A stretch of DNA of 64,000 nucleotides, from positions 9,905 through 73,904 of the forward strand of contig JABDFL010000001.1 of NCBI GenBank assembly GCA_013286575.1, read 5' to 3'. The translations under genes were made by a program, and so were the position numbers. This document shows positions 1 through 64,000 of the stretch, one piece after another (the stretch's first letter is position 1; each line of letters begins with the position of its first letter). This DNA is from Candidatus Omnitrophota bacterium (GTDB lineage Bacteria > Omnitrophota > Gorgyraeia > Zapsychrales > Fredricksoniimonadaceae). The notes below the pieces were generated by a model that was given only the letters and a program-made list of their open reading frames with translations, was not told where the DNA came from and did not search any database.

Positions 1-228
1 GACAAGGATTTTAATGTTGTTAAACAGGTGGATATAGCATCGTCAACTCCGCCGGCAGCAACCCCAGCAGCACCGGCAGATCCTGCGCCGGCAGCTGCTT
101 CAGCAGCCCCTGCAACACCTGCCACCCCTGCAACTCCTGCAACCCCATCCCAGGACCAATCCCCTTCAGATCCACCCACATTAAAGGCATTTTTAGGCTC
201 ATTCATTTCAGACCTGAAAAAATCATAA
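1..228 (+). CDS. Partial CDS: C-terminal fragment of an upstream gene with a Pro/Ala/Thr-rich low-complexity tail; the 5' end lies outside the window.
   Basis: Frame 1 is open from base 1 to the stop at 226-228 (ORF track 28..228 is the same frame). Product unknown. Confidence 0.4.
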   Translation, partial: DKDFNVVKQVDIASSTPPAATPAAPADPAPAAASAAPATPATPATPATPSQDQSPSDPPTLKAFLGSFISDLKKS

Positions 229-276
229 ATACTAATACATAGACCGCAGCGTGCTTTTGATGTATACTAGCTTATC

Positions 277-1284
277 TTGAAAATCAAAGAGCTGGCCCTT
301 CTTATAGAAGGCACTATCGAAGGTGACGACAATGTCGATATCACGGATTTAAGCGGCATTGAGTCGGCGCGGCAAGGTGACCTGACCTTTGCCATGGATG
401 AAGATAAGTTGGGGCAGGCAGAAGGCAGCCAAACCGTCTGTGTGTTGACGACGAGAAATTCGAGAAAATCCACCAAGACCCTCATCAGGGTCACCAATCC
501 CAAGCTCGCTTTTTTAATCGCTTATAACGCCTTTCATGAAAGTGTATCGGGTGAGTCTTTCATCCATCCGACGGCCGCCATCGCGGACTCCGTCATTTTG
601 GGAAAAAGCGTGCACATAGACGCGCATGTATCCATTGAAGCCAATGTGGTGATCGGCGACCATACAACGGTCGAAAGCGGTGCCGTGATCAGGAAGAATT
701 GCCAGTTAGGCGTGCATTGCCATATACACCCTAATGTGGTGCTCCATGAAAATACGATCTTAAAAAATAAAGTCGTTTTGCACAGCGGTGTGATCGTCGG
801 TTCAGACGGGTTTGGTTATATCAGGGACCGGGAGGAAATTTATAAATTCCCCCAATTAGGCACGGTGGTCATTGAAGACGCTGTGGAAATAGGGGCCAAC
901 ACCACCATTGACAGGGGTTCTTTAGGCTGCACGATGATCGGGGCGGGGACTAAAATAGATAATCTTTGCCATATCGCGCATAATGTGAAAATAGGTAAAA
1001 ATGTGATCATGGCCGCCCAATGCGGCATTGCCGGAAGCACGGTCATTGGGGACAACGTGACGATGAGCGGACAGGTTGCGGTCATTGATAATGTTACTAT
1101 CGGTCAAAATGTGCGCATCGGAGGCCAAAGCGGGATCATTGGCGATATTAAGGACAATGCCGCTATCTGGGGATCGCCTGCCAGAGAGGTCAAACAGACC
1201 AAAAAACAGATGGCTGTGCTTGCCTGGCTTTCCAAGAATTTTAATGCCCTTTCCCAAATAATAAAAGAAAAAGACCAGGGTTGA
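277..1284 (+). CDS. lpxD: UDP-3-O-acylglucosamine N-acyltransferase (left-handed beta-helix with hexapeptide repeats).
   Basis: 335 aa. The N-terminus resembles LpxD (MKIKELA...[23 protein letters not shown]), followed by many hexapeptide repeats ([29 protein letters not shown]). TTG start. Confidence 0.8.
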
Positions 1285-1304
1285 TTCCTGGATCAAGGAG
1301 CACT

Positions 1305-1589
1305 ATGAGCATTGAAACTGAAATAGACGGTTGCATCAATAAATGTGGAAAAGGTTACCGTGAGTGGTACGTGGGGGTTGCCGCTGACCCCGATGAACGG
1401 TTGTTTCAAGGGCATAATGTTTCTCAGGATGGCGGGGCATGGATATACCGCGATGCCGGATCAGAATCCATGGCCAAAATCATTGAAGCTATCTTTCATA
1501 AAAAAGGCTGTAAAGGCGGACAGGGCAGTGCTGACAGCCCGCATTATGTCTATGCCTACAGAATGACACGTACGACACGCGGCATATAA
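1305..1589 (+). CDS. Hypothetical small protein of about 94 aa.
   Basis: ORF 1281..1589. An internal ATG at 1305 is preceded by AGGAG with 8-nt spacing. No recognisable domain. Confidence 0.35.
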   Translation: MSIETEIDGCINKCGKGYREWYVGVAADPDERLFQGHNVSQDGGAWIYRDAGSESMAKIIEAIFHKKGCKGGQGSADSPHYVYAYRMTRTTRGI

Positions 1590-1617
1590 ATCCGGGATTT
1601 CCGCTAAACTGCCCGTC

Positions 1618-1646
1618 TTGACACCTGCCATAGTGGATGGTATACT
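1618..1646 (+). promoter_or_regulatory. Near-consensus sigma70 promoter: TTGACA, 17 bp, TATACT.
   Basis: TTGACA at 1618-1623, a 17-nt spacer, TATACT at 1641-1646, about 100 nt upstream of the 1744 CDS. Confidence 0.5.
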
Positions 1647-1743
1647 TTCCCCCAACATACTGAAATAGGAAAATTTAGACTTCTGTGGAAAAATTATTCT
1701 GACTTCCACTAAAGGCAGCCCTGCTTTTGGTGAACCATTAAGG

Positions 1744-4668
1744 ATGTATTTTATGATGAGAAATTTTGGTATTGGTTTTTTGGTGTTCTGTTTTGTTTTT
1801 TCCAGCGTTAATTTGGGCCTGGCGGCCCAGGTCGTAGAAGTCCCGCCCATCATTGTCGAGCCTTCCTATAATTTAAGTGAAATAAACGAGCAGATGCTTG
1901 AGCAGGACAGGATAAACCGGGACCAGGAATTAGCGATCAAAGGCCTTGCCGAGCAAAACCAGAGTCTCGCCCAGACAGCCCAACAGGACAGCACTCTTGA
2001 TCAAATCAACCAAACCATGCTTAATTACCGCAATGCGCTTTTAGAACGCGACCGCGCCCGTATCATGGCCAATGGCCTGAGGGCTTCCCGGTACGATGAT
2101 CTGATCGCCTTGACTGAAGATGTCGACGGCATGAAAGGCGTCGGCCCGACCTTACAGCTTAAAAGTGACCTGATCGAACAGAAATATAAAATCCTCATGG
2201 ACCTTAAAAATGAGATGGTCGTCCTGAATAAAAAGCTCGAAGAAGAAGCGCTGCATAAGCATTCTGAAAACATAAACCAGGAACAAGCACAAAAAATCCT
2301 GTTCCTCACCCAAAGATTGGCTGAATTGGACCAAAGGGTCTCCCGTTACGACGAGATCTTGGCCGAAAAAGACCAGCAGATCGCCCAATTGAAATTTAGT
2401 TTAGCCGGGGCCCGAAAAGAGGCCGCGGGTAAAGATATCCAGTTAGGCCAATTGAGGCTGCAGTTGTCCCAAACACAGACCCAGGTGGGTTTATTAAAAT
2501 CAGAACTTGAGAACAGGATCGCCCGAGAGAATAATCAGGACCAGGAGAGCTCTGCCCAAAAAGCCCAAGTGGACCAATTGAAAATGCAGTTGTCCCAAAA
2601 ACAGGCCCAGGTGGATTTATTAAAATCAGAACTTGAGAATAAGATCACCGAAGAGAATAATCAAGGCCAAGAGGCTTCCGCCAAAGATGAGATGGTCAAA
2701 CAGCAGCGCGATCAGATAACTGTTTTGAAGGCACAGGCGCAGGAATTATCTTCTAAAGAAGAGCTGATGCAATCACAGGCAGACCAAATGGCCAAGGAAT
2801 TAGGATTATACAAGGACCAGGGCACGGCGTATGCCAGCCTGCAGGCCGAGTTTATGGCTTTAAAAAATAAAATCAGCAGCCAGGCCGTTGATTTAAAAAT
2901 CAAGAATGAATCCATCCGCTGGTTAAACCAGGTCCTGGCCGTTACCAAAAACAAGGCGGAATATTATAGGTTGACTGCCCAGCAGGACCGCATGACGATG
3001 CGGCAAGTCCAGGATGCAGTGCTGAAGGTCAAGGATGATTTTACCCGGCATTTTAAGGATTACGATCAATTTGAAAATGCCATTATTTCCTTAAAGGAGC
3101 AGGTGGGCCGTATGGGCGGGTTATTATCCCAAAAGCAGGAGCAGGTGGAACTGTTAACACAGTCACAGCAGGAGCTAAAGGCCCAGCTTCGGGAAAAAGA
3201 AAATCAAATAGACGATCGCATCAGCTTGGCCAAACATTTGATCGCCCTGCAGCAGCAGGAAGCATCTTTATTGCAGGAGAAAGGCAGCCTCGAGGCAAGT
3301 CAAAACGACCTTTTTGACAGGCATTTCCTTGATCTTGAGAAGAAAATCAAGGGCTTGGCTGCCAATCACCAACTTCAGGCCATGGATCTGCAAAGCCGTA
3401 TGGAAGAATTGAGAGAAGAACTTGAGCTTAAAGAGCAGCAGGGGAAGTCGCTCAGGACAGAATTAGAAAATAAGATTGCCGACGAGAAAAACCAAAGCGT
3501 GCTGGCCTCCCAGATCCAGGATTTGGAAGCCCAGCTCCAGGATAAGGAAAACCAGATCAGCGCCATGAAAACGGAAATCCAGTCAGGCCGGGAGACACAA
3601 GACCAAACAGACACCCTGAGGCAGCAATTGGCGGACCAGCAGAATAAAGCGGATGTACTAAAGCAGGAGCTAGACAGTAAGAATGCCCAATCCGACAAAA
3701 TGACCCTGATGATCTCCGATTATCAGCAAAAACTGGAGTCCAAGGACAATGCCTATAATGAAGAATTGCAGCAGGTGCTGGATTCCAAAAATGCCCAGGC
3801 CCAGATGGAAGGGCAGATCGTTGATTTAAATGCCCGGCTGCAGCAAAAAGAGGCGCAGATCGTCGAGATTAAAAAGAACTTGTACGATTTACAGCAATCA
3901 ATGGGGGCCAGGGACAGGGAGTCCCAAACCCATGATCTAAGCCTTTCCATAATGCAGCAGAAAATGCTGGATGGGAAGATCAATGAATATCAGGACAAAA
4001 TAAATGGATTGCAGGCAACCAATGACAGGCAGGCAGGGCAGGTGGCAAAACTTAAAGCTGATTTGGCACTGGCCCGCCAGCAGCTGGTCGGCGGCATGCC
4101 CAGCAGCGACGAGATTGATTTCCTGAGGGCAGGGCTTAATAAGGCCGCCCTGCAGTTAAAGCAAAAAGATGCGATGCTTTTACAAATCAAGGCCAATGCC
4201 GATGAGTATGAAAAAGAATTCAAGGAGCAGACCCAGGAATTTTTAAGCTTAAAGGAGCAGTTGCAAAATGCCCTGGATAAAATCAGCCGCAAGGATGAAG
4301 ACCTGACATACAAAAACATGGAAATAATCCGCCTCAAAGAGCGTTCCCATAATTTGGGGAATGGTGATTTGCAAAACCAGGTGAGGGTATTGACCCGGAA
4401 GCTTGAGGCTGCCGAGAAAAGACTCCGCAGTAAAACCTATGGGGGCGGGAAAGCAGGGATACTGGAAGGCCAGTTAGAGGACGCCAACGAACAGATCAAA
4501 GAGCTCCATGCCCAGTTAAATGAGTTCATCCTACCTGCCAAAAGCGATGCCCTTAGGGAAAAATTAAAACAGGCTTTGGATAAAGTTGATCAACAGGGAC
4601 ATATGATCAATGTCTTGGTCCAGAAATTGCAGGACGCCGGGAAGAGTGTCAATCTCAGCCAACTGTAG
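1744..4668 (+). CDS. Very large secreted or membrane-anchored coiled-coil protein (974 aa).
   Basis: N-terminal hydrophobic signal or TM segment (FGIGFLVFCFVFSSVNLGLAAQ). The rest is rich in Q/E/K/L heptad-like sequence with repeated LKSELENKI and QLQ motifs. No enzymatic domain recognised. Confidence 0.7.
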   Translation: MYFMMRNFGIGFLVFCFVFSSVNLGLAAQVVEVPPIIVEPSYNLSEINEQMLEQDRINRDQELAIKGLAEQNQSLAQTAQQDSTLDQINQTMLNYRNALLERDRARIMANGLRASRYDDLIALTEDVDGMKGVGPTLQLKSDLIEQKYKILMDLKNEMVVLNKKLEEEALHKHSENINQEQAQKILFLTQRLAELDQRVSRYDEILAEKDQQIAQLKFSLAGARKEAAGKDIQLGQLRLQLSQTQTQVGLLKSELENRIARENNQDQESSAQKAQVDQLKMQLSQKQAQVDLLKSELENKITEENNQGQEASAKDEMVKQQRDQITVLKAQAQELSSKEELMQSQADQMAKELGLYKDQGTAYASLQAEFMALKNKISSQAVDLKIKNESIRWLNQVLAVTKNKAEYYRLTAQQDRMTMRQVQDAVLKVKDDFTRHFKDYDQFENAIISLKEQVGRMGGLLSQKQEQVELLTQSQQELKAQLREKENQIDDRISLAKHLIALQQQEASLLQEKGSLEASQNDLFDRHFLDLEKKIKGLAANHQLQAMDLQSRMEELREELELKEQQGKSLRTELENKIADEKNQSVLASQIQDLEAQLQDKENQISAMKTEIQSGRETQDQTDTLRQQLADQQNKADVLKQELDSKNAQSDKMTLMISDYQQKLESKDNAYNEELQQVLDSKNAQAQMEGQIVDLNARLQQKEAQIVEIKKNLYDLQQSMGARDRESQTHDLSLSIMQQKMLDGKINEYQDKINGLQATNDRQAGQVAKLKADLALARQQLVGGMPSSDEIDFLRAGLNKAALQLKQKDAMLLQIKANADEYEKEFKEQTQEFLSLKEQLQNALDKISRKDEDLTYKNMEIIRLKERSHNLGNGDLQNQVRVLTRKLEAAEKRLRSKTYGGGKAGILEGQLEDANEQIKELHAQLNEFILPAKSDALREKLKQALDKVDQQGHMINVLVQKLQDAGKSVNLSQL
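2461..2706 (+). repeat. Intragenic tandem duplication of about 2 x 123 bp (about 85% identity) inside the coiled-coil gene.
   Basis: cagttgtcccaaa.acag.cccaggtgg.tttattaaaatcagaacttgagaa... occurs at 2461 and again at 2587. The protein repeats are LSQTQTQVGLLKSELENRIARENNQDQESSAQK and LSQKQAQVDLLKSELENKITEENNQGQEASAK. Confidence 0.7.
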
Positions 4669-5014
4669 CGCGGACCTTTTCTAATAAGTCCGGGGTGTTG
4701 ACAGGTTTTAAGAGGTAGGCTTTGATCCTGTGCCGTTTAAACAATGGCTCTGTCTTGCTTTCGGCAGTCAGGACAATGACGGGGATTGCGGCAATGGCAG
4801 GGTCGCTGTTTTTCTTCATGATAAAGGTATAGCCATCCATCTTGGGCATGTGCACGTCCAACAAAATCAGGTCCGGTATTTTCTTCTTCAATACTTCCAA
4901 AGCTTGCTCGCCATCTTCAGCCGAAATGACATCATACCCATTGCTTTGGAGCGTGTGTTTAATAAGATCAACATTGACACGATCGTCATCCACCACAAAA
5001 ATACATTTAGGCAT
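4655..5014 (-). CDS. Stand-alone response-regulator receiver (CheY-like REC) domain protein.
   Basis: 119 aa: VVDDDRVNVDLIKHTLQSNGYDV...LILLDVHMPKMDGYTF...VIVLTA..K. Has the phospho-acceptor Asp and conserved Lys, and no output domain. Its 3' end overlaps the end of the convergent 1744..4668 gene by 14 nt. Confidence 0.8.
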   Translation of the reverse strand: MPKCIFVVDDDRVNVDLIKHTLQSNGYDVISAEDGEQALEVLKKKIPDLILLDVHMPKMDGYTFIMKKNSDPAIAAIPVIVLTAESKTEPLFKRHRIKAYLLKPVNTPDLLEKVRATVG

Positions 5015-5122
5015 CAGTTTTTAGTCCTTATTTTATTTCCGCGTTGGCTTTGTTCCCCGGATTCTATCTTTTACTAAATTACCGGGCTTGTCAACGTTTT
5101 TAAAAACAGTTTTTGACCGGCC

Positions 5123-5191
5123 TCATCGTTCATTTTTGTCCAAAGATCTGTAACCGACAGCCTCGGCGATATGCGGGGCTTCGATGGTTCC
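5123..5191 (-). pseudogene. Orphan duplicate of the comM 3' end. It encodes ...GTIEAPHIAEAVGYRSLDKNER*, whereas comM ends ...PEHIAEAVGYRSLDRASF*.
   Basis: Translation of the minus strand gives a 12/12 aa match to the ComM C-terminus with many synonymous DNA differences. It lies just beyond the RAYT gene, on the side away from comM. Confidence 0.5.
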
Positions 5192-5216
5192 ATTATACCT
5201 CCGGGAGGTGTAATGG
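5190..5216. repeat. 27-nt near-perfect palindrome (REP-like hairpin) CCATTATACCTCC-G-GGAGGTGTAATGG. It overlaps the 3' end of the RAYT gene.
   Basis: Self-complementary with one mismatch. A second copy lies at 5513-5539. Confidence 0.7.
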
Positions 5217-5714
5217 TGTGGAAGCAGAAGAATAGGGCCACTCTTCAGGCGTTTTTATAATATTTTCTTTAACAGGATTGTAATGCACGTATTGGATCCG
5301 GTTATTCAATCCCTTTATATCCAGAATGATTCGGTTGCCAAATCGATTTTGCCATAATGGTCCCCGCCGATTGTGTCTTAAGTTGAAATAATTGGAATAA
5401 GCATTTAATGTCCTTCGCATAAAGGTTTCAATTCCCTTATTTTCCAATTGTTGAAGTATGAAATGGACGTGGGTGGGCATTAGGCAGAAAGCAATGATGT
5501 TTACTAAAGGGACCATTACACCTCCGGGTGGTGTGATGGCGGTTCTTTTTATTACGTAACTAAAAGGCCTGATATGTCCGTCATATCTGTAGTATTCCAT
5601 TAGCCCCAGCATTCTTTGGTATTCTTCTTTACAACTGAAGATCGTATACCCGTAGATGCTTTTGTTATAAATGTGATGGAATGATTTATTTTCAAAAGGA
5701 CAAAGGCGTTTCAT
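5193..5714 (-). CDS. REP-associated tyrosine transposase (RAYT), of the IS200/IS605 TnpA-like HUH Y1 family.
   Basis: 173 aa. HuH motif MPTHVHFIL. C-terminal block YVHYNPVKENIIKTPEEWPYSS matches the RAYT signature (Y...NPV...WP.SS). Both palindrome copies are translated within the ORF (ITPPGGVMV internally, TPLHLPEV at the C-terminus). Confidence 0.75.
   Translation of the reverse strand: MKRLCPFENKSFHHIYNKSIYGYTIFSCKEEYQRMLGLMEYYRYDGHIRPFSYVIKRTAITPPGGVMVPLVNIIAFCLMPTHVHFILQQLENKGIETFMRRTLNAYSNYFNLRHNRRGPLWQNRFGNRIILDIKGLNNRIQYVHYNPVKENIIKTPEEWPYSSASTPLHLPEV
5513..5539. repeat. Second copy of the REP-like palindrome (CCATTACACCTCC-G-GGTGGTGTGATGG, 2 mismatches), inside the RAYT coding sequence.
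   Basis: Same orientation as the copy at 5190-5216. It encodes an in-frame extra segment upstream of the HuH motif. Confidence 0.7.
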
Positions 5715-5720
5715 ATATTT

Positions 5721-7247
5721 TTAAAAAGAAGCCCTATCCAACGACCGGTATCCAACGGCTTCAGCAATATGTTCGGGTAAGATAACATCACTTCCAGCCA
5801 AGTCACTGATGGTGCGGGCGATTTTAAGGATTTTATCGTGCGCCCTTGCTGAGAATTTCAGTTCCTCCATGGCTGAGACCAATATCCTTTTGGCTTCTTT
5901 TGTAAGAGCACAAAAATTGCGCAAGTGCGCGCTTTCCATGTGGGCGTTGCATAAGACGGGTTGGCCCTGGAATCTCTGCCATTGCAGCTGGCGCGCCCGG
6001 GTGGTGCGCGCTTTGATGGCCAGGGACGTCTCTTCCAGGGGGACATCGATGAGTTCACGGGTTTTTAAAGGCAGGGCGTGCAAATGGATGTCGATGCGGT
6101 CGAGCAGGGGGCCGGAAATTTTTTGCCGGTAACGCTCAACCTGCAGGGAAGAGCAGCGGCAAATTTTTCCTGCCACGTCCTTCCAGCCGCACGGGCACGG
6201 GTTCATCGCCGCAAGGAGCATAAAGCGGGTGGGAAATCGTAAACTCCCCCTGGAGCGCGCGATGGTGACATACCCGTCTTCTAAGGGCTGTCTCAAAACT
6301 TCCAGCACATGGCGGTTGAATTCCAGGAATTCATCCAGGAATAAAACGCCGTTATGCGCCAGGGTCACTTCACCCGGGCGGGGCCCGCTGCCGCCGCCGA
6401 TAATGGCCGTGTCCGAGGCCGTGTGATGAGGTGCCCTAAAGGGGCGCTGGGTGATAATACCGTCGGTGTTTCTAAGCAGGCCGGCCACCGAATGGATCTG
6501 GGTGGTTTGCAGCACTTCGGCCGGCGTCATGTCCGGTAAAATGGTGGGCAGGCGTTTGGCCAGCATGGTCTTGCCGCTGCCGGGAGCGCCGATGAGCAGG
6601 ACATTATGCCCGCCGGCAGCTGCTACCTCAAGGCCCCGTTTAAGGGATTGCTGGGCCTTGACTTCGCTAAAATCCAAACGGCTGGGACGGGAATTCTTAA
6701 GCAGGAAATCAAAATCTGTTTTTACAGGCGTCAGCGTTTGCGGGTCCATTAAAAAAGCCACCACTTCGTTTAAATGCCGCGCAGGGAAAACCGGACAGCC
6801 GGCCAGGGCCGCTTCTTTGGCATTTTCAAAAGGAACTATAAGGCCCCGGCAATTACTGGAGGCCGCAGCCAGCGCAACAGACAAAGCACCCTGCACAGGC
6901 TGTACGCGTCCGTCCAAAGAAAGTTCACCTAAAAAAGCATACGGGTCTAAAGCCTCCTGAGATATTAAGCCCTGTGCTGCCAAAACACCCAGGGCAATGG
7001 CCAGATCATAACAGGCCCCTTGCTTTTTGGTGTCCGCAGGCGATAAATTGATGGTGATCCTTTGGGTGGGAAATTCAAAGTCGCTGTTTTTGATGGCCGC
7101 GCGGATGCGCTCACGGCTTTCTTTAACAGCATTGTCCGGCAAGCCGACAACGATGGTGTTGGGTAATCCAGCGCTTATATCCGTTTCAATGGCAACAGGA
7201 TAGGCTTCCAGGCCGCAAAGGCCAAACGAAGAGATTCGGGCTAGCAT
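5721..7247 (-). CDS. comM: Mg-chelatase-like AAA+ ATPase of the YifB/ComM family.
   Basis: ORF track 5721..7307. The conserved N-terminus MLARISSFGL...GLPNTIVVGLPDNAVKESRERI begins at the Met at 7247. Walker A GAPGSGKT, sensor motifs and a C-terminal helix-turn-helix-like tail are present. Confidence 0.85.
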   Translation of the reverse strand: MLARISSFGLCGLEAYPVAIETDISAGLPNTIVVGLPDNAVKESRERIRAAIKNSDFEFPTQRITINLSPADTKKQGACYDLAIALGVLAAQGLISQEALDPYAFLGELSLDGRVQPVQGALSVALAAASSNCRGLIVPFENAKEAALAGCPVFPARHLNEVVAFLMDPQTLTPVKTDFDFLLKNSRPSRLDFSEVKAQQSLKRGLEVAAAGGHNVLLIGAPGSGKTMLAKRLPTILPDMTPAEVLQTTQIHSVAGLLRNTDGIITQRPFRAPHHTASDTAIIGGGSGPRPGEVTLAHNGVLFLDEFLEFNRHVLEVLRQPLEDGYVTIARSRGSLRFPTRFMLLAAMNPCPCGWKDVAGKICRCSSLQVERYRQKISGPLLDRIDIHLHALPLKTRELIDVPLEETSLAIKARTTRARQLQWQRFQGQPVLCNAHMESAHLRNFCALTKEAKRILVSAMEELKFSARAHDKILKIARTISDLAGSDVILPEHIAEAVGYRSLDRASF

Positions 7248-7381
7248 ATGAAGTCCACTATGGTAGGGGGAATTAACGGTCACACAACGCTTGCTTGGGG
7301 GAAGCAAGCATCACTTGCTTTTTTGAAGAGCAAGGATATAATGTAAGCCTAACATAAACAGGATTATCCGTCAAATTTTTC

Positions 7382-7843
7382 ATGCTAGGCCTATACCCAC
7401 ATTCGTTTTTTCCGGAGATATTTGATAACCGGATCCTTTTGATCACCTTGCTCGTTTGGGTCCTGGCCCAGATGATCAAGGTCCTTTTGGGGATTTTGAA
7501 GGAGAAACGGTTTAATTTCCGTTGGTTTATCGGCACCGGCGGCATGCCTTCCAGCCACGCGGCCGGAGCGTCGGCGTTGGCGACCTCGGTAGGGTTGGAA
7601 TACGGTTTTAACAGCCCTTTGTTTGCAGTAGCCGCTTCTTTTGCCATCGTAACGATGTTTGATGCCCAGGGGGTGCGCCGCGCCACAGGTTATCAGGCCA
7701 CCATCCTTAATAAAATGATGGATGATATTTATTCCAAAGGCCAGGTTGAAGAGCAAAGGCTTAAAGAATTAGTGGGGCATACGCCCAGGGAAGTGTTGGC
7801 AGGGTTTATTTTTGGCGTTATTTGCGCCATGATTTTATACTAG
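7382..7843 (+). CDS. Divergent PAP2 / acid phosphatase-vanadium haloperoxidase-related membrane protein (DUF212, YuiD-like).
   Basis: 153 aa, with motifs GGMPSSHAAGASALATSVG and TMFDAQGVRR. Confidence 0.7.
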   Translation: MLGLYPHSFFPEIFDNRILLITLLVWVLAQMIKVLLGILKEKRFNFRWFIGTGGMPSSHAAGASALATSVGLEYGFNSPLFAVAASFAIVTMFDAQGVRRATGYQATILNKMMDDIYSKGQVEEQRLKELVGHTPREVLAGFIFGVICAMILY

Positions 7844-7851
7844 GAGGACCC

Positions 7852-8676
7852 ATGAACCAGAAGATTTTAGTCGGTATTGTAGCAGCCATTGTATTAGTCG
7901 TTGGCACCGTCGTCGTGCTTCATCAACACAAAGCAGCAGCTGCTGCCCAGGATTCCGAGGAAACAAACGTCCCAGTTAACCAGCTCTTAGACCAGGCATC
8001 CAAGTACGAGGCCGATGGGGACAAACTTAAAGCCAAGGAAGCTTATGACCAAATCATCAGTAATTATCCGGATTATGAAAAGATCGAAGACGTGCAGGAC
8101 AAACTTGGCGCATTGAACATCGACCTTATTTTTTCTCCCGCCCAAATGCCCCAAACTATTTCTTATGAAATCGTCCCCGGGGATTCTTTAGGGAAATTGG
8201 CGCGGAAATTCGGCACCACGACCCAGCTTATCAAAAGGGCCAACGGGCTCAAGAGTGATGTGATCCGCACAGGCGAGACGCTGCGGATATGGACGGCACC
8301 CTTTAATATCCTGATCAACAAATCACAGAATGTCCTGTTCCTCAAGTCCGGCGAAGAGGTGCTTAAAATTTATCATGTGTCGACGGGAAAGGACAATATT
8401 ACGCCGGTGGGTTCCTTTAAGATCGCCAGCAAAATAGAAAATCCGGTATGGTATAGAAATGGAGGGGCGCCCATTCCCTCTGAAAGCCCTGAGAATGAAT
8501 TAGGCAGCCGTTGGATGGGTTTTGATAAAGACCCGCATTACGGCATCCACGGCACCCTTCATCCCGAATCCATCGGGCAGCAGGTGACGGCCGGCTGTGT
8601 CCGCCTGAAGAACGAGGATGTCGAGGAGCTTTTTGACATCGTACCCGTCGGGACTGAAGTGACCATCCAAAATTAA
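7852..8676 (+). CDS. L,D-transpeptidase (YkuD domain) with an N-terminal TM segment and a LysM domain.
   Basis: ATG at 7852 is preceded by AGGAGG. LysM: YEIVPGDSLGKLARKFGTTTQLIKRANGL. Catalytic region HGTLHPESIGQQVTAGCVRL contains Cys. Confidence 0.8.
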   Translation: MNQKILVGIVAAIVLVVGTVVVLHQHKAAAAAQDSEETNVPVNQLLDQASKYEADGDKLKAKEAYDQIISNYPDYEKIEDVQDKLGALNIDLIFSPAQMPQTISYEIVPGDSLGKLARKFGTTTQLIKRANGLKSDVIRTGETLRIWTAPFNILINKSQNVLFLKSGEEVLKIYHVSTGKDNITPVGSFKIASKIENPVWYRNGGAPIPSESPENELGSRWMGFDKDPHYGIHGTLHPESIGQQVTAGCVRLKNEDVEELFDIVPVGTEVTIQN

Positions 8677-8690
8677 TTTTAAGGACATTT

Positions 8691-9644
8691 ATGGCAACAC
8701 TGGATTTTGAAAAACCGATCCTTGAGCTGGAACATAAAATCAATGACTTGCGCCAAATGGGCTCCAAGCGGGTGACCCTTGAGCCTGAGATCAAGCGCCT
8801 GGAGTCTAAGCTCGAGAAGCTTAAAAACGACGTCTATAACAACATGACCTCCTGGCAGCGTGTGCAGATCGCGCGCCACCCCAAACGCCCCTATACGCTT
8901 GATTATATCCGTATGATGACCGATGAATTCCTGGAATTGCACGGCGACAGGCTTTTTGCCGACGATATGGCCATGATCGGCGGCTTTGCCAAGATCGACG
9001 GGCAGAAGGTGATGGTCATAGGCCACCAGAAGGGCCGTGACGTTAAAGAAAATGTTTTACGTAATTTCGGCTGCGCGCATCCGGAAGGTTACCGCAAGGC
9101 CATGCGATTGATGCGCCTGGCTGCCAAGTTCCAGGTGCCGGTCGTTTGCCTGATCGATACGCCGGGCGCCTACCCGGGCATCGGCGCGGAAGAGCGCGGG
9201 CAGGCCCAGGCCATTGCTGAAAATTTGCGCGACATGGCCGGCGTCAGGACGCCTATCGCCGCGGTCATCATCGGTGAGGGTGGCAGCGGCGGGGCCTTGG
9301 GGATAGGGGTGGCAGACCACATTTTTATTTTGCAGCACGCCTATTATTCTGTCATCTCTCCTGAAGGCTGCGCCTCCATCCTTTGGCGCAGTTCTTTAAA
9401 AGCCCCGCAGGCCGCGGAAGCCCTGAAGCTTCACGGGGAAGATTTGATCAAATTCAATATTGTGGATGAAATCATCCCTGAGCCCTTGGGCGGCGCCCAC
9501 CGTGAGCCGCAGGAAGTGGCCCTTTTGTTAAAGACGGCGCTCATTAAGTATTTTAAGAAAGCATCCTCTTTAAGTCCTCAAGAACTTCTCAACGCCCGTT
9601 ACAAAAAATACCGTAATATCGGTGAATTCATCGAGAAAAAATGA
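8691..9644 (+). CDS. accA: Acetyl-CoA carboxylase carboxyltransferase alpha subunit.
   Basis: 317 aa: RHPKRPYTLDYI...IDTPGAYPGIGAEERGQA...IIGEGGSGGALGIGV. Confidence 0.9.
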   Translation: MATLDFEKPILELEHKINDLRQMGSKRVTLEPEIKRLESKLEKLKNDVYNNMTSWQRVQIARHPKRPYTLDYIRMMTDEFLELHGDRLFADDMAMIGGFAKIDGQKVMVIGHQKGRDVKENVLRNFGCAHPEGYRKAMRLMRLAAKFQVPVVCLIDTPGAYPGIGAEERGQAQAIAENLRDMAGVRTPIAAVIIGEGGSGGALGIGVADHIFILQHAYYSVISPEGCASILWRSSLKAPQAAEALKLHGEDLIKFNIVDEIIPEPLGGAHREPQEVALLLKTALIKYFKKASSLSPQELLNARYKKYRNIGEFIEKK

Positions 9645-10681
9645 TTTCCCTGATTGATATCCGTGATTTATCCTTGGAAGAATTAGCGGCATATTTAAAA
9701 TCCGTCGCTGCGGAGCCTTTTCGTGCTGAGCAGATTTTTCAGTGGATTTACCAAAAAGGGGCCTGGGGTTTTGACGCGATGACCAATGTCCCTAAAGCGC
9801 TAAGGGACCGTCTGGAAAATGATTTTATCCTCAAGCCCAATGAGATCGCCCAAAAGGTCGTCTCTGAGGACGGCACCACTAAATTTCTTTTTGATTTGCA
9901 TGATCGTGAAAAAATTGAAAGCGTGTTGATCCCGACACCGACAAGGACAACGGCCTGTATTTCCACCCAGGCCGGTTGCAAGTTTGGCTGTAAATTTTGC
10001 GCCAGCGGTATCGGCGGCTGGAAGAGAAATTTAAGCTGTGCCGAGATCATTGCCCAGGTTTTGCATATTAAGGAAGAGGCTTTGAAACATAAAAGGCCTT
10101 TGACGAATATCGTGTTTATGGGGACCGGCGAGCCGCTTGACAATTTTGTCAATTTGATGAAAGCGGTCCGGACCATTAATTCAGCTAAAGGCATCAATAT
10201 CGGCGCCAGGCATATCACGATTTCCACCGTCGGGGTTGTTCCGAAGATCAAAGAACTGGCCCAAGAGGGCTTACAGGTGGAGTTGGCTATTTCCCTGCAT
10301 GGGTATGATAATCCCTCCCGCAATGTGCTCATGCCGGTCAATAAGAAATACCCTTTTGATGAATTGATCGCGGCCTGCCGTGAATATGTCCGGTTAACAA
10401 AGCGCCAGATTACCTTCGAATACATCCTTATCAAAGATGTCACTTGCACGCCTCATGCCGTGGCGAGCTTGAAAAAAGCTTTTAAAGGGATCATTTGCAA
10501 AATGAATCTCATTCCCTATAATCCCGTCTCAGAATTTGGCCATCAAACACCTTCGCCTGACGAAATGCTTAAATTCAGGGACAGCCTTGAAGACAGCGGT
10601 GTTCATGCCACTATCCGAAGACCGCGCGGCAAAGATGTAAATGCCGCCTGCGGGCAGTTGAGGCATTTGGCAAAATTATAG
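9641..10681 (+). CDS. rlmN: 23S rRNA / tRNA adenine-C2 methyltransferase (radical SAM).
   Basis: 346 aa. CxxxCxxC radical-SAM motif (ISTQAGCKFGCKFCASG) and an RlmN-like N-terminus (LEELAAYLKSVAAEPFRAEQIFQWIY). Confidence 0.85.
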   Translation: MISLIDIRDLSLEELAAYLKSVAAEPFRAEQIFQWIYQKGAWGFDAMTNVPKALRDRLENDFILKPNEIAQKVVSEDGTTKFLFDLHDREKIESVLIPTPTRTTACISTQAGCKFGCKFCASGIGGWKRNLSCAEIIAQVLHIKEEALKHKRPLTNIVFMGTGEPLDNFVNLMKAVRTINSAKGINIGARHITISTVGVVPKIKELAQEGLQVELAISLHGYDNPSRNVLMPVNKKYPFDELIAACREYVRLTKRQITFEYILIKDVTCTPHAVASLKKAFKGIICKMNLIPYNPVSEFGHQTPSPDEMLKFRDSLEDSGVHATIRRPRGKDVNAACGQLRHLAKL

Positions 10682-10686
10682 GTGCG

Positions 10687-11226
10687 TTATTGTGAAGAGG
10701 AATTTTGCTGCTGTTCGGCTGCTATTTTTTGTAGAAACGCCTGCATGCGGGGGTTGCTCATTAAGGCCTGGACTTGGGGATTACTTTGTACGGCCTGGTA
10801 ATTGTGTGAAGTGACAGCCTGTACCAAGGCAGGATCTTGGAGTGCCTGCATAATTTCCGGGTCTTGGGCCATTTCCTGCAGCTCAGCCATGGCTTGAGGA
10901 TTAGACATCAGTTTTTGTTGACTGGCCGCGATTTGCGCATCCATATTGTTGGATGGAGCGCCTGAGGCCTGTGCAGGCATAGCAGCAACAGGGGCGGCAG
11001 TACCATCAGCGGCACCGTTGGTGATGCTGGCTACATCGCTGGCAGCCACATGCACATCGCCAATGATAGGTGTTTTAACGGTGTAAACGCCGTTATTGAT
11101 ACCAGCGAGTTGGCCTTTGATTTGCGAGCCGTCCTTGAGGGTGATCACCTGTTCGGCATCATCGGCAAAAGCAGTAATGTTTGCGGACAGAAATAAAAGG
11201 GTAAGGGTAAAAATAAATTTGTACAT
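10687..11226 (-). CDS. Secreted protein with a Q/M/A-rich C-terminal region of STI1-like repeats.
   Basis: Has a signal peptide (MYKFIFTLTLLFLSANITAFA). Repeated P.(A/V)MQALQDP motifs. Its N-terminal module (ITLKDGSQIKGQL...) is shared with the 26820..27479 protein. Confidence 0.5.
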   Translation of the reverse strand: MYKFIFTLTLLFLSANITAFADDAEQVITLKDGSQIKGQLAGINNGVYTVKTPIIGDVHVAASDVASITNGAADGTAAPVAAMPAQASGAPSNNMDAQIAASQQKLMSNPQAMAELQEMAQDPEIMQALQDPALVQAVTSHNYQAVQSNPQVQALMSNPRMQAFLQKIAAEQQQNSSSQ

Positions 11227-11416
11227 AAGGCAAGTCTAACATCTAATCGTGCTCTTGGCAAGTTTGACAAAAAGGTTTGTCGATGTTATATTGGCTACTT
11301 CTTATTAGACGAAGCACGGGGGTTGGCCGTTTCTCTAAATAAAGACATTGAGGAAACGGCACATTCACCCCAAATTCTTTCTGGACATATTTGCATAGTA
11401 ATTTTTGGGTAAATTT

Positions 11417-11490
11417 GGGGTTGTAGCTCAGTTTGGGAGAGCGCCTGCATGGCATGCAGGAGGTCAGGGGTTCAATCCCCCTCAACTCCA
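11417..11490 (+). tRNA. tRNA-Ala (anticodon GGC).
   Basis: Cloverleaf by eye: acceptor GGGGTTG/CAACTCC with the G3:U70 Ala identity pair, anticodon loop ATGGCAT, T-loop TTCAATC. CCA is not encoded. Confidence 0.85.
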
Positions 11491-11499
11491 CTTATTTTT

Positions 11500-11586
11500 G
11501 CCAAGGTGGCGGAACTGGTATACGCGCTGGTCTCAAAAACCAGTGGTCTCACGGCCGTGAGGGTTCAACTCCCTCCCTTGGCACCA
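11500..11586 (+). tRNA. tRNA-Leu (anticodon CAA), class II with a long variable arm.
   Basis: Acceptor GCCAAGG/CCTTGGC, anticodon loop CTCAAAA, long variable arm, T-loop TTCAACT, 3' CCA encoded. Confidence 0.85.
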
Positions 11587-11597
11587 TAAAATAAAAA

Positions 11598-11625
11598 GGG
11601 GACACTTTTGAGTGTCCCCTTTTTA
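11598..11625 (+). terminator. Rho-independent terminator after the tRNA pair.
   Basis: GGGGACAC-ttttga-GTGTCCCC followed by TTTTTAT. Confidence 0.6.
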
Positions 11626-11635
11626 TGCCTTTCAC

Positions 11636-11669
11636 ATTGTAAACTAGGATTACCATCATAGTTGACAAT
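11636..11669. promoter_or_regulatory. Candidate BirA operator (bioO-like inverted repeat): ATTGTAAACTA, 12 bp, TAGTTGACAAT.
   Basis: 11-bp half-sites with one mismatch that resemble E. coli bioO half-sites (TTGTAAACC). The right half overlaps the -35 of the iscS-birA-bio promoter. BirA here carries an N-terminal HTH. Confidence 0.45.
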
Positions 11670-11690
11670 CCTCCCGGCGTTGGCTATCAT
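11662..11690 (+). promoter_or_regulatory. Sigma70-like promoter: TTGACA, 17 bp, TATCAT, directly upstream of iscS.
   Basis: The -10 ends 9 nt before the iscS ATG at 11700, implying a leaderless or near-leaderless transcript. Confidence 0.5.
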
Positions 11691-11699
11691 AATCCTCTT

Positions 11700-12845
11700 A
11701 TGCGCTCCATTTATCTAGATCATGCGGCAACTACAGCTTGTGACCCTCGTGTGCTTGAGGCCATGCGGCCTTTCTTTTTCGAGCAAAGCGGAAATGCTTC
11801 AAGCCCACACAGGCAAGGCCGCCAGGCCCGCCGCGCCGTTGAGGAGGCCCGTGAAATATTAGCCGCTTTTATAGGTACCGCACCGGTGGAAATTATTTTT
11901 ACCAGCGGTGCCAGTGAGTCCAATAATCACGCTATTTTTTCGACAGCCAGGGCTTTAAAGACCAAGGGCAAGCATATTATTGCCTCTGCGATCGAGCATC
12001 ATTCAGTATTGGAACCCCTGCATCAACTGGAGCAGGATGGTTTTCAGGTAAGCTATGTTAAGCCCAAGGCGGACGGTATCGTTGCCTTTGAAGATATAAA
12101 GTCTCTGCGGCGGCCAGACACCATCCTTGTCTGCCTTCAGCATGCCAACAATGAAATCGGAACTTTGCAGCCCGTTGAAGAAGCGGGACGCCTATGCCGC
12201 GAGCAAGGCATTTACTTTTTAGTGGATGCTACCCAGACCATCGGGCATATACCTGTGAATGTTAAAGATATCCCCTGTGATTTCCTTTCCCTCTCCGCAC
12301 ATAAATTTTATGGACCCCAGGGAGTAGGTGCTTTATATGTCCGTCAAGGCATTAAATGTCCTGCCTTTATATTAGGCGGCGACCAGGAACGCGGACGCAG
12401 GGCAGGCACACATAATACCACGGGGATCGTCGGTTTGGGAGAGGCCATCAAACTTTGCCGCGCCCAAATGCCGGAAGAAACACAGCAAGAAGTTAAGTTC
12501 CGGGATGAGATCATCGATTTTGTTTTAAAAGAAATTCCCGGCGGCGTTCTTAATGGCCATCCTCAAAAGCGCCTGCCTAACAATGCCCATTTTTCTTTTC
12601 CCGGTATTAATGGTGAGGAACTCGTGAGTGCTTTGGATTTAGCGGGTGTGGCAGTGTCCATGGGTTCCGCCTGCACATGGGGGAAGCTGGAGCCCTCCCA
12701 TGTACTTAAAGCTATGGGGCTGGCAGATCAAATGGCCTTAGGTTCTTTGCGCGTCACCGTCGGCCGTTGGACTGCAAGTCAGGACGTTACATATTTTCTG
12801 GAGCAGTTGAAAATAAAATGCAAGAACGCATCATCCAATTCTTAA
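11700..12845 (+). CDS. iscS: Cysteine desulfurase (class V aminotransferase, IscS/NifS family).
   Basis: 381 aa: IYLDHAATTACDPRVLEAM, SAHKFYGPQGVGALYV (PLP lysine), GSAC active-site Cys. First gene of an operon with birA and bio genes. Confidence 0.8.
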   Translation: MRSIYLDHAATTACDPRVLEAMRPFFFEQSGNASSPHRQGRQARRAVEEAREILAAFIGTAPVEIIFTSGASESNNHAIFSTARALKTKGKHIIASAIEHHSVLEPLHQLEQDGFQVSYVKPKADGIVAFEDIKSLRRPDTILVCLQHANNEIGTLQPVEEAGRLCREQGIYFLVDATQTIGHIPVNVKDIPCDFLSLSAHKFYGPQGVGALYVRQGIKCPAFILGGDQERGRRAGTHNTTGIVGLGEAIKLCRAQMPEETQQEVKFRDEIIDFVLKEIPGGVLNGHPQKRLPNNAHFSFPGINGEELVSALDLAGVAVSMGSACTWGKLEPSHVLKAMGLADQMALGSLRVTVGRWTASQDVTYFLEQLKIKCKNASSNS

Positions 12846-13774
12846 AAGAAAGCGACGGATATATTTCCGGTGAGGAGATCAGTCACCGGCTGAAGATGTC
12901 GCGGGCGGCCATCTGGAAGCACATGCAGGAATTACGCGCCCAGGGCTATGAGATTGCCGCTGTCCCGCATTTAGGTTACCAATTGGTGGCCTCTCCCGAC
13001 AAACTTTTGGGTTTTGAAATTCAATCCGATCTCAACACTAAGATCATAGGCAAAAAGATAATCGTCCTGGAGACAGTCACATCCACCATGGATGAAGCTT
13101 TTCGTTTGGGGATGGAAAACTGCCCCGAGGGCACGGTGGTCTGCGCGGAGGCCCAGTCCAAAGGCCGCGGCCGTCTTGGGAGGGTGTGGAGTTCGCCTAA
13201 ATCCAGAGGATTATATTTTTCTTTTGTGTTACGCCCAAGCCTGCCGCTCAATCAGTTGGCACAATTGACATTAATGTCGGCAGTGGCTTTGGCGGAAGCT
13301 ATTGAAAATATCAGTGATCTTAAGCCTCTGATTAAATGGCCTAACGATATTCTTTTGGGAAATCACAAGCTGGCAGGTATTTTGACGGAATTACGCGCGG
13401 AATCCGACCAGGTTAAATTCGTCGTTGTTGGCATCGGCCTTAATGTTAATGCATCGGCGCATCAATTGCCTTCGGGGTCAAGTTCTTTAAAAATTGGCGC
13501 AGGGCATAGCTTTGATCGCGCGAAAGTTTTTCAGGCTATTTTGCGTTCCCTCGAGAAATGGTACGTAAAGCTTTTACACGATGAGTTTGATTTAGTCATG
13601 GACGAATGGAAAAGGCGCAGCGCAACACTTAAAAAACGGGTGAGGATAACAGACCCTGCCGGTATCATCGAGGGAGAAGCTATTGACCTGGATGAAGATG
13701 GCGCCCTGCTGATCCGTAAAGACAATGGCATCGTCATCAAGAAAACCGCGGGAGATGTTTTTTTATTGCGATGA
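12818..13774 (+). CDS. birA: Bifunctional biotin--[acetyl-CoA-carboxylase] ligase and bio operon repressor (class II BirA with N-terminal HTH).
   Basis: ATG at 12818 (MQERIIQFLKESDGYISGEEISHRLKMSRAAIWKHMQELRAQGYEI is the HTH). Ligase core GRGRLGRVW...KWPNDILLGNHKLAGIL. Overlaps the iscS end. Confidence 0.85.
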   Translation: MQERIIQFLKESDGYISGEEISHRLKMSRAAIWKHMQELRAQGYEIAAVPHLGYQLVASPDKLLGFEIQSDLNTKIIGKKIIVLETVTSTMDEAFRLGMENCPEGTVVCAEAQSKGRGRLGRVWSSPKSRGLYFSFVLRPSLPLNQLAQLTLMSAVALAEAIENISDLKPLIKWPNDILLGNHKLAGILTELRAESDQVKFVVVGIGLNVNASAHQLPSGSSSLKIGAGHSFDRAKVFQAILRSLEKWYVKLLHDEFDLVMDEWKRRSATLKKRVRITDPAGIIEGEAIDLDEDGALLIRKDNGIVIKKTAGDVFLLR

Positions 13775-14922
13775 ACACCGATATTTTACAAAAAGATTTG
13801 CAGGATTTGGAAAATTCGGGAATATACCGTTCCCTCAAGGCCCTTGATTCACCTCAAGGCAGGGAAATCATCCTGGAAGGCAAACGCGTATTAAATTTTT
13901 GTTCCAATGATTATCTGGGGCTGGCCAATGATGCCCGTATCAAGAAAGCAGCGATCGAAGGGATAAAAGAATATGGATTGGGTTCCGGGGCATCAAGATT
14001 GGTTTGCGGCAATATGGGGCCGCACGAAAAACTGGAAGCAGATTTGGCGTTGTTTAAACATACCGAAAGCGCTCTAGTTTATTCCAGCGGGTATATGGCC
14101 AATACAGGCATTATCCCGGCGCTGATGGACCGTCACGGCGTTGTGCTCAGTGATAAATTAAATCATGCTTCTATTATTGACGGGATTGTTTTAAGCCGTG
14201 CCAGGCTTCTGCGCTACCCTCACGCGGACATGCAGGCTTTGCAGGACATTTTAAAAGACATCCCTGCCGCGCAACCTAAACTGATTGTGACGGACACTGT
14301 TTTTAGTATGGATGGAGACAGGGCACCGCTTAAAGAGATTATAGATTTGGCCCGTTGCTATGATGCCATCGTCATGGTGGATGAGGCGCATGCCTTTGGC
14401 GTGCTGGGCGCTCACGGCAGCGGATTGGTCGAAGAGCTCTCCCTTGAGGGGCAGGTGGCGATCCAAATGGGGACCCTGTCCAAGGCCGCAGGATCTTTTG
14501 GGGCCTATGCCTGCGGGACGAAGGTTTTGCGCGAGTATTTGATCAATAAAAGCCGCAGTTTTATTTACACGACGGCAATGCCGCCGGCATTGGCCCAAGC
14601 TTCAAGGGCTGCTTTAAAGATCATTATTGAGGGCGGCCCGTTGCGCCGTAAGTTACAGGAGAACGCGGATTATCTGCGCGCGGGCCTTAAAGGCATGGGA
14701 TTTGATACGATGAATTCAAGCACGGCCATCATTCCTATTTTAGTCAAAGGTTCCCTGCAGGCGAAAGCCATGTCCCGGCGATTATTGGAGCGCGGTATTT
14801 TTGTACAAGCCATACGACCTCCGACGGTGCCGATAGGCACGGCAAGGCTCAGGCTTACAGTGACAGCCACGCACGCTCAGGAAGATTTGGACAATTTATT
14901 AAATGCTTTAAGGACACTGTAA
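13771..14922 (+). CDS. bioF: 8-amino-7-oxononanoate synthase.
   Basis: 383 aa PLP-dependent acyltransferase: SNDYLGLA, GSGASRLVCGN, TLSKAAGSFGA (PLP Lys). Confidence 0.85.
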   Translation: MNTDILQKDLQDLENSGIYRSLKALDSPQGREIILEGKRVLNFCSNDYLGLANDARIKKAAIEGIKEYGLGSGASRLVCGNMGPHEKLEADLALFKHTESALVYSSGYMANTGIIPALMDRHGVVLSDKLNHASIIDGIVLSRARLLRYPHADMQALQDILKDIPAAQPKLIVTDTVFSMDGDRAPLKEIIDLARCYDAIVMVDEAHAFGVLGAHGSGLVEELSLEGQVAIQMGTLSKAAGSFGAYACGTKVLREYLINKSRSFIYTTAMPPALAQASRAALKIIIEGGPLRRKLQENADYLRAGLKGMGFDTMNSSTAIIPILVKGSLQAKAMSRRLLERGIFVQAIRPPTVPIGTARLRLTVTATHAQEDLDNLLNALRTL

Positions 14923-14924
14923 AC

Positions 14925-15725
14925 ATGCCTTTTTTTAAAACACACCGAGGCCTTAGTTGGCATTATGAAGCTTCCGGCACAGGCGATGCCGTTGTTATGA
15001 TCCATGGACTGGGAGCTTCAGGCCATATTTGGCAGGCGCAAAAAGATTTTTTACAGACGGATTTTCAGGTGATTACTGTAGATTTGCCGGGCCATGGCAA
15101 AAGTGCCTGGATGCCCGTGACCCTGATCGATATGGCCATGGATATCCGTCAAATTCTAAGCAGCCTCGGGATTGCGCAGTTTTCTTTGGTTGCTTCATCC
15201 ATGGGCGGTCTGGTCGCGCTGGAGCTTTACCGCATGATCCCTCAAGACGTCATGCGCATGTCAATGGTCGGATCTATCCCCAAATTTGCAAAAGGCCCCC
15301 ATTATCCTGCGGGATTGGACATTGCAAAAATCCGTATACTCAGCGGGCAGTTAAACGGGGATTATGGCTTGATCATGGATATTTTTTTCCGTTCTTTATT
15401 TACGATGAAAGAGCGTGCAAGCGAGCGGTTCAAATGGGTCAAAGAATTTCGCCAAAACGAACCATTGCCGAGCAGGGAAGCGTTGAAACATTTTTTGGAT
15501 ATTTTAGAAAAGGCAGATCTGCGCGACCGCATCGCCTCGGTGATTTGTCCCTTACAATTCATCACCGGGACAGAGGATTATATTTGCCCGCGCGCGATCA
15601 TGGATTGGGTGGCAAGCCACACCTATAACGCCAGGTTTGATTTTATCGAGGGATGCGGGCATTTGCCGTTTTTAGTTGAAGTCAAAGAATACAACCGTCT
15701 GTTGGAAGATTTTTTGCTTAATTGA
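14925..15725 (+). CDS. Alpha/beta-hydrolase, a probable pimeloyl-ACP methyl ester esterase (BioH-like).
   Basis: 266 aa: MIHGLGASGHIWQ, nucleophile elbow ASSMGG, C-terminal GCGHLPF. Positioned between bioF and bioC. Confidence 0.6.
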   Translation: MPFFKTHRGLSWHYEASGTGDAVVMIHGLGASGHIWQAQKDFLQTDFQVITVDLPGHGKSAWMPVTLIDMAMDIRQILSSLGIAQFSLVASSMGGLVALELYRMIPQDVMRMSMVGSIPKFAKGPHYPAGLDIAKIRILSGQLNGDYGLIMDIFFRSLFTMKERASERFKWVKEFRQNEPLPSREALKHFLDILEKADLRDRIASVICPLQFITGTEDYICPRAIMDWVASHTYNARFDFIEGCGHLPFLVEVKEYNRLLEDFLLN

Positions 15726-15728
15726 CCT

Positions 15729-16493
15729 ATGAATGCCACCAAAATACAACAAGGATTTAGCAAGTCAGCCAATACCTATGACCGCTTTACCGGTTTGCAC
15801 CGGGAAATAGCGGATAAGTTATTTGCTCAAGTGATCAATGAAAACACGCCTTCTGCGCTATTGGATGTAGGCTGCGGTACAGGGTATTTGACGGTCAGGT
15901 TTAAAGAGCATTGGCCCCAAGGTAGGATCGTCGGCCTTGATTTTTCTCCGGGGATGCTTGAGGTGGCGCGTTGCAAGCATGGCGGTATTGACTGGGTCTT
16001 AGGGGACAGTAATAATCTGCCTTTTTCCGATGGGTGTTTCGATGCTTTGATTTCCAATTTAGCTTATCAATGGGCAGGGGATTTATCATGCGCCTTTACT
16101 GAAGCAAGGCGTGTGCTGGCCCCCGACGGGATTTTGGCTTGCACCCTTTTTGGTTACCATACCTGCCGGGAGCTATTTCAATCACTGGATGAAGCTAAGA
16201 CAAAAGCATTACAGTTCACCCGCCTGCCTGATGAGGCCCAAGTCCGCCAGGCGCTGGCGGCAAGCGGATTCGAGGGTCCTATAGTTGATGTTGAGAAGAA
16301 TAAAATTGGGTTTAACAGCATGCGTGAATTGCTTACATGGCTTAAAAGTATTGGCGCTAATAACCTTTCTCAGGAAGGTTTCCTGGGGCCTGAGGCCATG
16401 TCCCGTGCCGCTTCCATTTATCACAGGAAATTTCCTTATCTCCAGGGCGTTGGGGCCACATTTGAGGTGATCCGGGTTTATGTCAGAAAGTAA
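15729..16493 (+). CDS. bioC: Malonyl-ACP O-methyltransferase (SAM-dependent).
   Basis: 254 aa with SAM-binding motif LLDVGCGTGYLT. Located in the bio operon. Confidence 0.7.
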   Translation: MNATKIQQGFSKSANTYDRFTGLHREIADKLFAQVINENTPSALLDVGCGTGYLTVRFKEHWPQGRIVGLDFSPGMLEVARCKHGGIDWVLGDSNNLPFSDGCFDALISNLAYQWAGDLSCAFTEARRVLAPDGILACTLFGYHTCRELFQSLDEAKTKALQFTRLPDEAQVRQALAASGFEGPIVDVEKNKIGFNSMRELLTWLKSIGANNLSQEGFLGPEAMSRAASIYHRKFPYLQGVGATFEVIRVYVRK

Positions 16494-17136
16494 AGCCATC
16501 TTTATTACAGGGACGGACACGGCCGTGGGCAAGACAGTCGCGGTTTTTTGTTTAGGCGTCCTGCTTAAAGCCCAAGGGTTTAATCTCGGCGTGATGAAGC
16601 CTGTTCAATGCGCCGGGGAAGATGCGCAATTTTTAAAGAAAGCCTTGGCGCTTCAGGATGAATTAAAAGAGATCAATCCATTTTATGCGCCGGAGCCGTT
16701 ATCGCCTCATCTGGCTTTTCGCCGGGCGAAAATCAAATTTAATAAGAAGCGGGTGCAGGACGGATTGAAAAAGTTGCGGGCGCGTTATGATATTGTTTTA
16801 GTGGAAGGCGCCGGTGGCCTTATGGTGCCGTTAACGGACGGTTATTATAACGCGGACTTGATCGCTGATCTAAAGGCGGAAGTGATCATCATCGCCCGTC
16901 CGGGTTTAGGGACCATCAATCATACCTTATTGACGATCAATGAGGCCCAACGGCGGGGATTGACGGTCAAGGGGATTATCTTTTGCCAGGCTAAACCTGG
17001 GCGCAAAAGCCTGCCGGAACGTACCAACCCCCAGGAAATTAAAAAGTTATCAGGTGTTAAAGTGTTGGGAGTCATCCCTTATTTAAAACCATTAAACCAA
17101 AAGAATATTTTACGCCAATGCAGGCTCGACGTTTAA
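16480..17136 (+). CDS. bioD: Dethiobiotin synthetase.
   Basis: 218 aa: IFITGTDTAVGKT P-loop, VLVEGAGGLMVPL. Confidence 0.85.
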   Translation: MSESKAIFITGTDTAVGKTVAVFCLGVLLKAQGFNLGVMKPVQCAGEDAQFLKKALALQDELKEINPFYAPEPLSPHLAFRRAKIKFNKKRVQDGLKKLRARYDIVLVEGAGGLMVPLTDGYYNADLIADLKAEVIIIARPGLGTINHTLLTINEAQRRGLTVKGIIFCQAKPGRKSLPERTNPQEIKKLSGVKVLGVIPYLKPLNQKNILRQCRLDV

Positions 17137-18410
17137 AACAATGGGACCGTGAATATATCTGGCATCCTTTTACCCAGATGAAGGATTGGGATCAGGTTGA
17201 GCCGTTGATCATTGATTCCGCCGATGGTATTTATCTCAAAGATATCGATGGAAAAATCTACATGGACGGGGTTTCATCCCTGTGGGTCAATGTCCACGGC
17301 CACGCCCAGGCGCATATCGATGCGGCGCTCAAGAAACAAATCGATAAGCTAAGCCATTCAACATTGCTGGGTTTGGCCAATACTCCGGCGATAGAATTGG
17401 CCAAACGTTTGATCGGGATTGCGCCTAAAGGATTGAAAAAAGTATTTTATTCGGACAATGGTTCGACTGCCGTTGAGATCGCCATCAAGATGGCGTATCA
17501 ATATTGGCAAAATATCGGGCAGAAAAAGAAAATCCGTCTTGTTCATTTAAGCCATTCGTATCATGGGGACACCTTGGGCTCGGTAAGTGTGGGCGGCATT
17601 GATTTATTCCATAAAGTTTATCGCAAATTAATTTTCAAAACAATCACTCTCAAAGGGCACGGATGGCAAGCCGTGGAAGAGCTGGAAGCATTGCTTAAAG
17701 CCAAAGGCGAGAGCATCGCTGCCCTGGTTGTTGAGCCATTGGTCCAGGGTGCGGCCGGCATGCGGGTATGGCCTGAAGGTGTTTTGAAGAAAATGCGTGC
17801 TTTGACCCAAAAATACAATGTCTTTCTCATCGCGGATGAAGTGGCAACAGGTTTTGGCCGTACGGGCAAGATGTTTGCCTGTGAGCATGAAGGAGTGACC
17901 CCTGATTTTTTGTGCCTGGCCAAAGGGATTACCGGCGGGTATCTGCCTTTGGCGGCGACCTTGACCACTCAAAAAGTTTTCGATGGTTTTCTTTTTGATT
18001 ACAAAGAGCAGAAAACATTTTTTCACGGGCACACCTATACCGGCAATCCATTAGCCTGTGCCGCGGCCCTGGCCAATCTTGATGTTTTTCAAAAAGAGCG
18101 TACTTTGGCCAAACTTAGCCCCAAGATAAAATTCTTGGCGAAATCGCTTAAAATGTTTTATAATCTCCCTTCTGTCGCCGAGACGCGCCAGAGGGGATTT
18201 ATGGCAGGCATAGAGCTCAAAGGCCGCCCGGAAGACCGTATAGGAGCAAAGGTCTGTCAGCAAGTACGCCGATACGGCGTCATCCTAAGGCCCTTGGGGA
18301 ATGTCATCGTCCTCATGCCGCCGCTAAGTATATCTATCGAAGAATTAGATTACTTGCTGATGGCGACGTATAGATCAATAGAAGACTGCGTGAACAAGAC
18401 GCAAGAATAA
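17118..18410 (+). CDS. bioA: Adenosylmethionine--8-amino-7-oxononanoate aminotransferase.
   Basis: 430 aa class-III aminotransferase: IWHPFTQM, DEVATGFGRTGKMFACEH, CLAKGITGGYLPL (PLP Lys). Confidence 0.85.
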   Translation: MQARRLKQWDREYIWHPFTQMKDWDQVEPLIIDSADGIYLKDIDGKIYMDGVSSLWVNVHGHAQAHIDAALKKQIDKLSHSTLLGLANTPAIELAKRLIGIAPKGLKKVFYSDNGSTAVEIAIKMAYQYWQNIGQKKKIRLVHLSHSYHGDTLGSVSVGGIDLFHKVYRKLIFKTITLKGHGWQAVEELEALLKAKGESIAALVVEPLVQGAAGMRVWPEGVLKKMRALTQKYNVFLIADEVATGFGRTGKMFACEHEGVTPDFLCLAKGITGGYLPLAATLTTQKVFDGFLFDYKEQKTFFHGHTYTGNPLACAAALANLDVFQKERTLAKLSPKIKFLAKSLKMFYNLPSVAETRQRGFMAGIELKGRPEDRIGAKVCQQVRRYGVILRPLGNVIVLMPPLSISIEELDYLLMATYRSIEDCVNKTQE

Positions 18411-18491
18411 TTTCTTCCACCCAAATGCGTGTTTTTGCTCCTAACTTATCCAGGAATCAGTAAGTAGCAATTAGCATTTGGGTGGAAGAAA
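18411..18491. repeat. 18-bp perfect inverted repeat (TTTCTTCCACCCAAATGC ... GCATTTGGGTGGAAGAAA) separated by 45 nt, between bioA and mnmA.
   Basis: Arms at 18411-18428 and 18474-18491. There is no clear T-tract. Either a long-stem terminator/attenuator or a small inverted-repeat element. Confidence 0.5.
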
Positions 18492-18521
18492 ATATTCTTG
18501 TGGCTTGTTCCGGACTATCAT

Positions 18522-19649
18522 ATGAGAAATAACAAGGACATCACAGTGTACGTCGCCATGAGCGGCGGGGTGGACTCCTCGGTGGTGGCCGGGCTTATCA
18601 AAGAGGCCGGCTATAATACTATCGGGGTGACCATGTGCTTTAACATCACGCACAATGACGGCAAGGCCTCCTGCTGCGGCATTGACGGCATTGCCGATGC
18701 CAAGCGCGCGGCAGACATCCTTGACATCCCTCATTATGTGTTTAATTTCGCCCACGATATCAACGCCTACATCATTGATAATTTTACCGACGAGTATTTA
18801 AACGGCCGGACGCCCAATCCCTGTGTGCGCTGCAACCAGCATTTGAAATTCGGCACCCTTTATCAAAAAGTCAAGGCTTTGGGTGCCGGGTATTTAGCCA
18901 CAGGCCATTACGGTAAAATAGAATTTAACGTTGAAAGAAATTGCCATGAATTAAAGAAAGCCATTGATCCCAGGAAAGACCAGTCTTATTTTTTATACAG
19001 CATGAATAAGGAAACATTGCCGTCGGTGATGTTCCCGCTGGGCGGCCTGACCAAGCCGGAGGTGCGCGCGCTTGCCCGTAAATTCGCCCTTAACACCGCC
19101 GAGAAACCCGAAAGCCAGGACATTTGTTTTGTCCCTGCCAGCGGGTATAAGAAATTTATCGAAAACCGGGTAGGGGCTGAGGCGATGACCCCGGGGCCTT
19201 TCATCGATGAAAACGGGAAGGTCATAGGTCAACATAAGGGTTTGGCAAATTACACCATCGGCCAGCGCGATAAATTGGGTTTGGCGCTGGGTTATCCGGT
19301 TTATGTTTACAAGATGGACCGCGCGGCGAATTCCGTCCATATCGGGAACCTGAGACGGCTGTATTCCGGCGGTTTGAAGGCCAGTGGCATGAATTGGGTG
19401 AGCATTGAAATTCCTCAAGAAACCATAGAAGTTAGCGCCAGAATCCGTTATAATTCTCCTGAAGTCAAAGCGTATTTAACATCGACAGATAAGGGCTCGG
19501 TCCGTGTTGAGTTTGCAGAGCCGCAGAAGTCTGTCACTCCCGGCCAATCGGTGGTTTTTTACGATGGTGAGGTGGTCCTGGGAGGCGCTGTTATCGACGA
19601 GGCCATTGCCTGTGCCGATGAAGAGTTAGCTTTGGCTGATATAAAATAA
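18522..19649 (+). CDS. mnmA: tRNA-specific 2-thiouridylase.
   Basis: ATG at 18522 (ORF track starts at the TTG at 18498). PP-loop VAMSGGVDSSV. Catalytic cysteines CVRCN and DICF. Confidence 0.85.
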   Translation: MRNNKDITVYVAMSGGVDSSVVAGLIKEAGYNTIGVTMCFNITHNDGKASCCGIDGIADAKRAADILDIPHYVFNFAHDINAYIIDNFTDEYLNGRTPNPCVRCNQHLKFGTLYQKVKALGAGYLATGHYGKIEFNVERNCHELKKAIDPRKDQSYFLYSMNKETLPSVMFPLGGLTKPEVRALARKFALNTAEKPESQDICFVPASGYKKFIENRVGAEAMTPGPFIDENGKVIGQHKGLANYTIGQRDKLGLALGYPVYVYKMDRAANSVHIGNLRRLYSGGLKASGMNWVSIEIPQETIEVSARIRYNSPEVKAYLTSTDKGSVRVEFAEPQKSVTPGQSVVFYDGEVVLGGAVIDEAIACADEELALADIK

Positions 19650-19663
19650 CAGGAGAACCATAC

Positions 19664-20335
19664 ATGAAAATTTTCTTCGGCCTGCTGGCATTATTGTTTA
19701 TTACAGCACCTTTTTCTTCCGCCCAAAATGTCAATCCCGCCCGTATCTATGAAGAGTCAAGAGGCACAGAGCCTCCGGTTGAAGGGGTGTGGCATGTCTA
19801 TGACCGCAACGGGAACTTACTGAGAGAAGAAAATTACCATAACTACAGGCTCGATGGCGAGATGAGGATTTTTTATCCTTCCGGCGCCCTAAAGGAGTTG
19901 TTATATTATTCAGATGGCTTGCGCGAGGGGGATGACAAGGCTTATTATGAGAGCGGCGGCCTGGACCACGAAGATGCTTATGAGAACAATGATCTCGAGG
20001 GGCCGAGCGTGCATTATTATGATACCGGTGAAGTTAAAAGCCGCGAGCATTATACCAATGGCAAGTTAGACGGAGAAAGAACAGTCCTTTTCAAGAGCGG
20101 GATTTTGAAACAAAGCATGTATTACGTCAATGGCTTGCTTGACGGCGTTGTTGCGACCTATACGGAAGACGGGCAGATAGTCATGGATGAACATTATATC
20201 CACGGGGTTTTAATCAGCCATAATGAATATGGCGATAAATCGGTTTATGAGTCCAAGAATGATTCTTCCAGCGGTACCGGTGCGCCTACCCCCAATAATG
20301 CGCCGGCGCCTGCAGATATGCCCACCAAATTATGA
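19664..20335 (+). CDS. Secreted MORN-repeat-variant protein (YwqK-like).
   Basis: 223 aa with a signal peptide. Repeated Y.NG.L.G......G motifs (YYDTGEVKSREHYTNGKLDGER, MYYVNGLLDGVVATYTEDG). Confidence 0.6.
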   Translation: MKIFFGLLALLFITAPFSSAQNVNPARIYEESRGTEPPVEGVWHVYDRNGNLLREENYHNYRLDGEMRIFYPSGALKELLYYSDGLREGDDKAYYESGGLDHEDAYENNDLEGPSVHYYDTGEVKSREHYTNGKLDGERTVLFKSGILKQSMYYVNGLLDGVVATYTEDGQIVMDEHYIHGVLISHNEYGDKSVYESKNDSSSGTGAPTPNNAPAPADMPTKL

Positions 20336-20370
20336 AGACCCCCTATTACTTGCTAGGCAAAGGTTGAGGA

Positions 20371-21642
20371 ATGATTACCCTTAATTCAGATTATCTTAAG
20401 GGCTTTGTATCAGCCCATGAACTTGCGGGCATTTTCCCCTCGGTGCGCCTCGCCCATGACAATTTGCATGATCATAAGGGTGCCGGATCAGAATTTACCG
20501 GCTGGCTTGATTTACCTTCCCGCATTCCGGACACATTGATCAAAGAAATTTCATCTTTAGCCGGCGAAGTGCACAAAAATTCCGACTGCATTGTCTCCAT
20601 CGGTATCGGCGGATCTTATCTGGGCATCCGAGCCACCGTTGATTTTCTGGGCGGGGGGAAATTACCGGTTTATTACGCGGGACATACCATCAGCAGTGAT
20701 TATCTGCACCAGCTTTTAGCCACCCTAAAAGACAAACGCATCACGGTGGTTGTTATTTCCAAATCCGGCACCACCACCGAGCCTGCCATTGCCTTCCGGG
20801 TGATCAAAAAGCTTTTGGAAAGCAAATACCAGGGCGAAGAATTAAAAAAGCGCATCATCTGCGTTACCGACGAGAAAAAAGGGGCCCTACGCAAGATCGC
20901 GGACAAGGAAGGATACCGCTCTTATATTATTCCCGATGATGTGGGCGGGCGTTATTCAATATTGACGCCGGTGGGCTTGGTCCCTTTGGCATTGGCGGGG
21001 ATAGATATTCAAAGTTTGGTGGACGGCGCCAGAAAAGCCCAGGCGGAATATGCCGTTTGTGATCTGGATAAAAATACCTGTTACCGTTACGCGGCCTTGC
21101 GCAATATCCTTTATGCCAAGGGCAAGAAAATTGAAGTCCTTTCTTCTTTTTATCCTAATGTTTTTTATGTGGCGGAGTGGTTCAAGCAGCTTTTTGGTGA
21201 AAGCGAAGGCAAGCAGGGCAAAGGCATTTTTCCGGCTTCCCTTATCATGTCAACAGACCTTCATTCGATGGGGCAATGGATGCAGGAGGCGGAGCGTACG
21301 GTGTTTGAGACTTTTCTTCAGATCGAAAAGCCCCATCACGATGTCATCATCCCTAAGACTGAGGAAGATTTAGACGGTTTCAATTATGTCGCGGGAAAAG
21401 GTTTTGATTTTGTGAATAAAAAAGCGTATGAGGGCACTTCTGCGGCGCATTTTGAGGGTGGAGTGCCGAACATGACCATCACTTTATGCAAAGCTGATAC
21501 CATGCATCTGGGGCATCTGTATTATTTTCTTGAAAAAGCCTGCGGCATTTCCGGGTATATCTTAGGCGTGAATCCTTTTGACCAGCCCGGGGTGGAAGCG
21601 TATAAGAAGAAGATGTTCGCGTTGCTGGGTAAAAACCAGTAG
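20371..21642 (+). CDS. pgi: Glucose-6-phosphate isomerase (short bacterial/archaeal type).
   Basis: 423 aa: VSIGIGGSYLG, VISKSGTTTE, GGRYS, GESEGK active-site block. Confidence 0.8.
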   Translation: MITLNSDYLKGFVSAHELAGIFPSVRLAHDNLHDHKGAGSEFTGWLDLPSRIPDTLIKEISSLAGEVHKNSDCIVSIGIGGSYLGIRATVDFLGGGKLPVYYAGHTISSDYLHQLLATLKDKRITVVVISKSGTTTEPAIAFRVIKKLLESKYQGEELKKRIICVTDEKKGALRKIADKEGYRSYIIPDDVGGRYSILTPVGLVPLALAGIDIQSLVDGARKAQAEYAVCDLDKNTCYRYAALRNILYAKGKKIEVLSSFYPNVFYVAEWFKQLFGESEGKQGKGIFPASLIMSTDLHSMGQWMQEAERTVFETFLQIEKPHHDVIIPKTEEDLDGFNYVAGKGFDFVNKKAYEGTSAAHFEGGVPNMTITLCKADTMHLGHLYYFLEKACGISGYILGVNPFDQPGVEAYKKKMFALLGKNQ

Positions 21643-21836
21643 CAAAATATATCGGGGCTTAAGGGCCCATAAAACGCAAAACCCACGGTCAACGCCGTAG
21701 GTTTTGTAAGGGGATAGGCCTTAGACTTGCTTTCGCTATCCGCGGGATCCTCCGTTACTTCACTTTCAGTATACTACTAATTATTTTAAAATGCAAATTT
21801 GTAAAAGTGATGCAGGTATTTATTCCACAATAGTTT

Positions 21837-23465
21837 ATGAATGAGACAAAAAATAGTTTTGAAATAGTTCTTGCCGCGCGCGGGCTTTGCAAGACCTATC
21901 CTGATTCGCAAAGCAAGGGGGTTGTCAAAGCCCTGGATCAGTTGGATTTGACTGTCCGTGAAGGAGAGATTTTAGGCATTTTAGGCCCCAATGGCGCAGG
22001 TAAGACCACATGTTTAAATACGCTGGCAACCTTATTATTGCCTGATACGGGTGAAATTGAGATTTTTGGACTGAAATCTGTCCCCAAGAATTTCAATGCC
22101 GTACGTTCCTGGATCAATATGTCTTCAGGCTATCCTAATTATGCCTTTAGCCTGACCGTTGAAGAGAATCTTAAATTTTACGGCCGGCTTTATGGATTAC
22201 GGGGAGATCCTTTACAGCGTAAGGTTGATGAGGTCACAAGCCTTTTTGAACTGCAGTCCTATGCCAAACGCCGCTTTGATGAGTTATCGTCGGGCACCAA
22301 GCAGCGTTTGTCCCTGGCTAAATCGCTCATCAATGATCCGAAGATTTTGTTTTTAGACGAGCCCACCATCGGCCTTGACCCTGATGTGTCTTTGAAAACC
22401 CGTGAAATAATCCTGGATATTTTGCGCCGGCGCCGGATGACCGTGCTTTTGACCAGCCATAACATGGCGGAAGTCGAGGCCATGTGCGAGCGGGTCGCCT
22501 TTATCCAAAAAGGACGGATCATCAAATTAGCCGCCGTGGATGAACTCAAACGCCTGCACCATACCGATGATCTGGAAAAAATATTCATCCAATTGGCACA
22601 TCAAACTAATGCGGTATCAGTGCCGGAAGAAAAATTGAGGAGGGGAACGACCAAAATCTTGCCGGTCCCCCCCAGCGGCGGTTTGCAGGCATGGCTCAAC
22701 CGCGCCCTTGCCTTTACAACCCGCAGCGGCATTTTTGCCCGGCGTAATTTATTTGTGATGACGGATGTCTTTTTCTGGCCGATGATTTCTTTGCTTTCCA
22801 TCGGGTTTATGGCCAAATTCGTCAAATTAGGCCCTCAAACGTTAGGCTTTGTGATGTCAGGGACCCTGGCCGCGGGTGTTTTGCAGATCGCCCAGCTGGA
22901 TGTCGGCTATACCGTGCTTTATGAATTATGGTCGAAAAGCTTAAAACACACCTTATTAACACCCGTCGGTGTTTCCGAAGGGGTGGCAGGGACATGGATG
23001 ATCGGCATGGTCAGGGGTTTTATCGCCTTTGTACTTTTGACATCTGCCGCCGCATGGGGTTTTGGTTTTTACCTGCCGGGGCTTTTGACCACCGCATTAT
23101 TTTTATTCGGCCTTTTTGCCTGTGCTTTTATTTTAGGCATCCTGGTTAATATCCTTATTTTGTCCTTCGGCCAAAAAGTAGAGATCACCGCCTGGATGTT
23201 TGCCCAGTTATTCATGATCCTCTGCGGCATTTATTATCCGGTGGATATGCTGCCCAAATTCTTTCAATACCTGGCATTAGGGGTCCCTATCACACATTTC
23301 CTGGAATTTTTCCGCCAGTCCTACGGCTTTAAAGCCCACACACCGTATCCGCTGCTCACCGGCTTGGCCCTGACCCTTCTCTATATAATACTTTCCCTGC
23401 GCCTTTTGGGCCACGCCTACACAAGGGCCCGTAAAAAAGGCATCATCATCCGGTTATCGGAATAG
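21837..23465 (+). CDS. ABC transporter with a fused N-terminal ATPase and C-terminal ABC-2-type permease.
   Basis: 542 aa. Walker A GPNGAGKTT, signature LSSGTKQRLSLA, Walker B ILFLDEPTIGLD. The C-terminal half has about 6 hydrophobic TM segments. Confidence 0.7.
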   Translation: MNETKNSFEIVLAARGLCKTYPDSQSKGVVKALDQLDLTVREGEILGILGPNGAGKTTCLNTLATLLLPDTGEIEIFGLKSVPKNFNAVRSWINMSSGYPNYAFSLTVEENLKFYGRLYGLRGDPLQRKVDEVTSLFELQSYAKRRFDELSSGTKQRLSLAKSLINDPKILFLDEPTIGLDPDVSLKTREIILDILRRRRMTVLLTSHNMAEVEAMCERVAFIQKGRIIKLAAVDELKRLHHTDDLEKIFIQLAHQTNAVSVPEEKLRRGTTKILPVPPSGGLQAWLNRALAFTTRSGIFARRNLFVMTDVFFWPMISLLSIGFMAKFVKLGPQTLGFVMSGTLAAGVLQIAQLDVGYTVLYELWSKSLKHTLLTPVGVSEGVAGTWMIGMVRGFIAFVLLTSAAAWGFGFYLPGLLTTALFLFGLFACAFILGILVNILILSFGQKVEITAWMFAQLFMILCGIYYPVDMLPKFFQYLALGVPITHFLEFFRQSYGFKAHTPYPLLTGLALTLLYIILSLRLLGHAYTRARKKGIIIRLSE

Positions 23466-23540
23466 ATTTCCCTTGTCGCTTTCCCTCATCCCTTATACAA
23501 TAAAGGTAATTGTTAACCCTGAATTTTTAAGGAGTCCTTT

Positions 23541-23720
23541 ATGGGTCGTTTGCCCGAAATGATTTTAATTGTATCCGTGTTCATATTGCTTTTTGGCGCG
23601 CAGAAATTGCCTGAGGTTGGTGCTGCCCTGGGGCGCGCTATCCGTGAATTCAAGAAGAACATGCGCGAGACTGAAGAAGAAATCAAAAAGCCCATCGAAT
23701 CTGAAGCAAGCCCCAAGTGA
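23541..23720 (+). CDS. tatA: Twin-arginine translocase subunit TatA/E.
   Basis: 59-aa ORF not in the track (below the 60-aa cutoff): MGRLPEMILIVSVFILLFGAQKLPEVGAALGRAIREFKK.... AGGAG RBS 6 nt upstream. Its stop overlaps the tatC GTG start. Confidence 0.75.
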   Translation: MGRLPEMILIVSVFILLFGAQKLPEVGAALGRAIREFKKNMRETEEEIKKPIESEASPK

Positions 23721-24427
23721 TCCTGGAATCTTTTTTTAAATCTTTTTTCAAGCACATCGAAGAATTGCGCTCGCGGATCATCAAATCCGCGGGCGCTTTT
23801 GTTCTGGCTTTCTGCCTTTGTTATGGTTTCATAGGCAAACTCATCCCGTATCTCATCGCCCCTGCCGGCCATTTGGTTTTTACGGCACCTGCTGATGCAT
23901 TTTCAGCCTACATGATGGTCGGGGCACTCATGGCGTTGATCATTGCCTCACCCTACATTTTTTATCAGATATGGGCTTTTATCGGCGGCGCGCTCAAACC
24001 ATCAGAGAAGAAATTCGTTCTTATTTTTGCCCCACTGTCGTTATTATTTTTTTTATCGGGAGGGGCCTTCGCGTATTTCCTGGCCGTGCCCAGGGCTTAT
24101 AAATTCCTGATGAGTTTTTCTTCGGATTATTTAGTGCCGATGGTCACGGTCAAAAATTATTTGGGATTTTTAGGCCACATGATCGTGGCTTTTGGCGTGG
24201 CTTTCGAACTTCCGCTGGTCCTGGCTTTTTTGGCAAAGATCGGCATTGCCTCACCGGAGTATTTGCGCCAAATGAGGCGCCATGCCTATATGATTATTTT
24301 GATCATCGCGGCATTATTGGCGCCGCCGGACATCATGTCCATGCTTCTCTTGGCTGTTCCGTTGATTGTGTTGTATGAGGTGGGGATTGTTTTTGTGAAG
24401 TTCTTCTACAAACATAAAACCCTCTGA
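23717..24427 (+). CDS. tatC: Twin-arginine translocase subunit TatC.
   Basis: 236 aa with 6 TM segments. N-terminal conserved FFKHIEELRSRIIKS. Confidence 0.85.
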   Translation: MILESFFKSFFKHIEELRSRIIKSAGAFVLAFCLCYGFIGKLIPYLIAPAGHLVFTAPADAFSAYMMVGALMALIIASPYIFYQIWAFIGGALKPSEKKFVLIFAPLSLLFFLSGGAFAYFLAVPRAYKFLMSFSSDYLVPMVTVKNYLGFLGHMIVAFGVAFELPLVLAFLAKIGIASPEYLRQMRRHAYMIILIIAALLAPPDIMSMLLLAVPLIVLYEVGIVFVKFFYKHKTL

Positions 24428-24473
24428 GAACATCAATCAAAGGGTTTTATGAAAATGCATGAACAAACAGCAG

Positions 24474-24521
24474 TTATTTCTTCTTAGCTGTTTTCTTTTT
24501 TGCTTTTTTCTTGGTAGCCAT
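24474..24521 (-). CDS. Candidate tiny ORF encoding the 15-aa lysine-rich peptide MATKKKAKKKTAKKK.
   Basis: ATG preceded by AAGGAG at 6-nt spacing on the minus strand, in the tatC-hemW intergenic region. Could be coincidental in an A/T-rich spacer. Confidence 0.2.
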   Translation of the reverse strand: MATKKKAKKKTAKKK

Positions 24522-24608
24522 GTGTAGCTCCTTTCTTAAAGATTGATTTGTTAATAAGATATTACCATTAAATTCTTTATATGCAAAAATTTTTTTTATA
24601 AATTTTTT

Positions 24609-25694
24609 ATGGGACCTTCATCATTATATATCCATATTCCATTCTGCATCCGCAAATGCCTGTTCTGTTCATTCGTCATTGCCGTGGGGCAGGAACACCG
24701 ACGGGAAGAATATGTAAATGCCCTCGTTAATGAAATGAAGGGCCATGAGGGCAAGCGCATCAAAACAATTTATTTTGGCGGCGGCACGCCCAGCATGTTG
24801 GATGAAAGCCACCTTGATGTTTTAATGAAGGCCATCAGGAATAATTTTACATTTCCAAACGGCATTGAGATCACCCTTGAAGCAAATCCTGAAAGCATCA
24901 ACCGCGCGAAAGCGGAATTTTTGAAGGCCCGGGGATTCAATCGCATCAGCCTTGGCGTGCAATCCCTTAATGACCGGTATTTAAAATTTTTAGGAAGAGG
25001 ACACAGCGCCTCCATGGCCCGGGATGCTTATCGCATTTTGCGCGAAGCGGGTTTTACCAACATCAACCTGGATCTGATGTACGCATTTGCGGGCCAGACA
25101 AAAGAGGAATTGGAACAAGACGTGCGCGCCATTTCGGCTATGGGCAGTGAGCATTTGTCTTTGTACACCCTGACCATTGAGCCCAACAGCCGTTTTCATG
25201 CCGTACAGATGAAATTGGATGATGATGAAAAACTGGCAGGGCAGTACCTGTTGACCGCGCGTATTTTAAACGGGGCAGGTTTTAAGCAATATGAGGTCAG
25301 TAATTTTGCCAAGCCGGGATTTGAATCTGTACACAACAGGAATTACTGGCAGGGAAACCCCTACATCGGTTTGGGGGTGGGCGCTCACGGGTTTAGCGGC
25401 CAGCGGCGTTACTGGAACACTTCCAATTTACAGGACTATATAAAAAGGGCTGGCCGCGGGGATTTGGTCATGGAGGGCCTGGAAGAGCTCACAAATTCTC
25501 AGCTGACGATGGAAAAAATATTGTTTGGTTTAAGGATGAACGAAGGTGTCCCCTGGAATATAGTGCCTTCGTTCAAGCATGCGAAGATCCGGGCCTGGAT
25601 CAGGGATGGTTTTTTATTGCTTGAGGATGGGTATTTAAAAACCACTGATCGCGGCCGCCTGGTCCTGGATGAATTATCCAGCCGTTTGATATGA
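24609..25694 (+). CDS. hemW: Radical SAM heme chaperone HemW (coproporphyrinogen-III-oxidase-like).
   Basis: 361 aa: CxxxCxFC cluster (PFCIRKCLFCSFV), IYFGGGTPS. Confidence 0.8.
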   Translation: MGPSSLYIHIPFCIRKCLFCSFVIAVGQEHRREEYVNALVNEMKGHEGKRIKTIYFGGGTPSMLDESHLDVLMKAIRNNFTFPNGIEITLEANPESINRAKAEFLKARGFNRISLGVQSLNDRYLKFLGRGHSASMARDAYRILREAGFTNINLDLMYAFAGQTKEELEQDVRAISAMGSEHLSLYTLTIEPNSRFHAVQMKLDDDEKLAGQYLLTARILNGAGFKQYEVSNFAKPGFESVHNRNYWQGNPYIGLGVGAHGFSGQRRYWNTSNLQDYIKRAGRGDLVMEGLEELTNSQLTMEKILFGLRMNEGVPWNIVPSFKHAKIRAWIRDGFLLLEDGYLKTTDRGRLVLDELSSRLI

Positions 25695-26756
25695 TGCGGA
25701 TATACGTTCTGAATGGCTGAAGAGTTTTAACAGGGAAGCTTCCAGCAGGCCGCGGTATTCATCATTCATGTCCAAAACATTCAGGATTTTTTGTGCTTCC
25801 TTGAGGCGTGTATGGATGGCGGCAAGCGCATAGTCCAGGCTTTTGGTTTTTACAAAAATCTTTTTAACGGTTTCCAGGTCTTTGAGGGTCTTGGTTTTTT
25901 TAGTGAAGATGTTCAGGAACTCTTTCTTAGCTTCCCCCCTCAGCACGCTGAAGGCGTGGGTCACCAGAAGCGTTTTTTTACCTTCCGCTAAATCACTAAG
26001 GATGGATTTTCCGATATTCGCTTCCGTTTCAAATATCCCTATAATATCATCCTGCACCTGAAACGCCTGGCCGATGAGAATGCCGAAGCGTGAGATCCTT
26101 TTGATTTCTTTATTTCCGGCACCGGCCAGGATGGCCCCCGTGACCATGGGGCAGTCAAAGGTGTAGCGCGCGGTTTTAAGCGTGTAATTAAGGAAGACTT
26201 CTTTTTCATCAACGTCTTCAACGGTCTTGACCCCGCTGACAGTGTCGATGAATTCCCCCATGGCGGTAAAGGCCGCGGTTTGGATAAAGTATTTCAGGGC
26301 CCGTTCTTTACGCTCGGAAGGTTCATCGATGGATAAAAACGCGTCGATGGCCAGTGCATAAACAATGTCACCGGCGATAATGCCTAAGTCAATGCCTAAT
26401 TTGCCGGGGTCCTTGGTCTTGACCGTGTGTTCCAGGATCTTGTGCATGGTAGGCTTGCCGCGGCGCAGGTCTGAACGGTCGATGATATCATCATGGATGA
26501 GCATGAAGTTATGCAAGAATTCCATGCAGGTGGACGCATTGTACAATTTGCGGGAAATTTTTTTAGAAGCGGGCGCATAGCCTTTATAGGTCAGGATTAA
26601 AAGCAGCGGCCGCAGGCGCTTGCCTTCCCGCAGGGTGAATTCGCGGATGCTTTCAAACAATAAAGGAGAGACCAGGTGCAGCTTGTAGTCTTTCTTGACA
26701 GTGTCGAGAAATTCGCCAAGGCTTCTATCGATATTTTTTCGTATTTGCTCAATCAC
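25674..26756 (-). CDS. trans-Polyprenyl diphosphate synthase (hepta/octaprenyl type).
   Basis: 360 aa: FARM LIHDDIIDRSDLRRGKPT, SARM FQVQDDIIG. Convergent with hemW; the two 3' ends overlap by about 21 nt. Confidence 0.8.
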   Translation of the reverse strand: MIEQIRKNIDRSLGEFLDTVKKDYKLHLVSPLLFESIREFTLREGKRLRPLLLILTYKGYAPASKKISRKLYNASTCMEFLHNFMLIHDDIIDRSDLRRGKPTMHKILEHTVKTKDPGKLGIDLGIIAGDIVYALAIDAFLSIDEPSERKERALKYFIQTAAFTAMGEFIDTVSGVKTVEDVDEKEVFLNYTLKTARYTFDCPMVTGAILAGAGNKEIKRISRFGILIGQAFQVQDDIIGIFETEANIGKSILSDLAEGKKTLLVTHAFSVLRGEAKKEFLNIFTKKTKTLKDLETVKKIFVKTKSLDYALAAIHTRLKEAQKILNVLDMNDEYRGLLEASLLKLFSHSERISASYQTAG

Positions 26757-26819
26757 GGCCGATAGTGTATCATATCAACGGATTTATCTCAAATATTCCT
26801 TTATAAGAAAGAGGGGCTT

Positions 26820-27479
26820 ATGCGCGTTTTGGGAATGATGGTGGCGGCAACGTTTTTGTCCTTAGCGGCGGCTTCTGCGGCAACGATCGACCTTTCCGAC
26901 GGGAGTTCAGTGCAGGGCGATATCATCAAGCAGGACAAGAAGAGCGTTCAAATTAACGTGGACGGCGTGACCATGACCTATTACTCTGATGAAATTAAGG
27001 ACATCGACGGACAGCCATTCGCGTCATCAGCACAGGCCGCACCTGCAGCTGTTGCCCAGCCGGAGATGGCCCCCCAACCTGAGCCTGCCGCCCCCGTTGC
27101 CCAATCTGAAACTCCCGATGAGCAAGGAACGGGGGATACGGATAAAAGGGCCCTGATTTTAAAATTCATTGATGTCTTTGGGACCCGTCAGGCCTTGACC
27201 AATAATTTCAATTTAATGATCCAGCAAATCGAAAAAGAAAAACCGGATGAAGCCCAAAAAATCCGCCAGCGTGTCAAGGTTGATGAGATCATTGATCGCC
27301 TTCTCCCCATATATGATCGTAATTTCACGTCTGATGATTTGAGGGCGTTCATTGCTTTTTATGGTTCACCTGAAGGCCGGAAATTAATAAACACCATCCC
27401 CGAGCTGATGAAAGAAAGCGTCCAGGAGAGTGTAAAATATATGGAAGAAAAATTTCCTGAGGTCAAGCAAGGGAACTAA
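26820..27479 (+). CDS. Secreted protein with a DUF2059-like C-terminal domain and a P/A/E-rich linker.
   Basis: 219 aa with a signal peptide. Its N-terminal module (IDLSDGSSVQGDIIKQD...) is paralogous to that of the 10687..11226 protein. Confidence 0.5.
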   Translation: MRVLGMMVAATFLSLAAASAATIDLSDGSSVQGDIIKQDKKSVQINVDGVTMTYYSDEIKDIDGQPFASSAQAAPAAVAQPEMAPQPEPAAPVAQSETPDEQGTGDTDKRALILKFIDVFGTRQALTNNFNLMIQQIEKEKPDEAQKIRQRVKVDEIIDRLLPIYDRNFTSDDLRAFIAFYGSPEGRKLINTIPELMKESVQESVKYMEEKFPEVKQGN

Positions 27480-27536
27480 TAAATATTTATAAGTATATAT
27501 ATTGCAATATGTTGCACTCTTAATGGCTTTTTTAAG

Positions 27537-27565
27537 TTGACCGCATAATTTTTCTCTGCTAAGAT
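27537..27565 (+). promoter_or_regulatory. Candidate sigma70 promoter for the pur operon: TTGACC, 17 bp, TAAGAT.
   Basis: Found by motif spacing only. It lies about 85 nt upstream of purB. Confidence 0.3.
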
Positions 27566-27648
27566 TCCCTATTGCTTCGCTTGGCGGACCCGGGTTTAGG
27601 GCCAAATAATAAGCAAAACACTACTAATATCAAGTTTAAGGAGAGTCC

Positions 27649-28944
27649 ATGATTGACCGTTATTCCCTTTCAAAGATGAGCCGTATTTGGTCTGATGAGC
27701 ATAAGATGGAAATTATGCTTAAAATCGAAGTGTTATCCTGTGAATCCATGACCAAGTTAGGTGTTATCCCCAAAGCTGCTATGGATAAGATCCGCAAGAA
27801 TGCCAAATTTGATTTGGAAGAAGTGCGCCGCCTTGAAGAACGCACCAAACATGATGTGGTGGCATTTATCCAAAGCGTTGGGCAAAGTTTAGGGCCGGAA
27901 GCCCAGTATTTGCATATGGGAATGACCTCATCGGACCTGTTAGATACGTCGCTGTCTTTGCAATGTGTGGAAGCGGGTGAAATTTTAGTCGCTGATTGTA
28001 AGAAACTTTTGGCCGCGCTTAAAGATAAGGCCAAAAAATATAAGGACGCGGTGTGCATCGCCCGCACCCACGGCGTGCATGCGGAGCCTACGACCTTTGG
28101 CCTGAAGATGGCCATCTGGTTTGACGAGATGAACCGTAATTTAGAGCGCCTGCAAGGGGCTGTTGAAGGCATGCGTTATGGTAAATTGTCCGGCGCGGTC
28201 GGCACCTATGCGAATATTGACCCGTCGGTGGAAGAGTATGTTTGCCAGCAATTGAATTTAAAGCCGGCGAATGTGGCCACCCAGGTCATTTCCCGCGACC
28301 CGCATGCCCATTTTATCATGGTCCTGGCCATCGTCGGTTCTTCCCTGGAAAAGTTTGCGACGGAGATCAGGGCCCTGCAGAAAACCGAGCTTTTGGAAGT
28401 GGAAGAGCCTTTTTTCAAAGGCCAGATCGGTTCATCGGCCATGCCGCATAAACGCAATCCCGTGACCTGCGAGCGTATCTGCGGGTTGTCGCGCATTTTG
28501 CGCGCCAATTCCATCGTTGCCATGGAAAATATCAATCTTTGGCACGAGCGTGATATCAGCCATTCCTCGGCGGAGCGCGTTATCCTCCCTGATTCAACCA
28601 TCGCGCTTAATTACATGCTTAATAAATTCATCCCCATCATCGAGGGGCTTTTGGTCTATCCTAAAAACATGATCGCGAACCTTTCCAAGACCCGCGGGCT
28701 GATCTATTCCCAGCGCATCCTTTTGGAATTGATGAAAAAAGGCCTCACGCGCGACGCCGCTTATGAGATCATCCAGGCAGCTGCCATGCAGGTCTGGCAG
28801 GAGAGCACGGAATTCAAAGATGTGCTCTTTAGAGATCGCCGTGTACGCAAGTACCTGTCTCAAAACGAGATTAACGCCTGCTTTGACATCAAATATTACA
28901 TCCGTCATCGTGACAAGATCTTTAAACAGGCGGGGATCAAATAA
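27649..28944 (+). CDS. purB: Adenylosuccinate lyase.
   Basis: 431 aa: GMTSSDLLDT, SSAMPHKRNP fumarate-lyase signature. Confidence 0.9.
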   Translation: MIDRYSLSKMSRIWSDEHKMEIMLKIEVLSCESMTKLGVIPKAAMDKIRKNAKFDLEEVRRLEERTKHDVVAFIQSVGQSLGPEAQYLHMGMTSSDLLDTSLSLQCVEAGEILVADCKKLLAALKDKAKKYKDAVCIARTHGVHAEPTTFGLKMAIWFDEMNRNLERLQGAVEGMRYGKLSGAVGTYANIDPSVEEYVCQQLNLKPANVATQVISRDPHAHFIMVLAIVGSSLEKFATEIRALQKTELLEVEEPFFKGQIGSSAMPHKRNPVTCERICGLSRILRANSIVAMENINLWHERDISHSSAERVILPDSTIALNYMLNKFIPIIEGLLVYPKNMIANLSKTRGLIYSQRILLELMKKGLTRDAAYEIIQAAAMQVWQESTEFKDVLFRDRRVRKYLSQNEINACFDIKYYIRHRDKIFKQAGIK

Positions 28945-28950
28945 GGTTCC

Positions 28951-29655
28951 ATGCAGAAATTAGAGAAAATATACGAAGGCAAGGCGAAGATCCTTTATAC
29001 GACCGGGGACCCTGACTTGCTCATCCAGTATTTCAAGGATGATGCAACGGCCTTCAATGCCCAGAAGCGAGGTACCATTGTTGAAAAGGGCATCATGAAC
29101 AATGGCATCGCCTCCAAGATCTTTGAGCACCTCAAAGCCAAAGGCATTGAGACCCATTTCGTTGAAAGGTTAAACGACCGCGAGATGTTGGTCAAGCGTG
29201 TCCAAATCGTCCCGCTTGAGATCATTGTCCGCAATCGCGCGGCAGGTTCTTTATGCCGCCTGCTGGGACTGGCTGAAGGGGCCAATTTAGCCTGCCCGAC
29301 GCTGGAATTTTGCTATAAGAATGACGCCTTGGGCGATCCGCAGGTCAATGAATACCATATCCGGGCGTTGAATTTTGCCACTGATGATGAGGTGAAGAAG
29401 ATCACCGCCTTGGCCTTCAAGATCAATGAGGTATTAAAGAAATTCTTTCTGGGTTTAAAGATTGAATTGATCGATTTCAAAATAGAATTCGGCCGCATCA
29501 ACAATCATATTATCCTGGCTGATGAAATCTCTCCTGACACCTGCCGTTTATGGGAAGTCGGTACGGGCAATAAGCTGGACAAAGACCGTTTCCGTCGGGA
29601 TCTGGGTAATATCGAAGAGGCCTATCAGGAAGTATTACGCAGAGTTTCCGCATGA
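28951..29655 (+). CDS. purC: Phosphoribosylaminoimidazole-succinocarboxamide (SAICAR) synthase.
   Basis: 234 aa: YEGKAKILY, LIDFKIEFG. Confidence 0.9.
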   Translation: MQKLEKIYEGKAKILYTTGDPDLLIQYFKDDATAFNAQKRGTIVEKGIMNNGIASKIFEHLKAKGIETHFVERLNDREMLVKRVQIVPLEIIVRNRAAGSLCRLLGLAEGANLACPTLEFCYKNDALGDPQVNEYHIRALNFATDDEVKKITALAFKINEVLKKFFLGLKIELIDFKIEFGRINNHIILADEISPDTCRLWEVGTGNKLDKDRFRRDLGNIEEAYQEVLRRVSA

Positions 29656-32561
29656 TCTGGCGCGTTGAAGTTAAACAAAAAGATGGGATGCTGGATCCCA
29701 TTGGACAATCCATTGCCCGAGACATCATTGATATGGGCTTTGGCATCTCCCAGGTGCGTGTCGTCTCGGTTTTTCTGCTGGAAGGCACCATCAGCCGCGA
29801 GGAAGTCAAGCGCATCGGCGATGAACTCCTGGTTGATCCTATCGTTGAGCAATACAGTTTTGATTTAAAACTCCCCCTGCAGTCAGTTGACCATCATGTC
29901 GTTGAAATAGCTTATAATCCCGGTGTCATGGACCCTGTGGAAGCCTCCACGATCAAGGGCATCCGCGATTTGGGTGTCGCAGGCATCAGTGCTGTGCGCA
30001 CCGCCCGGCAATACCATATTTACGGCAGACTGACAGCCAAAGAATTGGAATCCATCACTGCCCGCGTCTTGATGAATAAACTCATCCAGCACGTGGTAGC
30101 TGACCCTTCCCATGTCCCGACCACACTCAGTATCACGGGTGCATCCGCGTCCAAATTTGATGTGATGATCGTGGATTTGATCGGTGCCAATGATAAAAAA
30201 CTTCTCGAAATTTCCAAGAGCGGCCAGCTCTATTTAAATATTGATGAGATGAAGGCCATCCAGGCCCATTTTAAAAAAGAAAAACGTGATCCGACGGACG
30301 TTGAATTAGAAACCATTGCCCAGACCTGGAGCGAGCATTGCCGCCATAAGACTTTCAGGGGTGTTATCCGTTACCGGGAAGGCAAAAGCGGACGGCCCCA
30401 AATTATCCGCAGCCTTTTTAAAACCACCATTGCTGCCGTTACGTTGAAATTAAAGAAAAAATGGTGCATTTCAGTTTTTCATGACAATGCCGGGGTCATC
30501 GCTTTTGATAAAGATTATCATGTGTGTTTTAAAGTGGAGACCCATAATCATCCCTCAGCCCTGGAGCCTTTTGGCGGGGCCAACACGGGAGTGGGTGGCG
30601 TTATCCGTGATACTTTGGGGACCGGGCTTGCTGCCAAGCCTTTGTGCAATACCGACATATTTTGTTTTGCGCCGCCGGACACACCGGCAGCAGACTTGCC
30701 GCCCGGCACCCTGCATCCCAAGCGGGTCATGAAAGGCGTTGTTTCAGGGGTGCGTGATTACGGCAACAAGATGGGCATCCCGACGGTCAATGGGGCCATT
30801 GTTTTTGATAAACATTTTGCAGGCAATCCGCTGGTTTTTTGCGGCAATATCGGGCTCATCCCCAAAGGTAAAGAAATTAAACGTGTCAGCAGGGGGGATT
30901 TGATCGTGGCTGTGGGCGGACGCACCGGGCGCGACGGCATTCACGGCGCCACGTTTTCTTCGGGAGAGCTGACCAGTGAATCGGAAACAGTTTCTTCAGG
31001 CGCCGTGCAGATCGGCAATCCCATTGAAGAGAAAAAAGTACAGGATGCCCTGCTTAAAGCGCGCGAGGCCAATTTGTATTCTGCCATCACTGATTGCGGC
31101 GCCGGCGGGTTTTCTTCTGCCGTCGGAGAAATGGGCGAAAAGACAGGGGCACGGGTTGATTTGGATAAGGCCCCTCTTAAATATCAGGGCCTTAAATACC
31201 ACGAGATTTGGATTTCAGAATCACAGGAGCGGATGGTGATGTCTGTCCCTCCTCAAAACATCGAAGCCCTTCTTAAGATTTTTGAGGCAGAGAATGTGGA
31301 GGCGAGTGTTTTAGGTGAATTCGACGGCTCCGGCCGCCTGCAACTGTTTTTCCACGGCCAGCAAGTTGCTGACATGGACATGTCCTTTCTCCATGATGGC
31401 CTGCCTCAAATAACCAAGGAAGCTGTTTATCAAAAGCCCAAACTCCGTGTCATTCCCGCGAAAGCAGGAATCCATACAAGATACCGCCCTGGACAGGATT
31501 TAACCGAAAGCTTATGCATGGCCTTAAGCCATTTTAATGTGGCTTCCAAGGAAAGTATTATTCGCATTTATGATCACGAGGTGCAGGGAACAAGCGTTGT
31601 CAAGCCACTGGTAGGGGTTGCCACCGACGGACCATCAGATGCGGCGGTGATCCGCGGGCGTTTGGATTCCAAGCGCGGCATCGCGGTTTCCAACGGCATT
31701 AATGTGCGCTACGGCATGATCGATCCTTTTGGGATGGCTGCTTCCTGCATTGATGAAGCGATCCGTCAAATCATCGCGGTGGGAGGTTCGCTGGATCGCA
31801 TCGCCCTTCTTGATAATTTTTGCTGGGGAAACCCTGATAAGCCCGATCGTCTGGGGTCTTTGGTGCGCTGTGCCCAAGGCTGTTATAAAGCGGCCGTGGC
31901 TTTCGGCACTCCGTTTATTTCGGGGAAAGATAGTTTATATAATGAGTATACCCAAAAAGGTAAAAGCCTCGCGATACCGGGGACCATATTGATCTCCGCC
32001 ATCGGCATCATCGATGATGTGGGAAAAAGCGTCACCATGGATTTTAAAAAGGCGGGGAACAGTATTTATGCGATCGGCACAACCTTTGACGAACTGGGCG
32101 GGTCTGTCTATTTGGAAAATTTAGGGCAGTTGGGGCTTCATGCACCGCAGGTCAATTTTAAGATGGCAGTTAAAACATATAAGGCTGTAGAACGCGCAAC
32201 CAAGGCGGGTTTGATCGCCTCGTTACACGATTGCTCGGAAGGCGGTGCCGCGGTCGCTCTGGCGGAAATGGCCTTTGCCGGCGGATTGGGCGCCACGGTT
32301 TTATCAAAGAAATTGCCCTATAAGGGAAAGCAGGGACGGGAAGATATTTTGCTTTTTTCGGAAAGCAATTCACGCTTCATTGCTGAAGTCTCAGCTGGTC
32401 ATGAAAAAGCGCTGGCAAAGATTTTCAAAGGCGTTCCCATGGCCCGGATCGGCACGGTTGAGGCAAGCCCGGAATTTGTCGTCTACGGTCTTCATGACCA
32501 GCCGGTCATCAATGCCCGTATCGATGAATTAAAAGAAATCTGGAAGGCACCGTTGAGATAA
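29652..32561 (+). CDS. purL: Phosphoribosylformylglycinamidine synthase subunit PurL with an N-terminal PurS-like extension (probable PurS-PurL fusion).
   Basis: 969 aa, against about 740 for a small PurL. The first ~80 aa resemble PurS (VEVKQKDGMLDPIGQSIARDI...). The PurL core starts near WSEHCRHKTF. No separate purS gene is seen between purC and purQ. Confidence 0.8.
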   Translation: MIWRVEVKQKDGMLDPIGQSIARDIIDMGFGISQVRVVSVFLLEGTISREEVKRIGDELLVDPIVEQYSFDLKLPLQSVDHHVVEIAYNPGVMDPVEASTIKGIRDLGVAGISAVRTARQYHIYGRLTAKELESITARVLMNKLIQHVVADPSHVPTTLSITGASASKFDVMIVDLIGANDKKLLEISKSGQLYLNIDEMKAIQAHFKKEKRDPTDVELETIAQTWSEHCRHKTFRGVIRYREGKSGRPQIIRSLFKTTIAAVTLKLKKKWCISVFHDNAGVIAFDKDYHVCFKVETHNHPSALEPFGGANTGVGGVIRDTLGTGLAAKPLCNTDIFCFAPPDTPAADLPPGTLHPKRVMKGVVSGVRDYGNKMGIPTVNGAIVFDKHFAGNPLVFCGNIGLIPKGKEIKRVSRGDLIVAVGGRTGRDGIHGATFSSGELTSESETVSSGAVQIGNPIEEKKVQDALLKAREANLYSAITDCGAGGFSSAVGEMGEKTGARVDLDKAPLKYQGLKYHEIWISESQERMVMSVPPQNIEALLKIFEAENVEASVLGEFDGSGRLQLFFHGQQVADMDMSFLHDGLPQITKEAVYQKPKLRVIPAKAGIHTRYRPGQDLTESLCMALSHFNVASKESIIRIYDHEVQGTSVVKPLVGVATDGPSDAAVIRGRLDSKRGIAVSNGINVRYGMIDPFGMAASCIDEAIRQIIAVGGSLDRIALLDNFCWGNPDKPDRLGSLVRCAQGCYKAAVAFGTPFISGKDSLYNEYTQKGKSLAIPGTILISAIGIIDDVGKSVTMDFKKAGNSIYAIGTTFDELGGSVYLENLGQLGLHAPQVNFKMAVKTYKAVERATKAGLIASLHDCSEGGAAVALAEMAFAGGLGATVLSKKLPYKGKQGREDILLFSESNSRFIAEVSAGHEKALAKIFKGVPMARIGTVEASPEFVVYGLHDQPVINARIDELKEIWKAPLR

Positions 32562-32570
32562 AAATAGAAT

Positions 32571-32600
32571 GTCATCCCCGAATGTTTCTGTCGGGGATCT
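32571..32600. repeat. Hairpin repeat family B (GTCATCCCCGAATGTTTCTGTCGGGGATCT).
   Basis: 8-bp stem TCCCCGA/TCGGGGA. A second copy is at 34147-34177. Confidence 0.6.
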
Positions 32601-32614
32601 AATAAGAGGAGCAT

Positions 32615-33289
32615 ATGACAAAAATAAAAAAACTCGTCACAGTCCCTGATTTGGAAATGATGGAAGACCCCTGGCGCATTTTCCGCATCATGGCGGAATT
32701 TGTCGACGGATTTGAAGAGCTCAAAGACATTGGGCCCGCCGTGAGTATTTTCGGGTCTTCCCGCATCCATACCCTGCATTCCTATTATGACGCGGCAGAG
32801 AAGACCGCGGAATTATTAGTTAAGGCAGGTTATGCGGTGATCACCGGCGGCGGCCCCAGCATCATGGAAGCAGGCAATAAAGGGGCATCCAAGGCAGGCG
32901 GCAAATCCATCGGGCTTAACATTGACCTGCCTTTCGAACAAAAACCAAATGATTATATTAATCATCTGATCAATTTTCATTATTTTTTCTGCCGCAAGGT
33001 CTGTTTTGTCAAATACGCCAAGGCCTTTGTGATTTTTCCCGGCGGCTACGGGACCCTGGATGAATTATCAGAAAGCATCACGCTTATACAGACCCAGCGC
33101 ATGCAGCAATTCCCGGTCATCCTTTACGGAAGCAAGTACTGGAAAGGGCTTTTGGATTGGTTTAAAGGGCCTGTACTCCATGAAGGCTGCATTGATGTCA
33201 AGGATTTGGACATTGTGCAGACAGCGGATAAGCCCGAAGATGTTGTTAAGATCATCAAAAAGTTTTACAGCAAGAAAAAGAAAAAATGA
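32615..33289 (+). CDS. LOG-family protein (TIGR00730; cytokinin riboside 5'-monophosphate phosphoribohydrolase / nucleotide N-glycosidase-like).
   Basis: 224 aa: GGGPSIMEAGNKGA, PGGYGTLDEL. It sits inside the purine operon between purL and purQ. Confidence 0.8.
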   Translation: MTKIKKLVTVPDLEMMEDPWRIFRIMAEFVDGFEELKDIGPAVSIFGSSRIHTLHSYYDAAEKTAELLVKAGYAVITGGGPSIMEAGNKGASKAGGKSIGLNIDLPFEQKPNDYINHLINFHYFFCRKVCFVKYAKAFVIFPGGYGTLDELSESITLIQTQRMQQFPVILYGSKYWKGLLDWFKGPVLHEGCIDVKDLDIVQTADKPEDVVKIIKKFYSKKKKK

Positions 33290-34074
33290 CCCCCAATGTC
33301 AAAGTCATAGTCATTCGCACCGCAGGCACCAATTGCAACGAGGAGACAGCGTTTGCCTTCAGCCGTTTGGGTGCGCATGTGGATCAGGTGCATATCAATG
33401 CTCTGATCGCCGGCACTTTTAAATTAAGCGATTATCATATCCTGGCTTTGCCCGGCGGGTTTAGCTATGGTGATGATATTGCTTCGGGGCGTATTTTGGC
33501 CAATGAATTACGTTTGAAATTGGCAGAGGAGATCAAACAATTTATCCGTGACGGCAAATTAATTATCGGTATATGCAATGGATTCCAGATCCTGGCTAAA
33601 GCCGGTATTTTGCCCGGCCTCGGATGGAAGATTGGACAAGAAACAACGTTGTTCTATAATGATTCTGCCAAATTCGAGGCCCGTTGGGTGCATTTGAAGG
33701 TGGAAAGCCGTTGCGTGTGGACAAAAGGCATGCCCGGCCAGATTTATCTGCCCGTGGCCCACGGCGAGGGAAAATTCATCCCGCGCGAGAAGAAAGTCCT
33801 GGACGCGCTGACAAGTAACGGCCAAATCGTCCTGCGTTATTGCGCTCCTGATGGAAGCAAGCCTGCGTATCCGGAGAATCCCAACGGATCAACCGATGAT
33901 ATCGCCGGCATCTGCGACACCACCGGACGCGTCTTTGGCCTAATGCCGCATCCGGAACGTCATTTTTTATTCGAGCAACACCCATACTGGACACGCTTAA
34001 AGAAAACAAGCGATTTCGGCGACGGAGCCAAGATATTCGAAAACGGCATTAATTACGTGAAGGAAAATTTGTAG
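33286..34074 (+). CDS. purQ: Phosphoribosylformylglycinamidine synthase glutaminase subunit.
   Basis: 262 aa class-I glutamine amidotransferase. GICNGFQ nucleophile Cys and HPE catalytic His/Glu. Confidence 0.85.
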   Translation: MTPNVKVIVIRTAGTNCNEETAFAFSRLGAHVDQVHINALIAGTFKLSDYHILALPGGFSYGDDIASGRILANELRLKLAEEIKQFIRDGKLIIGICNGFQILAKAGILPGLGWKIGQETTLFYNDSAKFEARWVHLKVESRCVWTKGMPGQIYLPVAHGEGKFIPREKKVLDALTSNGQIVLRYCAPDGSKPAYPENPNGSTDDIAGICDTTGRVFGLMPHPERHFLFEQHPYWTRLKKTSDFGDGAKIFENGINYVKENL

Positions 34075-34079
34075 CGCCC

Positions 34080-34120
34080 GTGTCATTGCGAGGAGCCGGA
34101 GGCGACGAAGCAATCTTTTA
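34080..34120. repeat. Hairpin repeat family A (GTGTCATTGCGAGGAGC..GGCGACGAAGCAATCTTTT), copy 1.
   Basis: Begins 6 nt after the purQ stop. There are 5 copies in the window (34080, 34188, 43783, 61928, 63181). Confidence 0.7.
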
Positions 34121-34146
34121 ACACTGTCATTCCTTGGATTTTACAT

Positions 34147-34177
34147 TGTCATTCCCGAATGTTTTTGTCGGGAATCT
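34147..34177. repeat. Hairpin repeat family B copy (GTCATTCCCGAATGTTTTTGTCGGGAATCT).
   Basis: Stem ATTCCCGA/TCGGGAAT. Confidence 0.6.
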
Positions 34178-34187
34178 AGAACAAGTT

Positions 34188-34228
34188 GTGTCATTGCGAG
34201 GAGCTGAAGGCGACGAAGCAATCTTTTT
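34188..34228. repeat. Hairpin repeat family A, copy 2.
   Basis: GTGTCATTGCGAGGAGCTGAAGGCGACGAAGCAATCTTTTT. Confidence 0.7.
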
Positions 34229-34233
34229 AGAAT

Positions 34234-34261
34234 CGTCATCCTGAGCGTAGCGAAGGATCTC
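34234..34261. repeat. Hairpin repeat family C (CGTCATCCTGAGCGTAGCGAAGGATCTC).
   Basis: Only one copy in the window. It shares the GTCAT head with families A and B. Confidence 0.5.
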
Positions 34262-34285
34262 TAAAAGAATGACCTTGTAGCATGA

Positions 34286-34457
34286 ATATGGTTAAACGGT
34301 GTTGTTCCCGAAACGGGATATTTTTGCCGTCTGCTTCGGTTTACATCAAAAATGTTCTAAAGATTCTCTTCATTTGGAACATTTTTGACGTAAATCCTCG
34401 CAGACATTTGGCAAAAAATCCCTGAATGTTTCGTCCACAACACCATTTAACCATATA
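34286..34457. mobile_element. 172-bp imperfect palindrome, a MITE-like element or structured RNA, with 20-bp terminal inverted repeats (ATATGGTTAAACGGTGTTGT / ACAACACCATTTAACCATAT).
   Basis: Terminal arms match 19/20. The internal halves are also mutually complementary (e.g. TTTACATCAAAAATGTTC vs GAACATTTTTGACGTAAA). It lies immediately upstream of the AT-rich defence gene. Confidence 0.5.
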
Positions 34458-34515
34458 CGAGTGATTGCAAGTTAGAAAAGGTCGTTACTTTTAATATCGA
34501 ATTAAGAGGTGCTGT

Positions 34516-36222
34516 ATGAGGGTCACAACTTTTGATAAGGAAGTAAAGGATATTTTTAGCGGTAGTTTTTATCTAATCCCTAGGTTTCAAAGACCATATT
34601 CTTGGGATAGGGAAAATATTGAGGAATTTTGGTGCGATACAATTGCTGAAAGTGAAGGAGATTATTTTATTGGTTCAATCGTCGTTTTTAAAGATTCAAA
34701 AACAGATACATATGGCATTGTCGATGGACAGCAACGCCTAACGACAATAACTATGATTCTATGTGCATTGCGTAATGCTTTTAATGATCAGAATATGCAA
34801 TCTTTAGGGGATGGATTACATAATTTTGTAGAACGTCCTGATATAAATAATAAAAAAAGGTATGTTTTGAAACCAGAAACATCCTACCCATATTTTCAAG
34901 AATATATTCAAAAGAAAACAAAGCCCGACATTGTTCTTACTCCAGGAGTAGAAGAAGAGCTTCTTGAGAAAGCTTTTATGGCTATTTCTAGAAATATTCA
35001 ATCTACTGTCACATCAATTGTAAGTAACCGTTCTTTAAGCGAGAAAAATAAAAAAATTGAAATTGAGAAGAGTTTAATTGGCATTAGAGATAAAATCCTC
35101 AAGCTAAAGTTGATCTTTATCGAGTTGGACAGTGAAGATGATGCGTATATTATTTTTGAAACACTCAACACTCGAGGGAAAGATCTAAAAGTTTCAGATC
35201 TAGTGAAAAATCATATTACTAAACTCTTCAAACCCAAGAATGCGGATGTGGATTTACCAAAAGAACGTTGGAATAAAATAGTGGAATTGATTGACGAATC
35301 TGGGGCACAGCTAGAAGTTGACAACTTTATTCATTATTACTGGTTGTCACGCTATGAATTTGTTACTTTAAAGAAAATATTTAAACAAATAAGAAGGAAA
35401 ATAGATCAAAAAAATGCTGAAGGTTTTTTGAGATCTCTTGAGGAAGATGTCAAGACGTATCGTGAAATAAACGAAACGGTTTATAGGCCTTGGCAGAAAC
35501 AAGATTTAAGAATAAAAGAGTCATTAGATGCTATCAATTTATTTAAAGTAAAACAAGCTATGCCAATGTTGCTATCTGTAATGAGAGAATACAAAAGCGG
35601 AGGAATTCGACTTCCTAACGCAATTGAAACATTTACAAGTATTGAGAACTTTCATTTTGTGTTTACTGCTGTTACATCTCAAAGATCATCTGGAGGCATT
35701 TCATTTATGTATGCAAAAGCTGCTCGTGATCTTTGCGATGCGCCCAACATGAATGAAAAAATTAAGACCCTTAAAGAGTTACAAAGAAAACTTAAAAAAG
35801 GAAGACCGAGCAAAGATGAATTTGTTGCCAGTTTTCAGAATATTTTATATTCTAAGGAATTGTCGAAACAAAAAAAGCTCGTCCAATATATTTTGGCAAG
35901 AATAGCAGAGAAGCAATTTGGCGTGCCTATAGATTATGAAAAGATGACCATTGAACATCTAGCTTCAGAGAATCCTATAGAAGGCACTACAAAAATTCCA
36001 CCACAGTTCATTGCCCAGGTGGGTAATTTAATACTTGTCAATGACGAAACAAATGGAAAATTAAAGAATAAACTTTTTGATCAAAAAAAGAAAATACTTA
36101 TAGATTCGAAGTTGCCTTTGGATAAATGGATAAGTGGAAGTCGCGAATGGAATGTTAAAGAGATTATAAATCGTACTCGTGGCCTGGCTGAATTCGCTTA
36201 TACCAAAGTTTGGGATCTCTAA
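34516..36222 (+). CDS. GmrSD-like type IV (modification-dependent) restriction endonuclease: N-terminal DUF262 (ParB-like NTPase) plus C-terminal DUF1524 (His-Me finger).
   Basis: 568 aa. DUF262 motifs FQRPYSW and DGQQRLTT. DUF1524 motifs IEHLASENP and GNLILVNDETNGKLKNKLFDQKK. The gene is visibly AT-rich compared with the flanking pur genes. Confidence 0.75.
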   Translation: MRVTTFDKEVKDIFSGSFYLIPRFQRPYSWDRENIEEFWCDTIAESEGDYFIGSIVVFKDSKTDTYGIVDGQQRLTTITMILCALRNAFNDQNMQSLGDGLHNFVERPDINNKKRYVLKPETSYPYFQEYIQKKTKPDIVLTPGVEEELLEKAFMAISRNIQSTVTSIVSNRSLSEKNKKIEIEKSLIGIRDKILKLKLIFIELDSEDDAYIIFETLNTRGKDLKVSDLVKNHITKLFKPKNADVDLPKERWNKIVELIDESGAQLEVDNFIHYYWLSRYEFVTLKKIFKQIRRKIDQKNAEGFLRSLEEDVKTYREINETVYRPWQKQDLRIKESLDAINLFKVKQAMPMLLSVMREYKSGGIRLPNAIETFTSIENFHFVFTAVTSQRSSGGISFMYAKAARDLCDAPNMNEKIKTLKELQRKLKKGRPSKDEFVASFQNILYSKELSKQKKLVQYILARIAEKQFGVPIDYEKMTIEHLASENPIEGTTKIPPQFIAQVGNLILVNDETNGKLKNKLFDQKKKILIDSKLPLDKWISGSREWNVKEIINRTRGLAEFAYTKVWDL

Positions 36223-36352
36223 TGTCTATAATTGAGAATTGGGTTCTCATTGAAATTTGTAAAAATAGAGAAATAGCGTCTCATTAGTTTCGACGGGTGG
36301 ATCGGGATTGCGGTAAGGGGTAAATTCATCACTTACAATAGGTGAAACAATT

Positions 36353-37357
36353 ATGACACAAAAGTTGACATATAAAAAAGCAGGCGTGGATATTGCTAAG
36401 GCCAACCGGTTTGTGGATGCGATTAAGCAGATGTCTTCTATTACGATGAATAAAGGTGTGGTTGATCGGCCGGGGTCGTTTGGGGCTTTGTTTGATTTTG
36501 GTTTTTTGAAATATAAGAATCCTGTATTGGTTTCTTCGACTGATGGTGTCGGCACAAAGTTGTTGGTGGCCAATCTGGCGGGGAAGCACGATACGGTGGG
36601 TATTGATCTGGTGGCGATGAATGTTAACGATGTACTGTGCACCGGTGCCAGGCCTTTGTTCTTTTTGGATTACATAGCCACCGGCAAACTTAACCCCCGG
36701 ATCATGAAGGATGTGATGAAAGGCATTGTGGCCGGATGCAAGATGGCCGGATGCGCCCTGATCGGCGGGGAAACCGCGGAAATGCCTGATATGTACAAGG
36801 GCGAGGACTATGATTTAGCGGGCTTTACAGTCGGGGTGGTGGAGAAAGACGGCATTATTGACGGGTCAGGGATTAGATGCGATGATGTGCTCATCGGCCT
36901 GCCGTCTTCGGGGCTGCATTCCAACGGCTATTCGCTGGCCCGTAAGGCTTTAAGTACAAAGGAACAAAAACTTTACGCGCAAATTTTGCTCAAGCCCACC
37001 TGCATTTATGTTAAGCCGGTCTTGGGCCTGCTTGAGAAATTTAAAATCAAAGGCATGGCGCATATGACAGGCGGCGCCTGGTACGAAAAATTGACCAAGG
37101 TCCTGCCTAAAGGATTGTGCTTTTCTGTCAACAAGGGAAGCTGGCCTGTTCCCCGAATATTTGAATTGATCCGGGACAAAGGACACATTCCGGAACATGA
37201 GATGTACCGCACCTTTAATATGGGCATTGGCTTTTGCCTGGTGGTAGAGCCCAAGGATGTTGTCGGGGTCCATGCTTTTTTACGTTCGCAAAAAATAGAG
37301 TCATTTGTCATCGGTGAGGTGACGCAGGATTCGAAGCATAAGGTGATATTTAGATAA
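36353..37357 (+). CDS. purM: Phosphoribosylformylglycinamidine cyclo-ligase (AIR synthase).
   Basis: 334 aa: STDGVGTKL, DLVAMNVNDV. Confidence 0.9.
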   Translation: MTQKLTYKKAGVDIAKANRFVDAIKQMSSITMNKGVVDRPGSFGALFDFGFLKYKNPVLVSSTDGVGTKLLVANLAGKHDTVGIDLVAMNVNDVLCTGARPLFFLDYIATGKLNPRIMKDVMKGIVAGCKMAGCALIGGETAEMPDMYKGEDYDLAGFTVGVVEKDGIIDGSGIRCDDVLIGLPSSGLHSNGYSLARKALSTKEQKLYAQILLKPTCIYVKPVLGLLEKFKIKGMAHMTGGAWYEKLTKVLPKGLCFSVNKGSWPVPRIFELIRDKGHIPEHEMYRTFNMGIGFCLVVEPKDVVGVHAFLRSQKIESFVIGEVTQDSKHKVIFR

Positions 37358-37408
37358 TGATGTGCGTCTAAACAGGCGTTGGAATGATTTTAGTGGCTAG
37401 GAGCAGTA

Positions 37409-38698
37409 ATGAATATTTTAGTGATAGGCTCCGGCGGGCGGGAACATGCGCTGTGCTGGAAAATCAAACAGTCTCCTCAGGTCAAGCGGCTTTATTGCGC
37501 GCCGGGAAACGGCGGCATTGCCCAAATTGCCGAATGCGTGGATATTAAGGTTGATGATGTCCCATTGCTTTTGCAATTTGCCTTGCGCAAACAAATTGAC
37601 CTGACCATTGTCGGCCCTGAAGCCTCTCTGGTTGCCGGTGTGGTGGATGCCTTTGCAGCCAAAGGGTTAAAAATTTTCGGTCCTTCTAAAGCCGCATCCG
37701 CACTTGAAGGCAGCAAGGTTTTCGCCAAAGAATTTATGCACCGCCGCAATATCCCGACAGCTGTATATAAGGTTTTTGATGATGCGCCCAAAGCTCTGGT
37801 TTTTTTAGAAAAAGCCCAGTTTCCTTTGGTCATTAAGGCCGACGGCATTGCTGCCGGCAAAGGCGTTTATGTTTGCGCGGACCTAAAAGAGGCAAAATTG
37901 GCCATCGATGAGATCATGGTCCAAAAAATATTCGGCGCGGCAGGGGACAGGATAGTCATTGAAGAATGCCTGCAAGGCCCGGAAGTATCGGTCCTGGCTG
38001 TCTGCGACGGCAGGCATTTTCTGGTTTTGCCTACAGCGCAGGACTATAAACGTATTTTTGATGATGATCTGGGCCCCAACACCGGCGGCATGGGAACGTT
38101 TTCTCCGAGCCCTTTGGTCACTGCTGAAGTTTTAGACCAGATCATCACCCGGGTCATTGAACCAACCATCCGCGGCATGTATCAGGAAGGGAACCCTTTT
38201 AAGGGCGTTCTTTTTGCGGGATTGATGTTGACTTCCGACGGCCCCAAAGCCCTGGAATTCAATGTGCGCTTCGGCGACCCTGAAACCCAATGCATCCTGC
38301 CGCGCTTGAATGGTGATATTGTGGACATATTCCAGGCGGCCTGCGATGGAGAGCTTAATGCCATAGAAGTCAAATGGGATGAATATTCCTGCGTATGCGT
38401 TGTGATCGCCTCAGGCGGTTACCCGGGAAAATATCAAAATGGATTTCCCATCAACGGCCTGGATAAGATCAAGGATGAAGAAACGGTTGTTTTTCATGCA
38501 GGCACTAAGAACGACGGCGGGGTCTTGGTCACCAATGGCGGCCGTGTCATGGGGATTGCCGCCCTGGGGGAAGGCCTTGAAGCCGCCCGTACAAAAGCGT
38601 ATAATGGCGTCAGTAAATTATCGTTTGACCACATGTTCTTTCGCCGGGACATCGCCAGCAAGATCCTGAAAGAAAAACCTGCTTATGGGCACAACTAA
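37409..38698 (+). CDS. purD: Phosphoribosylamine--glycine ligase.
   Basis: 429 aa ATP-grasp: MNILVIGSGGREHAL, VIKADGIAAGKGV. Confidence 0.9.
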   Translation: MNILVIGSGGREHALCWKIKQSPQVKRLYCAPGNGGIAQIAECVDIKVDDVPLLLQFALRKQIDLTIVGPEASLVAGVVDAFAAKGLKIFGPSKAASALEGSKVFAKEFMHRRNIPTAVYKVFDDAPKALVFLEKAQFPLVIKADGIAAGKGVYVCADLKEAKLAIDEIMVQKIFGAAGDRIVIEECLQGPEVSVLAVCDGRHFLVLPTAQDYKRIFDDDLGPNTGGMGTFSPSPLVTAEVLDQIITRVIEPTIRGMYQEGNPFKGVLFAGLMLTSDGPKALEFNVRFGDPETQCILPRLNGDIVDIFQAACDGELNAIEVKWDEYSCVCVVIASGGYPGKYQNGFPINGLDKIKDEETVVFHAGTKNDGGVLVTNGGRVMGIAALGEGLEAARTKAYNGVSKLSFDHMFFRRDIASKILKEKPAYGHN

Positions 38699-39752
38699 GG
38701 TCCTCAAAGTCAACTCAGCTTTGCCTGAACCGGAAAAAATCGCCGAGGCGGCCCGCATCGTGCGCCAGGGTGGTTTGGTTGTTTTTCCGACGGAGACCGT
38801 CTATGGCATTGCCGCGGATTCCAATAATCCCAAGGCCATGGACCGCCTGCGCGCGGTCAAGAAACGCACGGACGGCAAGCTTTTTTCCATTTTGGTGGCC
38901 CAGCGGGGGATCATTGAGAATTATTCGACCTACACGCACCCGAATTTATACAAGGTGATCGATAAATATTGGCCCGGGCCTTTGACGGTGATCGTGCCGG
39001 CCCGGCACGAAGGGGAAACGATCGGCATACGCATGCCGGACCATACCGTGGCCCTGCGCCTGGTGGAAGAAAGCGGCTGCACCATTGCCGCCCCGTCGGC
39101 AAATTTGGAGGGCAAAAAGCCCCCGAACAATTGCCATGAGGCCCTGGAAGACCTGGATGGCTTGGTCGATTTGGCTTTGGACGGCGGCCCGGTGGATTTC
39201 GGGATTTCTTCAACGATCCTTGATTTCACCCAGACGCACCCGACGGTCACCCGTGACGGCGTCATCACCCAGCCGGACGTGGACCGCACCATCAACAAGA
39301 AATGTGTCTTGTTTGTGTGTACGGGAAACAGCTGCCGCTCGGTCATGGCGGAGTATTTGCTTAAAGCCAAGCTGATCGCCCGTGAAGATGTGGAAGTCCA
39401 CTCGGCGGGCACATCCGTCTATTTTAAGTCGGCAGCAAGCCAGGAGACCATCGCGGTCCTAAGGGAGCGCGGGATCAATGCCGCGGCGCATATTTCCAGG
39501 CCATTGGGCAGCATCATGCTTAAAAAATCAGACCTGATTTTTGCCATGACCCGCGCGCACCGCGCCCAGATCCTGGAGCGTGTTCCGTCGGTGGAAAAAA
39601 GGGTCTATCTCTTAAAGGAATTCGGCAATACCCAGCGGGGCTACGAGGCGGATTTGGATGTGCCAGACCCCATCGGCCAGCCGCATGCGGCCTACCAGGA
39701 ATGCCTGTTGACGATTGATGAAGCCATTGAAAAGATTGAAAGATTGCTTTGA
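38685..39752 (+). CDS. Fusion protein: YrdC/TsaC L-threonylcarbamoyladenylate synthase domain plus a low-molecular-weight protein phosphatase (LMW-PTP / YwlE-like) domain.
   Basis: N-terminal part: VVFPTETVYGIAAD...SANLEG (YrdC fold). C-terminal part: VLFVCTGNSCRSVMAEY (CX5R P-loop) ... DPIG. The neighbourhood mirrors B. subtilis ywlC-ywlE-ywlF(rpiB)-glyA. Confidence 0.75.
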   Translation: MGTTKVLKVNSALPEPEKIAEAARIVRQGGLVVFPTETVYGIAADSNNPKAMDRLRAVKKRTDGKLFSILVAQRGIIENYSTYTHPNLYKVIDKYWPGPLTVIVPARHEGETIGIRMPDHTVALRLVEESGCTIAAPSANLEGKKPPNNCHEALEDLDGLVDLALDGGPVDFGISSTILDFTQTHPTVTRDGVITQPDVDRTINKKCVLFVCTGNSCRSVMAEYLLKAKLIAREDVEVHSAGTSVYFKSAASQETIAVLRERGINAAAHISRPLGSIMLKKSDLIFAMTRAHRAQILERVPSVEKRVYLLKEFGNTQRGYEADLDVPDPIGQPHAAYQECLLTIDEAIEKIERLL

Positions 39753-40228
39753 TGAAAATATTTATCGGTTCAGACCACCGCGGTTTTCAATTAAAGAAAA
39801 AAGTGCATGATGCGCTAAAGGGCCTGGGGCATGAGGTCAAGGACATGGGCACGCATACGGAAAGCACTTCCTGTGATTATCCCGAGATAGCTTTACAGGT
39901 GGCCCGGGAAGTGGTGCGCCATCCCGGCAGCCGCGGGATCCTTTTGTGCATGACCGGCATCGGGCATTCCATCGCCGCGAACAAGGTGCCGGGCGTGTAC
40001 GCGGCCCTTGTTTATAATAAGGAAGCCGCGGCGCTTTCCCGTCAGCACAATGACAGCAATGTTTTGGTCTTGGGGTCCAAATTTGTGGATGAAACCGGGA
40101 TGTTGGAGATCATTAAGATCTGGCTATCAACTGAATTCGAAGGCGGAAGGCATTTGCGCCGCAAAGAACAAATTCAAAATATAGAAAAGGAATTTTCAAA
40201 AAAAGGCCCAATTGCTTCGGAATCGTAA
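39749..40228 (+). CDS. rpiB: Ribose-5-phosphate isomerase B.
   Basis: 159 aa: MKIFIGSDHRGF, CMTGIGHSIAANK. Confidence 0.85.
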   Translation: MMKIFIGSDHRGFQLKKKVHDALKGLGHEVKDMGTHTESTSCDYPEIALQVAREVVRHPGSRGILLCMTGIGHSIAANKVPGVYAALVYNKEAAALSRQHNDSNVLVLGSKFVDETGMLEIIKIWLSTEFEGGRHLRRKEQIQNIEKEFSKKGPIASES

Positions 40229-40240
40229 AGTGGAGATAAT

Positions 40241-41482
40241 ATGAAAGCTTATTTGCAGACAGTTGATCCTCAAATTTATCAGTCCATCCAGCATGAGCTT
40301 AAGCGTCAGAAAAACAATCTTGAATTGATTGCCTCAGAGAACATTGTTTCCCCTGCGGTCCTGGAAGCGGCCGGCAGTGTGCTGACCAATAAGTACGCCG
40401 AAGGTTATCCGGCGGCCCGCTGGTATAATGGCTGTGAATTTGTCGACGAGGTTGAAAGCCTGGCTATTGCCCGCGCCAAAGAGCTTTTCGGCGGGGACCA
40501 TGTCAATGTGCAGGCCCATTCCGGTTCACAGGCGAACACGGCCGTGTACCTTTCTGTGTTGACGCCGGGGGATGTGGTCATGGGTCTGGATTTGGCCTGC
40601 GGCGGGCATTTGACCCACGGCCTGAAGATCAATATTTCCGGACGCCTGTATCGTTTTGTTTCATATAAGGTCGACCCAAAAACAGAGCTTATCGATATGA
40701 ACGAGGTCGAGCGCCTAGCTTTGGAACATAAGCCCAAAATGATCGTGGCCGGTTATTCGGCGTATTCACGGTTTTTGGATTTCAAGCGTTTCCGTGAGAT
40801 CGCGGACAAGGTAGGCGCCTATTTATTTGTGGACATGGCCCATTTCGCAGGATTAGTCGCGGCAGAGTTGTATCCCAATCCCGTGCCGCATGCCCATTTT
40901 GTGACCACGACGACACATAAGACCCTGCGCGGTCCCCGTGGAGGGATGATCATATGCAAGGCGGAGTTTGCCAAGAAAATTGACAGTGCTATTTTTCCCG
41001 GCATCCAGGGCGGCCCTTTGATGCACATTATCGCGGCCAAGGCCGTGGCGTTTAAAGAAGCCTTGACCCCGCAGTTTAAACAATATCAAGCCCAAGTGAT
41101 CGCCAATTCTAAAACCCTGGCTAACGCCTTGGCCTCAAAAGGTTTTCGCATTGTGGCCGGAGGGACTGATAATCATTTGTTTATGGTGGATTTACGGCCT
41201 AAAAAGATCACCGGCAAAGACGCAGCCGCCGTACTCGACCGCGTGCAGATAACCGTCAATAAGAATCTGGTCCCCTTTGATACAGAATCTCCGGTGGTCA
41301 CCAGCGGCATCCGTATCGGAACACCGGCCGTCACCACCCGCGGCATGAAGGAAGCCCAGATGCTTAAAATCGCTGATCTGATCGACCGCTGTGTCATTAA
41401 CCGTGACATAGGAACAGAATTAGAAAAAGTCCGTCAAGAAGTAGAGCATTTAGCTCACGAATTCCCGATCTATACGGATTAA
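40241..41482 (+). CDS. glyA: Serine hydroxymethyltransferase.
   Basis: 413 aa: [24 protein letters not shown] (PLP Lys). Confidence 0.9.
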
Positions 41483-41485
41483 AAT

Positions 41486-41980
41486 ATGCGTTGCCCGTCC
41501 TGCGGCTATAAAGGTACCAATGTGATGGATTCGCGCCTCAACAGCGACGGGACATCCATCCGCCGCCGGCGCCAGTGCTCCAAGTGTGAAGAGCGCTTCA
41601 CCACCTACGAGCATATTGAAGAAGTGCCCTTGATGGTCGTCAAGCGCGACGGCCGCCGCCAGCCTTTTGACCGCACGCGCGTGCTCAATGGCCTGATCAA
41701 GGCCTGCGAGAAGCGGCCCATCAGCGTTGAGCAGATTGAAAGCATGGTGGATGATATTGAACATACCATCCGCAAGAAATACGACCGGGAAATTTATTCC
41801 AAAGACATCGGGGAGATGATCATGACCCGTTTGTCCGTTTTAGACGAAGTGGCGTATGTGCGTTTTGCCTCTGTCTACCGCCAGTTCCGCGACGTTAACC
41901 AGTTCATGAGTGAATTACAGACGATCCTGACAAAAAATAAGATCAAAAAGCTTAAAAAGCAGAAAGTTAAAATCAGATGA
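41486..41980 (+). CDS. nrdR: Transcriptional repressor NrdR (zinc ribbon plus ATP-cone).
   Basis: 164 aa: MRCPSCGYKGTNVMDSR...CSKCEERFTTYE. Confidence 0.85.
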   Translation: MRCPSCGYKGTNVMDSRLNSDGTSIRRRRQCSKCEERFTTYEHIEEVPLMVVKRDGRRQPFDRTRVLNGLIKACEKRPISVEQIESMVDDIEHTIRKKYDREIYSKDIGEMIMTRLSVLDEVAYVRFASVYRQFRDVNQFMSELQTILTKNKIKKLKKQKVKIR

Positions 41981-42381
41981 TCCAAGTCGAATTATCCAGA
42001 ATTATCATTGATGAAAAGCGCCAGGACCAGGTGATCGTGCTTAAGGAAAAAGACGGTGAGCGCCAGATCCCCATCGTCATCGGTTTTATGGAAGCCTCCA
42101 GCATCAAGATCAAGATCTCCGGCGTCGACGTTCCGCGTCCCATGACCCATGACCTTTTGGTCGCGGTGATGCAGGTCTTGGGGGCGGGCCTTGAGCGGGT
42201 GATTATTGATAAGCTCGTCAACAACACCTTCCATGCCAAATTGGAAATTAAATCCAAAGACGGCCAGATCAAAACGATCGATTCCCGTCCTTCGGACAGC
42301 ATCGCCCTGGCCGTGCGTTTCAAGGCGCCGATTTTCGTTGCCGATGAAGTCCTGCAAAAATCATCATTGCCCCAATCATGA
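41977..42381 (+). CDS. Bifunctional nuclease family protein (DUF151).
   Basis: 134 aa: PIVIGFMEASSIKI...RPMTHDLL...IDSRPSDSIALAVRFKAPIFV. Confidence 0.7.
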   Translation: MIQVELSRIIIDEKRQDQVIVLKEKDGERQIPIVIGFMEASSIKIKISGVDVPRPMTHDLLVAVMQVLGAGLERVIIDKLVNNTFHAKLEIKSKDGQIKTIDSRPSDSIALAVRFKAPIFVADEVLQKSSLPQS

Positions 42382-43805
42382 TACCGTTGTTTATTTATTA
42401 TCCTCAACTCTCCCTGGTCCGCGACGCGCTTAAGGGCAGCAAGCGCCGTGTGTTCCTGGTCGGAGGCGCCTTGCGCGATTATTATTTAAACCGCCGCGGG
42501 ACTGATTTTGATTTCGCTGTTGACCAGGGGGCCGTTGCCTTGTCCCGCCGATTAGCCCATCAGCTTAAAGCTGCTTTTGTCCTGCTTGACCGCGAGCATG
42601 GCAGTGCCCGTGTCGTCAAAAAGATAGATGGGGTGGTCTGTACTTTTGATTTCACCGATTGGCGGGGCAGGAGCATTCAAAAAGATTTAAATTTGCGCGA
42701 TTTTACCATTAACGCGTTGGCCGTGGATATTTTTGATAAAGACGCTGGCATCCTGGAGGTCAAAGGGTCCCGGCGGGACCTAAAAGCAGGTGTGGTGCGC
42801 ATGGTTTCCCCCCAGGTCTTTAGAGACGATCCTTTAAGGCTTTTACGCGCCTTTACCCTGCAGGCCACCCTTGGTTTTAAGATGGATGCCGGGACAGGCG
42901 TGCAAATCAAAAAAGACGCGCATTTAATTTCCCTGTCAGCTGCGGAAAGGATACGCGAAGAGATTTTTAAGGTATTGGCTTCACCCCGTGCGGCCGCAAC
43001 ATTATCCGCTATGGATAAGATCGGGCTTTTGCCTCAGGTTATCCCGCAGATCACTGTCATGTACGGTGTCCATCAGGGCGGTTATCATCATTTGGATGTT
43101 TGGCGGCATACGCTTGAAGTGCTTGCAAAGGTTGAAAAATTCATCGAAGAGCCGGGCGCTGATGAGCGCATGAAGGCGTATTGGCACCAGCCTATCGGCG
43201 GAGGGCACACGCGCTATGCGCTTTTGAAAATGGCCGCGCTTTTGCATGACGTAGGAAAACCGGAAACCCGGAAGCTTGAGGCGAAGCGCATGACTTTTCA
43301 CGGCCATGAGCATGCGGGCGAAAGGATAACCCGTCAGGTCGCCAAGCATTTGAAATTATCCGTTAAGGAACGTTTTTTTCTGGAAGATGCGGTAAGGATG
43401 CACCTGAGGCCGGGCTATCTGTCAAATTTCAAACGCCCCAGTGAAAAAGCGATATTCCGGTATCTGCGCGACACGAAAGATGAAGCCGTCAGTTTGGCAG
43501 TTCTGGGTCTGGCAGACCAGGCCGCGACATGCGGCCCCTTGACCACCAAAGCCAAGCATAGGCATCATGCTAAAATCTGCCACATGCTCATCGAACGTTA
43601 TTTTGAACTCAAAGACCGGAAGCCCCGGCAACGCCTGCTCACAGGCCATGATTTGATCAAGGTCCTGAAATTAAAACCTTCAGAGCTGTTTGGAAAAATC
43701 CTCTCCGGCATCGAAGAAGCCGCAGCTTTGGGTAAAATAAAAACAAAAGCCGAGGCACTGAATTTGGCTCGACAAATGAATGTGTCATTGCGAGGAACGA
43801 AGTGA
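42378..43805 (+). CDS. cca: tRNA nucleotidyltransferase (CCA-adding enzyme / poly(A) polymerase family) with an HD domain.
   Basis: 475 aa: FLVGGALRDYYLNRRGTDFDFAV. HD motif HDVGK. Its last 8 codons and stop lie inside a family-A repeat. Confidence 0.8.
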   Translation: MIPLFIYYPQLSLVRDALKGSKRRVFLVGGALRDYYLNRRGTDFDFAVDQGAVALSRRLAHQLKAAFVLLDREHGSARVVKKIDGVVCTFDFTDWRGRSIQKDLNLRDFTINALAVDIFDKDAGILEVKGSRRDLKAGVVRMVSPQVFRDDPLRLLRAFTLQATLGFKMDAGTGVQIKKDAHLISLSAAERIREEIFKVLASPRAAATLSAMDKIGLLPQVIPQITVMYGVHQGGYHHLDVWRHTLEVLAKVEKFIEEPGADERMKAYWHQPIGGGHTRYALLKMAALLHDVGKPETRKLEAKRMTFHGHEHAGERITRQVAKHLKLSVKERFFLEDAVRMHLRPGYLSNFKRPSEKAIFRYLRDTKDEAVSLAVLGLADQAATCGPLTTKAKHRHHAKICHMLIERYFELKDRKPRQRLLTGHDLIKVLKLKPSELFGKILSGIEEAAALGKIKTKAEALNLARQMNVSLRGTK

Positions 43806-43821
43806 CGAAGCAATCTTTTTA
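43783..43821. repeat. Hairpin repeat family A, copy 3, spanning the cca stop and the ygfZ-like start.
   Basis: GTGTCATTGCGAGGAACGAAGTGACGAAGCAATCTTTTT supplies the cca C-terminus ...SLRGTK* and the GTG start plus MTKQSF of the next gene. Confidence 0.7.
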
Positions 43822-44443
43822 CAGGCTCCCCGACACCGTTTTTAGCATTAAAGGCAATGCTTCTCAATTCTTAAATGGGATCACTTCCAATACATTGGAC
43901 GCATTGCTCAATGCCTTTTTAAACCAGCATGGCCGCATCATCGCCACCTTTCGCCAGCAAAAAATCAGCGACGATGAATTCCTGATCAGTGTGCCTGTCA
44001 TCGCCGTGGATAATCTATTAAAACACCTGGATCGTTATGCCCGGCTGAGCCACACCCGGATAGAGCAGTCCACTCAGGGTTCTTATATGGATTTGGACAC
44101 CGCCAAAACCGTATGGTCATCACAGCCCCAGACTAACAGTATCAGCGATGAGGAGTTTACACTTTTTCGTCTTGACCATAATATCCCGTTGATGGGTGTT
44201 GATTATCAGGCCGATGAATTTATACTCAACGTGCATGAGTTTGATTATGTTTCTTATACCAAAGGCTGTTTTTTAGGCCAGGAGCCTGTGGCCAAGGTGC
44301 ATAACCGCGCCCAACCCGTTCGCCGTCTGATCACCCAATTTGCCGATCAATGCTCCCCGGAAGATGCCGCCAAAATGACTTCCAAGATCCAGGACCCCGC
44401 AACCGGCCGTCTAAAAGGCTTTGTATTTGTAAGCAATAAATGA
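43802..44443 (+). CDS. Folate-binding YgfZ/GcvT-like protein.
   Basis: 213 aa. KGCFLGQE matches the YgfZ K-G-C-(Y/F)-x-G-Q-E signature. The GTG start is provided by the repeat. Confidence 0.65.
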   Translation: MTKQSFYRLPDTVFSIKGNASQFLNGITSNTLDALLNAFLNQHGRIIATFRQQKISDDEFLISVPVIAVDNLLKHLDRYARLSHTRIEQSTQGSYMDLDTAKTVWSSQPQTNSISDEEFTLFRLDHNIPLMGVDYQADEFILNVHEFDYVSYTKGCFLGQEPVAKVHNRAQPVRRLITQFADQCSPEDAAKMTSKIQDPATGRLKGFVFVSNK

Positions 44444-44502
44444 CCGTAAAATTTATTTCCTCACCCTTGCCCCCTATGGGATAACCAGGTATAATTTAAA
44501 AT

Positions 44503-45603
44503 ATGAGGGAAATAACATCTCCGAGGCCGAAGCAATTGGGCCTTTTAATTAATGCCATGCGGCTGTGCTTATCTATCTTTATATTATCTTTTTTATGCTG
44601 GAGTTTTGATGCCGGGGCCCAGGACCAGGTCCCTGGGCAGCAATTTTCATCATCCGTTCCCTCGCAATGGCAAATGACCCTGGATGAGATCAAATCTAAA
44701 GCACAGAACCTGGTCATTCAAAACAACGGGTTACAGGATGAATACCAGGAGTTAATGGAGTTGGCGCAGAAATTACAGCAGGCGATCGCGGACCAGCAAA
44801 GCAAAAATGAACAGATGGCCCGTTTTATACAAGAGCGGCACGGCCAGACAGACCAGCAGCTGCGTATCGGGGAATTGACCAAGAATATCCGGACAAAAAG
44901 CCAGCGAGTCAGCGTTTATGTTCAGCAATTGGAAAATTTAAACAGGAAACAGGCGGGCCTGGAACATAATATCCAGATGATGAAAGACACGATTTCAAAT
45001 ATAGAATTTCATCAGCAGGCAGAAAAGCATGAAGTCCAACCCTCTCAAAATACAGCGCAGCCCCGGGTTGATGATCAGCTGGTCCCATTGCGCAAGCAGC
45101 TTGAAGATAATATTAAGCAGGAAGTCCTTTTGGGGAATGAACTGGGGGCTTTAAAAGCCGGTGATAAAACAAAGAATTTGAATGCAGGCACCGTCGATTC
45201 GGAAAATAAACAGCTTCAGGCCCGTCTGGATGTTTTGCAGTCACAAATGGTACAGCACGAAAAAGAATCTTCGGACGCGCAAATAGCACAGGCCACGGCC
45301 CGTATGTATGATCACCTTAAAAAACGCAAGGATGAGCTTGAGGCCGACATTTATTCTTATGAGTTGCGCATGGACCAGTTAAGGCAATCTTCCTTGCTGG
45401 CAATATCCTGGCAGTTCAAGAAAAAGAAAATCGTCCACGAAATGGTACAGGCAGATGCCCGCAATAATCAGTTACGCTACAAGATCAAAGTATTGCGTGA
45501 GGACATTGGTGTTTTAAAAGACCAGGTGGCCCAATTAGAGCGCCAGGTGAATGCTGCCGGCCAAAGTAAAGATAACTTCGTCACTTTCAAGACTTCTGAG
45601 TAA
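44503..45603 (+). CDS. Secreted coiled-coil protein (Q-rich).
   Basis: 366 aa with a hydrophobic N-terminal segment (MRLCLSIFILSFLCWSF) and long heptad-like Q/E/L repeats. No catalytic domain. Confidence 0.5.
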   Translation: MREITSPRPKQLGLLINAMRLCLSIFILSFLCWSFDAGAQDQVPGQQFSSSVPSQWQMTLDEIKSKAQNLVIQNNGLQDEYQELMELAQKLQQAIADQQSKNEQMARFIQERHGQTDQQLRIGELTKNIRTKSQRVSVYVQQLENLNRKQAGLEHNIQMMKDTISNIEFHQQAEKHEVQPSQNTAQPRVDDQLVPLRKQLEDNIKQEVLLGNELGALKAGDKTKNLNAGTVDSENKQLQARLDVLQSQMVQHEKESSDAQIAQATARMYDHLKKRKDELEADIYSYELRMDQLRQSSLLAISWQFKKKKIVHEMVQADARNNQLRYKIKVLREDIGVLKDQVAQLERQVNAAGQSKDNFVTFKTSE

Positions 45604-45616
45604 TAGGAGGGTTGTT

Positions 45617-45952
45617 ATGTCCAAAGTCCGTCCAAGCCCGTCGACAACAGTGCGCGCCCTGATCGAAGTGTCGATCACGCCCCAAAAAGATGTCGGTTTT
45701 GACAGCATCGCCGAGCGGATCTACAGTTATCCCGAGGTCAAAAGCTGTTATTTGCTCTCCGGCGGTTATGATTTACTGGTGATCGTCGAGGGGGAAAACA
45801 TTCATACCGTGGCGGATTTTGTGGCCGCGAAACTTTCATCCATGGCCAATGTGCGCCAGACAGCCACGCATTTCTTGCTGCGTAAGTACAAAGAAGAAGG
45901 CCAGGTTTTTAAACATCCTAAAAATGAGCGCAGGCAGAACATATCGTATTAA
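45617..45952 (+). CDS. Stand-alone Lrp/AsnC-type ligand-binding (RAM) domain protein.
   Basis: ATG at 45617 follows AGGAGG. ...EVKSCYLLSGGYDLLVIVEGENIHTVADFVAAKLSSMANVRQTAT is a RAM-domain pattern. No HTH. Confidence 0.55.
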   Translation: MSKVRPSPSTTVRALIEVSITPQKDVGFDSIAERIYSYPEVKSCYLLSGGYDLLVIVEGENIHTVADFVAAKLSSMANVRQTATHFLLRKYKEEGQVFKHPKNERRQNISY

Positions 45953-45964
45953 GGGATTTATATA

Positions 45965-47116
45965 ATGAGAATTTCCAAACGTGTTGATCAATTGGCCCCC
46001 TCAGGCATCAGGGCTTTTTTTGATTTAGTACTGGGCATGAAGGACGTCATCTCCTTAGGTGTCGGAGAGCCGGACTTTGTTACCCCCTGGCATGTGCGGG
46101 CGCGTGCCATCGAATCCCTCGAACAAGGCTACACCTCGTATACTTCCAACAAAGGCATGATTGAGCTGCGGCGGGACATTGCGGCATTCCTGAAAAAACG
46201 CCACCAGATTGACTATGACCCTGAAGAGGAAATTTTAATTACTGTCGGCGTCAGTGAGGCCCTGGATTTGGCGATGCGGGCCATCCTTAATCCCGGCGAA
46301 AAAATATTGGTTCCCGAGCCCTGCTATGTGGCATATGGCCCGGTGGTGGAATTGGCCGGCGGGGTACCGGTATTCTTAAAGACTTCCGTTGAAACCGGTT
46401 TTAAAGTCACCCCGCAACAGATCGATGAAGCCGCGGGCCGCGGGGTGCGCGGTATCCTGCTTGGTTATCCGTCTAACCCGACAGGCACTTCGTATAACAA
46501 AAAAGAACTGGAAGCGATCAGCCGCGTCGTTAAGAAACACGATATGCTGGTCATTAGCGACGAGCTTTATGATGAGTTAACGTATGATTTTGAACACACC
46601 CCGATGGCCACACTGCCCCAGATGCGGGACCGTGTCATCTATCTTAACGGTTTTTCCAAGAGTTACGCCATGACAGGGTTTAGGATCGGCTATGTTTGCG
46701 GGCCCGCGGACCTGGTAGGCGCCATGACCAAGATCCATCAGTACACCATGTTATGCGCGTCGATCACCGGCCAGATGGCGGCCATTGAGGCTTTAAAGAA
46801 TTCCGCCGCGGACGTGCAGGCCATGAAAAAGGAATATGACCGCCGCCGCCGTTTTATCGTCGGTGCTTTAAATGACATCGGGATGGCCTGCCATATGCCG
46901 CAGGGTGCTTTCTATGCATTCCCGTCGGTAAAAGTGTCAGGGGAGAGCTCGATGGATTTTGCCAAGAATTTATTATTGAAGCAAAAAGTGGCCCTGGTGC
47001 CGGGGGTTGCCTTTGGCCGGTGCTGTGAGCAGTTTGTGCGGATCTCGTATGCGTCAAGCTATGACAATTTGAAAGAAGCTGTCGCCCGCATTGAAAAATA
47101 TTTGAAAAAGAAATAA
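45965..47116 (+). CDS. PLP-dependent class I/II aminotransferase (aspartate-aminotransferase-like).
   Basis: 383 aa: SLGVGEPDF, YPSNPTG, NGFSKSYAMTGFRIGY (PLP Lys). Confidence 0.8.
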   Translation: MRISKRVDQLAPSGIRAFFDLVLGMKDVISLGVGEPDFVTPWHVRARAIESLEQGYTSYTSNKGMIELRRDIAAFLKKRHQIDYDPEEEILITVGVSEALDLAMRAILNPGEKILVPEPCYVAYGPVVELAGGVPVFLKTSVETGFKVTPQQIDEAAGRGVRGILLGYPSNPTGTSYNKKELEAISRVVKKHDMLVISDELYDELTYDFEHTPMATLPQMRDRVIYLNGFSKSYAMTGFRIGYVCGPADLVGAMTKIHQYTMLCASITGQMAAIEALKNSAADVQAMKKEYDRRRRFIVGALNDIGMACHMPQGAFYAFPSVKVSGESSMDFAKNLLLKQKVALVPGVAFGRCCEQFVRISYASSYDNLKEAVARIEKYLKKK

Positions 47117-47145
47117 TACATTTGTAACCTAAGAAAGGACCATCC

Positions 47146-47559
47146 ATGCGCAAAGATCACGCGCCCAAGATTTCGCGTAAAAAGGAAGACATCGATTTTG
47201 AAATCGCTTTTTATGAAAACATCCTGAAAGACACCCCCCAATTTATAGAGGCCTTGAGCGCCATCGGGGACCTGTATACCAGGGCAGGCCTTTGGCAAAA
47301 GGGCCTGGAAGTGGACATCAGGCTTTCACACCTTCGCCCGGAGGATGCGATCGTTTTTTATAATTTAGCCTGTTCTTATGCCTTGCTCAACCAGACCCGC
47401 GCGGCCCTGGGGGCCTTGACTAAGGCCATTGATTTCGGTTACGATGATTTTGAGCACTTAAAGGGCGATACGGACCTGGATAATCTTCTCAAAGATGAGC
47501 ATTTCCAGCAATACATCAAACAGCTGGAAAAAAAGAAAAAGCCAACCAAGCACCACTGA
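47146..47559 (+). CDS. Small TPR-repeat protein.
   Basis: 137 aa: [20 protein letters not shown]...[24 protein letters not shown]. Confidence 0.55.
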
Positions 47560-47560
47560 G

Positions 47561-47980
47561 ATGAAACATTATCGTCAAGAGCTGTGGTTCCATACTAAAA
47601 CCCGTCGGGAGTATATCAATATCACAGGCCAGGTCCAGGCGGCCATTGATAAGAGCGGCATCCGGGAAGGCCTCTGCCTGGTCAATGCCATGCATATTTC
47701 CGCCAGTGTTTATATCAACGACGATGAGGGCGGGCTTTTGCAGGATTATGACGCGTGGCTCGAAAAATTGGCACCCCATGCGCCGGTCACCCAGTACAGG
47801 CATAACGATACCGGCGAGGACAACGCGGACGCGCATTTAAAACGCCAGGTGATGGGCCGTGAGGTGGTGGTTGCCGTGACCCGCGGTAAACTGGATTTTG
47901 GCCCCTGGGAGCAGATTTTTTACGGCGAATTCGACGGCCGGCGGAATAAAAGGGTATTGGTCAAGATCATCGGAGAATAA
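47561..47980 (+). CDS. YjbQ family (UPF0047) secondary thiamine-phosphate synthase-like protein.
   Basis: ATG at 47561, 1 nt after the TPR gene stop. Conserved YjbQ segments [22 protein letters not shown] and DFGPWEQIF. Confidence 0.75.
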
Positions 47981-47982
47981 AT

Positions 47983-48888
47983 ATGAGTTTAGTTGTCTTG
48001 GGTACCGTCGCGCTGGACCATGTTAAAACACCTTCAGGGGTCAAAAAGGACATGCTGGGCGGGTCTGCCGCGCATTTTGCCATGTCCGCCCGGCATTTTA
48101 CCGACGTGCACCTGGTGGCGGTGGTCGGCCGTGATTTTCCCTCCAAGCACCTGGATTTTTTAAAACGCAAAGGCATCGATCTTTCGTCGCTCAAGATCGA
48201 CAGCGGGAAAACTTTCCGGTGGCGGGGGGAGTATAAAAAAGGGGATTTGAACACGGCCCTGACCCTGGCCACGGAATTGGGTGTCCTGCAGAGTTATGTT
48301 CCTGAATTAAAGGACCACCAAAAAAACCTTCCTAATATTTTCCTGGCCAATTTTGATCCGGATTTACAGATACAGCTTTTAAAACATTTGAAATCCCCCC
48401 GGTTGATCGGTTTAGACAGCATGAATTTATGGATCACCCACAAACAAAAATCGTTGCGCCGTTTGATGAAGATGGTGCATTTGTTCGTCGCTAATGACGG
48501 TGAGGCCAGGGCCTTGTCAGGAGAAAATAACCTGATCATGGCTGCCCGGCGCCTGAGGGCCATGGGGCCCCGCATGATCGTCATTAAAAAAGGCGAGCAC
48601 GGCGTGCTTTTCTATAGCGATCAGGTGATGTTTTCCTTCCCGGCCTATCCCGTCGATCATGTCGTTGACCCCACCGGCGCCGGAGACACCTTTGCCGGCG
48701 GCCTCATGGGCTATTTAAGCCGTGCCAACAAGCTCGACGATAAAACTTTGCGCCGTGCCTTGCTGTATGCCACGACCGTGGCTTCTTTTAATGTGCAGGG
48801 CTTTGGCATGGCCCGTACAGCGTCCCTGACGATGCGTGAGATCGATGAACGCATGAAGGTATTGGTCAAATTCTTTGCCCTGGCATAA
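47983..48888 (+). CDS. PfkB-family carbohydrate/nucleoside kinase (ribokinase-like).
   Basis: 301 aa: VDPTGAGDTFAGGLMGYL (DTxGAGD anion-hole motif), VANDGEA. Confidence 0.75.
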   Translation: MSLVVLGTVALDHVKTPSGVKKDMLGGSAAHFAMSARHFTDVHLVAVVGRDFPSKHLDFLKRKGIDLSSLKIDSGKTFRWRGEYKKGDLNTALTLATELGVLQSYVPELKDHQKNLPNIFLANFDPDLQIQLLKHLKSPRLIGLDSMNLWITHKQKSLRRLMKMVHLFVANDGEARALSGENNLIMAARRLRAMGPRMIVIKKGEHGVLFYSDQVMFSFPAYPVDHVVDPTGAGDTFAGGLMGYLSRANKLDDKTLRRALLYATTVASFNVQGFGMARTASLTMREIDERMKVLVKFFALA

Positions 48889-48900
48889 CTGGAGAGGTTT

Positions 48901-49149
48901 GTGAAAATAATCGGCCTTGCGGCGGCAATCATCCTGCCTTTTTTTAATATTCCTTTGATCGTCAAGATCGTCAAGCTGCGCTCGTCGCATGAGATCTCAT
49001 TGATCTGGTTATGGGGGGTATGGATATGCACGCTTTTGATGGCCCCTTTGGGATTTACCTCCACGGACATGGTCTGGCGCTGTTATAATATCGTTAATTT
49101 GATTTCATTTACCGGAGTGGTCATCGCTGTTTGGAGGTATCGAAAATGA
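48901..49149 (+). CDS. Small hydrophobic membrane protein (82 aa).
   Basis: GTG start after GGAGAGG. Two to three TM helices. No homology recognised. Confidence 0.35.
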   Translation: MKIIGLAAAIILPFFNIPLIVKIVKLRSSHEISLIWLWGVWICTLLMAPLGFTSTDMVWRCYNIVNLISFTGVVIAVWRYRK

Positions 49150-50063
49150 CTTTAAAAAGCGGCATGGTGGCCATTGTGGGCCGTCCCAATGTAGGCAAAT
49201 CCACCTTGCTTAATGCCATCTTGGGCGAAAAAGTCTCCATTGTTTCCGACGTGCCGCAAACCACGCGCCATCAGATCAGGGGCATCCACACCGATGAGCG
49301 CGGGCAGATCGTTTTTATCGACACGCCGGGGATACATGCGGGCAAGGATAAGCTCGATAAATACATGAACCGCGCTTCTTTAGGCAGCATTGATTCTGTT
49401 GATGCCGTCATTCACATGGTTGATGCCAGTGAAAAAACAGGCCTGGAAGAAAAACATGTGATCAGCCGCCTCAATAAATGCGGCAAACCCATCATCGTGG
49501 GCTTAAACAAGATAGACATCACCAAGGGGAAATTTGTCCCGGAGTATATCAAGCTTTGGGAAGAGATCCGCGGCGTGCCCATGACCGAGATGAAAGATTT
49601 GATCCTTTTCCCGCTTTCGGCGCTGAAAGGCACCAATGTCAAAAAACTGGTCGACCTTTTATTTGAACAGATGCCTGAAGGCCCGCTATTATACGACAAG
49701 GACACGATTACAGATTTCCCCAAGCGCATGGCCATGGCAGATTTGATCCGGGAAAAATTATTCCTCCTGATGCGGGAAGAAATACCTCATTCCATTGCCG
49801 TGATCATCGAGGGCGTCCAGCCCAAGAAGGGGAAGGTCCTGCATATCCGGGCCGCCATTTTAGTGGAGCGTGAATCCCAGAAAGAGATCGTCATCGGCAA
49901 AGCAGGGGCTATTTTAAAGCAGGTGGGTAGCGAAGCCCGCAAGGATTTGGAAGAATTAGTCGACAGCAAGGTTTTCCTCGAGCTTTTTGTAAAAGCCACG
50001 TCCAACTGGCGCGAAGACTATTCCACCCTGGAAGAAATGGGATTCATTTTCAGCGATTTATAA
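49146..50063 (+). CDS. era: GTPase Era.
   Basis: ATG at 49146 after GGAGG. G1 GRPNVGKST, DTPG, NKID, and a C-terminal KH domain (VIGKAGAILK). Confidence 0.9.
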   Translation: MTLKSGMVAIVGRPNVGKSTLLNAILGEKVSIVSDVPQTTRHQIRGIHTDERGQIVFIDTPGIHAGKDKLDKYMNRASLGSIDSVDAVIHMVDASEKTGLEEKHVISRLNKCGKPIIVGLNKIDITKGKFVPEYIKLWEEIRGVPMTEMKDLILFPLSALKGTNVKKLVDLLFEQMPEGPLLYDKDTITDFPKRMAMADLIREKLFLLMREEIPHSIAVIIEGVQPKKGKVLHIRAAILVERESQKEIVIGKAGAILKQVGSEARKDLEELVDSKVFLELFVKATSNWREDYSTLEEMGFIFSDL

Positions 50064-50065
50064 AA

Positions 50066-50740
50066 ATGGCCGATAGAAAACTTTTAGATAATGGGCAGAT
50101 CGCGCAGGTGATTAAACGGCTGAAGGTCGCGATGCGGGATTTACCGGACCCTTCGGTGACCCTGGTCGGCAAGAAATTCAAAAGCCCGTTTTTGGTGCTG
50201 ATTTCCTGTTTGTTGAGCCTGCGCACCCGTGATGAGACGACCTTGCCGGCCAGCGAACGCCTGTTTGCCCGCGCGGCTACGATGCAGGGGATGCTGGATA
50301 TTCCCGTTGCTGATATTCAAAAATTGATTTATCCGGTAGGTTTCTATAAAACCAAGGCCTTGCGTATCCATGATATTTGTACGGATTTGATCCATCGTTT
50401 CGGGGGAAAGGTCCCGGACGATTTGGAACAGCTTTTAACGCTCAAAGGGGTAGGGCGCAAAACCGCGAACCTGGTATTGACCGAAGGTTTCGGCAAGCCG
50501 GGCATCTGTGTCGATACCCATGTGCACCGGATTTCCAATCGCCTGGGGTATGTCAAAACCAGGACACCTGATGAGACGGAATTCGCTTTAAGGGAAAAAT
50601 TGCCCCGCAGGTATTGGATTGAATACAATGCCCTGCTGGTGACCTGGGGCCAGAATGTTTGTAAACCCATTTCACCGGTCTGTTCCGCTTGCCCGGTGGA
50701 AAGAATTTGCCGACGCGTCAAGGTCGGCATCAGCCGCTAA
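50066..50740 (+). CDS. nth: Endonuclease III-like HhH-GPD DNA glycosylase with a 4Fe-4S cluster.
   Basis: 224 aa: LKGVGRKTANLVL, C-terminal CKPISPVCSACPVERIC. Confidence 0.8.
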   Translation: MADRKLLDNGQIAQVIKRLKVAMRDLPDPSVTLVGKKFKSPFLVLISCLLSLRTRDETTLPASERLFARAATMQGMLDIPVADIQKLIYPVGFYKTKALRIHDICTDLIHRFGGKVPDDLEQLLTLKGVGRKTANLVLTEGFGKPGICVDTHVHRISNRLGYVKTRTPDETEFALREKLPRRYWIEYNALLVTWGQNVCKPISPVCSACPVERICRRVKVGISR

Positions 50741-50742
50741 AT

Positions 50743-52032
50743 ATGAAACTATTTCTTTATTTTTCACAAGTCATCGGTTTGGACATCATGGATGCCCAAG
50801 GGCAGTGGATCGGCCGTTTGCACGATATCGCCATGAACCCTTACGCGGACATTTATCCCAAAGCCAGCGACTTGATCATTCGACGGGGATCATCCTCCAA
50901 GGAATATGCCCGGGTCAATTGGGAAGATATTGTCTATATTGAAAATAATATCCGCCTTAAGATCATGGGTGACCGGCTTAAATTTTCCAAAGAAATACCT
51001 AGATCTGATTTTACCCTGCGCCGCGACATCTTTGACCAGCAGGTGGTGGATATCGATGACCAGCGTGTGGTGCGGGTCAATGATATCCATTTGCTGCGGG
51101 TGGAAAACCAGCTTTATGCCGCGCATGTGGATGTGGGTTTAAGGGGCATTTTCCGGCGTTTGGGATGGACGGGGATGGTTGACCTTATCGTGTTTCTTAT
51201 CAATTCCAAATCACCCTATTTGACCAATGAAGAATTGATCCCCTGGAAAGCCACCCAGGTCCTGCCGAAACTGGGGCGCATGAAAAGCGTCTTAAAGCTG
51301 GAAGTTGCCAAAAATAAATTGGGCAGCATCCCGCCGGCTGCCTTGGCGGACATCATCCAGGGCCTGGACATTTTTGTCCGGGTGTCCATGTTTAAATCAA
51401 TGGAAAGCGCATTGCAAAATAAAGTTTTTACGGACATGACCCTGACCTGTAAAGCAGAGCTGGTGGAACAGCTGAGCGAGGCAGAGTCAGCCAACTTGAT
51501 CACCAATATCCCGGCGGATGAGGCCACCGACCTGCTGATGAAATTGCCGCGTGAAAAAGCCCATCATCTGATGGGGCTGCTGGGCTCGGAAACCAATAAA
51601 AAATTACGCAAACTTTTGGGCTACGCCAAAGATTCCGCCGGTGGGCTGATGACCACGGAGTACCTTTATTTAAAGGCCGATGCGACGGTGGCTGACGCGT
51701 TTAATAAAATAAGGGAAAATATCAATTTCCCCGGCACCATTTTCTTTTTTTATATCGTTGATGACGATCACAAATACCTGGGCACGACGTCCCTGCGGCG
51801 TTTTTTCAATGAAAATCCCCAGACTCTTTTGATCGACATCTGTTATCCGGAAAATATCCATGTGTATACGGATGACAGCGTTGAGCAGGTCGCCCTGCTT
51901 TTGGAGCGTTACAAATCTTCTTCCATCCCCGTTCTCAACCACCAGGACATTTTGCAGGGCATTATCACCATCGACGACGTTATGGAAGAATTGATTTCTT
52001 TGGTATGGCATAAATATAAAGAGAAATTATGA
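50743..52032 (+). CDS. Soluble MgtE-N plus tandem-CBS domain protein with N-terminal PRC-barrel-like repeats and no transmembrane domain.
   Basis: ATG at 50743. MgtE_N-like region ADEATDLLMKLPREKAHHLMGLLGSETNKKL. The CBS pair ends IITIDDVMEEL. There are no hydrophobic helices. Its stop overlaps the NRAMP start. Confidence 0.7.
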   Translation: MKLFLYFSQVIGLDIMDAQGQWIGRLHDIAMNPYADIYPKASDLIIRRGSSSKEYARVNWEDIVYIENNIRLKIMGDRLKFSKEIPRSDFTLRRDIFDQQVVDIDDQRVVRVNDIHLLRVENQLYAAHVDVGLRGIFRRLGWTGMVDLIVFLINSKSPYLTNEELIPWKATQVLPKLGRMKSVLKLEVAKNKLGSIPPAALADIIQGLDIFVRVSMFKSMESALQNKVFTDMTLTCKAELVEQLSEAESANLITNIPADEATDLLMKLPREKAHHLMGLLGSETNKKLRKLLGYAKDSAGGLMTTEYLYLKADATVADAFNKIRENINFPGTIFFFYIVDDDHKYLGTTSLRRFFNENPQTLLIDICYPENIHVYTDDSVEQVALLLERYKSSSIPVLNHQDILQGIITIDDVMEELISLVWHKYKEKL

Positions 52033-53297
52033 GTTTCTGGGAAAAAGCAAAAAAAAATAAGGTTTTGAAAAACACCCTGTTCTTTTTGGCCATGCTTGGG
52101 CCGGGCGTTATTACCGGCAGCGTGGATAATGACGCCGGCGGCATCACCACGTATTCGGTGGCCGCAGCCACCTACGGCTATCCTATTCTCTGGACACTTT
52201 TGCCCTCATTCATTGTTTTGCTGGTGGTGCAGGAAATGAACATGAGGATGGGGGCCTGCACCGGCAAGGGCCTGGCAGACCTGATCCGGGAGAACTTTGG
52301 CGTTAAAGTCACTTTTTGGATATTTTTAGGCTTGCTTGTAGCAGACATCGGCAATACAGCCACGGAATTTGCCGGGGTGGCGGGCAGTATGAATATTTTC
52401 GGCATCAGCAAATATATTTCCGTGCCCGTGACAGCAGGGGCTGTTTGGATTTTGGTGACCAAGGGCAATTATAAGATTTCCGAGCGCATTTTCTTAATGT
52501 TTAGCGTGGCCCTTTTGTCCTATATCGTTTCCGCCCTGGCGGCCAAGCCGGACTGGCACCAGGTGGGCCTCGCCTTTATCCATCCGCAGATACAATACGA
52601 TAAAGACTATCTGATCATGGTGCTGGGCATCGTCGGTACGACCATTGCCCCCTGGATGCAGTTTTATATGCAGTCCGCGGTCATTGAAAAAGGGACGACC
52701 ATGGAAGATTATAAACTGGCCCTGGCGGATGTCGTCATCGGATGTGTGGCGACGGTGGCCGTGGCTATTTTTATCATGGTCGCCTGTGCTGCCACCCTGC
52801 ATGTGAATAATATTACGATCAATGAAGCCAAGGACGCGGCCTTGGCACTCAAGCCTTTTGCCGGGGCTTTGGCCTCCGCGGTTTTTGCTTTCGGACTTTT
52901 TGTTGCCTCCATATTTTCCGCGACCATCCTGCCTTTGGCCACGGCCTTTTATATTTGCGAAGCCTTTGGCTTTAATGCCGGCATTGATAAACGTGTCGAG
53001 GAGGCCCCGCAATTTTACACGCTTTTTGCCGCCATCCTCATCATCGCCTGCGTCATTATTTTGATCCCTAATGCGCCTTTGATCGCCATCACCTTATGGA
53101 CCCAGGACATCAATGCCATGCTTCTGCCGGTGGTCCTGATTTCCATGCAGTTGATGGTCAATAATCCGGAAATTATGGGGGAACATGTTAACAATAAATT
53201 CCAAAATGCCGTCGGCTGGTCCACGACGGTCATTTTAATCACCCTCACCCTTTTACTGATGGTTTTACCTGCCTTTGATCTTTTCAAAGCCCACTAA
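52029..53297 (+). CDS. mntH: NRAMP-family divalent metal (Mn2+/Fe2+) transporter.
   Basis: 422 aa, about 11 TM segments. NRAMP signature LGPGVITGSVDNDAGGITTYS and MNM motif. Confidence 0.85.
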   Translation: MSFWEKAKKNKVLKNTLFFLAMLGPGVITGSVDNDAGGITTYSVAAATYGYPILWTLLPSFIVLLVVQEMNMRMGACTGKGLADLIRENFGVKVTFWIFLGLLVADIGNTATEFAGVAGSMNIFGISKYISVPVTAGAVWILVTKGNYKISERIFLMFSVALLSYIVSALAAKPDWHQVGLAFIHPQIQYDKDYLIMVLGIVGTTIAPWMQFYMQSAVIEKGTTMEDYKLALADVVIGCVATVAVAIFIMVACAATLHVNNITINEAKDAALALKPFAGALASAVFAFGLFVASIFSATILPLATAFYICEAFGFNAGIDKRVEEAPQFYTLFAAILIIACVIILIPNAPLIAITLWTQDINAMLLPVVLISMQLMVNNPEIMGEHVNNKFQNAVGWSTTVILITLTLLLMVLPAFDLFKAH

Positions 53298-53411
53298 AAA
53301 TTTTTATGGCATTTTGGCGGATTTTTGGTAAATTGTAGGCTTAATTCTTTATATAGATACTTTGGGAAGCTATGTAATTATTTTGAAACTAATGTTTATT
53401 AAACCTGAAAT

Positions 53412-54428
53412 ATGAGTAAAATAATAGGGATTACATATGATTTAAAGGGCGATTGGCAGGGGGCTTCGGATGACCCTGTTGACGCGGCGGCTGAGCTCGA
53501 CGGGCATAAGACGATCGAATGCCTTAAAGCTGCCCTGGAATCGGCCGGGCATAAGGTGGTTTTAATCGGCGGTGCGCGCCAATTGATCAGCCGCGTGACG
53601 GGCGGAGATTTAAAGGTCGATATTGTCTTTAATATTTCCGAAGGCTTTAAAGGCCGCAACCGCGAATCCCAGGTGCCTGCTATTTTGGATTTATACAATA
53701 TTCCTTTTGTCGGTGCTGATGCGTTGACCTTAGGCGTTACTTTAGATAAGGTAGTGGCTAAAAAATGTTTCATCGCTGAAGGGATACCGACAGCACGTTA
53801 TTTTAAGGCCACGCTTGAAGATAATTTGTTTGCATTGAACACGATCGGTTTTCCTTTGTTCGTCAAGACCCTGCACGAGGGCACGTCCAAAGGGATCACC
53901 CAGGCATCAAGGGTCGCGGATTTTGAACAGCTTAAGGCCCAGGTTGAGCATATCAACCGTAATTATAAGCAGCCGGCGCTGGTCGAGGAGTTTATTAAGG
54001 GCACTGAGTTTACCGTCGGCGTTATCGGTAATAATCCGCCGGTCGCCATGCCGGTGGTGCAGTATGCGATTGCGGGCAAGACGGCTTTAGGCAATGAATT
54101 TTATTCGTACCGCCACGTGGCTGAAAAGCTGGTGGAGCATATTTGCCCGGCGCCTATTGATGAGAAATTAGCGAAGAACCTTCAAGAATTAGCGGTGCGC
54201 GCATACAAATCTGTTGATTGCCGTGATTTCGGGCGTGTGGATTTTCGCGTGGATGAAGCGGGCAAGCCTTATGTCCTGGAAATCAACCCGTTGCCGAATT
54301 TAAGTCCGGACGATGTGTTCGTTCTCTTTGGTAAAGTTTTAAAGATGTCGTACAATCAGATCATTAATAAAATCATGGATGAAGCCCTCTTGCGTTTGGG
54401 GCTTATGGAAGGAAGTTTGCAAAAATGA
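53412..54428 (+). CDS. ATP-grasp ligase of the D-alanine--D-alanine ligase family.
   Basis: 338 aa: HKVVLIGGA, ILDLYNIPFVGADALTLGVTLDKVVAKK, FVKTLHEGTSKGI, RVDFRVDEAGKPYVLEINPLP. Confidence 0.7.
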   Translation: MSKIIGITYDLKGDWQGASDDPVDAAAELDGHKTIECLKAALESAGHKVVLIGGARQLISRVTGGDLKVDIVFNISEGFKGRNRESQVPAILDLYNIPFVGADALTLGVTLDKVVAKKCFIAEGIPTARYFKATLEDNLFALNTIGFPLFVKTLHEGTSKGITQASRVADFEQLKAQVEHINRNYKQPALVEEFIKGTEFTVGVIGNNPPVAMPVVQYAIAGKTALGNEFYSYRHVAEKLVEHICPAPIDEKLAKNLQELAVRAYKSVDCRDFGRVDFRVDEAGKPYVLEINPLPNLSPDDVFVLFGKVLKMSYNQIINKIMDEALLRLGLMEGSLQK

Positions 54429-55612
54429 GCCCTGTGACCACAGTGATCAAAGAAGAGACAGCCTCATCTTCCGGCGGGCCCAACATTCCGTTGTCACCTG
54501 CGGAACAACGCGTCATCAAACTTTTTCCGGGCGCGACATTAGCGGATTGGGAAGATTGGCGCTGGCAGATCAGAAACCGTATCCGCACGCTTGACCAGAT
54601 CACCAAGCTGATGAAACTGACCCCGCACGAAGAGCGCGGGGTCAAAGGGGCAGGGGACAAACTGACCATGTCCATCCCGCCGTATTTTGCCGCCTTGATC
54701 GATGAGAATGATCCCGGATGCCCTATCCGTTTGCAATCAGTCCCGTTGGATTATGAATTTGAGACGACCCCTGAAGAAATGCTCGACCCTTGCGGTGAAG
54801 ACAAGAATTCCGCCGTGCATGGCCTGGTGCACCGCTATCCTGACCGCGTGCTTTTTTTAGTCAATGAGATGTGTGCCATGTACTGCCGTTATTGCACGCG
54901 CTCACGCATGGTGGGTGACGGCAACCACACGCTTAATACCTCCACCTATGACGCGGCGCTCAATTATATCCGTGAGCATAAAGAGATCCGCGATGTGCTG
55001 ATTTCCGGCGGGGACCCTTTGACCCTGGGCGACCGTATGCTGGAATATTTGATTTCTTCCGTCAAAGCCATCCCGCATGTGGAATTTGTGCGTATCGGCA
55101 CACGCATCCCCGTGACCCTGCCCCAGCGGATCACGCCGGAGCTGATCGCCATGTTTAAGAAATATTCGCCCCTTTGGATGAGCGTTCATTTTAACCATGC
55201 CAGGGAAGTGACCCCGCGCGTCAAGCATGCCTGCAACATGCTCGCTGATGCCGGCATTCCCATGGGCAGCCAGACGGTGCTCTTGCGCGGCGTTAATGAT
55301 TCGCCGGAAGTCATGAAAAAACTTTTCCATGAACTTTTGAAGATCAGGGTCAGGCCTTATTACATTTATCAATGTGACCCCATCGTCGGCTCCAGGCATT
55401 TTCGCACCAGTGTTGAGACGGGTATTAATATCATCCAGAACCTGCGGGGGCATACCACCGGCTACGCGGTGCCGACCTATGTGATCGACGGGCCCGGCGG
55501 CGGCGGTAAAATCCCCGTTAATCCGGATTATTTGGTTTCCAAAGAAAATGGCCGTTATACGTTGCGTAATTACGCGGGAGAATTATATACCTACGTCGAC
55601 CCAACCTATTAA
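54425..55612 (+). CDS. Lysine 2,3-aminomutase family radical SAM enzyme (KamA/EpmB-like).
   Basis: 395 aa: CAMYCRYCTRS cluster motif, ISGGDPL, and a KamA-like C-terminal region. Its start overlaps the ATP-grasp stop by 4 nt. Confidence 0.8.
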   Translation: MSPVTTVIKEETASSSGGPNIPLSPAEQRVIKLFPGATLADWEDWRWQIRNRIRTLDQITKLMKLTPHEERGVKGAGDKLTMSIPPYFAALIDENDPGCPIRLQSVPLDYEFETTPEEMLDPCGEDKNSAVHGLVHRYPDRVLFLVNEMCAMYCRYCTRSRMVGDGNHTLNTSTYDAALNYIREHKEIRDVLISGGDPLTLGDRMLEYLISSVKAIPHVEFVRIGTRIPVTLPQRITPELIAMFKKYSPLWMSVHFNHAREVTPRVKHACNMLADAGIPMGSQTVLLRGVNDSPEVMKKLFHELLKIRVRPYYIYQCDPIVGSRHFRTSVETGINIIQNLRGHTTGYAVPTYVIDGPGGGGKIPVNPDYLVSKENGRYTLRNYAGELYTYVDPTY

Positions 55613-55675
55613 AATGCACGATCGGATGACGTCTGTCCCTAAAAATGGCCAGGAATCCCTTTTGGGAATTAATCA

Positions 55676-58561
55676 TTGGGGAGAAATATCGTGAACGGAC
55701 ATCCGTTTAAAGCCTCTATTTTTGTTTTTTTTATGTGTCTGGCAATTCTCACGGGTGGTATTAAGTCCTTTGCCCAAGACGATAATTCTGATGAGAATAC
55801 CCAGGAGACATTAAACCAGATCCATGATTTGGAAGTAAAGTTACAGCAAGCCAATAAGTCGCTGGATGCAGCCCAACAGTCTGGGAATCAATCGGATACA
55901 GAAACAGCAGTTACACAGGCCCCTGTAGCACAAGCATCCCCTCAACAAGCAGCTCCTGAGCAGGCAGACGACTCTGCGCCGTCTTCTTCAGACCAGACTA
56001 CTTCGACTTCTCCGGCCCAAACAGCGCCGGATAGGACCGTATCCATTAACACAACTTTAAATTCGCTCGAGGTAAACTCAGCTCAAACTGCGTCCACTAC
56101 TTCGGTTCCAACTACTACGCCCACCCCGACACAGACTGTTCCGTCTGCTCCAGTACAAACTGTTCCGCCTGCTCCGGCTTCTTCAAACCAAACTGCCTCA
56201 TCTACCGGCAATACTCTAAAAATCAGCGGGGAAGTGCGTGCTTCCATGGGAGTTTACTCTAGCGGAAATGCGGTGTTTACCCGGGCCAACGCGGACCTTA
56301 ATGAAAAGAATTACCGGTTGGTATCGGATAATGCTTTAAACAATGACATCAATACCTATGACCCTGCTCTCTATTCCCGTTTGAAGGTCGTGATGGATGC
56401 ATCTGTCGCATCTGCGGTGGTATCTGTGCACTTGAATGTGAGCGTGGACCCATGGAGTTTTACGGGAAAAACCAAGACCCAGCTAGTCACCACCCCATAC
56501 GGAGATACCGTTAAGGTCCAATATTTGACTTGGGGAAATACGGGGTATACTGTTAACTCTACTTTTAATACCATGAGGTTTGCTAATGGGATTGAAGTGC
56601 CTGAAATAAAAACAAACGGTAATATGGTGCCGGCGACAACAGTACCTAATGTTGACACGTATTATCAAGACGGCGACACATTCAATCTCCCTGCCGCGAA
56701 AATAGACTATTCTTTTTTTCCTTTTAGGGAAGCGTGGGTCGATGTCAAACCTACCGATGAATTAAAGTTACGCATTTTTCCGATGGGCTTTGAAGACCAG
56801 GCTTTAAGTACGGACGACCCTTTAAAACTTTCCAATAGCACAGAGTGGTGGGCGGAAAGCCCATGGCTTGATGGCTGGCAGCAGGGTAATCTTAACACCG
56901 GGCTCACACCGGTGAGTTTTACAAAAGGTCAATGGGACAAGAGTTTGTCGTTCTTTACTAAGGACAGCGACGGGGTGCGTTTGACCGCCTTGCGCGGTGT
57001 TTCCCTGGATTGGAAGCCGGGGGATGAGACATCTTGGGATACCACCATCGCCAGCCCCAAAACCCTTTGGCAGGATTACGGGGACATTACGGCCCTGGCC
57101 GGGAGCTCGCGGTTAAAGCAGGATATCGGCGATTCTTTTTATATAGGCGCCTTGGGGAACATGCACCAGGGTTTTGACTTAGACAATCAGATAGATGCTG
57201 AAAATTATACCGGCGGTGTTGATTCCGGGGCCATGCTCCTTAAAAACCTGAAACTCAATGCTGAATACGCTGAATCCAAAAGCATCTATGATGAAACTTC
57301 CCCTGAGTATTCCACTCAATATGGCGGCAATGCCTACTTTGTATCGCTCACCACCGCTTCCAACCCTGAGGATGAGGACATCCTCAAGAAAGATTATTTC
57401 GGCTTGCTGCCTGTCGAGAAAACAGAGGATTTTTATAAGAGTACGATTTATTTTGCCAGGATGGATGAAGGCTTCGAGTCGAGCCTGTCTGATTATCACG
57501 AAACCCGCAGCGATAGTTTCTGGGCGGATAACCTGACTTTTTATCCTTCGGATTACCGTTATATGCCGGGCATCGGCCCCACCCTGTCCGAAAATGATCT
57601 GGATCCTTTTGCCATCGGTAACGGCATTGATTACGGGCGTTCGGTCATCAACTGGCGGGGAGATGTGAATTTGATGGACGGGAAACTTCAAGGGCTTGCG
57701 GCCATACGGCATGTCACGGACCATAATGGCAATAATGTGGAAACCGCCTCCCGCCTTGGAATGACATATCAGGTCACGGATAAACTTACCACCAAGGCCC
57801 TATTATTATGGGACGCCTTGCCTAATACAACGGCAGGGATAGATCCTTTTCAGGTGTATGATCCGACTGGCGTAAACTATAATAATGACGCGGTCCCGGG
57901 CGGAAAAGACCCCAGCTTGAAAACCGGCTCTTTGGGCGCCCGTTATCAGTTGACTGATTGGGCCGCCATTAATGGTGTCTGGAAATATACCAATGATTTT
58001 GTCGAAGGCACCAATGAATTCCCGCAAACGGTCATGGATAGTATTAGTACCGCGCCGAGTTTTCAAAATGGCCAGAATTACCGCCAGTATTTCCCCTTTA
58101 TATATGATCAGAGCTACTTTGAGCAGGCACCCTATCCCTATTATAATATTTTTAAAACAGGCTTGGAGTTGACCCCCAGCGAAAAATGGCATCTTTATCT
58201 GGACTATACCCGTAACCCCAACAGGTTCGCCGGGAATTTCGACGACAATATGAACCACGAAGGCATTGAAGCCAGTTATGTGCCGACCCCCAAGATAGGT
58301 TTTTTCGCGAGCACTGTATTTTCCCAGGGTTATGATGTCAACCGTTTAGTCAATGATAATGAGCTGGATTATCGGGACTATATTAATTTCTTTTTTGAAA
58401 TGCGCATGATCCTGCCCAAAGACCTGATGATGTCAATCCAGTACGGTGTGGGCCCATCCTACGATATCCAAACTTCCACCACCACTCCTAACCTGACATA
58501 TTCTTCCACTGTCCTTGAAACCCAGCACCTTGTCCGCATCGTCTTTGATAAGAAGTTCTAG
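55676..58561 (+). CDS. Large outer-membrane-type protein (961 aa) with a signal peptide, a long T/S/P/Q/A-rich linker and a probable C-terminal beta-barrel.
   Basis: ORF track start is the TTG at 55676. A GTG at 55691 preceded by GGGGAGA is the more likely start. The low-complexity region spans residues ~60-190. It ends with an aromatic-rich ...VFDKKF typical of OMP barrels. Confidence 0.55.
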   Translation: MGRNIVNGHPFKASIFVFFMCLAILTGGIKSFAQDDNSDENTQETLNQIHDLEVKLQQANKSLDAAQQSGNQSDTETAVTQAPVAQASPQQAAPEQADDSAPSSSDQTTSTSPAQTAPDRTVSINTTLNSLEVNSAQTASTTSVPTTTPTPTQTVPSAPVQTVPPAPASSNQTASSTGNTLKISGEVRASMGVYSSGNAVFTRANADLNEKNYRLVSDNALNNDINTYDPALYSRLKVVMDASVASAVVSVHLNVSVDPWSFTGKTKTQLVTTPYGDTVKVQYLTWGNTGYTVNSTFNTMRFANGIEVPEIKTNGNMVPATTVPNVDTYYQDGDTFNLPAAKIDYSFFPFREAWVDVKPTDELKLRIFPMGFEDQALSTDDPLKLSNSTEWWAESPWLDGWQQGNLNTGLTPVSFTKGQWDKSLSFFTKDSDGVRLTALRGVSLDWKPGDETSWDTTIASPKTLWQDYGDITALAGSSRLKQDIGDSFYIGALGNMHQGFDLDNQIDAENYTGGVDSGAMLLKNLKLNAEYAESKSIYDETSPEYSTQYGGNAYFVSLTTASNPEDEDILKKDYFGLLPVEKTEDFYKSTIYFARMDEGFESSLSDYHETRSDSFWADNLTFYPSDYRYMPGIGPTLSENDLDPFAIGNGIDYGRSVINWRGDVNLMDGKLQGLAAIRHVTDHNGNNVETASRLGMTYQVTDKLTTKALLLWDALPNTTAGIDPFQVYDPTGVNYNNDAVPGGKDPSLKTGSLGARYQLTDWAAINGVWKYTNDFVEGTNEFPQTVMDSISTAPSFQNGQNYRQYFPFIYDQSYFEQAPYPYYNIFKTGLELTPSEKWHLYLDYTRNPNRFAGNFDDNMNHEGIEASYVPTPKIGFFASTVFSQGYDVNRLVNDNELDYRDYINFFFEMRMILPKDLMMSIQYGVGPSYDIQTSTTTPNLTYSSTVLETQHLVRIVFDKKF

Positions 58562-58562
58562 T

Positions 58563-58590
58563 TTGACAATAACCAAACATATACTATAAT
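58563..58590 (+). promoter_or_regulatory. Sigma70-like promoter: TTGACA, 16 bp, TATAAT, upstream of rpsU.
   Basis: Immediately after the OMP gene stop, about 50 nt upstream of the rpsU ATG. Confidence 0.45.
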
Positions 58591-58638
58591 ACAACCCTTC
58601 AAACCAATATAACCAGTACTAAGGAGCAGTGATCCATA

Positions 58639-58800
58639 ATGTTAGAAGTTAAAGTCAATGACAAGAACAGTTTCGAGAAAGCAATGCGCTTATTCAAGAA
58701 GCAGTGCCAAAAAGACGGTTTTTTAGTCGAACTTAAAGAACGCCGTTTTTACTGCAAGCCTTCCGAACGCAAACGTAAAAAAGGCACCGGCAAGAGATAA
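58639..58800 (+). CDS. rpsU: 30S ribosomal protein S21.
   Basis: 53-aa ORF absent from the track: MLEVKVNDKNSFEKAMRLFKKQCQKDGFLVELKERRFYCKPSERKRKKG, which matches the S21 pattern. AAGGAG lies 12 nt upstream. Confidence 0.8.
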   Translation: MLEVKVNDKNSFEKAMRLFKKQCQKDGFLVELKERRFYCKPSERKRKKGTGKR

Positions 58801-58873
58801 ATTGTTTTTAGTTTCTCCTTTAGGATGACAGGGGTACTTAAAGACACCGCCAAGGGTGTCTTCTTTAATTATT

Positions 58874-60433
58874 ATGATTAAAGTCAAACGCGCATTAATT
58901 TCCGTTTCCGACAAGACCGGTTTGGTGGATTTTGCCAAAGGCTTGGCCAAGCTGGGTGTTGAGATCATCTCCACCGGCGGCACGGCGGCGCTTCTGCGGT
59001 CCGCTGATCTTAAGATCCGGGAAGTTTCTGAATATACCGGTTTCCCTGAAATGCTTGACGGCCGCGTCAAGACCCTGCACCCCAAGATCCACGGCGGCCT
59101 TCTGGCAGTACGCGATAATCCCGAGCACATGAAGCAAATCAAAGCCCACGATATCGGCCTTATTGATATGGTGGTGGTGAATCTTTATCCCTTCGAAAAA
59201 ACGATCCAGAAAAAGAATATATCCCTGGAAGATGCCATCGAGAACATCGATATCGGCGGGCCTTCCATGCTGCGTTCAGCTGCCAAGAATTATAAAAGTG
59301 TGGCGGTGATATGCAATGCTGACCGTTATGCGGAAGTTTTGCAGGAACTCAACAATAACGGCGGCATTTTATCAGATAAGGTGCTGACCAACCTGGCCAT
59401 TGAAGTTTTCGAGCGCACCTGCCGCTATGATGCGGCCATTTACGGGTTTCTCAATAATCGCTTTAAGGCAGACAATTCTTTTTCTTCTTTCCCTAAAGAT
59501 TTTACTTTTTCTTTCAGTAAATTGCAGGACCTGCGTTATGGTGAAAATCCGCACCAGGCCGCGGCTTTTTATAAGGACAGCGCCCAGCTTGATGGTTTGA
59601 GCAAACTTCAGCAATTGCAGGGTAAGGAGCTGTCTTTTAACAATATCCTTGATTTGAACGCGGCAGTGGATATCGTCCGCGAATTCGACGCTCCGGCCGC
59701 GGTCATTATCAAACATAATAATCCCTGCGGCGTCGCCCAGGACAAGACGCTTGATAAAGCATACCTCAAAGCCTACAAATGTGATTCACTTTCTGCTTTC
59801 GGGGGCATCATCGGTTTTAACCGCCCTGTTGACGCAAAAACCGCTGCGGCCGTCATCAAAAGCGGTTTTATGGAATGCATCATTGCCCCTGAATTTGGCG
59901 AGGAGGCCAAGAAGCTTTTTTCAGCCAAAAAGAATTTGCGTTTGCTGGTCTTGGATGTCTACGGCATCAATCAGGAGCGCTATGATTTCAAGAAAGTCTC
60001 CGGCGGGCTTTTGCTGCAGGAGAAGGACAACCGCGTTCTTAAAGCGGAAGAATTAAAAATAGTCAGCAAAGTCAAACCTACCAAATCACAGATGGATGCC
60101 ATGATCTTTGGCTGGAAATTGATCAAGCATGTCAAAAGCAATGCCATTGTCCTGATCAAGGGCACACAGACCATTGGTATCGGCGGCGGCCAAACCAGCC
60201 GCGTGGATTCCGCGATCCATGCCATCCATCGGGCAGGAAAGGCAGCCAAGGGGAGTGTTCTAATATCCGACGCGTTTTTGCCTAAGCCTGATACTGTCAC
60301 TATTGCCGCCAAGGCCGGGGTCAAGGCCATTATCCAGACCGGTGGTTCCATCATGGATGAGGCCGTGATCAAAGAAGCTGATAAAAAAAAGATAGCCATG
60401 GTTTTTACCGCCATCCGCCACTTTAAACATTGA
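58874..60433 (+). CDS. purH: Bifunctional AICAR transformylase / IMP cyclohydrolase.
   Basis: ATG at 58874 (MIKVKRALISVSDKTGLVDF matches the PurH N-terminus). GGGQTSRVDS and the AICARFT domain are present. Confidence 0.9.
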   Translation: MIKVKRALISVSDKTGLVDFAKGLAKLGVEIISTGGTAALLRSADLKIREVSEYTGFPEMLDGRVKTLHPKIHGGLLAVRDNPEHMKQIKAHDIGLIDMVVVNLYPFEKTIQKKNISLEDAIENIDIGGPSMLRSAAKNYKSVAVICNADRYAEVLQELNNNGGILSDKVLTNLAIEVFERTCRYDAAIYGFLNNRFKADNSFSSFPKDFTFSFSKLQDLRYGENPHQAAAFYKDSAQLDGLSKLQQLQGKELSFNNILDLNAAVDIVREFDAPAAVIIKHNNPCGVAQDKTLDKAYLKAYKCDSLSAFGGIIGFNRPVDAKTAAAVIKSGFMECIIAPEFGEEAKKLFSAKKNLRLLVLDVYGINQERYDFKKVSGGLLLQEKDNRVLKAEELKIVSKVKPTKSQMDAMIFGWKLIKHVKSNAIVLIKGTQTIGIGGGQTSRVDSAIHAIHRAGKAAKGSVLISDAFLPKPDTVTIAAKAGVKAIIQTGGSIMDEAVIKEADKKKIAMVFTAIRHFKH

Positions 60434-61713
60434 ATGCCCTCACTTATCTAAACTCCTTTGTTAATTTTGAATCCCAGCTCCATAAACTGGGCCCTGAAGA
60501 TTTTAGCCTCAACCGCATTGAAAAGTTTTTGGATTTGGCCGGAAACCCGGCCAAGAATTTAAAGATCATCCATGTCGCAGGCACTAAGGGCAAGGGATCA
60601 ACCTGTGCGTTTTTAGCCGGTATTTTGCAGGAGGCCGGCTACAAGGTAGGGTTATATACCTCGCCGCACTTGCACAAGGTCAATGAACGTATCCGTATTT
60701 TAAATGCGGAGAATATCCGCTCCAAAGATGATTTTTGCGGCTCAATCAGCGACGATGAATTAGCTTCGGTGCTGGCCCAAATACGCCCTTTTGCCGCTGC
60801 CATCCAGAATGAGGGTAATATCCTTACCTATTTCGAAGTCCTGACAGTGGCGGCCTTGTGTTATTTTGCCAGGGCATGCGTGGACGTGGTCATTTTAGAA
60901 ACCGGTTTGGGCGGCCGTCTGGATGCGACCAATGCGGTTGATTCCTTAATTGCTGTGATCACACCGGTCAGTCTGGACCATGTCCGTATACTAGGCAATA
61001 CTTTAGGTAAAATAGCGGCAGAGAAGGCGGGCATTATAAAAGATTCCCGCCAGCAGGCCGTGATTGCTCCTCAAGAAAAAGAAGCCATGGATATTTTACT
61101 TCAACGTTGCCGGGAGTTTGGTGTCCATCCGGTCCTGGTCAATTTGGAAAAGTATAAAAATTTGAAAATCGGCCTTAAGGGCACGCATCAAAAGATCAAT
61201 GCCGCGACCGGCCTGGAAACGGTGGGGATTTTAAAGAAAATGGGGTTTCACATCAGTGATAAAGCGATCAGTGACGGATTAATTAATGTCCGTTGGCCCG
61301 GCCGTTTTGAATTATTGCATCAGGCGCCGGATGTGATCGTTGATTGCGCGCATAATGAAGCTTCTGCCCGGGCCTTGGCCCAGACCTTGAAGGGGGAATA
61401 TCATCAGCGACGGGTGATTTTAGTGCTGGGAGTCTCCCAAGACAAAGACGTGAAGGCCATTTGTTATTCTTTAAAGAATAGTGTAGCGCATATTATCCTG
61501 ACCAGGGCCGGCCATCCCCGGGCCCACTCTTTTAAGGAAGCAGAAGGTAAGGACTATTTTGGGGGGAAATCTTTTGAGATCATGGAAAGCCTGCCTCAAG
61601 CGCTGGAAAAGGCCCTGCAGCAGGCAGGCCCGCAAGATGTGATTTTAGTAACAGGTTCTGTTTTCGTAGTGGCAGAAGCAACGGAGTTCTTATGTACCAA
61701 TATAAAGGCCTAG
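60430..61713 (+). CDS. folC: Folylpolyglutamate synthase / dihydrofolate synthase.
   Basis: 427 aa: HVAGTKGKGST, ILETGLGGRLDATN. Confidence 0.8.
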   Translation: MNALTYLNSFVNFESQLHKLGPEDFSLNRIEKFLDLAGNPAKNLKIIHVAGTKGKGSTCAFLAGILQEAGYKVGLYTSPHLHKVNERIRILNAENIRSKDDFCGSISDDELASVLAQIRPFAAAIQNEGNILTYFEVLTVAALCYFARACVDVVILETGLGGRLDATNAVDSLIAVITPVSLDHVRILGNTLGKIAAEKAGIIKDSRQQAVIAPQEKEAMDILLQRCREFGVHPVLVNLEKYKNLKIGLKGTHQKINAATGLETVGILKKMGFHISDKAISDGLINVRWPGRFELLHQAPDVIVDCAHNEASARALAQTLKGEYHQRRVILVLGVSQDKDVKAICYSLKNSVAHIILTRAGHPRAHSFKEAEGKDYFGGKSFEIMESLPQALEKALQQAGPQDVILVTGSVFVVAEATEFLCTNIKA

Positions 61714-63176
61714 AAGACACGATTGCCGCCATTGCGACTCCTGCCGGACAAGGCGGGATCGGCATTGTGCGTATCAGCGGTAAGGATGCGATTACGGTCG
61801 CGGATGCGGTGCTTCGTCTTCAAGGGGACAAATCATTAGCGCAGTGCAAGAGCCATACGGTCCATTATGCCCGTGTCATTAGTCCCAATAGTGTCAAAAG
61901 GCCCAATAGCATCGACGTCGCAGAGTTGTGTCATTGCGAGGAGCGTTTTCCAGCGACGAAGCAATCTTTTTTGAAAAATGAAAATATCATTGATGAAGTT
62001 TTAGTAACATTGATGAAAGCACCAAAAAGTTACACCGCCGAAGACGTGGTCGAAATCAATTGCCACGGCGGCATGACTGTCCTGCGTGCGGTGCTTGAAG
62101 AAGTCTTGTCCGCAGGAGCGCGCCCGGCAACTCCGGGAGAATTCACCAAACGGGCCTTTCTTCATGGCCGTATGGATTTGGCCCAGGCCGAGGCAGTGAT
62201 TGATATCATCCAGGCACGGACTTCAAACTTTTTACGCCAGAGCCAGCATCAATTAAAAGGGGAATTATCGATCCAGCTTAATGCCATACGCGCAGAGTTG
62301 ATCAAGCTTTATACGATGGTAGAGGCATTGATTAATTTTCCCGAGGATGGCATTGACGCCCAAGGCCGTCAGCAAATTTTAGACCGCATCAGTATTCAAG
62401 AGAAGGGTATCGCTAAACTGTTGAAATCCTCCGAGAGCGGCCGTATCCTTAAAGAAGGCATACGCATCGTCTTATGCGGCAAGCCCAATGTAGGCAAATC
62501 TTCTTTACTGAACGCTCTTCTCAAAGAACAGCGCGCCATTGTCACCAATATCGCCGGCACCACCCGCGATGTCCTGGAAGAATCAGCGCAAATCAAAGGC
62601 ATTCCCATTTCATTAGTCGACACCGCCGGTATTTTGGAACCAAGGGATCTCATTGAAAAGGAAGCCATATCACGCAGCCATCTTTACATCAAAGGCGCTG
62701 ATCTGGTATTTTTGGTGCTGGACCATAGTCACCCGTTAGAAGAGCAGGACAGGCTGCTGATGCAGCAATTAAAAACCGCCAGGGTTTTGGTCGTAGTTAA
62801 TAAAATAGATTTAGAGGGCAAGATAGACCTGTCAGTGCCCAAAGGAATATTCGGCCCGGAGCATGTGATAGAAGTTTCAGCGCTTGAACCTCAATCCATG
62901 CAGGGCCTGGAAGCAAAGATCGTTGATTTGATCCTCAAGGACAAAGATCTCGATACCCACGGCATTCTGGTCAGCAATGTCCGTCATGTTAAGGCATTGG
63001 AAGAAGCGCAAAGAAACCTGCAAGACGCCGTCCGCCTGATGGACCAAAACACTTCCCTGGAATTTATCTCCGAAGAACTAAAAAGCGCCGTCAACCAGTT
63101 GGACGCCATCACCGGCCGCAACATCGACGAAGACCTCCTGGACCGCATCTTTTCCGAATTCTGTATTGGAAAATAA
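61692..63176 (+). CDS. mnmE: tRNA modification GTPase MnmE (TrmE), with a repeat-derived in-frame insertion in its N-terminal domain.
   Basis: 494 aa: IAAIATPAGQGGIGIVRISG, G-domain GKPNVGKSSLLN, DTAG, NKID, C-terminal CIGK. The N-terminal domain carries an extra segment (...ELCHCEERFPATKQSFL...) encoded by a family-A repeat. Confidence 0.85.
   Translation: MYQYKGLEDTIAAIATPAGQGGIGIVRISGKDAITVADAVLRLQGDKSLAQCKSHTVHYARVISPNSVKRPNSIDVAELCHCEERFPATKQSFLKNENIIDEVLVTLMKAPKSYTAEDVVEINCHGGMTVLRAVLEEVLSAGARPATPGEFTKRAFLHGRMDLAQAEAVIDIIQARTSNFLRQSQHQLKGELSIQLNAIRAELIKLYTMVEALINFPEDGIDAQGRQQILDRISIQEKGIAKLLKSSESGRILKEGIRIVLCGKPNVGKSSLLNALLKEQRAIVTNIAGTTRDVLEESAQIKGIPISLVDTAGILEPRDLIEKEAISRSHLYIKGADLVFLVLDHSHPLEEQDRLLMQQLKTARVLVVVNKIDLEGKIDLSVPKGIFGPEHVIEVSALEPQSMQGLEAKIVDLILKDKDLDTHGILVSNVRHVKALEEAQRNLQDAVRLMDQNTSLEFISEELKSAVNQLDAITGRNIDEDLLDRIFSEFCIGK
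61928..61972. repeat. Hairpin repeat family A, copy 4, in-frame inside mnmE.
   Basis: GTGTCATTGCGAGGAGCGTTTTCCAGCGACGAAGCAATCTTTTTT translates as (E)LCHCEERFPATKQSFL. Confidence 0.7.
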
Positions 63177-63180
63177 GTGT

Positions 63181-63223
63181 GTGTCATTGCGAGGAGGCGT
63201 AGCCGACGAAGCAATCTTTTTAC
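63181..63223. repeat. Hairpin repeat family A, copy 5 (GTGTCATTGCGAGGAGGCGTAGCCGACGAAGCAATCTTTTTAC), just after the mnmE stop.
   Basis: Same head and tail as the other copies; the central segment is variable. Confidence 0.7.
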
Positions 63224-63257
63224 GCTCCACGCCATCTAGGGCTGACGCTGATATATT

Positions 63258-63286
63258 TTGACAACCTCACTCAATGCGAGTAGACT
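63258..63286 (+). promoter_or_regulatory. Candidate sigma70 promoter: TTGACA, 17 bp, TAGACT. It would give a ~160-nt structured leader ahead of the radical SAM gene.
   Basis: The predicted leader contains the hairpins CCCCGAAC-gttta-GTTCGGGG (63332-63352) and GCCGCACC-gcag-GGTGCGGC (63376-63396). Confidence 0.35.
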
Positions 63287-63453
63287 TGCGTTTATTCGGG
63301 TGTTGTGTTTTCTTCGAAGGTAGTAGAAGGCGGTCCCCGAACGTTTAGTTCGGGGAAAAGCAGCCTGGTGACTAGCGATGCCGCACCGCAGGGTGCGGCG
63401 AGCGTGCCTGAGAAGAAAATACAATGCCTGAATATATGCGTGAGTAGGTGAGT

Positions 63454-64000
63454 ATGTCTGACAAGATTTTACACAACCGCGGGGCCTTGGTCAATCCGGC
63501 CAACCGGTTTGAGAAGATATCATTCCAGCGGGACGAGGAGATTTCTGATGAGGAATACCCTTCACCCCAAACGGTATTCTATAAAGATACTTCCAAATCC
63601 ATTATCAGTTACAACGACAGCCCGGACATTGGTTATGAAACGAGTTTAAATCCCTACCGCGGCTGTGAGCATGGCTGTGTTTATTGCTATGCCAGGCCAA
63701 CGCATGAATATTTCGGCCTTTCTTCAGGCAGTGATTTTGAAGCCATTATTTTTGTCAAAACACAAGCGTCTCTGTTATTGCGCAAAGAATTGGCCCATCC
63801 TAAATGGAAGCCGCAGGTCGTTGTGATGAGCGGCGTGACGGATTGCTACCAGCCTTTTGAACGCAAATTCCAAATCACCCGCCAATGCCTGCAAGTGCTT
63901 CTGGATTTTAAGAATCCCGTCGGTATCATCACCAAGAATAAACTGGTCACGCGCGACATTGATATTTTTAAATCAATGGCCGCGTATCACGGCATTGGTG
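63454..64000 (+). CDS. Partial CDS (3' end outside the window): PA0069/SplB-like radical SAM protein.
   Basis: Open frame from the ATG at 63454 to the window end: ...NPYRGCEHGCVYCYARPTHEYFG... (radical-SAM CxxxCxxC). Absent from the track because no stop lies in the window. Confidence 0.6.
   Translation, partial: MSDKILHNRGALVNPANRFEKISFQRDEEISDEEYPSPQTVFYKDTSKSIISYNDSPDIGYETSLNPYRGCEHGCVYCYARPTHEYFGLSSGSDFEAIIFVKTQASLLLRKELAHPKWKPQVVVMSGVTDCYQPFERKFQITRQCLQVLLDFKNPVGIITKNKLVTRDIDIFKSMAAYHGIG

What the first reader, a model, noticed from the sequence alone, without database searches (positions are those of the whole stretch)
34516..36222. AT-rich GmrSD-like (DUF262/DUF1524) defence gene inserted in the purine operon between purQ and purM
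The pur genes are otherwise contiguous (purB-purC-purSL-LOG-purQ ... purM-purD). Between purQ and purM sits a 568-aa ORF with an N-terminal DUF262 (FQRPYSW, DGQQRLTT) and a C-terminal DUF1524 His-Me finger (IEHL...P, GNLxL.N...N...NK.F..K). This is the architecture of GmrSD, BrxU and SspE-type modification-dependent nucleases. The gene is conspicuously A/T-rich relative to its neighbours and is preceded by the repeat cluster and the MITE-like palindrome. Together these point to a horizontally acquired single-gene defence island in a housekeeping operon. The adjacent repeats may mark a recurrent insertion site. Other alleles of this hotspot may carry different, possibly novel, defence cargo.
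Basis: partly seen in the sequence, partly recalled or inferred. Interest (0 to 1): 0.7.

Follow-up and report, generated by a model that had tools for sequence, protein, structure and literature searches.

The report
Foreign GmrSD-type nuclease in purine operon
An intact, horizontally acquired single-gene defence nuclease of the well-known GmrSD family sits between purQ and purM of an uncultured Omnitrophota bacterium, at a spot where related genomes carry nothing or quite different small mobile genes; this is a clear but ordinary defence hotspot.

Summary
ORF 34516-36222 (+, 568 aa) has GmrSD_N/DUF262 (2.7e-39) and GmrSD_C/DUF1524 (2.6e-17). The DGQQR NTPase motif and the E/D-H-N-N His-Me nuclease motif are intact. 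The gene is the strongest compositional outlier in the window: GC 0.33, GC3 0.27, z about -6 against 53 other ORFs. It lies in a 2,278-bp insert between purQ and purM.

In 10 related Omnitrophota genomes purQ and purM overlap or lie at most 41 nt apart. Six others carry different low-GC cargo at exactly this junction: GIY-YIG, Phd/ParE, a SoFic-like Fic protein, and unknown ORFs. None carries this gene. No other junction in the operon varies like this.

The protein belongs to the PADLOC 'Orf5'(=DndI)/HEC-06 branch. The closest solved structure is DndI (TM 0.56, 19% identity). About 20 separate contexts of relatives, judged from their nearest genes, show a solitary gene with no dnd or ssp genes listed beside it. 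One relative is embedded in a BREX locus, as BrxU is.

Best reading: a stand-alone NTP-dependent defence nuclease, probably type IV-like. Its substrate specificity is not shown. It is a new member of a known kind, of modest interest.

The parts
33286..34074 (+). purQ (FGAM synthase glutaminase subunit). It forms the left border of the variable site.
   Evidence: GATase_5 hit at 6.7e-82. In relatives with an empty site, its stop codon overlaps or nearly abuts the purM start.
34075..36352 (+). The whole 2,278-bp insert between purQ and purM, GC 0.351.
   Evidence: The same junction is -4 to +41 nt in L003, L004, L007, L009, L012-15, L019 and L020.
34080..34261 (+). Cluster of REP-like short hairpin repeats. 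It has two 40-nt copies (34080-34119, 34188-34227) and hairpins at 34148-34176 and 34235-34261.
   Evidence: Further copies lie at 32571-32599 and 63183-63216. The first repeat is shared with L002 directly after purQ.
34286..34456 (.). MITE-like imperfect palindrome with nested arms of 29 and 33 nt. It occurs once in the window.
   Evidence: (the spacer folds with z = -8).
34504..34511 (+). Shine-Dalgarno sequence AAGAGGTG of the nuclease gene.
   Evidence: Read directly from the sequence.
34516..36222 (+). GmrSD-family gene (568 aa) of the PADLOC 'Orf5'/HEC-06 branch.
34543..35217 (+). DUF262 / GmrSD_N (ParB-like NTPase) domain, aa 10-234. The DGQQR motif is at 34723-34737.
   Evidence: DGQQR is invariant in the 32-sequence family alignment. 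The motif's role follows Machnicka 2015 and the HEC-06/BrxU mutants.
35806..36192 (+). DUF1524 / GmrSD_C His-Me finger nuclease domain, aa 431-559. E480-H481 lie at 35953-35958, followed by N504 and N513.
   Evidence: E480, H481, N504 and N513 are invariant. The E/D-H-N-N motif is described. The model shows a beta-beta-alpha element at aa 478-516.
36223..36352 (+). Downstream spacer, GC 0.36. It has no intrinsic terminator and no significant structure, and it carries the purM ribosome-binding site.
36353..37357 (+). purM (AIR synthase). It forms the right border of the variable site.
   Evidence: AIRS and AIRS_C hits.

Best explanation
The ORF is an intact, horizontally acquired, single-gene defence nuclease of the GmrSD family. 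It has an N-terminal DUF262 ParB-like NTPase and a C-terminal DUF1524 His-Me finger nuclease, and it belongs to the branch that PADLOC labels 'Orf5'/HEC-06.

It occupies a recurrently used variable site between purQ and purM in an uncultured Candidatus Omnitrophota genome. In the ancestral arrangement these two genes were adjacent or overlapping.

The mechanism is inferred from characterised relatives (BrxU, Eco94GmrSD, HEC-06). NTP binding and hydrolysis at the DGQQR site would drive a conformational or oligomeric cycle. That cycle would license the E480/H481/N504/N513 site to nick or cut invading DNA.

The gene works alone, without a partner gene beside it. The most likely target is phage DNA that differs from host DNA by base modification, which would make it type IV-like. 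The target specificity is not shown.

Shown here: the domains, the intact motifs, purifying selection, foreign composition, absence from all relatives at this site, hotspot behaviour, a solitary context for the family, and BREX embedding of one close family member.

Inferred: defence function in this organism, NTP dependence, substrate, and read-through transcription into purM.
For: Domains and motifs. The protein is full length against more than 100 homologues at 100% coverage.

Structure: the AlphaFold model has pLDDT 88.8. The only significant PDB fold matches are DndI, SspE and BrxU.

Selection: dN/dS is 0.07 against the 77%-identical homologue in L001.

Foreign origin: GC, GC3 and RSCU z-scores are -6.0, -5.5 and -4.7. 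The gene's GC is lower than its flanks in all 27 loci of relatives where flanks could be measured. Homologues occur on 229 plasmid records.

Hotspot: the purQ|purM gap is 2,278 bp here. It is -4 to +41 nt in 10 relatives. It is 615-3,070 bp, with different cargo, in 6 relatives. All other operon junctions are 260 nt or less, apart from a clade-specific gap of about 500 nt at purD|sua5.

Stand-alone status: both neighbours are pur genes, and no DndB-E or SspB-D hit appears in the 64-kb window. Relatives sit alone among housekeeping genes.

Defence role of the subfamily: in L111 a 44%-identical member with the same PADLOC profile ranking lies between pglX and pglZ of a BREX locus. HEC-06, whose HMM matches full length at 3.6e-99, protects E. 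coli as a single gene and needs the DGQQR and EH residues.
Against: No experiment exists on this protein or on a close relative; the nearest tested proteins share well under 40% identity.

The closest solved structure is DndI, not BrxU, and the strongest PADLOC profile carries the DndI ('Orf5') label. DndI restricts unmodified DNA and needs phosphorothioation for self-protection. A type IV-like specificity therefore cannot be read from homology.

Only 64 kb of the genome was available, so a distant modification module cannot be excluded.

No promoter of its own is convincingly predicted.
Confidence: 0.75

Rival explanations
1. It is the restriction component of a phosphorothioate-based system, like DndI or SspE. 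The dnd or ssp modification genes would lie elsewhere in the genome. The nuclease would attack DNA lacking phosphorothioate (DndI mode) or be switched on by host phosphorothioate (SspE mode).
For: The best PADLOC profile is 'Orf5' (2e-141), and Orf5 is the old name of DndI. DndI (9JFL) is the only PDB hit by sequence (1.6e-14; 5e-31 with the profile) and the best by fold (TM 0.56-0.58). SspE comes next. A cysteine desulfurase matching DndA/SspA lies at 11700-12845.
Against: Identity to DndI is only 19%. No DndB-E or SspB-D hit appears in the 64-kb window. The desulfurase looks like housekeeping IscS/NifS: it sits beside tRNA genes, and MnmA is in the same window. No dnd or ssp gene was listed next to relatives in the neighbourhoods checked. 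One relative is embedded in BREX instead. HEC-06 works in E. coli without phosphorothioation. DndI is toxic without phosphorothioate, which fits poorly with a gene that moves alone. The phosphorothioate-sensing Tyr25 of DndI aligns with an invariant Phe24 here.
Confidence: 0.12
2. It is a selfish or addictive nuclease gene, or a non-defence DNA-processing enzyme. It would persist in the hotspot like the GIY-YIG and toxin-antitoxin cargo of other alleles, with no benefit against phages.
For: Other alleles of the same site carry GIY-YIG nucleases and a Phd/ParE pair, which are typical selfish cargo. No direct evidence of defence exists in this organism.
Against: Purifying selection is strong (dN/dS 0.07). 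The same subfamily is embedded in BREX. HEC-06 and BrxU are experimentally protective. No antitoxin-like partner ORF lies in the insert.
Confidence: 0.08
3. It is an old resident gene of the pur operon, and its AT-richness only reflects its amino-acid composition.
For: The protein is rich in FYMINK residues (0.36 against 0.28). The family has lower GC than its hosts everywhere.
Against: GC3 is 0.27 against 0.57, so synonymous sites differ too. None of 17 relatives with a readable junction has the gene there. The nearest relative, L002 (PurQ 90%), carries different cargo.
Confidence: 0.02

Closest known systems
HEC-06 (Hma-embedded GmrSD-like single-gene defence; Payne et al. 2024 preprint, doi 10.1101/2024.01.29.577857)
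   Same: It has the same two-domain architecture and a similar length. The HEC-06 HMMs match full length (PDLC04157: aa 10-567 against profile positions 14-556 of 558, E 3.6e-99). DGQQR and the E-H nuclease dyad are present; these are the residues whose mutation abolishes HEC-06 defence. It acts as a single gene.
   Different: The gene here is not embedded in an Hma system; it sits in a housekeeping operon. A different PADLOC profile ('Orf5' PDLC02699) scores higher.
DndI (= Orf5) of Salmonella enterica Cerro 87, PDB 9JFL
   Same: It is the closest solved structure by sequence and by fold. It also combines DUF262 with DGQQR and a DUF1524 nuclease.
   Different: Identity is 19%. DndI is co-transcribed with dndFGH next to dndBCDE and is toxic without phosphorothioation. 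Here there are no dnd genes in 64 kb, and none was listed beside the relatives. Tyr25 of DndI corresponds to Phe24 here.
BrxU (GmrSD-family type IV enzyme in the BREX island of pEFER, PDB 7P9K)
   Same: It has the same domain pair and the same D/E-H nuclease and DGQQR motifs. A 44%-identical relative of the window protein lies between pglX and pglZ of a BREX locus, as BrxU does.
   Different: Identity is 12% and the whole-chain TM-score is 0.33. The RLFDS nucleotide-binding motif of BrxU is not seen in the sequence.
GmrSD / Eco94GmrSD (type IV restriction of glucosyl-hmC DNA)
   Same: The Pfam families are named after it, and the (I/V)(I/V)DGQQRLTT and E/D-H-N-N motifs match. It is a single-chain, stand-alone enzyme that is often transferred horizontally.
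   Different: The match to PADLOC's type IV profile mREase_IV is weak (3.7e-19, local). The substrate is unknown.
Defence hotspots between conserved core genes (a general concept; own knowledge)
   Same: Conserved flanking genes enclose alternative, low-GC, small defence, toxin-antitoxin or selfish cargo in different genomes, alongside empty alleles.
   Different: The site lies inside a biosynthetic operon, between two genes that otherwise overlap or nearly abut. No integrase, tRNA or target-site duplication is present.

Membership tests
GmrSD family (DUF262 + DUF1524) | N-terminal DUF262/GmrSD_N domain above Pfam's gathering score | tested here: met
   PF03235 scores 135.8 bits against a cut-off of 33.2, over aa 10-234.
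GmrSD family (DUF262 + DUF1524) | C-terminal DUF1524/GmrSD_C His-Me finger domain above the gathering score | tested here: met
   PF07510 scores 63.4 bits against a cut-off of 23, over aa 431-559.
GmrSD family (DUF262 + DUF1524) | (I/V)(I/V)DGQQRLTT NTPase motif and E/D-H-N-N nuclease motif (Machnicka 2015) | tested here: met
   IVDGQQRLTT lies at aa 68-77. E480, H481, N504 and N513 are invariant in alignment A1.
GmrSD family (DUF262 + DUF1524) | Fold similar to solved family members | tested here: met
   The only Foldseek PDB hits with E < 1e-3 are DndI, SspE and BrxU. The model has pLDDT 88.8.
Type IV (modification-dependent) restriction enzyme | Cleaves modified DNA (hmC, glc-hmC, 5mC and others) but not unmodified DNA | not testable with these tools
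   This needs nuclease assays or phage plating.
Type IV (modification-dependent) restriction enzyme | Stand-alone, with no cognate methyltransferase or modification gene adjacent | tested here: met
   Both neighbours are pur genes. Relatives are solitary.
DndI (phosphorothioate-dependent restriction) | Genetic linkage to dndBCDE (with or without dndFGH) | tested here: not met
   No DndB-E hit appears in the 64-kb window; only an IscS-like DndA/SspA hit at 11700-12845. No dnd gene was listed in the neighbourhoods of relatives. The rest of the genome was not seen.
DndI (phosphorothioate-dependent restriction) | Phosphorothioate-sensing Tyr25 in the N-terminal hydrophobic patch | tested here: inconclusive
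   It aligns with Phe24, which is invariant in this subfamily. The position stays hydrophobic but the Tyr hydroxyl is absent.
SspE | Protein of about 770 aa, linked to sspABCD | tested here: not met
   The protein is 568 aa. Only the N-terminal 70 or so residues match the SspE profiles and PDB 6JIV. No SspB-D hit appears in the window.
BrxU | Embedded in a BREX locus | tested here: not met
   Not in this window. It is met by the 44%-identical relative in L111.
HEC-06 | Full-length match to the HEC-06 profiles, with DGQQR and the E-H dyad conserved | tested here: met
   PDLC04157 3.6e-99, PDLC04154 1e-86 and PDLC04155 5.4e-86, all full length.
HEC-06 | Embedded in an Hma (helicase-methylase-ATPase) system | tested here: not met
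   The flanks are purQ and purM.

The most novel reading that the evidence does not exclude
The purQ|purM junction of this Omnitrophota lineage may be a specifically targeted integration site with an unknown capture mechanism. It has no integrase, tRNA or target-site duplication, and it repeatedly accumulates REP/MITE-like palindromes and GIY-YIG genes. The unannotated low-GC cargo ORFs found there in other genomes may include new defence genes. These are the L002 168-aa, L010 164-aa and L018 197-aa ORFs, none of which has a significant Pfam or PADLOC hit. Separately, this solitary 'Orf5'/HEC-06 branch might discriminate self from non-self in a way that is neither type IV nor phosphorothioate-dependent.
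Probability: 0.2. Interest if true: 0.55.

Novelty: new member of a known kind. Interest (0 to 1): 0.3.

Why it matters
This is a clean, well-bounded case of a defence gene dropped between two biosynthetic genes that normally overlap or nearly abut. It comes from a poorly studied, uncultured phylum, Omnitrophota. The comparison set includes empty sites and six alternative cargoes.

It shows that the 'Orf5'/HEC-06 branch of GmrSD-like nucleases is usually solitary. A PADLOC 'Orf5' label on this branch therefore should not be read as Dnd-linked.

The junction could also be mined in metagenomes for small uncharacterised cargo genes.

It does not change what is known about GmrSD-type enzymes or defence hotspots.

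Tried and rejected
- Exact look-up of the window protein's contig found nothing on record. The DNA of the 86%-identical homologue P0002 could not be fetched. The cluster look-up gave no organism names.
- Rfam on the insert and on the whole window found no riboswitch or other RNA family in the spacers, only two tRNAs 23 kb away.
- NCBIfam has no model that matches.
- Local alignment of the upstream and downstream spacers, direct and inverted, scored below shuffled controls. There are therefore no terminal repeats, no target-site duplication and no sign of a transposon.
- No plausible partner ORF lies in the spacers. The only ORFs there are short and lie in or across the repeats and the palindrome.
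- No intrinsic terminator follows the gene, and the promoter scan is no better than shuffles.
- GIY-YIG and the other cargo proteins of relatives are absent from the window.
- The metagenome scan with the protein returned only relatives of 41-55% identity, none in a pur operon.
- Phage records hold only distant homologues of about 25% identity.
- The hypothesis of an old resident gene was rejected.

Full report
**Observation**

The ORF is at exactly the stated coordinates: 34516-36222, + strand, 568 aa, starting at ATG. A strong Shine-Dalgarno sequence, AAGAGGTG, lies at 34504-34511 (sequence). Pfam places GmrSD_N/DUF262 at aa 10-234 (E 2.7e-39, 135.8 bits) and GmrSD_C/DUF1524 at aa 431-559 (E 2.6e-17).

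They are purB, purC, a purS-purL fusion, a LOG/SLOG-family gene and purQ (33286-34074), then 2,278 bp, then purM (36353-37357), purD and a Sua5-LMWPc fusion.

The 441-nt upstream spacer holds two 40-nt REP-like repeats, two further short hairpins and a 171-nt imperfect palindrome at 34286-34456. It folds far better than shuffled sequence, with z = -8.

**Composition**

Sliding GC falls from about 0.50 to 0.32-0.34 across the gene. I compared the ORF with 53 other non-overlapping ORFs of the window:

| Measure | This ORF | Other ORFs | z |
|---|---|---|---|
| GC | 0.334 | 0.490 ± 0.026 | -6.0 |
| GC3 | 0.269 | 0.565 ± 0.054 | -5.5 |
| RSCU correlation with pooled genes | -0.09 | 0.71 | -4.7 |

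Synonymous sites differ as well, so amino-acid composition alone cannot explain the AT-richness.

**Organism and the state of the site in relatives**

A scan of one genome per species with PurQ returned Candidatus Omnitrophota MAGs. The best hit, L002, has 90% PurQ identity and 96% PurB identity.

I mapped all operon genes in L002-L020 and measured every junction.

- purQ and purM overlap (ATGA) or lie at most 41 nt apart in L003, L004, L007, L009, L012, L013, L014, L015, L019 and L020. Two more genomes have only short non-coding spacers there: 157 nt in L008 and 98 nt in L017.
- The gap is 615-3,070 bp in L002, L005, L010, L011, L016 and L018.
- Every other junction stays at 260 nt or less, apart from a clade-specific spacer of about 500 nt at purD|sua5.

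The filled alleles are low in GC relative to their flanks. Their cargo differs from genome to genome:

| Locus | Cargo at purQ\|purM |
|---|---|
| L002 | 168-aa ORF of unknown family |
| L005 | GIY-YIG |
| L010 | GIY-YIG plus a 164-aa unknown ORF |
| L011 | Phd/ParE pair |
| L016 | Fic protein matching the SoFic defence profile (1.5e-34) |
| L018 | Four-ORF block: a PDC-S09-like protein, a 197-aa ORF with only sub-threshold Pfam hits, an HSDR_N protein and an AP_endonuc_2 TIM-barrel protein |

No relative has the GmrSD-like gene here. Occupied and empty alleles are interleaved along the PurQ identity ranking, so the site has gained and lost cargo repeatedly. In a more distant clade (L021-L027) purF sits at this position. 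That is ordinary operon variation.

It fails on both counts, and the hotspot idea is supported.

**How the insert got there is not resolved**

- The spacers on the two sides share no direct or inverted repeat above shuffled controls.
- No tRNA lies nearby, and the insert contains no integrase or transposase.
- Only the first REP-like repeat, immediately after purQ, is shared with L002. L002 has its own palindromic elements and different cargo.
- L008 has only a 160-nt perfect palindrome at the junction.

A reasonable inference is exchange of alleles by homologous recombination through the conserved pur flanks. REP/MITE-like elements would accumulate because the spacer tolerates them.

No terminator-like site follows the gene, and the downstream spacer is unstructured. 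Read-through into purM is therefore plausible but untested.

**What the protein is**

More than 100 full-length homologues of 49-86% identity exist, and 3,494 hits passed E ≤ 1e-3. A 32-sequence alignment shows invariant D70-G71-Q72-Q73-R74, E480-H481, G503-N504-L505 and N513. These are the (I/V)(I/V)DGQQRLTT and E/D-H-N-N motifs that define GmrSD proteins. dN/dS against the 77%-identical homologue in L001 is 0.07, with dS near saturation. The gene is therefore intact and has been under purifying selection.

PADLOC's best profiles are 'Orf5' PDLC02699 (2e-141) and HEC-06 (3.6e-99, full length). SspE and the type IV profile mREase_IV match only locally. 'Orf5' is the former name of DndI from the Salmonella Cerro 87 dnd cluster.

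DndI (9JFL) is the only PDB hit by sequence, at 1.6e-14, or 5e-31 with the family profile. The AlphaFold model has pLDDT 88.8. Its best fold match is DndI (TM 0.56-0.58, 19% identity), then SspE, then BrxU (TM 0.33, 12% identity).

**Which mode of action**

The architecture covers at least three documented modes:

- type IV restriction of modified DNA, as in GmrSD and BrxU;
- phosphorothioate-activated SspE;
- DndI, which nicks DNA lacking phosphorothioate and is toxic without dndBCDE.

HEC-06 protects E. coli as a single gene in a restriction-free K-12 host and needs the DGQQR and E-H residues.

Several observations argue against a phosphorothioate-dependent role here.

- The window has no DndB-E or SspB-D hit.
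- The only related hit is a cysteine desulfurase at 11700-12845. It lies beside tRNA genes and looks like a housekeeping enzyme.
- In about 20 separate contexts of relatives (41-77% identity in metagenome and assembly contigs, 38-39% on plasmids) the nearest genes are unrelated housekeeping genes. No dnd or ssp gene was listed.
- One 44%-identical member with the same PADLOC ranking is embedded as brxC-pglX-[gene]-pglZ-brxL, which is the position BrxU occupies.
- DndI's phosphorothioate-sensing Tyr25 aligns with an invariant Phe here.
- A gene that is toxic without its modification partner is a poor candidate for moving alone, and this family clearly moves. Its GC is below that of its flanks in all 27 measurable loci, and 229 plasmid records hold homologues.

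I therefore favour a stand-alone, NTP-driven nuclease that acts on foreign DNA and is probably type IV-like. The specificity is inferred, not shown. The phosphorothioate-dependent rival gets about 0.12.

**Verdict**

Two caveats remain. 'Modification-dependent' is unproven, because the nearest solved relative is DndI. The repeats do not bound the insert.

This is a new member of a known kind, lying in a clear but conventional core-gene-flanked hotspot. Two points are mildly unusual. The hotspot splits an otherwise overlapping or nearly abutting gene pair inside a biosynthetic operon of an uncultured phylum. Several alternative cargo ORFs have no recognisable family.

Interest is 0.3.

Noticed in passing
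window 5193-5714 (-): This is the only other low-GC ORF in the window (GC 0.39, GC3 0.41). It has a weak IS200-like Y1 transposase hit (PF01797, 7.9e-06). It may be a REP-associated tyrosine transposase for the REP-like hairpins.
   Followed up: no
window 32571-32599 and 63183-63216: Further copies of the REP-like hairpin repeats seen in the purQ-purM spacer. One lies in the purSL|LOG spacer.
   Followed up: partly
window 32615-33289 and 29652-32561: A LOG/SLOG-family gene (Lysine_decarbox) sits inside the purine operon between purL and purQ. It is conserved at that position in most mapped relatives of the clade. purS is fused to purL, giving a 969-aa protein.
   Followed up: partly
L002:9077-9583, L010:9240-9734, L018:9578-10171: Low-GC cargo ORFs at the same purQ|purM junction in other genomes. 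None has a significant Pfam or PADLOC match, so they are candidates for uncharacterised defence or selfish genes.
   Followed up: partly
L005:9067-9387 and L010:8923-9207: Small GIY-YIG nuclease genes, 70% identical to each other, occupy the same junction in two different genomes. This is consistent with homing-like behaviour.
   Followed up: partly
L016:1248-2291: A Fic protein matching the SoFic single-gene defence profile (1.5e-34) occupies the same junction.
   Followed up: partly
L008:8787-8946 and the end of L006: L008 has only a 160-nt near-perfect palindrome between purQ and purM. The L006 contig ends right after purQ, possibly an assembly break at repeats.
   Followed up: no
L111:77-12395: A 44%-identical member of the same subfamily is embedded in a type 1 BREX locus in the order brxC-pglX-[gene]-pglZ-brxL.
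   Followed up: yes
L085:9237-10562 (also L086, L087) and L001:2386-3963: Some relatives are followed directly by other defence-like genes. One is a TIR_2 + Methyltransf_19 fusion (PADLOC PDC-S66, 6e-13). The other is an HATPase_c_3 protein next to the 77%-identical homologue. The L001 contig is itself low in GC (0.34), close to the composition of the window gene.
   Followed up: partly
window 38685-39752: A Sua5/YciO/YrdC domain fused to a low-molecular-weight phosphotyrosine phosphatase. It overlaps the end of purD by 14 nt, has the highest GC3 in the window (0.70), and is conserved downstream of purD in relatives.
   Followed up: no

Follow-up and report, generated by a model that had tools for sequence, protein, structure and literature searches.

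Organization of the cca/ygfZ-like junction

The window, i.e., the whole stretch of 64,000 nucleotides that was analysed, derives from a metagenome-assembled genome of Omnitrophota, and the organism is known from metagenome assemblies alone. It contains an operon in which nrdR, a gene with a bifunctional-nuclease domain, cca and a ygfZ-like gene follow one another, with a short repeat lying across the boundary of the last two. The features of this region are:

41486..41980, + strand: nrdR, operon gene upstream of cca (Pfam)
41977..42381, + strand: bifunctional-nuclease-domain gene, upstream of cca (Pfam)
42378..43805, + strand: cca, tRNA CCA-adding enzyme/nucleotidyltransferase with HD domain (ORF, Pfam, NCBIfam)
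43782..43821, + strand: junction repeat copy, 40 nt, GTG-TCATTGCGAGGAACGAAGTGACGAAGCAATC-TTTTTA (repeat families, pattern match, alignment to other copies)
43783..43786, + strand: TGTC 5' tag of the junction copy, a CGTC-tag variant (GTGTCATT in five of five window copies)
43787..43791, + strand: left arm of the outer stem, ATTGC, pairing with GCAAT 43810-43814 (sequence; conserved in all copies)
43792..43796, + strand: GAGGA, conserved repeat motif, Shine-Dalgarno (SD)-like, 5 nt 5' of GTG 43802
43797..43803, + strand: degenerate inner mini-hairpin AC-GAA-GT (GNA triloop)
43802..43805, + strand: GTGA, the ygfZ-like GTG overlapping the cca TGA (4-nt overlap)
43802..44443, + strand: gene for a ygfZ-like folate-binding protein of 213 aa (ORF, homologues)
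43810..43814, + strand: right arm of the outer stem, GCAAT, within ygfZ-like codons 3-5 (AAG CAA TCT) (sequence)

The cca product possesses the Pfam domains PolyA_pol, PolyA_pol_RNAbd, HD and tRNA_NucTran2_2, and its best NCBIfam matches were CCA tRNA nucleotidyltransferase models, all of them under their equivalog cut-offs. The product of the following gene scored 47.0 bits against TIGR03317 (cut-off, 49) and 19.8 against GCV_T (cut-off, 25.6), and its close homologues carry the JGI name YgfZ; 'ygfZ-like' is a fair label. Both of the preceding joins, from nrdR to the bifunctional-nuclease gene and from there to cca, are ATGA overlaps, with the result that 4-nt overlaps occur at three successive operon junctions.

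Direct reading of positions 43780-43829 (atGTGTCATTGCGAGGAACGAAGTGACGAAGCAATCTTTTTAcaggctcc) and of both ORFs bore out the first-pass annotation, according to which one repeat copy spans the gene junction and supplies the stop of cca together with the start of its neighbour, in a 4-nt GTGA overlap (present at 43802-43805). The cca ORF ends in ...ARQMNVSLRGTK (NVSLRGTK), with its TGA stop at 43803-43805, and the final seven codons (VSLRGTK) as well as the stop fall inside the repeat. The ygfZ-like gene uses a different reading frame of the repeat; it opens at GTG 43802-43804 and reads GTG-ACG-AAG-CAA-TCT-TTT, giving a product that begins MTKQSFYRLPD, of which the first six codons (MTKQSF) are repeat-derived. 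The ancestral cca tail and stop, and the ancestral ATG and codon 2 of ygfZ, are absent from the window, where the repeat stands in their place.

The junction repeat is one of a family of TGTC-tagged hairpins

The pattern GTCATTGCGAG-N(8-24)-GAAGCAATC was matched five times in the window, always on the + strand and starting at 34082, 34190, 43784, 61930 and 63183, and in none of 100 shuffles. Besides the junction copy, the family members are:

34080..34125, + strand: family copy 1, 8 nt 3' of the ORF 33286-34074 stop
34188..34233, + strand: family copy 2, in an intergenic array of GTCAT-type hairpins
61928..61975, + strand: family copy 4, in frame within mnmE (LCHCEERFPATKQSF)
63181..63226, + strand: family copy 5, beginning ~5 nt past the mnmE stop

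The window total is five copies and four related GTCAT hairpins, all on the + strand, of which three lie within 10 nt 3' of a stop codon, three in coding sequence and three in the intergenic array. The repeat is translated in frame in MnmE, in PurL and at both ends of the cca/ygfZ-like junction. The mnmE ORF (61692-63176) reads ...ELCHCEERFPATKQSFLKN... through copy 61930-61966, i.e., in the same TKQSF frame as the ygfZ-like N-terminus, as had been proposed. When compared with the solved MnmE structures 3gee and 1xzp, this copy falls within an insertion of 32 residues (residues 64-95).

The TGTC tag is present in all five window copies and in all copies in related Omnitrophota loci; amongst 180 viral-contig copies, the base before TCATT was G in 99%, and the next one out was T in 54%. 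Every copy has the ATTGC...GCAAT arms, and the L010 dimer shows a compensatory ATCGC/GCGAT pair in its second unit. A central GNA triloop was found in 95 of 189 family copies. The inner stems of the other window copies are GCC-GGA-GGC, GCT-GAA-GGC or GGC-GTA-GCC, and that of the junction copy (2 bp) is the most degenerate of the five. The 3' tail consists of C and TTTT(T)A in Omnitrophota copies, and of C followed by T/C in viral-contig copies. Inverted pairs were absent from the window, were represented by the dimer in the L010 cca, and were numerous in viral contigs as +/- pairs 20-30 nt apart. The bipartite-stem GNA-triloop repeat is also widespread in environmental and phage contigs. At the key position, long-form copies read CGAC (49), TGAC (6), GGAC (5) or AGAC (1). 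Given that most of them thus have GCGA where the junction copy has GTGA, a single C>T change yields both stop and start.

Several RNA classes were considered for the repeat. At the gathering score, Rfam 15 identified two tRNAs only in the window and nothing on the repeat, and sub-threshold matches over the repeat array (GA-cis, 15.2 bits versus 34.7, and two snoRNA models) had E values of ~1 or above and can be attributed to chance. A likeness of GAGGA...GACGAA to hammerhead, k-turn or sarcin-ricin motifs, judged by eye, was rejected, its registers being off the consensus motifs; the apparent SRL likeness of one copy sits in the variable loop and was likewise dropped. No copy was called as an intrinsic (Rho-independent) terminator, defined as a G+C-rich stem of 5 bp or more with a loop of 3-8 nt and a T-run immediately 3' of it, in scans of 41000-46000 and 61500-64000, and the folds were no stabler than those of shuffles. 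The toleration of copies inside mnmE and cca was also counted against the terminator class. A literature search with the repeat strings CATTGCGAG and GAAGCAATC returned primers and other irrelevant matches only.

Junctions in related genomes

In repeat-free relatives, cca ends in LARQMVKK*, LARKMIK*, LAKSIKK* or LARKISKG*. The window protein ends in LARQMN-VSLRGTK* and is ~5 residues longer; an equal cca length in repeat-free relatives, which would have spoken against the first-pass reading, was not observed. The repeat-free junctions are ATGA (L005/L057, L021, L051, L055), TAATG (L058, L063), TAAATG (L007) or TAA-nn-ATG (L001, L053). One relative, L059, has a clean 33-nt in-frame filled site, for which L001 provides the matching empty site; the earlier suggestion of a co-opted insertion is thereby supported.

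The GTGA architecture of the window recurs in two separate metagenome samples, represented by the L048/L076 contig and by L075, and the P0021 that they encode is identical. GAGGA is also present in L048/L075, at the same spacing to the start as in the window. Between the window and L075, the arm bases (15 + 17) are identical at 32 of 32 positions, the loop differs at three of six, and the flanking coding DNA is 76-80% identical. The sister of the window is L045 (95% bootstrap in a ten-protein supermatrix of 2757 columns), this being the only grouping resolved. L045 carries a decayed copy that shares the loop GAACGAAG and is followed by a retained ancestral start region, TTGAGATTATACAAACTCCC. 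Given that L045 keeps the ancestral start and that L075 falls outside the window+L045 pair, the ancestral ATG may have been lost independently twice, with the repeat GTG replacing it. An 8-nt difference in the left flank between the window and L045 complicates a simple evolutionary path, and in a three-protein tree, built with respect to single versus multiple origin, all bootstraps were below 41%. There may have been ancient exchange between the window and L075 lineages; comparison by segment revealed no identity spike beside the junction, and so gave no support for recombination.

REP copies or remnants were identified at this junction in at least six lineages (window, L045, L048/L075, L050, L059, L061). 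A protein search with the cca C-terminus yielded 24 fragments, with decayed tails in P0141 (SIITRSKVTKSKG), P0127 and P0128, which are possibly further lineages with junction remnants, and no new GTGA case. Two other candidates were rejected. The L064 tail (KSIR-TGA-ATCT) matched ordinary KMIK-TGA tails at every codon rather than being a repeat remnant, and in the phage contig L172, considered as a third repeat-supplied start, translation more probably begins at an internal ATG that precedes a signal peptide. The canonical unit can be read through in several frames, contains GAGGA and is one C>T change away from GTGA; it may on these grounds be a pre-adapted, portable 'stop-SD-start' cassette that took over the junction more than once, a tentative reading that we place somewhat below an even chance. 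Were it true, the presence of copies or remnants in at least six lineages would point to tight gene boundaries as a hot spot of insertion, or else to one very old copy that has been remodelled again and again.

Proposed origin of the junction and alternative explanations

We consider it likely that a TGTC-tagged REP-type hairpin inserted at an already tight cca-ygfZ boundary and was later exapted as the boundary itself. As we reconstruct the order of events, the GCGA usual in the family would have gained stop and start together by a C>T change, and a short deletion would then have linked the reading frame of the GTG to codon 3 of ygfZ. Ribosomes ending cca at UGA would reinitiate at the overlapping GUG (termination-reinitiation), with GAGGA aiding reinitiation and the weak GUCAUU/AGUGAC hairpin partly hiding the start site from free ribosomes; local structure has been proposed to prevent de novo initiation at overlapping pairs (PMC6728339). 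The outcome would be a restored coupling of the ATGA type, as found at the two preceding operon junctions and, in several relatives, at this one. That cca and the ygfZ-like gene are translationally coupled we infer from the 4-nt overlap.

Alternatively, the repeat could provide both stop and start while ygfZ is initiated de novo at GAGGA-N5-GTG, in which case the overlap would be incidental and no termination-reinitiation would take place. SD-like 4-5-mers were found at -4 to -18 in 18 of the 52 window genes, and the ygfZ-like gene is one of two with GAGGA, which at its optimal spacing is among the best SD matches in the window; with only about one third of window genes having an SD-like motif, it is uncertain how far this organism relies on the SD. 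The junction copy folds by pairing GUCAUU with AGUGAC (-6.8 to -7.9 kcal/mol) and was no stabler than shuffled sequence (z = +0.77), so any masking of the start would be weak, which suits initiation de novo. A precedent exists in bioBF, the one pair of 14 tested overlapping pairs to be initiated de novo; the other 13 were strictly coupled, and the SD was often important (PMC6728339). Strict coupling at most tested overlaps, the 4-nt overlaps at three successive operon junctions, an ancestral junction that already overlapped or nearly did so, and a predicted stem that takes in the start together with some of the SD region all speak for reinitiation instead, and we regard initiation de novo as rather unlikely.

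The copy might also be kept for an ordinary REP role, i.e., mRNA 3'-end protection, tuning of cca termination or service as a transposase or structural target, with the stop/start as a by-product. REPs no more than 15 nt from a stop codon can modulate translation (PMC12306157), and other copies of the family lie 5-10 nt past stop codons, as described for uni-REPs. The contrast between identical arms and flanks of ~78% identity, seen between the window and L075, is common to every family copy at any location. It is difficult, however, to reconcile such a role with the junction copy having the poorest inner stem in the window, or with the decayed arms of the sister copy in L045, on which no stop or start depends. 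Moreover, homogenisation with other copies would erase GTGA, yet GTGA persists in two lineages. For the junction copy, exaptation as a gene boundary is preferred, and a mere REP role appears improbable.

Start codon of the ygfZ-like gene

The origin proposed above requires GTG 43802 to be a true start. ORF calls through REPs commonly produce spurious N-terminal extensions, and REPs found at the N-termini of ORFs are in many cases artefacts of annotation (PMC3733652); in the phage contig L172, for example, the GTG of a near-identical repeat extends ORF 4528-5067(-) past a far more plausible internal ATG (MKTLKLVF...). By the same token, the YgfZ-like protein could begin at the TTG of codon 32, or the gene could be decaying, with the repeat merely abutting it. 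Unlike L172, however, the window has no ATG, GTG or TTG between GTG 43802 and Leu32 (codon 32), and the residues G18, A20, F23, L24, G26, S29 and N30, which precede Leu32 and vary little or not at all in the family, are intact. Translation must therefore begin at or before 43802. The frame opens at 43736 and has no canonical start 5' of 43802; as judged from the sequence, GTG 43802 is the sole workable canonical start, with ATT 43787 as a rare non-canonical alternative.

Comparison with homologues was consistent with this assignment. Amongst the 120 homologues listed, the N-terminus was of the MRLYKL type (MRLYKLPD-like) in 88, and the LYKLPD block lay no more than ~20 residues from the start in 112; the rest were the window's own protein, P0002 (MRLYKLAD, in which the motif was missed) and six others, including five truncated calls. 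A TKQS start was found in this set only in P0001, the window's own protein, and in P0021. The orthologues' ATG aligns to codon 4 (CAA), within the repeat, so that a downstream start conserved in orthologues, which would have contradicted the first-pass annotation, was not borne out. NCBI and JGI gene calls agree on the starts, with P0001 at 213 aa and the 4-nt overlap in P0021 and L075. The full-length window ORF shares 75-84% identity with its orthologues, and GTGA is conserved in a second lineage; a false start is thus very unlikely. A false join of two contigs through a shared repeat, conceivable for a junction that sits within a multi-copy repeat in a metagenome-assembled genome, has a negligible probability, given that the repeat is only ~40 nt, that cca-ygfZ adjacency and 10-gene synteny are kept in dozens of relatives, and that independent assemblies of two other samples (L048/L076, L075) show this architecture too.

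Implications

REPs that give stop codons or lie in frame within genes have already been described, whereas the provision of stop, SD and start together by one REP appears to be new. The data provide comparative evidence that two conserved housekeeping genes can have their native translation signals replaced together by one REP-type repeat: the first gene takes its stop from the repeat, and the next gene its ribosome-binding site, start codon and first residues. Since a REP at the N-terminus of an ORF is usually put down to mis-annotation, a demonstrably lost native start is a useful counter-example, and repeat-derived N-termini should not be trimmed automatically by start-codon callers. The findings also extend the CGTC/TGTC-tagged REP superfamily to Omnitrophota, where its members have a distinct design with a bipartite stem and a GNA triloop. 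If a parallel origin is true, compact operons would repeatedly have drawn new gene boundaries from repeats of this kind.

Comparison with known systems

The CGTC/TGTC-tagged REP superfamily, whose hairpins carry an unpaired 5' CGTC, TGTC or CCTC, includes Neisseria dRS3 and Rickettsia conorii RPE-4/RPE-6, and CGTC is changed to TGTC in many of its repeats (Di Nocera, De Gregorio & Rocco 2013, PMC3733652). Our repeats resemble these REPs in being dispersed, short, multi-copy hairpins with an unpaired 5' tag, a stem opening A-T, T-A and a short 3' tail, located mostly just 3' of co-oriented ORFs and in some cases in frame within genes. A classic dRS3-like unit, GTCATTCCCGCGAAAGCAGGAATC, is also present in the window. 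In contrast to families CGTC-1 to -4, which have 8-9 contiguous bp and a loop of 4-5 nt, the stem is bipartite (5 bp, a GA-rich internal loop GAGGA/GACGAA, then 2-7 bp) and a GNA triloop of 3 nt is the usual loop. The tail is C with a T-run rather than the consensus CCA, the window copies are co-oriented singletons rather than the head-to-head dimers that predominate in CGTC REPs, and Omnitrophota is absent from the phyla listed for CGTC REPs in 2013 (PMC3733652). Lacking the stem and loop required of CGTC-1 to -4, the repeat belongs to none of the four families, and is at most a new family of the superfamily.

Palindromic repeats translated within functional proteins are also known from RPE-1 and its relatives, although RPE-1 is ~100-150 bp long and unrelated in sequence to the junction repeat. 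To our knowledge, there is no RPE in which one unit forms the overlapping stop/start of two genes, and a literature search for such a unit found none. The translated Rickettsia palindromic elements include, in work cited in PMC3733652, N-terminal decorations expressed in vivo.

GTAG REPs donate a TAG stop to the flanking ORF, and Coxiella QMITE1/2 overlap gene 3' ends (PMC3733652; PMC5896051). The junction copy is similar in reaching into the 3' end of a functional gene, to which it gives the last residues and/or the stop. Those cases touch one gene, however, whereas the junction copy also gives the next gene its SD and start, the ancestral start having been lost. Finally, the cca/ygfZ-like pair resembles the ATGA/TGATG pairs of Huber et al. 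2019 (PMC6728339) in being co-directional, with a -4 overlap, an SD in the upstream gene and local structure; it differs from them in that the start is GTG and not ATG, and in that all of these elements come from a mobile repeat and not from the genes' own sequence.

Results

The first-pass annotation had proposed that one copy of a repeat (family A) supplies both the stop codon of cca, which encodes the tRNA CCA-adding enzyme, and the start codon of the adjoining ygfZ-like gene through a GTGA overlap. Both ORF readings at 43802-43805, in which GTGA is common to the cca 3' end and the ygfZ-like 5' end, bear this out, and its description of junction and repeat was accurate in every detail checked.

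Features of the cca-ygfZ junction
42378-43805, + strand: cca ORF, 475 codons, 3' end ...LARQMNVSLRGTK, TGA at 43803-43805
43780-43829, + strand: junction sequence, atGTGTCATTGCGAGGAACGAAGTGACGAAGCAATCTTTTTAcaggctcc
43802-44443, + strand: ygfZ-like ORF, 213 codons, GTG at 43802, N-terminus MTKQSFYRLPDTVFSIKGNASQFLNGITSN

The final seven residues of the window cca are repeat-encoded. The four bases preceding GAAGCAATC in 61 long-form family copies are CGAC (49), TGAC (6), GGAC (5) or AGAC (1); GTGAC of the junction copy stands in place of the family's usual GCGAC, and one C>T thus yields both the cca-frame TGA and the ygfZ-frame GTG. The family-conserved GAGGA (43792-43796), with its 3' end 5 nt upstream of GTG 43802, is among the best Shine-Dalgarno (SD) matches of the window, in which just 18 of 52 genes have an SD-like 4-5-mer. 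Since ATGA overlaps occur at both preceding operon junctions (nrdR/BFN-domain gene and BFN-domain gene/cca) and at the cca-ygfZ boundary of several relatives, the junction GTGA restores a typical arrangement. The predicted fold pairs GUCAUU (43784-43789) with AGUGAC (43801-43806) at -6.8 to -7.9 kcal/mol, a stability no better than that of shuffled sequence, so that free ribosomes would be kept from the start only mildly, if at all. A terminator role for the repeat was rejected on the same comparison and on terminator scans of 41000-46000 and 61500-64000, in which no repeat copy was called.

Searching with the YgfZ-like protein gave 511 homologues, almost all from Omnitrophota metagenome bins. 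Among the 120 matches listed, 88 have an M-R-L-Y-K-L-type N-terminus and 112 carry the LYKLPD block at most about 20 residues from the start; (M/V)TKQS is confined to P0021 and to P0001, which is the protein of the window itself as called by NCBI (213 aa, like our ORF). The ATG of orthologues aligns to window codon 4 (CAA), within the repeat. Upstream of GTG 43802 the frame is open from 43736 only and contains no canonical start. Downstream, no ATG, GTG or TTG occurs until Leu32, past G18, A20, F23, L24, G26, S29 and N30, a set of residues that the family keeps with little or no variation and that the window retains in full. This leaves GTG 43802 as the sole workable canonical start, and a conserved downstream start fails as an objection.

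Orthologous cca-ygfZ loci were fetched from genomes and metagenomes and their junctions read. In repeat-free relatives cca ends in LARQMVKK*, LARKMIK*, LAKSIKK*, LARKISKG* or LARKLIKK*, and the boundary is ATGA (L005/L057, L021, L051, L055), TAATG (L058, L063), TAAATG (L007) or TAA-nn-ATG (L001, L053). The window cca is about five residues longer, and the objection that its length is unchanged falls as well. In eight further loci (L004, L047, L052, L056, L065, L067, L068, L071) cca lacks a stop ahead of the ygfZ ATG, and its frame continues for 10-30 nt inside ygfZ, out of phase with it (e.g. ending ...LAKNAIIQTS*); the boundary is thus evolutionarily labile even without the repeat. P0142 resembles a cca-ygfZ fusion or a frameshifted gene call.

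At least six lineages carry the repeat or its remnants at the cca-ygfZ junction, in differing states.

State of the junction repeat in orthologous loci
L059: 33 nt inserted cleanly and in frame relative to L001; cca ends SVIARSQATKQSLKN*; ygfZ keeps its own ATG
L050: TAG in the repeat loop ends cca; ygfZ keeps its own ATG
L061: intergenic copy, part of an array; ygfZ keeps its own ATG
L045: decayed copy GTGTCATTTCAAAGAACGAAGCAACGAAATC; ancestral start region TTGAGATTATACAAACTCCC retained downstream
L048/L076 and L075: exact window architecture; cca end ...LARQMTVSLRGLT*, GTGA overlap, repeat GTG start (VTKQSLYKLPD)

The L048/L076 and L075 contigs come from two different samples and encode an identical protein, P0021. 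The window and L075 copies agree in all 32 arm bases and differ at three of six loop positions, while flanking coding DNA is 76-80% identical. In L045, where neither stop nor start depends on the repeat, both arms are gone. Relatives with and without the repeat offer clean filled and empty sites, which supports the first-pass reading of a co-opted insertion.

Other insertions lie between cca and ygfZ. In L061 (4868-4990) two tandem ~45-nt units of another type, GTGTCAAAAGGCTT[TG]AGCC[AG]TACGT[TA]CTTCGACGTC[AG]TTAGGTTT, precede the family-A copy, and GTGTCA opens all three units. Inserts of ~200-230 nt in L006 (5812-6010) and L008/L069 (5765-5995) have long internal inverted repeats (e.g. GATGACGAAGCTGCTATTCTATTTTCGAAAC ... 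GTTTCGAAAATAGAATAGCAGCTTCGTC) and are MITE-like.

The window contains five matches to the motif GTCATTGCGAG-N(8-24)-GAAGCAATC, always on the + strand (starts 34082, 34190, 43784, 61930 and 63183); 100 shuffles contained none. All copies share the layout GTG-TCATTGCGAG...GAAGCAATC-TTTT(T)A, with a TGTC tag, an outer stem ATTGC/GCAAT and a GA-rich internal loop GAGGA/GACGAA. The inner stem is variable and covaries (GCC/GGC, GGC/GCC, GCCC/GGGC, TCCCGCC/GGCGGGA), and the loop is usually a GNA triloop, central in 95 of 189 distinct copies; d(GCGAAGC) is a classic, very stable DNA mini-hairpin. The TKQSF frame is, as first noted, also translated in mnmE (ORF 61692-63176), where the copy at 61930-61966 is read as LCHCEERFPATKQSF. 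Relative to solved structures 3gee and 1xzp, MnmE has 32 inserted residues (64-95) in its N-terminal domain, and the copy lies among them; ~19 of these residues are not accounted for by the repeat. Related GTCAT-hairpin-ATC units are also present:

31449-31472, + strand: GTCATTCCCGCGAAAGCAGGAATC, read in frame as VIPAKAGI in PurL
32571, + strand: GTCATCCCCGA...CGGGGATC
34148, + strand: GTCATTCCCGA...CGGGAATC
34235, + strand: GTCATCCTGAGCGTAGCGAAGGATC

The first is a classic CGTC-1/dRS3-like unit in a PurS-PurL fusion (29652-32561). An intergenic array at 34076-34262, beginning 8 nt past the stop of ORF 33286-34074, holds at least four different units in direct orientation, i.e., two family-A copies, a GTCATTCCCGA...TCGGGAATC unit and the GTCATCCTGAGCGTAGCGAAGGATC unit, and has the look of a site in which several REP families have nested. 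All nine GTCAT-type hairpins and 49 of 55 long ORFs of the window are on the + strand; the bias could stem from transcription (an RNA-level role) or from replication-strand-specific ssDNA insertion. In another Omnitrophota MAG (L010, 5270-5360) a head-to-head REP dimer lies in frame within cca (GVIASPANGGTKQSFKRSPRPLQGLAMTHF), its second unit showing a compensatory outer-stem change, ATCGC/GCGAT. Repeat family D2 forms two tandem 121-nt units (2439-2685; 81% identical) within a 974-codon ORF (1744-4668).

Scanning IMG/VR for the core TCATTGCGAG-N6-30-GAAGCAATC found it in at least 120 contigs of viral or proviral type (L077-L196). Among the matches listed, contigs often have several copies, inverted pairs 20-30 nt apart are frequent, and the commonest core in 180 copies is CGNAGC, giving GCGNAGC with a GNA triloop. 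On phage contig L172 (4528-5130, - strand) the GTG of a near-identical copy, GGAACGGAGTGACGAAGCAATCT, mechanically extends a 179-codon ORF; it was rejected as a real start, an internal ATG preceding a signal peptide being likelier, and L172 is useful as a negative control for starts taken from a repeat.

A ten-protein supermatrix (2757 columns) grouped the window with L045 (95% bootstrap) and placed L075 elsewhere, next to L050/L064, at 65-74% from few data; smaller protein data sets did not resolve the branching of these lineages. As L045 keeps the ancestral start region, the window lineage lost it after their split. In L075 the loss would then seem to be a separate event, barring transfer of the junction by recombination, and identity by segment between the window and L075 revealed no local rise of the kind that recombination would leave. 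That a repeat pre-adapted to serve as a stop-SD-start cassette took over in parallel in two lineages is a tentative reading that we consider somewhat doubtful. A plausible path would begin with in-frame insertion into the tolerant cca tail, followed by the C>T change creating GTGA and then by deletion of ~14-15 nt between the T-rich repeat tail and ygfZ codon 3 (TTA).

Discussion

Taken together, the data indicate that the repeat very probably supplies the cca stop together with the start, SD and first residues of ygfZ. By analogy with tested overlapping pairs, of which 13 of 14 were strictly coupled, frequently with SD dependence (PMC6728339), we lean towards termination-reinitiation coupling at this junction; repeat-supplied signals and coupling combined are likely. 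Local structure has been proposed to block de novo initiation at such pairs (PMC6728339).

The repeat matched no Rfam family. In the CGTC-tagged REP superfamily, which includes Neisseria dRS3 and Rickettsia RPE-4/-6, the tag is 'changed to TGTC' in many repeats, stems open with AT, tails are short, copies lie just past co-oriented ORFs or in frame within genes, and a dedicated transposase is not known (Di Nocera et al., 2013; PMC3733652). Family A resembles it in TGTC tag, AT-opening stem and positions relative to ORFs, but its stem, loop and tail do not fit the definitions given for the four CGTC families described so far, and it would thus at most be a new family of the superfamily. REP ends donating stop codons and REPs within ORFs are documented, and REPs at ORF N-termini are usually taken as annotation artefacts (PMC3733652), a description that fits phage contig L172; in Coxiella, MITEs reach over the 3' ends of genes and provide them with stop codons (PMC5896051), and REPs near stop codons affect translation (PMC12306157). 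In the open-access literature we found no description of one REP unit that serves two conserved genes with stop, SD, start and terminal residues where the native start has demonstrably disappeared. Stop-donating and intragenic REPs are already known; what appears to be new here, as read from the junction, is a single unit serving both genes.

Follow-up and report, generated by a model that had tools for sequence, protein, structure and literature searches.

The locus studied here lies in a 64-kb stretch of Candidatus Omnitrophota DNA, all of which was analysed and which we call the window. It consists of two genes on the same strand, the first encoding an ATP-grasp protein and the second a radical SAM protein (Table 1). 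Its anatomy is as the original prediction described it. The ORF coordinates and the sequence ATGA agree in placing the stop codon of the ATP-grasp gene over the start codon of its neighbour, an overlap of 4 nucleotides that suggests translational coupling. The assignment of the two proteins to the D-Ala-D-Ala ligase (Ddl) and radical SAM families is also confirmed, with Pfam Dala_Dala_lig_C found in the first (at 2.6e-33), and both Radical_SAM and LAM_C in the second, which carries the predicted CAMYCRYCTRS motif. The spacer ahead of the pair is indeed A/T-rich, with 25.4% GC compared to 48.3% in the window.

Table 1. Features of the ATP-grasp/KamA locus, in window positions
Feature	Position	Strand	Basis
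Ddl-like ATP-grasp ligase, 'A' type, 338 aa	53412..54428	+	Pfam, NCBIfam, AF2 model, Foldseek
KamA/AblA-type lysine 2,3-aminomutase, 395 aa, short form	54425..55612	+	2A5H alignment, TIGR03820, TIGR00238
ATGA stop/start overlap, putative translational coupling	54425..54428	+	ORF coordinates, sequence
Shine-Dalgarno-like GGAAGGAAG, inside the ATP-grasp gene at its 3′ end; precedes the KamA start by 9 nt	54407..54415	+	direct read
A/T-rich intergenic spacer 5′ of the pair, 114 nt, presumed promoter region	53298..53411		GC content
961-aa ORF, 3′ of the pair	55676..58561		signal-peptide-like N-terminus

Consensus scanning of the plus strand of this spacer gave no sigma-70-like site, and promoter and terminator counts around the pair did not exceed those of shuffled sequence. 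Rfam searches of the window and five related loci at gathering thresholds detected tRNAs and tmRNA only, with no riboswitch or leader RNA. We refer below to the ATP-grasp ligase as A, to KamA as K and to a second, paralogous ligase as B. Among the possible junctions in related loci, an overlap of 4 nt is the most frequent (44 of 77), in an estimate that takes the start nearest the upstream stop and is thus biased towards short distances. The original prediction also mentioned a 961-aa outer-membrane-type protein encoded after the pair. This ORF is present, but it is not part of the system, as it is missing beside the pairs of relatives and has no homologue in related loci. Its product matches no Pfam or NCBIfam model and shows only a signal-peptide-like N-terminus, which leaves the outer-membrane type putative, and it has no paralogue among the other large ORFs of the window.

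The conservation of the two genes as neighbours, proposed originally as a check, is extensive. All 76 Omnitrophota loci that are long enough to tell have KamA 3′ of the ligase and on its strand, in the order A-K or A-B-K; six further loci stop short of the site. A different order, K-A-B-GNAT with or without a deacetylase gene, occurs in Bacteroidota (including cultured Prolixibacter), Calditrichota and KSB1. The orders seen are A-K, A-B-K, K-A-B-GNAT, K-A-B-HDAC-GNAT and K-(GNAT/HDAC)-A-B-GNAT, as well as a K-A fusion followed by an MFS gene and a second ligase. There are two independent fusions, one in each order: an ATP-grasp-KamA protein of 695 aa (P0167) and a KamA-ATP-grasp protein of 746 aa (P0214), with an A-type ligase as the fusion partner in both. 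Most relatives have two paralogous ligases, and the window genome has a reduced form with A and K only. Since the same-strand linkage is found in 76/76 loci and fusion proteins exist, the adjacency of ATP-grasp and KamA genes is far beyond chance.

This linkage does not characterize all relatives of the ligase. The ATP-grasp family, which shares the motif VFNIAEGxxGRNRESQVP, is uncharacterized and comprises 889 representatives (50% identity clustering, E ≤ 1e-30). In the contexts examined, there is no KamA gene near the family members of Myxococcota, Bacillota and Elusimicrobia; therefore, the family is not linked to beta-lysine as a whole.

The ATP-grasp protein has much in common with Ddl. 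Its AF2 model (pLDDT 93.8) finds Ddl structures as its best Foldseek matches, with TM scores of 0.72-0.78, and the equivalents of K97, K144, E180, E187, R255, D257, E270 and N272 of DdlB are invariant in the family alignment and in the A and B groups. (In the DdlB sequence used for these comparisons, 19 of 19 checked positions carried the expected residue.) Thus, both share the fold, the residues for ATP/Mg binding and catalysis and, as would be expected for this family, an acyl-phosphate mechanism, and we predict that the ATP-grasp protein, with its Ddl fold and full set of catalytic residues, is active. Moreover, the nearest solved structures and sequence models are all Ddl, as judged from Foldseek, NCBIfam and the best 60 of 108 PDB profile matches, and we found no other Ddl in the 64-kb window. 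These observations are what would be expected of an ordinary D-Ala-D-Ala ligase that lies next to KamA by coincidence. However, several properties make that explanation exceedingly improbable. The protein is only 19-24% identical to Ddl, and its best NCBIfam Ddl score, to the broadest Ddl model (NF002378), is 164.6 bits where the cut-off is 243; it falls still further under the cut-offs of the remaining Ddl models. The residues for D-Ala binding are also replaced. H63 of DdlB corresponds to an invariant Glu (E77), and S281 to D301; at this position 20 of 30 family members have Asp, and the Omnitrophota ligases have Asp or Glu. K215, Y216 and L282 fall in variable columns, with K215 and Y216 lost in A. 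Because every Ddl cut-off is failed and the D-Ala-binding positions carry other residues, some of them acidic, we judge that the ATP-grasp protein is not a housekeeping Ddl, and the grouping with bona fide Ddl that was named at the outset as a possible objection does not occur. In addition, no mur or dcw genes adjoin the pair, the ligase genes often occur as fusions or as two tandem copies, and coincidence does not agree with the KamA linkage described above.

The second protein is clearly related to lysine 2,3-aminomutase (LAM). It aligns with Clostridium subterminale LAM (2A5H) over residues 30-393 with approximately 60% identity (1.3e-138), and passes the cut-off of TIGR00238 for KamA family radical SAM aminomutases (363.1 bits; cut-off 199.2). 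It falls just below the cut-off of the AblA/KamA equivalog, TIGR03820 (512.9 bits; cut-off 525.4), covering positions 3-362 of the 417 in this model, and the shortfall is explained by a missing C-terminal tail. Neither the EpmB equivalog (251.8 bits; cut-off 369.3) nor the glutamate 2,3-aminomutase equivalog (452.3 bits; cut-off 650) is matched to its cut-off. The residues C125/C129/C132 of the CxxxCxxC motif, R134, D293, D330 and K337 (2A5H numbering) are all present. In LAM, R134 contacts the lysine carboxylate, D293 and D330 the epsilon-amine, and K337 the PLP. Conservation of these residues is almost complete among 98 ligase-linked KamAs (CxxxCxxC and R134, 98/98 each; K337, 97/98; D330, 96/98; D293, 95/98). 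The alignment shows that both of the lysine-binding Asp residues are kept in the window protein, and glutamate 2,3-aminomutase reportedly has Lys and Asn in place of this pair. Since the lysine-recognition residues are kept, beta-lysine is a sound prediction for the product, and the original proposal that this KamA-type enzyme would make beta-lysine, here from free lysine, holds up at this level.

The window KamA nevertheless differs from LAM in several respects. It stops approximately 45 residues earlier and lacks Cys268 and the C-terminal cysteines, and in the ligase-linked KamAs the position of C268 is never a Cys, but one of R, S, D, K and N. With four exceptions among the complete sequences, the tail past residue 368 has at most 11 amino acids, and is nearly always free of Cys. 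In the 2A5H structure, Cys268 and the C-terminal cysteines are reported to build the inter-subunit zinc site of LAM; the window protein is a short form of KamA in which this site, like the C-terminal tail, is missing. A further difference is that KamA in this setting is always paired with a Ddl-like ligase.

The recurrent pairing of A and K across phyla, together with the fusions, points to an undescribed beta-lysine-amide pathway. We consider it rather probable that the pair is a two-step operon, in which lysine is converted to beta-lysine and then to an amide at the expense of ATP, and that the outcome is a small soluble product and not D-Ala-D-Ala. Gene anatomy, conservation, fusions and residue patterns are observed directly, whereas we infer both reactions and the product. 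In the first step, KamA, as a radical SAM/PLP enzyme, would convert free L-lysine to beta-lysine (3,6-diaminohexanoate), as suggested by its conserved substrate-binding residues. In the second step, the ATP-grasp enzyme would spend ATP on an acyl-phosphate intermediate and go on to make an amide bond with beta-lysine built in. This step is suggested by the chemistry of the family and by the acidic residues that its substrate pockets have gained. The likeliest route would be activation of the beta-lysine carboxylate, followed by attack from an amine partner with an extra cationic group, for example, a second lysine, beta-lysine or a polyamine. The product would then be a small, soluble amide or peptide of beta-lysine. 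In most relatives, ligase B could form one further bond, and the lineage of the window would have retained only the minimal A and K core. As a point against this interpretation, the family-invariant residues are also found in the ligases of Myxococcota, Bacillota and Elusimicrobia that are not linked to KamA, so the substrate that they bind may not be beta-lysine.

Precedents with a comparable logic are PylB/PylC, blasticidin S and AblA/AblB, the last of which is taken up below. In pyrrolysine biosynthesis by PylB/PylC, a radical SAM lysine mutase acts first, and a Ddl-like ATP-grasp enzyme then joins the rearranged amino acid to an amine of lysine. PylB is neither a KamA-family nor a PLP enzyme. 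There is no PylD here, no PylB or PylD domain was found in the neighbourhood, and PylC is not among the best 60 of the 108 PDB matches of the family profile; the likeness to the A/K pair is one of logic only. A likeness is also seen in blasticidin S, for which PMC11641026 (citing Cone et al. 2003) describes the product of a KamA-family enzyme, the arginine 2,3-aminomutase BlsG, being amide-linked by an ATP-grasp enzyme. In both cases, a KamA-family beta-amino acid is, or would be, linked to an amine in this manner. Blasticidin S differs in that its genes are an antibiotic cluster of actinomycetes, with nucleoside chemistry and arginine as the substrate, whereas the module described here belongs to the core genome of a whole phylum, and it is the lysine model that gives its KamA the highest score.

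The two steps could also run in the opposite order, with the ATP-grasp enzyme building a lysine peptide and the KamA-like enzyme then isomerizing a lysyl residue. The ATP-grasp gene does precede KamA in Omnitrophota, and the existence of the ATP-grasp family without KamA suggests that it can use a substrate that is not beta-lysine. However, R134, D293/D330 and K337 (via PLP), all of which are kept, engage the carboxylate, epsilon-amine and alpha-amine of lysine. All of the groups of lysine are contacted, and therefore none is free for a peptide bond. As K also precedes the ligases in other phyla, we regard this reversed order as very unlikely.

The partner genes bear on the fate of beta-lysine. 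A GNAT gene is found in at least 13 loci, an HDAC-family deacetylase gene in several, and an MFS transporter gene within the operon of one locus (L087). Around the pair, neither the window nor the Omnitrophota loci contain a transporter, GNAT or deacetylase gene. The GNAT of Bacteroidota, Calditrichota and KSB1, with or without the HDAC-type deacetylase, may work on one of the amino groups in the pathway. A GNAT would also be expected if the genes served to make N-epsilon-acetyl-beta-lysine, and the AblA equivalog is the best NCBIfam match of the window KamA. In methanogens, AblA and AblB are encoded in a two-gene operon for the synthesis of this small solute, and, as proposed for the A/K pair, the beta-lysine from a KamA-type enzyme is acylated or otherwise derivatized by a second enzyme. 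But the partner here is an ATP-grasp protein and not a GNAT, which is absent from the window and the Omnitrophota loci, and the GNAT of Prolixibacter and others is an addition to two ligases. Furthermore, the GNATs of Prolixibacter-type clusters have only a weak rimI match, and none to AblB models at E ≤ 1e-5. Similarly, kamDE, kdd, kce and kal, which would indicate lysine fermentation, do not adjoin the pair. In either the osmolyte or the fermentation explanation, the ATP-grasp gene would be an unrelated neighbour, which is contradicted by the ligase-KamA fusions of some genomes; we thus assign very little probability to these explanations. A different likeness is to Ngg, where a GNAT and an ATP-grasp peptide ligase synthesize N-acetylglutaminylglutamine amide, an N-acetylated dipeptide solute. 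The K-A-B-GNAT clusters may likewise combine an acetyltransferase with ATP-grasp enzymes, although Ngg uses another ATP-grasp clade and glutamine substrates, and has no aminomutase.

The GNAT, deacetylase and MFS partners lead us to favour a metabolite over a protein modification. The module of Omnitrophota is located in a conserved block with Era, Nth, rpsU, an EF-G-like gene, PurH, FolC and MnmE, and a YchF-C gene is also nearby. As a counterpoint to the metabolite, such a position within a housekeeping and translation block also fits a role in modifying a macromolecule.

In that case, the ATP-grasp enzyme would place the beta-lysine made by KamA on a protein or a peptidoglycan precursor. 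With a protein target, it could be a non-orthologous replacement of EpmA that acts on EF-P or on another translation component; with peptidoglycan, it could be similar to the D-aspartate ligase of Enterococcus, which is also an ATP-grasp enzyme. Protein modification by ATP-grasp enzymes is known, for example from RimK, LysX and TTL, and the closest fold to the protein studied here is that of a cell-wall enzyme. Vertical conservation in Omnitrophota beside rpsU, EF-G-like and YchF-C genes, without a transporter or GNAT, also agrees with such a role. EpmA/EpmB is similar in that a KamA-family enzyme feeds beta-lysine to an ATP-dependent ligase; however, EpmB belongs to another, shorter clade, and EpmA is a paralogue of lysyl-tRNA synthetase and not an ATP-grasp enzyme. 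As noted, the window aminomutase is of the KamA/AblA type and not of the EpmB type. No efp gene was detected by tblastn with E. coli EF-P in the window or 82 loci, nor did the window yield an EF-P loop when scanned for the motif. Moreover, a single lysylation needs no two successive ligases, no mur or dcw genes adjoin the pair, and the GNAT, HDAC and MFS partners of other phyla are typical of small-molecule pathways. Modification of a macromolecule is thus, in our estimation, unlikely. The more specific proposal that the ATP-grasp enzyme of Omnitrophota is a protein or cell-wall beta-lysyl ligase, acting on EF-P or a translation component in place of EpmA or on peptidoglycan, would account for the phylum-wide translation block without a transporter or acetyltransferase, but is quite improbable.

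To our knowledge, few fates of beta-lysine have been established: fermentation, N-epsilon-acetyl-beta-lysine, the lysylation of EF-P and some actinomycete antibiotics. The original statement that this is not a described pathway still stands, as there is no curated family model for the module, and no description of it in the searchable literature, a scope outside which the ATP-grasp amidoligase survey of Iyer et al. 2009 falls. Public annotations call the ligases 'D-alanine--D-alanine ligase family' or 'hypothetical' only. The compact module defined here consists of a KamA-type aminomutase and one or two Ddl-like ligases, with an optional GNAT, deacetylase and MFS protein. It is present in every Omnitrophota locus recovered, and also in Bacteroidota, Calditrichota and KSB1; its presence in the cultured Prolixibacter denitrificans, where GET23512-GET23515 are the K, A, B and GNAT genes, makes direct testing possible. 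If our interpretation is correct, it would caution against labelling such genes as cell-wall ddl, and would provide the first function for a large Ddl-like family. It would also place a new metabolite or modification derived from beta-lysine at the core of an uncultured phylum that is still poorly understood.

The originally predicted coupling of an ATP-grasp ligase gene to a gene for a lysine 2,3-aminomutase-type radical SAM/PLP protein (KamA) is real: the KamA start codon overlaps the ligase stop codon by 4 nt (ATGA, 54425-54428), and is preceded, 9 nt upstream, by a Shine-Dalgarno-like stretch, GGAAGGAAG (54407-54415), inside the 3′ end of the ligase gene. The domain identities proposed for the two proteins agree with their Pfam matches, and KamA carries the motif CAMYCRYCTRS. 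The A/T-rich spacer described before the pair is 114 nt long, with 25% GC compared to 48% window-wide, and the 961-aa ORF said to follow the pair is also present. GC content is unequal between the coupled genes (ligase 48.1%, KamA 53.5%). Among relatives, KamA is conserved far more than the ligase (96% versus 86% identity in locus L003, for example).

Features in the window and, where an L number is given, in comparison loci
Feature	Coordinates	Strand	Details
Two adjacent tRNA genes	11417-11490, 11500-11583	+	window's only Rfam matches
PRC-barrel + MgtE_N + CBS protein	50689-52032	+	Pfam: no MgtE membrane domain
NRAMP transporter gene	52029-53297	+	4-nt overlap with preceding gene
ATP-grasp ligase gene	53412..54428	+	338 aa; Pfam Dala_Dala_lig_C 2.6e-33
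KamA gene	54425..55612	+	395 aa; Pfam Radical_SAM + LAM_C
961-aa ORF	55676-58561	+	signal-peptide-like N-terminus; Q/A/P/S/T-rich low-complexity stretch
rpsU (ribosomal protein S21)	58639-58800	+	53 aa
Histone-deacetylase-family protein, 579-590 aa	L101 7223-8962; L123 7242-8990; L124 7112-8884		within K-A-B-GNAT clusters

The pair is conserved as neighbours well beyond the window, as had been anticipated. When 185,579 species genomes were scanned with a profile, 80 loci were recovered, nearly all from Omnitrophota. All 76 loci that are long enough to tell have KamA downstream in the same orientation, while 6 others end too early. With A denoting the window's ligase type, B a second, paralogous ligase whose catalytic residues are likewise intact, and K denoting KamA, the architecture is A-K in 33 classified sequences (including the window and two near-duplicate loci) and A-B-K in 45, plus 5 truncated ones. 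Many loci from MAGs titled 'uncultured Planctomycetales' (binchicken; L004, L006, L010 and ~25 more) have the gene order of Omnitrophota-titled loci, with 55-85% protein identity to them; this label is probably coarse or wrong.

An exhaustive representative search recovered 889 ATP-grasp family representatives (E <= 1e-30), with many tandem double-ligase proteins. Continuous ORFs encode fusions in both orders: ATP-grasp-KamA (P0167, 695 aa) and KamA-ATP-grasp (P0214, 746 aa). Because both contain the A-type ligase, they point to A as the enzyme that uses the KamA product directly. Seeding a metagenome scan with P0214 brought up K-A-B loci; in 13 loci a gene for a ~165-aa GNAT comes next, and some loci add a protein with a histone-deacetylase-family (HDAC) domain. 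In L101, L123 and L124, the latter protein has a weak N-terminal GNAT-like region, a strong HDAC-family domain (2.7e-73) and no NCBIfam match. The GNAT profile in turn detected complete K-A-B-GNAT operons in cultured Prolixibacter (GET29642-45 and GET23512-15), and K-A-B-HDAC-GNAT operons in Calditrichaceae and KSB1 MAGs. In another locus (L087), a K-A fusion gene overlaps the MFS transporter gene downstream of it, and a further ligase comes after that. Since the linkage spans at least four phyla, several gene orders and fusions, there is strong evidence that the ATP-grasp and KamA proteins share one pathway; an AblAB-like or catabolic role, with the ligase unrelated, is very unlikely.

The sequence and structure neighbours of the ATP-grasp protein are all Ddl (AF2 model pLDDT 93.8; Foldseek TM 0.72-0.78 at 19-24% identity), as would be expected of an ordinary Ddl. 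Nonetheless, it does not group firmly with bona fide Ddl: it falls below the cut-off of every curated Ddl model (best 164.6 bits versus 243), and its D-Ala pocket is changed, with H63 of E. coli DdlB replaced by an invariant Glu, E68 by Arg and S281 by Asp. DdlB K215 and Y216 fall in variable columns of the family alignment. That the protein is simply Ddl is therefore scarcely credible. The ATP/Mg and catalytic residues (DdlB K97, K144, E180, E187, R255, D257, E270 and N272) are invariant, and a signature motif of its own, VFNIAEGxxGRNRESQVP, marks the family. We thus predict an active ligase with a substrate pair unlike that of Ddl, and the acidic pocket replacements would suit substrates bearing an extra amino group.

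KamA matches Clostridium subterminale lysine 2,3-aminomutase (2A5H) at 1.3e-138, and the two are ~60% identical over residues 30-393. In NCBIfam, it clears the cut-off of the general KamA family (363 bits, cut-off 199) and falls below the cut-offs of four other models, which rank in the order AblA (512.9, cut-off 525.4), glutamate 2,3-aminomutase (452, cut-off 650), arginine 2,3-aminomutase (420, cut-off 600) and EpmB (252, cut-off 369). The AblA shortfall arises because the C-terminus is missing, with just model positions 3-362 of 417 matched. The window's KamA retains the three cluster cysteines, R134, D293, D330 and the PLP lysine K337; among 98 homologues adjoining this kind of ligase, these are conserved in 98, 98, 95, 96 and 97, respectively. 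Cys268 is absent from all 98, and almost none has the cysteine-bearing C-terminal tail. Judging from these residues, whose roles we take to be those in the 2A5H structure and in Ruzicka and Frey's work on glutamate 2,3-aminomutase, the ligase-linked KamAs appear to be a distinct short clade that should bind free L-lysine via its carboxylate, its alpha-amine (through PLP) and its epsilon-amine. The predicted product is beta-lysine.

In Omnitrophota, the module is part of a conserved housekeeping block whose genes share one orientation (PfkB, Era, Nth, (MgtE_N/CBS, NRAMP), A, (B), K, then rpsU or EF-G-like/YchF-C, PurH, FolC and MnmE), and no GNAT, deacetylase or transporter was found near it in these loci. 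This placement shows that the module is inherited vertically and has a core role, and tells little about chemistry. The MgtE_N/CBS-NRAMP pair precedes the ligase in several loci (clusters 12 and 19); its MgtE_N/CBS protein could be a cytosolic module for Mg/metal sensing that has been redeployed alongside another transporter. In close relatives rpsU directly follows KamA, and among the loci compared only the window genome has the 961-aa gene in between. This ORF (likelier start GTG at 55691, preceded by GGGGAG) has no Pfam or NCBIfam match and no homologue in ~120 fetched loci, and resembles neither of the other ~970-aa ORFs in the window (1744-4668 and 29652-32561); we rejected it as part of the system.

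Family members in Myxococcota, Bacillota and Elusimicrobia contexts have no adjoining KamA and keep the invariant residues, so the family as a whole need not be beta-lysine-specific. On a Myxococcota-type contig (L083, 8001-12484), for example, GNAT and amidohydrolase genes come after a 618-aa protein made of two ligases in tandem, and in Bacillota (L084, 6545-9056) a single ligase gene lies behind that of an M28 peptidase. A hydrolase of some sort (M20, M28, amidohydrolase or HDAC) lies near the family in several phyla.

In terms of gene logic, the conserved linkage, the fusions and the lysine-binding residues support the beta-lysine ligation originally proposed. We consider it reasonably probable that KamA would turn free lysine into beta-lysine, that A would form an acyl-phosphate and then an amide bond incorporating it, that B, if present, would make a second bond, and that GNAT and HDAC would add an acetyl group to, and remove one from, an amine in an intermediate or the product. 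The reverse reaction order is very unlikely. Modification of a macromolecule is improbable, as the MFS, GNAT and HDAC partners speak against a protein tag and favour a small metabolite, e.g. a peptide or isopeptide of beta-lysine, or a polyamine carrying a beta-lysyl group.

AblA/AblB, PylB/PylC and EpmB/EpmA follow a similar logic, but the partner enzyme or aminomutase clade differs. The same applies to blasticidin S, where a KamA-family aminomutase is paired with an ATP-grasp coupling enzyme (PMC11641026). None of NCBIfam's models names A, B or the GNAT, and RefSeq/GenBank names are 'D-alanine--D-alanine ligase family protein', 'ATP-grasp domain-containing protein' or 'hypothetical protein'. 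No description of the module was found in the full-text literature searched, which excluded the Iyer et al. 2009 survey. What appears to be new is the undescribed, widely conserved combination of known enzyme families, and the module is directly testable in Prolixibacter denitrificans or via heterologous expression.
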